DNA from: Armatimonadia bacterium
GTDB lineage: Bacteria; Armatimonadota; Zipacnadia; Zipacnadales; UBA11051
DNA length: 13,785 nucleotides
Reading direction: 5' to 3'
NCBI GenBank assembly: GCA_039683575.1
Contig: JBDKRC010000126.1
Location: 1-13,785 of the forward strand
Shown: positions 1 to 13,785 of the stretch, one piece after another
Layout: every line of letters begins with the position of its first letter
Position numbering within the stretch: position 1 is the first letter of the stretch
Program-made: the position numbers and the translations under genes
Notes under the pieces: generated by a model
Database searches by the model: none
Told to the model about the DNA's origin: nothing
Seen by the model: only the letters and a program-made list of their open reading frames with translations

Positions 1-2
1 TG

Positions 3-260
3 CGAGAGCGGCACATTGACACTGTGGTCATCTGCGGCTGGATGACGCAGATGTGCTGCGACACCACCAGTCGTCAGGCGGTCCACCTTGGCTTCGCCGT
101 TGAGTTCCTCAGCGACGCCACGGGCACCCATGCCTTCAGCAACGAGGCAGGCAGCGTCACCGCGGAGGAACTGCACCGCGCGGCACTGGTCGTGCAGGCG
201 AGTCGCTTTGCGAAGGTCATGGGGGTCGAGGCGTGGAGGGAGAGGCTGAGGGGGGAATAG
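3..260 (+). CDS. Isochorismatase-family cysteine hydrolase, 5'-truncated by the window edge
   Basis: Frame is open from base 3 ([40 protein letters not shown]). It matches the family's D-T-V-V-I-x-G-x-x-T-x-x-C-x-x-T-T-x-R-x-A...G-x-x-V-x-x-x-x-D-A motif with the catalytic Cys. Stop TAG at 258-260. Confidence 0.9.
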
Positions 261-409
261 CTTGTCAGGATGGACAGGATAACGGCGGATGGGCAGGATG
301 GGAAAAGGTGACTATGGGGAGAGGCCGCGATGGTGTGATGGGCTAGTCGTAGGTACTGGGTCGCGCACGGAAGCTGCTTGTCAGGATGGACAGGATAACG
401 GCGGATGGG
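260..409. repeat. Perfect 34-bp direct repeat GCTTGTCAGGATGGACAGGATAACGGCGGATGGG at 260-293 and 376-409
   Basis: Read directly. The copies are 82 bp apart, and a partial third copy lies at 1169-1189. Confidence 0.95.
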
Positions 410-445
410 GGATCAGATCGGGGCGAACCGGGGTACCAAATAGGG

Positions 446-451
446 TATAAT
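446..451 (+). promoter_or_regulatory. Putative sigma70 -10 box (TATAAT) upstream of the prepilin gene
   Basis: Perfect TATAAT in high-GC DNA, 42 bp before the ATG at 494, with GGAGG RBS at 482-486. No canonical -35 seen. Confidence 0.55.
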
Positions 452-493
452 CACGCGGCGCAGGATGCGCAGTTATCTTCTGGAGGATAGTGC

Positions 494-1135
494 ATGCAAC
501 GCAGAGGTTTCACATTGATCGAGCTTTTGGTCGTGATCGCCATCATCGCCATCTTGGCGGCGATACTGTTCCCGGTGTTTGCCAAGGCGCGGGAGAAGGC
601 CCGGCAGTCGAGCTGTCTGAGCAATCTCAAGCAGTTGGCGCTGGCGAACTTGTCTTACGCACAGGACTATGATGAGCGGGTTGTGCCGCTGAACCTGGGT
701 GGGCAGTACTGGACGGCGCTGCTCATGCCGTACATGAAGAACACGCAGGTGTACCAGTGTCCGAGCATGTCGAACCTGACCTATGCGTACGCGCCGGTCT
801 TCCCCACCTTTTCGGCAGATTCGAACTGGGGTGGTGCGGCGTATGCCAACAAGTCACAGAGTCTCGGAGCGGTGGAGTATCCGGCCGATGCGATCTTCAT
901 GATGGAGGCGCAGAACGGGGCGAGTAACCCGCCGACAAACGCCAACTGCATCTACTGCCTGAGGAATTACGCGACGTCGCCGGGGCTGGGAACGACGTGG
1001 GGCATCCCGTCGCCGGGGCGGCATAATGATGGCAATAACGCGGCTTTCGCTGACGGCCACTGCAAGTGGCTGAACAACTCCACGCTGCTGAACCGCAGCG
1101 CGGACATCTGGCAGAAGCAGCCGCCTAGCATCTAG
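494..1135 (+). CDS. Prepilin-type N-terminal cleavage/methylation and H-X9-DG domain protein (DUF1559-like)
   Basis: N-terminus [46 protein letters not shown]-terminal [17 protein letters not shown] (H-X9-DG); GGAGG RBS. Confidence 0.95.
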
Positions 1136-1157
1136 CGCGACGACTGACTTCCGGGGA

Positions 1158-1189
1158 CTGCCGGGGAGATAGCTTGTCAGGATTGACAG
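1158..1189. repeat. Diverged copy of 246-277 (end of the isochorismatase gene plus downstream bases)
   Basis: CTGCCGGGGAGATAGCTTGTCAGGATTGACAG vs CTGAGGGGGGAATAGCTTGTCAGGATGGACAG: 27/32 identical, and 20/21 in the last 21 bp. Confidence 0.8.
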
Positions 1190-1242
1190 TCCTCATGGCG
1201 GATTCTCCGGCGCCCTGAACGAATCAAAGCTCTTCGCACGCT

Positions 1243-1335
1243 TCTGTCATTCTGAGCGAAGCGAAGAATCCCGACCACCGACACGTGGAGATTCTTCGCT
1301 TGCCGCACGAGTACGTGCGGGCTCAGAATGACAGA
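1243..1335. repeat. Branched palindromic REP/MITE-like element (TGTCATTCTGAGC...GCTCAGAATGACA type)
   Basis: 15-bp terminal inverted repeat 1243-1257/1321-1335, inner 11-bp stem 1260-1270/1290-1300, and a 7-bp hairpin at 1303-1320. Confidence 0.85.
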
Positions 1336-1369
1336 GCATTTCCGGAGCAGGATGGGGACAGGTAACTAC

Positions 1370-1398
1370 GGGGAGAGACCATTTGGTCTCTCCCCTTT
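1370..1398 (+). terminator. Probable intrinsic terminator hairpin between convergent genes
   Basis: GGGGAGAGACC-ATTT-GGTCTCTCCCC (11-bp perfect stem) followed by TTT; the U-tract is short. Confidence 0.55.
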
Positions 1399-1456
1399 CG
1401 CGTTCTGGGAAGGTTATCATGGGGCGTCCGCGGACGGTCGCGAGGTGGGCGTCGGA

Positions 1457-1480
1457 TCGCGCTCTGGTGAGCGCTCCTAC
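1457..1480 (-). repeat. GTAG-type REP-like palindrome, copy 1
   Basis: Minus strand reads GTAGGAGCGCTCACCAGAGCGCGA. Related copies at 2896-2920, 5043-5068 and 10666-10688. Confidence 0.75.
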
Positions 1481-2781
1481 AGGCTACCGGGGTGGCGGCT
1501 CTCTTTTGGGGGCCTAGCGCGGGATAGGAGGCGGTGAAGGGGCAGTCCGGCGGCGAGGGTTGTGAGGGGCATGTAGGGGACGCGCCAGCGGCTGTGGCCC
1601 TGGAGGAAGGCTACGGCTCCGGCGTAGAGCAGGGAGAGGAGGATGAGGCAGGCGAGGGACCTCAACTGAGGGTTGCGGGCCAAGACGAAGAGGCTACAGA
1701 AGGCGAGGAGCATCGTGGCGGTGCCAATGATGGCGGAGACGGCGGTCAGGGCTGCCGGGTTGGTGGTGAGGGCCGACAGGTAGCCCTTGCCGGGGCCGAG
1801 GATGGTGCCGAGGAAGCTTCGCACGAAGAGCTTAGCGGTGAGGGCCGGGTTGTCGCGGAAGATGGTAAGGGCCATGCTGGTCATCAGGCGGGAGTCGGTG
1901 AACTGGGACTGGGGTGTGCCGGTGATCCGGGCGCGGGCTTCGTCCCCTATGCGGTCAATGGCCTGATCCTGGCTGATACCGTCCCTGGCGGCCACGACGG
2001 CGGAGGCGTTGAAGAGCAGGAGGCAGTTGCCCGCGCCGGAAGAGAATTGGGGCGCGCCGAAGACGAGGGAGTTGCGTACAACCCAGGGGGTGAGGACGAG
2101 GAAGTATGCCGCGAGGAGGCAGGCGGCGCTTTTGAGGCTGAGGTACTTGCCGGCGCGCCAGTAGTGCAAGGCGGTGCAGGCGGCGAGGACAAGGGGCCAG
2201 AGCAGGGCGGCGGTGCGGACGTAGGCGGAGAGGGCGGCGAGGGCGCCGGTGGCGAGGAGGAGGAGCGTGGTGCGACGACCGGAGGATCGCCAGGCTGAGG
2301 CCAGCGCCCAGACGGCGAGGAGGTTGATGAGGGCGGCGAGGGTTTCGGTGAGGAAGAGGTTGGCGTAGATGACGCTGGGGAGGTCGATCGCGAGCAGGAG
2401 GCCGCCTGCTAACCCGGCTACGGGACCGGCGAGACGGTAGCCGAGGAGGCAGACGAGGCCGGCGGTGAGGGAACTGAGGACGATCTGGAGGAGGAGAACG
2501 GCCTGCGGGCGGTGGCCGAGGAGACGGTAGACGAGGGCGATCAGGGCGGGGTAGCCCGGCCCTCGCTCGGCGGCGGGAGCAAGGGCCGCGGGGTCGGCGG
2601 ATTCGCTGTAGACGCCGTGGAGGGCGAGGTTGAGGCCGAGGCGGTCGTAGGTCGGGGAGTCGATGTTGGTGAAGGCGAAGGGCGTGGTGGTGCTGAGGCG
2701 GTCGTGGCGGGTGACGGTGGCGTAGACCGCGAGACGGCAGATGAGGGCAAGGGTGACGACGATGATCAGGTGTTTGCGCAT
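1477..2781 (-). CDS. Multi-pass membrane glycosyltransferase, GT-C fold (ArnT/PMT-like, glycosyltransferase family 39-type)
   Basis: 434 aa with many hydrophobic segments. Motifs DSPTY..., RGPGYP.L.A..Y...G, LTETL, PW..RN and R.R.P are typical of bacterial PMT-like proteins. Confidence 0.8.
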   Translation of the reverse strand: MRKHLIIVVTLALICRLAVYATVTRHDRLSTTTPFAFTNIDSPTYDRLGLNLALHGVYSESADPAALAPAAERGPGYPALIALVYRLLGHRPQAVLLLQIVLSSLTAGLVCLLGYRLAGPVAGLAGGLLLAIDLPSVIYANLFLTETLAALINLLAVWALASAWRSSGRRTTLLLLATGALAALSAYVRTAALLWPLVLAACTALHYWRAGKYLSLKSAACLLAAYFLVLTPWVVRNSLVFGAPQFSSGAGNCLLLFNASAVVAARDGISQDQAIDRIGDEARARITGTPQSQFTDSRLMTSMALTIFRDNPALTAKLFVRSFLGTILGPGKGYLSALTTNPAALTAVSAIIGTATMLLAFCSLFVLARNPQLRSLACLILLSLLYAGAVAFLQGHSRWRVPYMPLTTLAAGLPLHRLLSRARPPKESRHPGSL

Positions 2782-2798
2782 GGTTGTGGACGGTGGGG

Positions 2799-2850
2799 CC
2801 TCGGCCCCGGCCCCTCCCCGTCAGACCGCAGGCGGTCTGCTGGAGAGGGG
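2799..2850. repeat. CCCCGGCCCCTCCCC...GGAGAGGGG palindromic element with inner hairpin
   Basis: CCCCTCCC (2811-2818) pairs imperfectly with GGAGAGGGG (2842-2850); inner CAGACCGC/GCGGTCTG inverted repeat at 2822-2839. Confidence 0.6.
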
Positions 2851-2895
2851 ATCAGCGGGTCGCAGGTGTCGGTTACCCCTGACGTTAGTCGGTGA

Positions 2896-2920
2896 GGTCG
2901 CGATCGGTGATCGCTCGTAC
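2896..2920 (-). repeat. GTAG-type REP-like palindrome, degenerate copy 2
   Basis: Plus strand GGTCGCGATCGGTGATCGCTCGTAC; GCGATC/GATCGC stem; flanked by AGG as in copy 1. Confidence 0.6.
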
Positions 2921-2934
2921 AGGCGGTCTTCAGA

Positions 2935-2959
2935 GAAGCAAACGTCGCTTCGCGCTCCA
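2935..2959 (-). repeat. Hairpin + GCGCTCCA (GGAG-type) REP-like unit
   Basis: GAAGC-AAACGTC-GCTTC-GCGCTCCA has the same layout as 12781-12803. Confidence 0.5.
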
Positions 2960-2976
2960 TGCGGCAGAGGCAACGA

Positions 2977-4050
2977 CTAGACTGGGCGGAGGTCTGGGAC
3001 TTCTACCGGGATGCTGCCCTGCTCGGCGGAGAGATGGGCGCAGATGCCGGGGAGGGTCTGGTCGAGGCCCTCGTAGACGTCAATCGGCGGCTTGGTGTCG
3101 TCGAGAATGCAGCGGATGAAGTCGTTGACCATGTAATACTCGGAGGTACCGTGGCCGCCCTTGAAGGCTTCCGGCGGGGCACCCTTGTGGGTGTCGGAGA
3201 GCGGGAGCTCGATCTGGCCGGCGAGGTGCGGGATGTCCTCGCGGTAGAGGCGGTGCTTGGCGCCGGGGAAGCGGGGGCTCTCGATCTGGCCCTTGGTCCC
3301 GTAGAGGACGAACCAGTGGTGGGCGGGCTCCTTGGCGACGGAGAAGCCGCAAAGCTGCTTGATGACGTTCCCCTTGGCGGTCTTGAAGATCCCCACTTCC
3401 ATGTCGATGACGCCGAGGTCGGGGCGGCGGCGGTTGCCGGTGTGCATGCCTACGGCGGAGACGACGCGATCCTGCATGATCATGAGCAGCGGGCCGAGGT
3501 CATGGGTGGGATAGAGAATTGGCGGCAGGGAGGCGCGCCAGGTCTTCTGGAGCTTGCCATCGGGGCCGGTCTCTTGCATGAGGCTTTCGCAGTTGTGGAT
3601 GTACTCGCCCTCGGCGTAGATGATCTCGCCGAGGTCGCCGCGCTGGATCATGGTGCGATAGGCGTCAACCCAGGCGTAGTAGCAGACGTTCTCGGCGAAC
3701 ATGTACTTGAGACCGGACTTCTCGACGGCGGCGGCGAGGTCGCGGGCCTGCTCGAGGCTGTAGGCGGCGGGGACCTCGGACATGATGTGCTTGCCGTGGG
3801 CGAGGGCCTCGAGGGCGCAGGGGACGTGGGTGGGGCCGGGAGTGGCGATCAGAATGGCGTCGAGGTCGGCCTCGCAGAACTTGGTGTAGTCATCGAACCA
3901 GTACGGGACGTCGTGTTCGGCCGTCCAGGACTTGGCGAGCTCGGTCTTGAGGTCGCAGCCAGCGACGACCTGGCAGTCTTTGTGGTTGAGAAAGACATTG
4001 GCGACACCGGCGCCACGGCGGAGGCCGGCGATACCGACTTTGAGGGACAT
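2977..4050 (-). CDS. Gfo/Idh/MocA family NAD(P)-dependent oxidoreductase
   Basis: Likely start MSLKVGIAGL at 4050 with AAGGAG 9 nt upstream. Motifs LDAILIATP..H, GKHIMSEVP, GDLGEI.Y.EGEY.H and YPTH.LGP. The ORF-track extension to 4206 is translated repeat sequence. Confidence 0.93.
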   Translation of the reverse strand: MSLKVGIAGLRRGAGVANVFLNHKDCQVVAGCDLKTELAKSWTAEHDVPYWFDDYTKFCEADLDAILIATPGPTHVPCALEALAHGKHIMSEVPAAYSLEQARDLAAAVEKSGLKYMFAENVCYYAWVDAYRTMIQRGDLGEIIYAEGEYIHNCESLMQETGPDGKLQKTWRASLPPILYPTHDLGPLLMIMQDRVVSAVGMHTGNRRRPDLGVIDMEVGIFKTAKGNVIKQLCGFSVAKEPAHHWFVLYGTKGQIESPRFPGAKHRLYREDIPHLAGQIELPLSDTHKGAPPEAFKGGHGTSEYYMVNDFIRCILDDTKPPIDVYEGLDQTLPGICAHLSAEQGSIPVEVPDLRPV

Positions 4051-4125
4051 GGGAGAAGGCTCCTTGGTGAGAGGTTGGAGGGGAGGTTCGACGGTGGGGG
4101 GAGGTTGGCCTTCTAGGGGAGAAGG

Positions 4126-4180
4126 GCGGGAACAGATGAGGCGGGAACGCGGGAACGGGTGAGGCGGGAACGGGAACGGC
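4126..4180. repeat. Short tandem GGGAAC-unit repeats
   Basis: Five GGGAAC units, including two TGAGGCGGGAACG(C)GGGAACGG-like blocks. A related GAGGCGGGGAACGGGGAACGG lies at 7802-7822. Confidence 0.7.
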
Positions 4181-4251
4181 GAGAGGGGGCAAGGAGGGTG
4201 CCGCATGTACGGCTACGGCGGTTAGGAGAGGGAGGTTGGAGTTCGCGGAGG

Positions 4252-4341
4252 GCGAAAACGGGGACAGACACCATTTTCGCATGGGAGTTAGTAGGTGATG
4301 GTTGGGAAGGTTGCGAAAGTGGTGTCAGTCCCCATTTTCGC
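4252..4341. repeat. REPIN-like doublet: two inverted 29-bp imperfect palindromes
   Basis: 4252-4280 GCGAAAACGGGGACAGACACCATTTTCGC vs the reverse complement of 4313-4341 GCGAAAATGGGGACTGACACCACTTTCGC: 26/29 identical, 32-bp spacer. Confidence 0.85.
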
Positions 4342-4356
4342 GTCGGTGATAACGGC

Positions 4357-4395
4357 GGGCCGGATGCCGACAGTGAGGCTGTCGGCATCCGGCCC
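4357..4395. repeat. Perfect 17-bp stem-loop just upstream of the large gene
   Basis: GGGCCGGATGCCGACAG-TGAGG-CTGTCGGCATCCGGCCC; no U-tract on either side. Confidence 0.85.
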
Positions 4396-4412
4396 CTCCA
4401 TGGGAGAATGAC

Positions 4413-7400
4413 ATGAAGTGGTATGGGCTGTGGCTGATGGCAATCTTCGTGGCTGGCTGGGTTTGGGCGCAGGGGGAGTGGCGGACGTCGGCGGCGGAGT
4501 TTGCGGAGACTGTGGCGGTGCCGGAGGGGAAGGGGGCGGTTGTGGCGGCGGTGCGGGTTGGCGAGGCTGGGGTGAAGATTGTGGTTGAGGGGACGGAGGG
4601 GGCGAAGAGGACGCTTACGTTGAGGGCGTTTGCAGATACGCTGCCGGCGGCAGGGGCGGCTGAGGCTAAGGAGTTGCCAGAGGCGGGGGTTGAGGTGGTT
4701 GAGGCGCGACTGCGGTACTATGTGCGGCCGAAGGTGGCGATGCTTAAGGGGGAGGCTCGGGAGAAGTGTGTGAAGGAGTGGGCGGGGATGCCGTCGGCGG
4801 GGACGCGCGGGGTAATGGTGGGGGCTGTGAACTATGGAGGCGGAGTGGCGCTCACGATTGAGGGGCGGTATGCGGGGATGGTGTTGGAGAAGGGGAAGGT
4901 GCGGTCGGTGCAGTTTGTGGTGAAGCCGGGGTCGGGGTTGGGAGGAGTGCGGGTTGAGGAGAGGGTGGAGGACGGGAGGTTTTGGAGGGTGGATTTGGGG
5001 GAGGTTGGTGAGGCGGGTTCCCTCGTTGGTGAGTTGGGCTCCGGTCGCGCTCAGGGGAGCGCTCCTACCGGGTTGCCAGGGGTTGCCGGGTGGGATTTGG
5101 GGAGGACTGCGGGGCAATCGGCGGCGTATTCCGAGTATACGAATCGGACGGGGTTTGATGGGCTTGGGGAATCGTTCATTGTTACGGTGCCGTCGGCGCA
5201 GTGGGTGCGGGCGTGGGTGCTTTGTGCGGCTGAGGAGGGTAAGGACACGGGGTTTACGGCGCGGTTGACGCGGTTTGTGCCGGGTGGGGCTTATACGGGG
5301 AGGGCGCGGGAGTGTCTGGCGGATACTGAGGTGCAGTTGCCGAGGGTGGGAGAGATGGCGGCGCCGGGGGTTGAGCGGGCTGGTGAGGTGACGCTGGGGG
5401 GGAAGAAAGTGCCGCTGTATCTGGTTGAGGTACCACTTAAGGCCGGGGATATTCAGGATCTGATCTTTGATGAGACGGCGAAGAACTGGCGGGGGATGCC
5501 GGGGCTCAGGGGTTACCTGGACTTTGAGATGCTCGGGAGGTTGAAGGAGCAGGATCGGCCGCATCCGTTTGGGGATGGGCGGTACTTCCCTGACCCGGCG
5601 CGGGTTAGCGGGGTCCATGTCTTTGGGGTGACGCTGGAGAAGACGCCGGTGGAGATGGAAGTGCGGCAGACGCAGCCGGGCAATATCTTCCAGGGCGATG
5701 AGGCGCCGGAGTTGCGGGTGGTTTTGCGGCCTAAGAAGGATGGGGCGTACAAGGTCAAGTGGGCGATGCGGGATGTGGATGGGAAGGCTTGTGGCTCGGG
5801 AGAGAAGACGCTGAGCTTGAAGGCGGGGGAGGCCGAGGTGACGGTGCCGGTTGCTCTGCGGCAGCCGCAGGTGGGGTGGTACGGGATTGCGCTGGGGCTG
5901 TGGGAGGGAGAGCGGGAGTTGGTGTGTCATGAGGCGAGCTTTGCGCTCCTGCCAAAGGACACGCGGCAGGCGGGGTATGAGTCGCCGTATGGGACATGGT
6001 GGTTTGATCACCACTATGGGACGGATGATGCCAAGATCATCGGGCCGATGATCCTGAAGGCGGGGTTCCGGAAGGTTGCCTATGCGGTGGCCCGGCACAA
6101 TGAGGCGGAGTTGGCTCCGTGGAAGTTCACGGCGGCCTCGGTTGGCTGGGGGGCGCTCAATAGGCCGAATGCTACGGATGAGGAGATTGCGGCGAAGATC
6201 GCCGAGACGATGAAGGCGTACCCGCACTGCGACAATTTGATGATCTTCCATGAGAGCATGCCGAATGCGCCGTTGGGGACGCGGACGGCGCCGGAACTGT
6301 TTGGGATGCCGGTGCAGGAAGCGGCGGGGGCGGAGGAGCGCTGGGCGCTGGCGACGCGGATCGCCAGGATTGCGCGGGCCAGGTTTCCGGGGTTGAGGAT
6401 ATACATTGGGAACTCGGGAGCGTCGTCGGAGCTGATTGCGGAGGGGATGCGGCGGAAGTTTCCGGCGGAGTATGCGGATTACATCGGTATTGAGACGGTG
6501 GGTAGGACTGGGCACCCGGAGAAGCTGTGGGAAGGCGGGTTGGGGGGCGTGTGGCTGCTGCGGGAGACGGCGCGGAAGTTCGGGTATCCATGGGGCGTGA
6601 CGAGCTGCTTTGAGACGAATTACCGGGAGGAGAGGCTGCTCGGACCGCAGCGGCTGGCGGAGTGGTATGTGCGGGATGTGCTGCTATCGCATGCGTACAG
6701 GTTCCCCCATATCGCGATTGCGCTTCTGCATGACACGGGCAACAGCTACAACGGGTCGTTCTGGGGCGGGACGGGGCTTTGTCAGCGGTATCCGCTGCTC
6801 TACCCGAAGCCGGCGTATGTGGCGATGGCGACGGTGACGCGGGTGCTGGACCGGGTGACTCTGAAACGGGAGGTGCCGACGGGGTCGAATTGCGTGTATG
6901 CGCTGGAGATGGCGCGGGCGGATGGGAAGACGGTGTACCCGGTATGGACGGCGCGGGGAACGGCGGTTTTGAGCGTGGCGATGAAGGGGTGTAAGAGCGT
7001 TGGGGTGGTGGACCTGTATGGGCGGAGCAGGACGGAGGCGGTGAAGGGCGGGAAGGTGGCGCTGGAGGCGGGGACGGCGGTGCAGTATGTGGTGACCGAG
7101 GGGAAGGTGACGGGGATTGTGTGTGGGAGACGGAGCTACCCCGACGATGCGCCGCCGAGGAGCTTCAGGATGGTTGACGCCATGAAGGACGTGCGGGAGT
7201 GGAAGCTGGCGACGGAGAAGGACCCGCTGATCGAGCAGACAGCGCAGCCACATCTCCCCTATCGCACGGCGGGGGAATTCGTCGTGCGAGGGGCTAAAGA
7301 TGCGCAGGTGGGCGAGTGTGTGGAGGTTGAGTTGGTGCCGCGGAAGGATTTGCCGACGCCGCTTCTGGGCCAGTATGGGATGCTGAGGCTGGCCAAGCCG

Positions 7401-7802
7401 GTGGTGCTGGAGGGAGAGCCGACGACGCTGGGGATGTGGGTGAAGGGGAATTCGGGGTGGGGCGACGTGTGGTTCGAGACGGAGGATGCGGCGGGAGTGC
7501 GGCGGGTGTCGTGCGGGACGGTGATGCACGATGCGGATGTGTATGACTATGACGGGCGAGTCGCAGTCAACTTCGATGGGTGGGCGTTTTTGAGCTTCCC
7601 GATGACCGACAAGTCGCCGATACCGGATCTGTCGACCGGGAGTGTGGGGAATCTGTGGGAGGCGACGGATCGGAGTAAGGCGGTGCAGTATCCGGTGAAG
7701 CTGACGGGGATTGGGTTCTGTGTGAGGCAGGACGTGATGGGGTTGACGGAGATGAAGCCGATGCGGCAGGTTCTGCGGTTTGGTGGGGTTGGGGCGTACT
7801 AG
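4413..7802 (+). CDS. Large secreted hypothetical protein (1129 aa), possibly glycoside hydrolase-like
   Basis: Signal-peptide-like N-terminus (MKWYGLWLMAIFVAGWVWA|Q) and GGGAGA RBS. Layout suggests an Ig-like segment (GNIF...), a central alpha/beta region ending GL...PKPAYVA (reminiscent of GH39/clan GH-A proteins) and a C-terminal beta-sandwich (LGMWVKGN...VNFDGWAFLSF). Function is inferred only. Confidence 0.8.
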   Translation: MKWYGLWLMAIFVAGWVWAQGEWRTSAAEFAETVAVPEGKGAVVAAVRVGEAGVKIVVEGTEGAKRTLTLRAFADTLPAAGAAEAKELPEAGVEVVEARLRYYVRPKVAMLKGEAREKCVKEWAGMPSAGTRGVMVGAVNYGGGVALTIEGRYAGMVLEKGKVRSVQFVVKPGSGLGGVRVEERVEDGRFWRVDLGEVGEAGSLVGELGSGRAQGSAPTGLPGVAGWDLGRTAGQSAAYSEYTNRTGFDGLGESFIVTVPSAQWVRAWVLCAAEEGKDTGFTARLTRFVPGGAYTGRARECLADTEVQLPRVGEMAAPGVERAGEVTLGGKKVPLYLVEVPLKAGDIQDLIFDETAKNWRGMPGLRGYLDFEMLGRLKEQDRPHPFGDGRYFPDPARVSGVHVFGVTLEKTPVEMEVRQTQPGNIFQGDEAPELRVVLRPKKDGAYKVKWAMRDVDGKACGSGEKTLSLKAGEAEVTVPVALRQPQVGWYGIALGLWEGERELVCHEASFALLPKDTRQAGYESPYGTWWFDHHYGTDDAKIIGPMILKAGFRKVAYAVARHNEAELAPWKFTAASVGWGALNRPNATDEEIAAKIAETMKAYPHCDNLMIFHESMPNAPLGTRTAPELFGMPVQEAAGAEERWALATRIARIARARFPGLRIYIGNSGASSELIAEGMRRKFPAEYADYIGIETVGRTGHPEKLWEGGLGGVWLLRETARKFGYPWGVTSCFETNYREERLLGPQRLAEWYVRDVLLSHAYRFPHIAIALLHDTGNSYNGSFWGGTGLCQRYPLLYPKPAYVAMATVTRVLDRVTLKREVPTGSNCVYALEMARADGKTVYPVWTARGTAVLSVAMKGCKSVGVVDLYGRSRTEAVKGGKVALEAGTAVQYVVTEGKVTGIVCGRRSYPDDAPPRSFRMVDAMKDVREWKLATEKDPLIEQTAQPHLPYRTAGEFVVRGAKDAQVGECVEVELVPRKDLPTPLLGQYGMLRLAKPVVLEGEPTTLGMWVKGNSGWGDVWFETEDAAGVRRVSCGTVMHDADVYDYDGRVAVNFDGWAFLSFPMTDKSPIPDLSTGSVGNLWEATDRSKAVQYPVKLTGIGFCVRQDVMGLTEMKPMRQVLRFGGVGAY
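5043..5068 (-). repeat. GTAG-type REP-like palindrome, copy 3, inside the CDS
   Basis: Plus strand GGTCGCGCTCAGGGGAGCGCTCCTAC, same TCGCGCTC-N4-GAGCGCTCCTAC layout as 1457-1480. Confidence 0.75.
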
Positions 7803-7837
7803 AGGCGGGGAACGGGGAACGGAAGGCGACGGTTGCT

Positions 7838-9058
7838 TTACTGCGCCGGCGTCTCGTTCACGATCACTAACGCCGGACGCGAGGTGCGCTGTGCTCCCAG
7901 CGCATCGGTGGCCATCACGAAGAAGCCGTGGACGCCCGGCCTGAGACCGGTCAGAACGAAACGCGCCGGTCCCGACGCAGTCTCGGCCAGCTTCTGCGCA
8001 CCGTCGTAGAGCGCGATCTGCCGCCATCCCGGCAGACCGGTGTCGTCTGCGGTGACAGTCAGGTTCGCTCCGGCATTGAGCACCCAGATGGCGCCCGATG
8101 GTGGGTTCGTGAGTCTCAGGGCGGGCGCGAAGGTGGCGTAGGCCCGGTAGATGAAGGCGGTATCCTCATCGGGAAGCCAACTGGTCGTTGCAGCCCTGGC
8201 GCCGGGGTCGGCATAGGGTGTAAGGCTCGTCAGCCCACTCCGCCAACTCGTGTTGTCAGCCAACCAGCCGGACGACAGGTCCAGCGTATTGAGGGCCACC
8301 GGACCCTGCCGAGGATCGGCCTGTGCAGGATAGCGCAGGCGTATGCAGTGGTCGAGGAACGGGATCGCAAGCGTAGCCTGGTCAGACTCGCGATGGGCCT
8401 GCCCTTCGACCATCGCCCAGGCAAAGTGCGCCCCACGAGGCCTGTGAGTCTGCATCGTCTCGGTCAGCAACGGGTTCAGACGCTCTTCCTGCTCACCCGA
8501 AAACATGCATACCGGCACGTCGAGCGCCGCCACCGGAACTTCCATGCGCATCGCCGATGACAGGGGGGCACTGGCAATCACCCGCTCCGGAAGCGTGTTC
8601 ACCAGCCTGTTCGCGAATCCCCCACCAGCAGAAAAGCCATAGGCCACGAAAGGGACGTCCACCAGTTCCGGGTGCCCGCTCTCGCCGGCGAAACGCTCCA
8701 AAGCATGCTCAAGGACAGTGACTGAGCCGACGTGAGAGTTGAACGCCCGGGCGCCGAGGAAGCCAAGGCCATGAAGCGCTGCGAAGGCCCTCAGGTACGG
8801 CAAGGTGTAGCGCTCGCGTGTGTCGCCGCCAGCCGCATTGGTGTTCACCAGCAGGCCGCGAATGGTCTCCAGACCAAGCGGGACAGCCAAGCGCACCGCC
8901 TTTTCCTGCCCTTCGTCAACCTCCGAGTAGTCATACGTAGCGAAGCCGACGGTGGACCCGGCGACCTGGGCTGCGGCGATCCCCGTGGCCGCTGCGAGCA
9001 GGAAGCCCACGAGCGCCCCAAGCCACCGGGTGGGTATCGTGACGGATTTGTATTTCAT
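7838..9058 (-). CDS. Secreted alpha/beta-hydrolase-fold protein with probable C-terminal Ig-like domain
   Basis: Start MKYKSV at 9058 with GGAGG 6 nt upstream; signal peptide ending AAA|Q; nucleophile elbow YGFSAGG; SGEQE and GQAH as candidate acid/His motifs; C-terminal G.H....ATD..GA..TS.P. Confidence 0.8.
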   Translation of the reverse strand: MKYKSVTIPTRWLGALVGFLLAAATGIAAAQVAGSTVGFATYDYSEVDEGQEKAVRLAVPLGLETIRGLLVNTNAAGGDTRERYTLPYLRAFAALHGLGFLGARAFNSHVGSVTVLEHALERFAGESGHPELVDVPFVAYGFSAGGGFANRLVNTLPERVIASAPLSSAMRMEVPVAALDVPVCMFSGEQEERLNPLLTETMQTHRPRGAHFAWAMVEGQAHRESDQATLAIPFLDHCIRLRYPAQADPRQGPVALNTLDLSSGWLADNTSWRSGLTSLTPYADPGARAATTSWLPDEDTAFIYRAYATFAPALRLTNPPSGAIWVLNAGANLTVTADDTGLPGWRQIALYDGAQKLAETASGPARFVLTGLRPGVHGFFVMATDALGAQRTSRPALVIVNETPAQ

Positions 9059-9082
9059 CTTAGGCCTCCGCAGCTTGACGCC

Positions 9083-9168
9083 TAGCGTGGGGCTGGGGGG
9101 CGGTAGCTCCATGACTGCCACTTCATCAGGTCGAGGAGGTGGGCGAAGTCGAGGCCCGCGCGGCGGTT
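9083..9168 (-). repeat. Orphan 86-bp duplicate of the 3' end of gene 10704-12143
   Basis: 82/86 identical to 10705-10790. Encodes NRRAGLDFAHLLDLMKWQSWSYRPPAPR* vs NRRAGLDFTHLFDLMKWQSWSYRPPAPR*. Confidence 0.97.
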
Positions 9169-9202
9169 TGAGTGTCCGTCCGGGACGGAGCGGGCCAGAG
9201 GC

Positions 9203-9847
9203 CTATTGCGGCATGGTGTTCGGCTGCGCGGTCCAGCCCGTCCAGGCGCGGTCCAGCATTGTGCGGGTGTTGATCCACTTGGCGTGGCCGTCGCAGAACA
9301 CGACGTTGTTCCCGCCGTTGTGCCGGCCGGGTACCGGTATCCCATTGTAGGGGTAGGTAGCGCTCTGGGGGATGGCGAAGATGCGTGGCGAGTAGTAGAA
9401 ATCCATCTGGACCGCTTGACCCGTGGCGTCGTAGTTCTCGCTCTCCCCTATCAGGAGGGCATCGGCCGGAGCGCTGATGCTCCCCAGCGCGGCTCCGCCC
9501 TTCCCGGTTCCACCCCCATTGTCCGGCATCAGATTGAAGTAACTGCAGCCATAGCCCAGAGTGAGTGTGCTACTGGGGCACCGGTAGATCTGCGTGTTCT
9601 TGATATACGGGGACATGAGGTACAGCCAGCTCTGGTATGCAGGCGGGAAGTTCATCGGGGGTAGCTTTTCGTCGAAATCCTGGGCGTAGGACAGCAGAGC
9701 GGTACCCAGTTGCCGGGCGTTGGCCAGACAGGAGGACTGGCGGGCCTTTTCGCGGGCCTTGGCGAAGACTGGGAAGAGGATCGCCGCGAGGATGGCGATG
9801 ATGGCGATGACTACCAGCAGTTCAATGAGAGTGAAGCCACGTCGCAT
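9203..9847 (-). CDS. Prepilin-type N-terminal cleavage/methylation and H-X9-DG domain protein (DUF1559-like), paralog of 494-1135
   Basis: [43 protein letters not shown]...; C-terminal [26 protein letters not shown]. Confidence 0.95.
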
Positions 9848-9944
9848 GGATATGCCTCCTGAATGATGGGCGCATCAGCAGTGGTGTTCGAGACCGATGG
9901 AGTCACTTCCTGCCAAGCCTCTCCGGAAACAGAGAGTGCGAATG

Positions 9945-10541
9945 TTAGCTTGTTAGTATCTGCAACCGTGCCAGACGACGGCCCAGGCCCTGCGCAGCCT
10001 TGAGCGCGAACTCATCCCCGGCGACCTGGCCCGGGGCGGCGGCCTGGCCGATGACCTCCCAGTTACCGTACGGCAGGCAAGCCGGGCCCAGCACGATCAT
10101 CCCGTGGTTGAAGCAGAAATCCATCACGGACCTCGCCGCCAGTTCCTGCCCGCCCCAGCGGCCTTCGCCCACCGCAATCACGCTGGCTGTGCGGTGCTGC
10201 AGAGTGTTCTCAGGGGACCAGATGGGCCGCGTACGGTCGATGAGCGCCTTGAGTTGAGCGCTCATGCCGCCCATGTAGGTGGGGGTGCCGAAGATGATCG
10301 CGTCCGCCCACAGCATCGCGGTCAAAACGGTGGACATGTCATCGTCAATGATACAGCGTTCGCCGGCAGCATGGTCCACGCAGTTCGCGCAGGCCTGGCA
10401 CGGGGCGATCTGAAGGTTGCATAGCTCAAGTAAGCGCGTCTCCGCGCCTTCGGCGGCCGCTGCCTCCAGACAACTGTTGCATAGCAAGGCAGTGTTGGAG
10501 TTGTGCCTGGGGCTTCCTGAGATGGCAAGTATGTGCTTCAT
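9945..10541 (-). CDS. Flavodoxin-family / iron-sulfur flavoprotein (NADPH-dependent FMN reductase fold)
   Basis: Start MKHILAISGSPR..SNT at 10541 (GAAGGGG upstream). CQACANC-x8-C.I.DDM motif; ADAIIFGTPTY.G.MSAQLKALIDR; GGQE. Confidence 0.92.
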   Translation of the reverse strand: MKHILAISGSPRHNSNTALLCNSCLEAAAAEGAETRLLELCNLQIAPCQACANCVDHAAGERCIIDDDMSTVLTAMLWADAIIFGTPTYMGGMSAQLKALIDRTRPIWSPENTLQHRTASVIAVGEGRWGGQELAARSVMDFCFNHGMIVLGPACLPYGNWEVIGQAAAPGQVAGDEFALKAAQGLGRRLARLQILTS

Positions 10542-10593
10542 ATGGTGCTGCCCCTTCCGAGAGTTCGTGCTCCCTGCATTGCGGAGTAAGGCC

Positions 10594-10658
10594 ACCCAGA
10601 TGGTCGCGCGGCGGGGTAGCGGATTCTACCCAGATGGTCGTAGATGGTCGCGCGGCGG
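10594..10658. repeat. Local triplication of AGATGGTCG
   Basis: ACCCAGATGGTCG at 10594 and 10628; AGATGGTCGCGCGGCGG at 10598 and 10642. Confidence 0.85.
10623..10628 (-). promoter_or_regulatory. Possible -10 box (TAGAAT) for the flavoprotein-prepilin pair
   Basis: Minus strand GGGTAGAATC resembles GGGTATAATC at 443-452; about 80 bp upstream of the ATG at 10541. Confidence 0.35.
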
Positions 10659-10665
10659 ACGGTAC

Positions 10666-10688
10666 GTCCGCACGGGGAGCGCTCCTAC
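10666..10688 (-). repeat. GTAG-type REP-like unit, copy 4 (partial palindrome)
   Basis: GGGGAGCGCTCCTACCGG is shared exactly with the copy at 5054-5071. Confidence 0.7.
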
Positions 10689-10703
10689 CGGCGGCAATGG
10701 CGG

Positions 10704-12143
10704 TTAGCGTGGGGCTGGGGGGCGATAGCTCCATGATTGCCACTTCATCAGGTCGAAGAGGTGGGTGAAGTCGAGGCCCGCGCGGCGGTTGGTTGAGCCG
10801 AAGCGGCGTTCGGCGATTGCCGGTTCGTCTACGCATATGGGCAGCATGGGAACCGGCGGGATTGTCACCGCGAGCGGGAGGTTGCCTGTGTCGGCGGACT
10901 GGATGATGAACTCGGCGGCAGCGTGGAGGAGTTCGGCGGGGCCGAGGTCGGTGAAGCTGGCGCGGAGCTGGCCCTTCAGGCGGCGCTGGTCGGACATGAT
11001 GGCGTAGGAGGTGAGGGCGCCGGCGAAGAGGTCCTCGCGGGAGATTGTCAGTGGGGCGCTCAGGTGCAGAGGGTGCTCGGTCGGGCCGAGGAGGCGCTGC
11101 ACCGGCACGCGGTCGGGCCACTTGCCGTATTCCCAACAGTACTGCAGGGCAAAGCAGAGCAGGCCAGCGATGTCAGCGCAGGAGAAGCTGGTGTCGCTAG
11201 CGGCGACGTAATTGAAGCTCGCGCGGACGGCGCGGGCGAGGGTTACCGTTTGCTCCCAGGTGAGCCAGCGGACGGGGTCCTCCTCGTTGCGGTCGCAGAG
11301 GCTGGCGTAGTTCGTGAGGTTCACGCCGGGGAGGGTCTTGAGCCAGCGAAGAGTACGGCGCACGAACTCGAAGGCATTGGCCTGGTCTTCCGGAGAGCGA
11401 GGCTGCATTTTGCGGAAGTGGCCGGGGCGAGGGTATGGGCCCGCGGAGCCGTTGCGGAAGAGCACGGCTTGCTCAGCGAGCGCCCATTCGGCGGTGACCC
11501 AGCAGACCGGATGGCCTGCGAAGGCTATGAAGTCCCTTGTCTGCGCCATGGCCTCAAACCGTTCCTGAATAGCTCGCAGGTCGGCTTGCGGGTCGCATGG
11601 GGGTTTGAGCTGATCCGGTTTGGTCGGGTCCACGCGGTGGAAGCAAGTGCCCTGGCTGGAAAGGCTGCAGCCCAAGCGGGGCCACGAGGGCCAGTCCATG
11701 ATCCAGCCGCGCATGCCGTCGCCCCAACAGCGAACACCGGCGAGTTTGTAGGCGTAGTACAGCGGCGGGCATTGCTGTTCCTGATGGCAGCACCAGGCTG
11801 CGGGGAACTGGCCGGTGATGTCGGCGACGTCGTGCAGGCCGGGGAGTTCGACGCTGAGGGCGTAGCTGACGGCGTCGTCCCAGGAGAGATCGGTGCCGTA
11901 GTGCAAGGCGGGCTCGGGGAAGTCGCCCCAGTAGTTGCCGTGGAAGCAGATCTCGTGTGGGCGCATGGCCTCGATGACGTCGAAGCGGCCACGGCGGCGG
12001 AGGGCACGGGCTTTCTCGCCTGCGATGAACAGGGAAACCGGGACTTCCTCCTCGGTGAAGATGCGGCAGAGCTGCAGAGCCGCGTCGTCAGACTCCGGAT
12101 GCACCACATCTTCAACGTCAAAAACAAAGACCACGTCTGTCAT
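10704..12143 (-). CDS. Hypothetical protein with N-terminal NodB/polysaccharide deacetylase-like domain
   Basis: VVFVFDVED (motif 1-like), SLFIAGEKA and HEICFHG; GGAGG RBS immediately after the upstream stop, so probably operonic. Confidence 0.75.
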   Translation of the reverse strand: MTDVVFVFDVEDVVHPESDDAALQLCRIFTEEEVPVSLFIAGEKARALRRRGRFDVIEAMRPHEICFHGNYWGDFPEPALHYGTDLSWDDAVSYALSVELPGLHDVADITGQFPAAWCCHQEQQCPPLYYAYKLAGVRCWGDGMRGWIMDWPSWPRLGCSLSSQGTCFHRVDPTKPDQLKPPCDPQADLRAIQERFEAMAQTRDFIAFAGHPVCWVTAEWALAEQAVLFRNGSAGPYPRPGHFRKMQPRSPEDQANAFEFVRRTLRWLKTLPGVNLTNYASLCDRNEEDPVRWLTWEQTVTLARAVRASFNYVAASDTSFSCADIAGLLCFALQYCWEYGKWPDRVPVQRLLGPTEHPLHLSAPLTISREDLFAGALTSYAIMSDQRRLKGQLRASFTDLGPAELLHAAAEFIIQSADTGNLPLAVTIPPVPMLPICVDEPAIAERRFGSTNRRAGLDFTHLFDLMKWQSWSYRPPAPR

Positions 12144-12155
12144 GGTTAGCCTCCG

Positions 12156-13784
12156 TCAGGGCTTGAGGGACTTCCCGGGGACGTAGGGGAAGGGCGGCGG
12201 GATGATTTGGGCGGCAGTGCGGTAGGTCTGGTTGTAGAGGGCGTCGTACTGCTCGACGGGTAGAGTAAGGCGCAGAGGGTGCCTGGTGTAGACGCGCAGG
12301 ACCTCGTGACTGTCGCGGGTGACGCTGAGGAGACCGCGGAAGCCGAGGGAGCGCATGAGGCGGTCAGGGTAGAGGTCGTATTGTTCGGGGATGACAGCGG
12401 CCTGAACGCGGACGGCGTTGTCGAGGAGGACGGGTTTGCGGGCAGGCTGGTCTATGTAACCGCCGGTGAGGGCCTCGCGGCCAAGGTACCAGTAGGCGAC
12501 CGAGGGGTCGTGGGCGACGAAGACCGGGACGGCGGGCGCGAGGTTCTGGCGGACCCAGTAGCCCGCGGTCTTCATGCCGGAGTTGGGGACGAGGCCGCCG
12601 TAGGGGATCTTGGGCGAAGGATACAGGGGGACGAAGGCGGGCACGCGGAAGACGCCGCCAAGGGTGGTGGCGGCGGTGGCGAGGACTATCAGGAGGCCGA
12701 GGACTGGGAGGGCACGGCGCGGAGCGGACAGGGATGCCCCTGCGACGGGGACGTCGCTTGGCGTACCTGCGGCTCCGGAGGCGGGCAGGATGCCCGCGCT
12801 CCAAACGGCGGAGAGAGAACGACAAGAGGAGAAGGCGAGGCCGATGAGGAGGCAGAGGGCGGCGGTCAGGTGGTGGTGGTAGCCGGAGGCTTCGGTTACC
12901 TTGCTGGTAACGGCGATCACGAACGGGAGGGCGGTCAGGCCGATCCAGGCCAGGAGCCATTGGTAGCGGCGGTCGCGGAAACAGCGGCGAAGCAGGATGA
13001 GGGCGACGGGAACGGCGATCAGGGCGACGAGGCCGAGGTTGACCCAGAGGTCGCGGAGGAACGGGATGAGGTGCAGGCCCCAGTCGGCTTTGTGCTCGCT
13101 GAGCATGGTGCCGAGGAAAGTCTGGTCGGGATAGCCGAGCTTGAGGGCGTAGAGGTAGACCGGGATGTAGGGCGCGAAGAGGACGATTGGCGGTAGGAGA
13201 GTGCCCGGGCGCACGAGGAGGCGGCGGAGGCCGCTGCAGCCGGTGTAGCCCTCGGGACGGGGCCAGAGGAGCACGAAGGCGATCAGGACGGAGCCGGTGA
13301 CGGCGAGTTGGACGTCGGCGCACATCCACAGGCCGACGGCGAGGCCGGCGAGCCACTGGCGGCGGGGGCTGCCGGGGGCTTCCCAGTAGCGCATGAGCAT
13401 CAGGACGGAGAGGACGAAGAGGAAGCCGTTGGCGGCCTCGGCGCCACCGATGGTACGGTGGCGGCCCACAAGGAGCGGAATGACGGCGAAGAGCGCGGCG
13501 GCGAGGAGGCCGGGGGTGTCGGTGCCATTGGCGAAGCGGCGAGCGACGAAGAAGACCAGCAGGCAGGTCAGGGCGCCGAGAATGACGAGCACGCCGGGAA
13601 GGGTGGCCTCGTTGACGGGCAGGTTGAGGGCCTCGAGGGCGCGGACGTAGAGGTAGTCGGCGACGAAAAGCGGGTAGCCGTAGTCCCAGCTCATGATCGT
13701 GGCGAGGGCGTTCTCGGAGGGCTGCGGCGAGAGGGGCGAAAGTGCGGCGCTGGTGCCGATGAAGCAGGACCGGAGCGCTTCGTC
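12156..13784 (-). CDS. Multi-pass membrane glycosyltransferase-like protein (GT-C/ArnT-like), 5'-truncated by the window edge
   Basis: Frame stays open beyond the ATG at 13694 to the window end (DEALRSCFIG...), giving a GT-C-like DE motif. Also GYP, GLLAAALFAVIP, many TM segments and a soluble C-terminal domain. Confidence 0.75.
   Translation of the reverse strand, partial: DEALRSCFIGTSAALSPLSPQPSENALATIMSWDYGYPLFVADYLYVRALEALNLPVNEATLPGVLVILGALTCLLVFFVARRFANGTDTPGLLAAALFAVIPLLVGRHRTIGGAEAANGFLFVLSVLMLMRYWEAPGSPRRQWLAGLAVGLWMCADVQLAVTGSVLIAFVLLWPRPEGYTGCSGLRRLLVRPGTLLPPIVLFAPYIPVYLYALKLGYPDQTFLGTMLSEHKADWGLHLIPFLRDLWVNLGLVALIAVPVALILLRRCFRDRRYQWLLAWIGLTALPFVIAVTSKVTEASGYHHHLTAALCLLIGLAFSSCRSLSAVWSAGILPASGAAGTPSDVPVAGASLSAPRRALPVLGLLIVLATAATTLGGVFRVPAFVPLYPSPKIPYGGLVPNSGMKTAGYWVRQNLAPAVPVFVAHDPSVAYWYLGREALTGGYIDQPARKPVLLDNAVRVQAAVIPEQYDLYPDRLMRSLGFRGLLSVTRDSHEVLRVYTRHPLRLTLPVEQYDALYNQTYRTAAQIIPPPFPYVPGKSLKP
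12721..12803. repeat. REP/REPIN-like element inside the CDS
   Basis: Bounded by GGAGCG...CGCTCC; contains GCGGGCAGGATGCCCGC-GCTCCA at 12781-12803 and a GCGACG-GGGA-CGTCGC hairpin. Confidence 0.75.
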
Positions 13785-13785
13785 G

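Follow-up and report, generated by a model that had tools for sequence, protein, structure and literature searches.

Copies of upstream gene ends around two prepilin-type genes of an Armatimonadia bacterium as possible scars of 3′-end displacement

In a contig of an Armatimonadia bacterium, two genes for prepilin-type DUF1559 proteins lie between direct repeats, one copy of which overlaps the stop codon of a gene located upstream. This arrangement raises the question of whether the repeats mark genes that spread by themselves or are left by recombination in which the prepilin genes take a passive part. The preliminary description of this DNA, referred to below as the window (the whole stretch analysed, 13,785 nt), suggested that the prepilin paralogs may move as small cassettes.

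The longer repeat belongs to unit 2, the genes of which are all co-oriented:

10704-12143, minus strand: gene X, conserved 479-aa protein of no named family, 86 homologues
10698-10790, minus strand: repeat copy R1, functional 3′ end of X (last 87 nt, TAA stop, about 6 nt beyond)
10622-10631, minus strand: GGGTAGAATC box with -10-like TAGAAT, 81 nt upstream of the ATG of F
9945-10541, minus strand: F, NADPH-dependent FMN reductase/flavodoxin-like (Pfam FMN_red, E=1e-32)
9203-9847, minus strand: PilB, 214 aa, prepilin-type DUF1559/H-X9-DG (Pfam, TIGR04294)
9076-9168, minus strand: repeat copy R2, displaced copy of the X 3′ end
7838-9058, minus strand: gene Y, 406 aa with an N-terminal signal-peptide-like segment

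The 3′ end of X (10698-10790) recurs at 9076-9168 over 93 nt at 92% (86 nt at 95.3%, E=4e-34, for the same pair by blastn), giving a period of 1622 nt. The C-terminus encoded by R1 is conserved in 21 homologues, while R2 keeps the frame of X, ends it with TAG and leads within 23 nt to the ribosome-binding site and the ATG start codon of Y. Over the 87 coding nucleotides the copies differ at five positions without indels, comprising two synonymous changes, two conservative replacements (T/A and F/L) and TAA/TAG; all five are transitions, the attached copy having A/T and the displaced one G/C. Such differences seem compatible with two alleles, each evolved as coding sequence, this being weak evidence since the binomial estimate for at least three silent changes out of five under neutrality is about 0.1; the G/C states of R2 are the opposite of neutral decay under the usual GC-to-AT mutation bias. 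As for the genes themselves, homologues of F share 75-88% identity, and the structural model of X (pLDDT 84.6; best Foldseek match in PDB 3rxz_B, E=1.5e-6, TM 0.54 on target) has a predicted fold resembling CE4/NodB polysaccharide deacetylases. Gene Y gave no match and no family in Pfam, NCBIfam and PDB sequence searches.

Unit 1 occupies the beginning of the contig and is more intricate:

3-260, plus strand: Iso, 3′ part of a gene for an isochorismatase-family hydrolase (Pfam PF00857, E=4e-12), truncated by the contig start; stop TAG at 258-260
246-326, plus strand: repeat copy R1a (last ~13 nt of Iso, stop, ~66 nt of post-stop sequence)
362-409, plus strand: partial repeat copy R1b with the core GCTTGTCAGGATGGACAGG, which contains TGTC-N6-GACA
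443-452, plus strand: GGGTATAATC box with -10-like hexamer TATAAT, 42 nt upstream of the PilA ATG
494-1135, plus strand: PilA, 213 aa, prepilin-type DUF1559 (Pfam N_methyl and SBP_bac_10, TIGR02532)
1158-1203, plus strand: repeat copy R1c, left block
1204-1344, unstranded: palindromic element of MITE/REP type, 141 nt
1345-1400, plus strand: repeat copy R1c, right block (repeat 1345-1380, running into a terminator-like hairpin)

The palindromic element interrupts R1c and appears as a gap in the repeat alignment; it folds as a single long hairpin (-64.8 kcal/mol, z = -6.5, none of 200 shuffles as stable). The ungapped match covers only 32 nt at 84%; with the 141-nt insert skipped, two colinear blocks (252-290/1163-1203 and 291-325/1345-1379) bring the repeat to about 75 nt. 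With neither gap scheme does any of 500 dinucleotide shuffles score as high. An in-frame TAG stands in the left block of R1c at the position matching the Iso stop, and the right block leads into the hairpin at 1370-1395 (11-bp stem, z = -4.5) followed by TTT. This hairpin is absent from R1a, which ends at its 5′ arm and does not itself fold (z = 0.08). The window contains three copies of the core GCTTGTCAGGATGGACAGG versus 0.01 expected, and all of them surround PilA. R1b lies between R1a and R1c, and its segment 376-409 (34 nt), which was missing from the preliminary description, is 100% identical to 260-293.

Both repeats are far beyond chance. Comparison of flanks gave scores of 152 for the F plus PilB unit and 43 for PilA versus 16-29 for the seven other window genes. 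The pattern GGGTAKAATC is found twice in the window (443-452, plus, and 10622-10631, minus) versus 0.01 expected, an expectation that is post hoc since the pattern was defined from the same two sites. The hexamers are preceded at 17 nt by GCGAAC (unit 1) and GCGACC (unit 2), and the shared box resembles a -10 element of a putative promoter; in unit 2 it is located upstream of F rather than of the prepilin gene. A separate scan for promoter-like hexamers detected none anywhere in the window, R2 included. These data agree with the preliminary description as to the presence of a GGGTA(T/G)AATC box in both units and the lack of relation between the two duplicated sequences. Its picture of each prepilin gene enclosed by copies of the upstream gene end needs adjustment. 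For unit 2 the repeat, its start 34 nt past the PilB stop and the co-orientation hold, but F lies between X and PilB, so that the repeats enclose both genes. For unit 1 the repeat indeed begins 22 nt past the PilA stop, but only ~13 nt of it (4 codons plus stop, 11/15 identical) come from the coding end of Iso, the remainder being post-stop sequence.

The surroundings of X were compared across 31 related loci around X homologues, the 14 closest of which were annotated. The gene downstream of X varies among these 14, and neither Y, F nor a prepilin gene occurs within 10 kb of X in any of the 31, indicating that the spot downstream of X is evolutionarily fluid. An empty site (X leading directly to Y, or the isochorismatase-family gene directly to the hairpin) was not seen in any relative, so the direction of the event is read from anatomy only; no donor arrangement was seen among the relatives either. 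One related locus (L021) shows an equivalent repeat-flanked architecture around tag, the gene of a methyladenine DNA glycosylase (Pfam E=2e-40), in a locus without the box. There the end of a TPR/GWxTD gene (6413-6464) has a second copy at 7063-7114 (52 nt at 85%, or ~75 nt when the less similar stretch reaching the stop codon is included), behind which stands a hairpin of 17 bp. The architecture is thus not tied to prepilins. Besides tandem paralogs, a single strong look-alike was met among 322 control genes, which is a small count.

Placement of DNA behind a resident gene is supported by repeats overlapping the upstream stop, by R2 preserving frame and stop and running into Y, by the hairpin closing R1c and by a box of its own in each unit. 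We tentatively explain the direct repeats, with a probability of roughly 0.4, as scars of 3′-end (C-terminal) displacement anchored in the upstream gene, the prepilin genes being carried along; we infer the sequence of the steps, the recombination route and that the segment is foreign. A segment would come from a relative in which the conserved gene (X for unit 2, the isochorismatase-family gene for unit 1) preceded other genes, and would pair with the resident gene via their common conserved sequence. Integration might then proceed either by homologous exchange within the gene combined with an illegitimate join slightly upstream of the resident stop codon, or by a single crossover of a circularised fragment bearing ~75-93 nt of the gene end. 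By either route the incoming end would become attached to the resident gene, and behind it would lie the cargo together with a promoter, F and PilB in one unit and PilA in the other. The old gene end would be shifted downstream, retaining its former neighbor; in unit 2 this would be the start of Y, and in unit 1 the terminator hairpin. A repeat length of 75-93 nt would suffice for exchange and be too short for quick loss by recombination between copies. Since GC3 shows no sign of foreign origin (PilA 0.82, PilB 0.81 and F 0.79 versus 0.76-0.90 in other window genes), a donor would have to be a close relative, or the event old. Two points fit the displacement less readily: at the T/A site the closest X homologues mostly have T, like R1, which does not fit simply with the attached copy being the foreign allele, and for unit 1 one more step has to be assumed beforehand, since PilA must already have been joined at the hairpin loop in the donor.

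Gene ends repeated around inserted DNA are known in other systems. Prophages e14 and 21 integrate into the 3′ end of icd in Escherichia coli and supply a substitute gene end, so that two slightly different copies flank the insert and icd stays intact; these prophages carry an integrase gene of their own and use a short core site for recombination. Insertion at the 3′ end of a protein gene and gene-end copies on both sides are common to both cases, whereas the units described here have no integrase in or near them and inserts of only 0.9-1.6 kb. Integron gene cassettes are likewise small, mostly single-gene and of one orientation, with repeats of roughly 60-120 nt setting units apart. Their repeats, however, are attC sites, imperfect palindromes unrelated to neighboring genes, in an array beside an integrase gene and attI, while here they are copies of the neighboring gene's own end, palindromic end sites and integrase are lacking, and the units carry promoter-like boxes of their own. 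Closer in logic are rhs loci, for which passages of PMC2935791 describe pieces of the core that recur in direct orientation behind an intact gene, and suggest recombination through circular intermediates. As in our case, the repeated piece comes from the conserved portion of the upstream gene and lacks a start of its own, and those passages envisage homologous recombination with possibly circular incoming DNA and no dedicated integrase. They also report that behind each rhs repeat stand a different toxin tip and its immunity gene and that the incoming DNA is much lower in G+C, unlike the ordinary GC3 observed here. Moreover, in the present units the upstream genes are not polymorphic toxins, the displaced piece is just the homologous gene end, and whole unrelated genes follow the stop. 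For T6SS effector-immunity arrays of Vibrio cholerae, homology-facilitated illegitimate recombination shifting old 3′ ends back was proposed in the consulted part of PMC5361080. A conserved upstream anchor, entry of a new module, displacement of the old 3′ end with the downstream gene and the lack of a known integrase are similar. However, intermediates are seen there in many strains, whereas no intermediate or empty site is seen here, and the present cargo is unrelated to the anchor gene.

A single-step insertion behind the gene, which duplicates a target of 75-93 nt in the same event, possibly through two replication template switches (the fork exits past the stop, copies a prepilin unit elsewhere and re-enters upstream), appears unlikely. 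It would require one event per unit, being for unit 1 more economical than displacement, and would account for mutually unrelated repeats, as target duplications predict, and for similar repeat lengths in three cases (~75 nt, 93 nt and those of L021); the left junction of R2 shows a possible 5-nt match, CTCAA, when a gap of 3 nt is tolerated. Repeats made in this way would be identical at birth, and their present divergence of 5-16% predicts a source paralog above approximately 85%, but no such copy is visible. PilA and PilB are 51% identical, and the best PilB relative beyond its own species-level cluster reaches 64%, so there is no sign of recent prepilin copying; the missing source is not decisive because the MAG may be incomplete. 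G/C at all five differing sites of R2, with frame and stop kept, is not a pattern of neutral decay, and we know of no bacterial mechanism producing target duplications of such length.

It is rather improbable that no insertion took place, the gene order being old and short sequences copied locally. The repeat of unit 1 would then represent an operator-like site (core TGTC-N6-GACA) or a small intergenic element, with three occurrences around PilA, and in unit 2 part of the end of X would have been copied before Y, for example to provide its expression signals. Unit 1 can be read in this way, having three copies on one strand, a palindromic core and 34 nt at 100% in two copies, which suggests recent copying or constraint. 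Other small repeats are also present (one 18-mer with three occurrences, besides the 141-nt element), and in one relative (L026) two 41-nt repeats flanking X resemble two similar promoters, so that regulatory repeats can mimic flanking ones. Against this, the repeat of unit 2 is conserved coding sequence rather than an intergenic element, the blank hexamer scan included R2, and the similarity in unit 1 extends in two blocks well past the palindromic core and ends exactly at the hairpin arm.

The proposal that DUF1559 prepilin genes are dedicated mobile cassettes that have a promoter box and are brought to gene ends by a recombinase from elsewhere in the genome is quite improbable. It draws on both prepilin genes of the window lying in repeat-flanked units that start with its only two strong -10-like boxes, on the large size of the family, reported in the consulted part of PMC8567305 to be evenly spread around a planctomycete genome, and on a literature search that found no description of its mode of spreading. 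Both proteins carry N_methyl and DUF1559/SBP_bac_10, and the match of PilB to solved pilins is confined to the N-terminal helix. The H-X9-DG model TIGR04294 matches PilB and is not reported for PilA at E<=0.001, the H-X9-DG spacing near the PilA C-terminus being read from translation. Nevertheless, Pfam and NCBIfam domain searches found no integrase, transposase or other recombinase in the window, and the inserts share neither end motifs nor terminal inverted repeats. Outside the 10-nt box, alignment of the two upstream regions does not exceed that of shuffled sequences (score 16 versus mean 15.9; 155 of 300 shuffles at least as high). Unit 2 additionally holds the unrelated FMN reductase gene, close paralogs are lacking, and the glycosylase gene of L021 is arranged equivalently. 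The probability that both prepilins fall by chance among the three repeat-enclosed genes out of ten in the window is 8/120 = 0.07. X is not a recurrently used target, given the 31 relatives without a prepilin gene nearby, and several PilB homologues share contigs with one another (three on one 17,592-nt contig), which is compatible with ordinary local duplication as one source of expansion. Thus, of the cassette idea the marks of placed units behind a resident gene (0.9 and 1.6 kb) stand, but a spreading system dedicated to prepilins does not.

An assembly artefact, by which strain variants were stitched together and one repeat copy is not real, is very improbable: the window is a whole MAG contig, the copies differ by a strain-like 5-8% and a related contig (L024) looks chimeric, but the novel junctions (PilB downstream sequence/R2 and R2/Y) would require spanning reads, and the arrangement is seemingly shared by a second independent record of the same source type, in which a partial X (P0025, 96% identical) and PilB (P0087, 98% identical) both list a longest contig of 6,943 nt.

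Both units thus look like DNA recombined in behind a resident gene and not like self-moving gene cassettes. If they arose by 3′-end displacement, prepilin genes would be cargo and not agents, and would be met here as numerous accessory genes that bring promoters of their own; single-step insertion from a source in the same genome would instead represent a route of gene duplication for the prepilin family.

The window constitutes a complete contig (13,785 nt) from an Armatimonadia metagenome-assembled genome. Its gene map was built from open reading frames together with Pfam and NCBIfam matches, and the closest named relatives of the window proteins belong to Armatimonadia or Armatimonadota. 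The following genes are recognized:

3–260, plus strand: Iso, end of an isochorismatase-family gene (stop codon at 258–260)
494–1135, plus strand: PilA, prepilin-type DUF1559 protein
1477–2781, minus strand: unnamed, PMT_2-like glycosyltransferase
2977–4053, minus strand: unnamed, Gfo/Idh/MocA oxidoreductase
4413–7802, plus strand: unnamed secreted protein of 1129 aa, no family
7838–9058, minus strand: Y, secreted protein, no family
9203–9847, minus strand: PilB, DUF1559/H-X9-DG protein
9945–10541, minus strand: F, FMN reductase
10704–12143, minus strand: X, 479 aa, no family
12156–13694, minus strand: unnamed membrane protein of 512 aa

Both PilA and PilB possess the N-terminal prepilin cleavage/methylation motif (Pfam N_methyl, E = 2e-9 and 9e-9, respectively; TIGR02532 is matched by both), followed after the helix by the SBP_bac_10 domain (DUF1559, PF07596) with scores exceeding the gathering threshold in either case. 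TIGR04294 (H-X9-DG) assigns 26.5 bits to PilB vs a cut-off of 19; in PilA the H-X9-DG spacing is readable in the translation, with no TIGR04294 report at E ≤ 0.001. From these sequence features the two products are predicted to be DUF1559/H-X9-DG prepilin-type proteins. This family ranks among the largest sets of paralogs in Planctomycetota and their neighbours: Rhodopirellula baltica has 74 such genes (PMC2754498), Tuwongella immobilis has 91, spread evenly round the genome (PMC8567305), and two planctomycete plasmids are reported to carry a DUF1559 gene (PMC5352709). No mechanism for the dispersal of these copies is described in the literature consulted on DUF1559 or on prepilin paralogs and Armatimonadota. 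Search of PilB against the plasmid collection (tblastn) returned no match, for which the low-complexity filter may be the cause. The GC3 values of PilA, PilB, and F (0.79–0.82) fall within the range of the other window genes (0.76–0.90), giving no compositional sign that these genes are foreign to their neighbours. As a separate observation, the divergent intergenic region 4252–4395 upstream of the 1129-aa gene contains two 39-nt repeats (GCGAAAA...CATTTTCGC type, 74% identical) and a perfect 17-nt inverted repeat (4357–4373/4379–4395) ending 18 nt before the ATG; over this gene (4000–8000) the plus strand displays a very strong excess of G over C (0.25–0.6 per 500 nt), far above that across the other plus-strand gene.

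In unit 2, the order on the coding strand is X with its terminal copy R1, a 160-nt spacer with the box GGGTAGAATC, F, PilB, 34 nt, and the displaced copy R2. R2 (9076–9168) repeats 10698–10790, i.e., the last 87 nt of X with its TAA plus some 6 nt past the stop, over 93 nt at 92% identity (86 nt, 95.3%, and E = 4e-34 by blastn). The reading frame of X is preserved in R2, with TAG at the exact site of the TAA, and the five coding differences between 9082–9168 and 10704–10790 (T/A, F/L, CAA/CAG, TAT/TAC, and TAA/TAG) are all transitions, the attached copy having A/T and the displaced one G/C throughout. R2, presumably non-coding, carries the preferred codons CAG and TAC. An alignment of 22 sequences shows the encoded peptide to be the C-terminus conserved throughout the X family, and the end of X is intact; the ATG of Y, preceded by a GGAGG ribosome-binding site, lies 23 nt past the R2 stop codon.

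In unit 1, the stretch following the Iso stop codon (258–260) recurs starting 22 nt past the stop codon of PilA. The ungapped match covers 32 nt (84%), and the colinear blocks 252–290/1163–1203 and 291–325/1345–1379 make up about 75 nt if an intervening 141-nt insert is skipped; the score of this repeat was reached by none of 500 shuffles. Only about 13 nt of it belong to the coding part of Iso. A third, partial copy (376–409) is 100% identical to 260–293, and the window contains the 19-nt core three times, always beside PilA. The insert (1204–1344), which holds GTCATTCTGAGCGAAGCGAAGAATC and its complement, folds into a single long hairpin (z = −6.5) and is thus a palindromic repeat element inserted into the downstream copy R1c. 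R1c itself leads into a G+C-rich hairpin with a stem of 11 bp and a subsequent UUU (z = −4.5); R1a, the copy upstream, ends at the 5′ arm of this hairpin and does not fold (z = 0.08).

Thus, the preliminary description, according to which both prepilin genes follow a gene with a duplicated 3′ end, is correct as to the reality of the repeats, but since both F and PilB lie between those of unit 2, they enclose two genes rather than a prepilin gene alone. Its duplicated gene end in unit 1 is present at the position proposed with regard to PilA, but consists mostly of sequence beyond the gene and exists in three copies. The two duplicated sequences are indeed unrelated to each other.

The box GGGTAKAATC, said to be carried by both units, does occur twice (443–452, plus strand, and 10622–10631, minus strand) vs 0.01 expected, for a pattern that itself was derived from these two sites, though it is better described as a −10-like element. 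Each copy precedes the first gene of its unit, with the ATG of PilA at 42 nt and that of F at 81 nt. In this window of 65% G+C only three TANAAT hexamers are present, two of them within the boxes, and GCGA(A/C)C stands 17 nt upstream of the hexamer in both. We infer that the boxes may serve as −10 promoter elements. Consensus scan of the window revealed no full sigma-70 site, the boxes having no canonical −35, and, the box excepted, alignment of the regions upstream of the two units stays at the level of shuffled sequences. No Rfam family was detected in the window at E ≤ 1. Apart from the boxes, an 18-nt element GGGGAGCGCTCCTACCGG with a 10-nt palindrome GGAGCGCTCC is found in three plus-strand copies (1466–1483, 5054–5071, and 10674–10691), two of them exact (expectation for the 13-nt core 0.03), which looks like a dispersed repeat of REP type. 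One copy is located within the 1129-aa reading frame, in frame as ...GSAPTG..., and one directly past the X stop codon, where the left end of the unit 2 insert lies.

For comparison, 31 loci with relatives of X (487,296 nt) were gathered by contig scan with the X alignment, the source genome not being among them. The best full-length relative of X is 68% identical, which is too distant for an empty site to show. Neither Y, F, the membrane protein, nor a prepilin was detected near X in any of the 31 loci (tblastn, E ≤ 1e-5), the GFTLIE-type motif has no match in six frames, and of the window repeat elements, besides the expected X 3′ ends, only chance-level 12–15-mers recur. In the 14 loci closest to the window, which are the annotated ones, the downstream neighbour of X varies, so that synteny is not conserved, but with relatives no more than 68% identical an empty site is beyond reach. 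In the same 14 loci X resides amid glycan-active enzymes (GH42-like, PL4 lyase, arylsulfotransferase-like, and sulfatase), in agreement with its predicted CE4/NodB polysaccharide deacetylase-like fold (pLDDT 84.6; best PDB match 3rxz_B, E = 1.5e-6), which suggests that the X family (about 480 aa, covered by neither Pfam nor NCBIfam models; loci L001–L020) comprises putative glycan-processing enzymes. Two further candidates proved of no use. The first 263 nt of a Verrucomicrobiota-labelled locus (L024, 1–5167) are 96.6% identical to 11703–11965 (X codons ~60–147), but unrelated genes follow, so it is uninformative as a polymorphism and probably a chimeric assembly or rearranged fragment; a 242-aa database protein (P0221), F-like over its first two thirds (86%) and continued by an archaeal flagellin domain, likely comes from a chimeric contig and was discarded as an F–pilin fusion.

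The background frequency of such duplications was estimated for 322 genes of the 31 loci by searching the last 100 nt of each gene plus 30 nt beyond for same-strand recurrence within 5 kb downstream. A score of at least 50 was obtained for seven genes, six of which represent two full-length tandem-paralog pairs (L012 and L030); on the opposite strand no gene of the 322 reaches 40. The seventh is a look-alike from Latescibacterota (L021), where a methyladenine glycosylase gene (6495–7055, Pfam E = 2e-40) lies between two copies of the end of a TPR/GWxTD gene (6413–6464 and 7063–7114; 52 nt, 85%), the second followed by a 17-bp hairpin. One look-alike per 322 genes, with a glycosylase as cargo, implies that the architecture is rare and not specific to prepilins. 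By our own arithmetic, the chance of finding both prepilin genes among the three enclosed out of ten window genes is 0.07. A scan at the protein level for gene ends displaced longer ago gave too much noise, and nothing beyond the already known cases stood out. In a Latescibacterota chromosome (L026) the X homologue lies between 41-nt repeats (9908–9948 and 11461–11501), each holding TTGACA and a −10-like TACACCAT/TGCACTAT; the pair has the appearance of two similar promoters preceding consecutive genes, and regulatory repeats of this kind can mimic the scar pattern.

Known mobile systems resemble the two units to different extents. An integron array is characterized by attC-type palindromic sites, alike between cassettes, at cassette ends and by an adjacent integron integrase; such sites are absent from both units, the repeats of which are mutually unrelated, R1 being conserved X coding sequence, and no such integrase was recognized on this contig, which at only 13.8 kb would miss a gene lying farther away. 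Transposons, insertion sequences, and MITEs imply terminal inverted repeats and a transposase, neither of which is found in units 1 and 2: when the first 120 nt of each insert were aligned with the reverse complement of its last 120 nt, 242 and 190 of 300 shuffles, respectively, scored at least as well, and no integrase, recombinase, or transposase domain was recognized on this contig in 16 open reading frames (Pfam) or 10 (NCBIfam). A transposon would leave a short target duplication, fixed in length and identical at birth; flanking repeats do exist here, with about 75 and 93 nt and 84–95% identity, a length far beyond the duplications known to us for bacterial transposons. Prophage e14 and phage 21 in icd provide an integrase-driven analogue of 3′-end displacement. 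Like them, the unit 2 insert is bordered by two copies of a gene end with X kept intact, but it consists of F and PilB only, with no tyrosine or serine integrase at its end. Finally, as in rhs and T6SS loci, co-oriented downstream fragments of a conserved upstream gene are present with no start of their own (R2, the last 87 nt of X with the stop codon; R1c, the last ~13 nt of Iso with a 3′ untranslated stretch), but the compositional or phylogenetic foreignness of attached end and cargo expected from such displacement is not apparent here, GC3 being within the range of the neighbours.

Taking these data together, we would assign a probability of about 0.4 to the reading of the repeats as scars left by displacement of 3′ ends by incoming homologous DNA. 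In rhs loci, fragments of the core are found repeated in direct orientation behind the intact gene, with recombination through circular intermediates as the proposed cause (PMC2935791); in the T6SS clusters of Vibrio, new modules were suggested to enter by homology-facilitated illegitimate recombination, older 3′ ends being moved back in the process (PMC5361080). Displacement would explain why R2 resembles a once-functional allele, why displaced copies are still joined to the old downstream signals, why mobility genes and end motifs are absent, and why a glycosylase gene in L021 bears the same scar. Its weak points are that neither an empty site nor a donor was observed, that composition is ordinary, and that unit 1 would call for a further, preceding step and might also represent a small repeated element.

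An insertion that duplicated a long stretch of target in one step seems unlikely; were the cargo copied within the genome, the 5–16% divergence of the repeats would predict a source paralog of more than ~85% identity, but none is seen, although the metagenome-assembled genome may be incomplete. The closest counterpart of PilB (database protein P0087) is 98% identical and apparently of the same species, the next relative shares 64%, and PilA stands far lower in the match list (51%). Local copying with no insertion appears slightly less plausible again. A dedicated cassette system for prepilins, as originally imagined, is improbable: the two scars themselves speak for it and nothing further, and against it stands the lack of a recombinase in the window, shared ends (the insert ends of units 1 and 2 align no better than shuffles), inverted repeats, or a close paralog. 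An assembly artefact is very improbable, as a longest contig of 6,943 nt is listed both for P0025, a partial X (96%), and for P0087, the counterpart of PilB (98%), suggesting that an independent assembly shares the arrangement. Other shared contig sizes taken as a proxy of linkage (2,451 and 986 nt) were at chance level or physically impossible and were disregarded.

If scars of this kind are as rare around DUF1559 genes as in the controls (1 of 322 genes), the window merely contains two ordinary traces of recombination; if they are common, the way in which accessory genes enter behind resident genes with no mobile-element machinery would be recorded in them directly and in datable form. More broadly, though this is a long shot, Armatimonadia and perhaps other DUF1559-rich phyla might recurrently place promoter-bearing accessory genes, pseudopilin-like above all, just behind resident stop codons with duplication of 75–93 nt of the target, either with no recombinase involved or through one whose gene lies elsewhere. 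If true, this would be a previously undescribed mode of insertion, marked by very long target duplications, and would account for the genomic dispersal of the very large DUF1559 family.

Follow-up and report, generated by a model that had tools for sequence, protein, structure and literature searches.

A duplicated gene end in an Armatimonadia genome as a possible scar of one-sided recombination between strains

The locus and its repeat

The window (the whole stretch of 13,785 nucleotides that we analysed, on contig C126) comes from a genome of 6.2 Mb in 352 contigs that is 96% complete with 2% contamination. It contains a variable spot between two convergent genes, which we call the anchor gene and the large gene, and several alleles are present at this spot (Table 1).

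Table 1. Genes and other features at the variable spot
Feature	Positions	Strand	Remarks
Large gene, 1129 aa	4413..7802	+	Convergent right flank; candidate recombination anchor
Right edge of the variable spot, with a terminal GGGGAAC tandem	7803..7822	+	Contigs of three runs diverge at 7822
Alpha/beta-hydrolase-like gene, 406 aa, likely secreted	7838..9058	-	GFSAG motif, Atlas neighbours
Orphan tail: last 28 codons repeated, with TAG	9082..9168	-
Spacer, 34 nt, with 6-bp hairpin	9169..9202	-	Unique in genome (1 fuzzy match, itself)
Prepilin-type N-terminal / H-X9-DG (DUF1559) gene	9203..9847	-	PF07963, PF07596, TIGR04294
NADPH-dependent FMN reductase / flavodoxin-family gene	9945..10541	-	PF03358; resident allele in close relatives
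REP-like repeats	about 10580..10700	.	Behind anchor stop codon; many genome matches
Coding copy of the repeat	10705..10790	-	Last 28 codons, then TAA
Anchor gene, 479 aa, possibly polysaccharide-deacetylase-like	10704..12143	-	Single copy; left flank of variable spot

The final 28 codons of the anchor gene (10704-12143) are present a second time, as an orphan tail. A sequence-only reading of the window had pointed out this 86-bp duplication of the gene's 3' end, and our searches agree: the copies (9083-9168 and 10705-10790) lie 1622 bp apart and match at 82 of 86 positions (E 6e-32, searched against the whole 6.2-Mb genome), and these two are the only copies, with no third in the genome. That reading was also right that just a flavoprotein gene, a prepilin/H-X9-DG gene, and repeats lie between the copies, as the domain matches bear out, and that the stop codon of the orphan is 23 nt from the ATG of the hydrolase gene. 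The stop codon of the prepilin gene is 34 nt from the orphan. On the coding strand, the copies differ by four transitions, two synonymous and two non-synonymous (a 2:2 ratio that is uninformative), and the stop codon is TAA in the gene and TAG in the orphan. The nucleotide similarity of the copies stops sharply at 9168, and from this abrupt end we infer a non-homologous joint at 9168/9169. Just before the repeat, the copies share 4 nt more, shifted by 3 nt.

The orphan is not a decayed tandem paralogue: only residues 437-479 match, real identity is limited to the last 28 of these, and the nucleotide match goes no further than the sharp joint. Nor does it look like the product of a diversity-generating retroelement (TR/VR). 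The template of such an element carries adenine at the variable positions, and the orphan has G, C, G, C, and G at the five differing positions, with no adenine.

The labels of "deacetylase" and "hydrolase" that the sequence-only reading gave to the neighbouring genes can be kept as weak ones. The anchor protein has no Pfam or NCBIfam match; PF01522 is present in 14% of the members of its Atlas neighbour cluster, and its alignment to the allantoinase PuuE (E 0.096) is a weak CE4-like lead. Anchor-gene homologues are found in 31 of 41 genomes, including its own. The hydrolase label comes from the GFSAG motif and from Atlas neighbours (at 0.86-0.89) whose families are those of alpha/beta-hydrolases. 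The hydrolase, which is in a cluster of 2, is also patchy: it is found in 0 of 15 genomes of the family and, at 71-75% identity, in three other families. The flavoprotein is in a cluster of 6 (92-98% identity) and had no match at E<1e-40 among 40 relatives. The prepilin is in a cluster of 5 (92-98%) and has many paralogues in the genome (183 tblastn hits). The REP-like repeats, whose 15-nt core is present 104 times in the genome, are presumably of the GTAG type.

GC skew is flat over 7800-10600, compared to +0.2 to +0.5 in the flanks. We discarded this because the three inner genes are ordinary genome-wide (the hydrolase is at the 23rd percentile, the flavoprotein at the 46th, and the prepilin at the 67th) and it is the flanks that are extreme (90th-99th).

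Gene order in relatives and in other strains

In all three of the close relatives that are readable, the order appears to be anchor gene, flavoprotein, prepilin, large gene. We read this from the order of accessions and the room on contigs, which give the large gene, the prepilin, and the flavoprotein with nothing between them and no hydrolase; in the anchor, flavoprotein, and prepilin, these relatives have 97.5-98.8% protein identity. In the first relative, the proteins are MEN6400768/769/770, then 772, and the locus tags from 02385 to 02405 allow exactly three features. In the second, the accessions are consecutive (MEN6304872/873/874). In the third, P0018 and P0022 are on one contig of 4136 bp, with 326 nt to spare where 1346 would be required. 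Because the relatives have the flavoprotein and the prepilin without the hydrolase, what is missing from the allele seen elsewhere is the 1346-bp block of tail and hydrolase (7823-9168), not the 1622-bp unit. The sequence-only reading had proposed to look in relatives for a site without the unit, and all three have it. Its idea of a native deacetylase-hydrolase operon also lacks support, given that the hydrolase was found in none of the 15 genomes of the family and that, in the three relatives, it appears to be absent from between prepilin and large gene. These relatives, which are known here from protein records, may also hold an orphan tail between those two genes.

The unit is already beside the anchor gene in a sister lineage (87-88%), where anchor and flavoprotein are on one 2496-bp contig (P0007 and P0015, with 87% and 96% identity). 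So the unit is unlikely to be a newly arrived cassette, as had been proposed: it is resident in the close relatives and together with the anchor gene in the sister lineage. A second set of proteins from the sister lineage (P0006, P0009, and P0013; 88-93%) places anchor, hydrolase, and flavoprotein on one contig of 6337 bp, in some order. Its hydrolase (P0009) is 92.6% identical, a divergence like that of its neighbours, and the hydrolase thus appears to be old in the wider lineage. Judging from this contig, the whole array may be older than the orphan tail. Because the sister lineage has the unit, and the tail has the M466 and K467 of its own clade only (its residues are LMK, not the sister lineage's LLR), the orphan tail is probably younger than the arrival of the unit.

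None of eight loci with orthologues of the anchor gene has an orphan tail. We also found no nucleotide match to the tail at the loci of hydrolase homologues, and 0 matches to the tail motif in metagenome and viral contigs. Protein scans gave one distant locus for the anchor and two for a relative of the hydrolase. The GTDB relatives of the genus (67-68% identity, no synteny in seven loci) are too distant to reveal whether the site was once empty.

We compared the window to contigs from four of the 20 sequencing runs listed, all of other strains (X1 and X2 are from one study). In X1 (record 5), X2 (record 12), and X5 (record 21), the match ends exactly at 7822 and other sequence follows. Another X5 contig (record 22) departs at 10701, so X5 departs at both ends of the variable spot. 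In X1, record 6 aligns without gaps over 10000-12611 (58 mismatches), and the flavoprotein is contiguous with the anchor. Identity of X1 to the window is 97.8% over anchor and flavoprotein, versus 92-94.5% over the large gene, and in X2, too, anchor and flavoprotein are nearer to the window than the flanks are. The depth of X1 is 3.94 in the bin 8281-8740, which implies that there is something hydrolase-like in this run. In 4 of 4 runs, the hydrolase has low depth, but this is lack of cover and we do not count it as evidence, nor do we count the X7 contig, which ends at 7653 and is uninformative on the border. Neither the joint from 7822 to the tail nor the junction of an excised 1622-bp circle is among the 15 of 146 joints listed, all of which are on contigs from other strains.

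Of 15 window-private changes in the large gene, 11 are in residues 850-970, compared to 11 of 35 in two relatives (p 0.011 by permutation), which is a weak sign that the gene may contain a foreign tract. Private changes are also clustered in the gene beyond the anchor, so mosaicism is general. In the anchor protein, there is no window-private change in the C-terminal 270 residues, that is, in its C-terminal half.

Orphan tails and recombinases across the genome

Across the genome, we found 10 orphan tails at seven unrelated genes, in a census that is limited by high-copy repeats and by gene calls specific to this analysis. From 14 rows of downstream tails, we dropped C47 and C49 (weak or REP-like, with no gene between) and C80 and C288 (the match runs 59-166 nt past the stop codon). 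From seven rows of gene heads, we dropped three prepilin leaders, one paralogue, and two contig-edge or repeat-protein rows. This gives seven tail loci versus one head stub (p 0.07 only). The tails are 38-297 nt long and 83-95% identical to the ends of their anchors, which are genes for a threonyl-tRNA synthetase (ThrRS), an Eco57I-like protein, a CN hydrolase, a TIM barrel, a DUF2961 protein, an abhydrolase, and the 479-aa anchor gene. The codon differences are 87 synonymous versus 30 non-synonymous (38 versus 17 if C235 is removed), where 25% would be expected to be synonymous, and the 5' ends vary: 297 versus 82 nt at one anchor, and 223, 227, and 41 nt at another. (The 479-aa gene has one tail only.) Because the differences are mostly synonymous and the 5' ends are variable, we think that the tails are alleles from other strains, not decayed copies. 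The excess of G and C in the orphan is absent across the census (52 versus 53), so we rejected a directional bias. In 7 of 7 loci, the first cargo gene is on the same strand as the anchor. By eye, no sequence is common to the seven anchors, and the cargo that was scanned had no match to a recombinase.

The sequence-only reading had noted the lack of a recombinase near the unit, and indeed contig C126 has no match to PF00589 or PF07508, and the unit has only the flavoprotein and prepilin genes. Elsewhere in the genome there are 12 matches to tyrosine recombinases and 5 to serine recombinases, as well as two att pairs of the tRNA type that enclose recombinases (C10 and C149). The unit is unlikely to be an integron cassette: the genome, at 96% complete, has 0 matches over the cut-off to the integrase IntI (TIGR02249). 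The uptake genes over the cut-off are comEC (partial, at a contig edge), two copies of dprA, and comM; the same genes are found in 8-10 of 14 control genomes, and their presence is not equivalent to competence.

How the repeat may have formed

We give an even chance to the view that unequal recombination without an integrase joined two alleles and left the repeat as its scar, and that tail and hydrolase (7823-9168), rather than the 1622-bp unit, are the likely addition. The event would be similar to homology-facilitated illegitimate recombination (HFIR), which has one homologous and one illegitimate end (PMC3240628, PMC5361080). A donor strain of the same species would have had the order gene, hydrolase, large gene. 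A fragment of its DNA would have recombined through the long homology in the large gene, and the fragment's other end, where homology was limited to 86 bp, would have been attached by a non-homologous joint at 34 nt behind the prepilin gene, which is the geometry of HFIR. What looks like a duplicate would in that case be the end of the anchor gene as the donor had it, carried along as a passenger, and the hydrolase gene likely travels together with it. We assume that the DNA was taken up by natural transformation. An allele with the gene followed by the hydrolase must have existed as one parent, and we saw it in none of the relatives. As for the small circular or recombination-mediated cassette of the sequence-only reading, the idea that an insertion by recombination left a gene end behind, without a recombinase close by, still seems right, while that of the unit as the new arrival does not.

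It is possible, if less than probable, that the polarity was the opposite, which would be close to the sequence-only reading but without att sites. The resident would have had gene, hydrolase, and large gene, and an incoming fragment from a strain of the common type, with gene end, REP, flavoprotein, and prepilin, would either have formed a circle and entered through a single crossover within the 86 bp or have been anchored in the gene, and would have displaced the old tail and the hydrolase. In the laboratory study, incoming DNA that was partly degraded and circularised gave gene-end duplications of 109-950 bp by a single crossover in 56 of 60 clones. HFIR is seldom seen in experiments, and circles integrated about 10 times more often in E. 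coli conjugation (PMC3240628). The identity gradient of X1, which X2 shares, and the anchor's C-terminal half without private changes fit this polarity just as well, and a hydrolase that is old in the wider lineage would favor it. So would two census loci: at C27, the farther tail appears more decayed, and at C235, the last tail is followed by 9 nt and a convergent gene, with no cargo (a serine recombinase is just upstream of that anchor). On the other hand, the recipient must have had the rare allele, which 0 of 3 readable relatives have; the crossover must have fallen within 86 bp at 95% identity; and the census tails of down to 38-41 nt, at 83-87%, would probably be poor substrates for single crossovers. 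We consider it fairly unlikely that the array itself is old, with a tail from the first entry of flavoprotein and prepilin, or a hydrolase added later, a tail that was gene-converted, and relatives that lost or never gained the hydrolase. The 6337-bp sister contig, with a hydrolase about as diverged as its neighbours, and the 326 nt of room for a tail in a relative would agree with this, but the tail is wholly of its own clade's type, so conversion must span all 86 bp, and the joint from 7822 to the tail is missing from the 15 of 146 joints listed.

Integrative elements that enter at the 3' ends of genes (attL/attR) leave an intact gene and a displaced 3' fragment on the far side. That the repeat is such a pair, from a non-autonomous element whose recombinase is encoded elsewhere, is very doubtful. 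The geometry fits and the genome has recombinases and att pairs to spare, but here there is no recombinase, no fixed core at the sister loci, and a unit that is a resident allele; the seven anchors are unrelated, the 5' ends differ even at one anchor, the orthologous loci lack the tail, its motif is unmatched in viral or metagenome contigs, and no integron integrase is over the cut-off. So we do not retain the attL/attR likeness that had been suggested. A dedicated, integrase-independent gene capture at the 3' ends of ordinary genes, which stacks co-directional cargo like an integron without att sites and of which the 86-bp repeat is one footprint, seems quite improbable to us, although the seven tail loci versus one head stub and the shared strand of anchor and first cargo gene would suit it; under it, the repeat could let the 1622-bp unit loop out and bring the hydrolase beside the anchor. 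An assembly that is a chimera of two strains is hardly credible, even for a genome with so many contigs, some contamination, and several alleles at the spot. The 9168/9169 joint is in unique sequence, so the assembler needs a real molecule across it; also, six further loci have the same pattern and a sister-lineage contig has the same three genes.

To return to the HFIR-like joining of two alleles, the pattern is already known at rhs/T6SS and restriction-modification loci. Displacement of the C-termini of rhs genes was reportedly described by Jackson et al. in 2009. In the sequential displacement of T6SS effector-immunity genes, as the available text describes it, there are also orphan 3' pieces, stacked accessory genes, a conserved anchor, and no integrase, and HFIR is held responsible, but there a new toxin domain replaces the C-terminus, and the swap is under selection (Kirchberger et al. 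2017, PMC5361080). Here the product is unchanged, the anchors are ordinary genes, ThrRS included, and the cargo is unrelated. HFIR and the integration of re-circularised fragments share with our locus one homologous anchor, an arbitrary joint, gene-end duplications, and the lack of a recombinase, although the cases in the available portions were laboratory selections (Amarir-Bouhram et al. 2011, PMC3240628), while ours would be inferred from a natural genome. Insertions with long target duplication, in the sections available, have repeats over 30 bp, inserts under 20 kb, and no mobile-element genes (Furuta et al. 2010, PMC2853133), and our locus, with 86 bp, 1622 bp, and no mobile element, agrees. 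Their repeats are 95-100% alike, some are over a gene's 3' end, and most are in competent species (PMC2853133); unlike theirs, our insert has no restriction-modification genes, and our repeat resembles a foreign allele, not a copied target. Finally, hotspots of gene transfer that lack integrases are hypervariable, with several alleles and turnover via recombination in the flanking genes, but the double crossover in the available account leaves no scar (Oliveira et al. 2017, PMC5635113), and ours would be a failed, one-sided version. In the literature listings searched, which leave out subscription journals, there was no description of such tails for Armatimonadota.

Our results caution against the assumption that the DNA between two att-like repeats is what moved: at this locus, the genes inside the repeat belong to the resident allele, and it is the rare piece that is found outside. 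If the HFIR-like reading is true, then each orphan tail of a gene is a fossil, which can be counted, of a one-sided recombination event between strains, and a process that has mostly been measured in laboratory selections would be visible in an uncultured lineage without genetics. The lengths of the tails, along with the tracts of SNPs that flank them across strains, would then gauge this process in nature.

The duplicated gene end

The source genome is assembled in 352 contigs (6.2 Mb), and the window is the complete contig C126. The sequence-only reading had reported an 86-bp direct repeat, which holds up: 82 of 86 positions are identical, the spacing is 1622 bp, and there is no third copy in the 6.2-Mb assembly. 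The repeat is the final 28 codons of a 479-aa gene (the anchor). A 406-aa gene starts, with ATG, 23 nt beyond the stop of the second copy (the orphan tail). Between the copies is a unit with a REP-like repeat, an FMN-reductase-family (flavoprotein) gene, and a prepilin/H-X9-DG gene. The earlier labels for the anchor ("deacetylase") and the 406-aa gene ("hydrolase") are leads only. Third-position GC skew places both the large and the last gene at the genome's 99th percentile. Also, the first prepilin gene, which is flanked by short repeats, lies in a second variable spot, as contigs from two public runs with related strains (X5 and X7) jump from 330 to 1384.

Features of the window and of other contigs of the same genome
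Feature	Location	Strand
Short repeats	246-409, 1158-1189, 1347-1380	
First prepilin gene	494-1135	
Third-position GC skew 0.50-0.67	1477-7802, 12156-13694	
Large gene, 1129 aa	4413-7802	+
Hydrolase gene	7838-9058	
Orphan tail	9083-9168	
Prepilin gene of unit	9203-9847	
Flavoprotein gene	9945-10541	
Repeat copy in anchor	10705-10790	
Anchor gene	10704-12143	-
Stretch with the last gene	12156-13694	
Threonyl-tRNA synthetase locus (L033)	C26:18225-21594	
5' head stub	C344:1921-2905	
Possible retroelement	C320:249-2229	
Its repeat pair	C320:1442-1563, 2108-2229	
Island, 21 kb	C10:35023-56054	
Island, 10 kb	C149:7811-17648	

Alleles and age of the spot

The relatives in GTDB have diverged too far for a comparison of synteny. 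No orphan tail was found at eight orthologue loci, examined within 1.9-10 kb, and the hydrolase was not found in any of the 15 family genomes searched; it does occur, at 71-75%, in three other families. We also compared assembled contigs from 4 of 20 listed public runs, whose strains are 90-98% alike. Records from X1, X2, and X5 lose the match at exactly 7822 and continue for 719, 586, and 44 letters, and X5 record 22 departs at 10701. X1 record 6, in turn, covers flavoprotein, repeat, and anchor gene with no gap. So the interval between the two convergent genes is a variable spot with several alleles.

For closer relatives, we read gene order from accession order and contig sizes in protein clusters; by this measure, 3 of 3 have the genes of the 1622-bp unit and appear to lack the hydrolase. 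MEN6400768, 769, 770, and 772 are the large gene, prepilin, flavoprotein, and an anchor piece, and the locus tags leave no room for a hidden feature. MEN6304872, 873, and 874 are flavoprotein, prepilin, and large gene. MEN6546075, 076, and 077 are last gene, anchor, and flavoprotein; there, the prepilin and large gene are both listed on one contig, whose 4136 bp cannot also accommodate the hydrolase block. In two relatives (P0003 and P0004), the anchor protein piece has 163 aa, and the gene is seemingly split there.

The orphan tail is younger than the split from a sister lineage (anchor 87-88%), and the unit's position is older. The anchor's C-terminal residues are W..LLR in the sister lineage, F..LMK in this clade, and L..LMK in the orphan tail, and one 2496-bp sister contig already has anchor and flavoprotein together. 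The hydrolase is also old near the spot, because anchor, flavoprotein, and hydrolase (92.6%) co-occur, in an order that was not read, on a 6337-bp contig of another sister-lineage set. This counts against a simple history.

Orphan tails across the genome

From 4,728 genes (called for this analysis), we took 3,881 tails, 3,912 heads, and segments at three inner positions (3,998 per position) as probes. We looked for low-copy direct repeats of them at most 15 kb away, with the copy outside long same-strand genes. After inspection, we kept 10 of 14 downstream tail rows, at 7 genes, and 1 of 7 head rows (7 versus 1 loci, p 0.07). The four inner-position rows were rejected as contig-edge, repeat-protein, or long tail. 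The anchors are mutually unrelated. Cargo proteins scanned at these loci match no recombinase family, although a serine recombinase gene lies directly upstream of the anchor on C235. None of the tails (38-297 nt, 83-95% identity) ends more than 15 nt from the stop, and their 5' starts vary, even at a single gene. Of the codon differences from the genes, 87 are synonymous and 30 non-synonymous, against an expected synonymous share of 25%, so the copies are alleles that diverged while both were coding. A dedicated route of tail-directed gene capture, the boldest of the readings considered, is very unlikely.

At L033, the orphan tail (105-130 nt) lies 1.38 kb downstream of the synthetase gene, and the gene between has no Pfam match. 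Other tail scars follow Eco57I-like, CN-hydrolase, TIM-barrel, and DUF2961 genes (L034, L035, L036, and L039 on C39, C204, C293, and C80), with cargo that includes a TIR-domain gene and a rhomboid gene. The one clear head stub (61 nt, 82%) is upstream of a flavodoxin-family gene. In contrast to the tail scars, the C10 and C149 islands, with recombinases inside and tRNA-end-like repeat pairs at their flanks, are ordinary att elements.

Which side came in

In homology-facilitated illegitimate recombination (HFIR), one end is homologous and the other is an illegitimate joint (PMC3240628 and PMC5361080). The locus reads as a left parent (anchor gene, flavoprotein, prepilin, and 34 nt) joined to a right parent (86-nt tail, hydrolase, and large gene), and HFIR yields products of this kind. 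We favor the right parent as the incoming DNA, at roughly even chances, because the left allele is common and the large gene offers a long anchor, because 86 bp would be short for a second crossover, and because window-private changes are concentrated at residues 850-970 of the large gene (p 0.011). That the left parent came in instead is possible at lower probability: X1 is nearest to the window across anchor and flavoprotein, and in E. coli (PMC3240628), 56 of 60 clones in which re-circularised DNA had integrated by a single crossover carried gene-end duplications of 109-950 bp.

An older array whose tail was refreshed seems improbable. The suggestion that the repeats are attL and attR of an element failed both the recombinase test and the empty-site test. 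Att sites used in trans are very unlikely, and we give a chimeric assembly hardly any weight. A decayed paralogue failed the remnant test, and a diversity-generating retroelement failed the adenine test at the 86-bp repeat. Separately, C320 has a possible retroelement of this kind: by eye, a 348-aa ORF there looks RT-like and a 119-aa ORF Avd-like, and two 122-bp repeats match at 92%.

Among papers outside subscription journals, our search found none on such scars in Armatimonadota. In its repeat, but not in its cargo, the locus fits the definition of insertion with long target duplication (PMC2853133), and it is situated in an integrase-less hotspot (PMC5635113). It works like the HFIR-type displacement at rhs/T6SS loci. 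Finally, the source genome has comEC, dprA, and comM, whose presence alone is no proof of natural transformation but is compatible with it.
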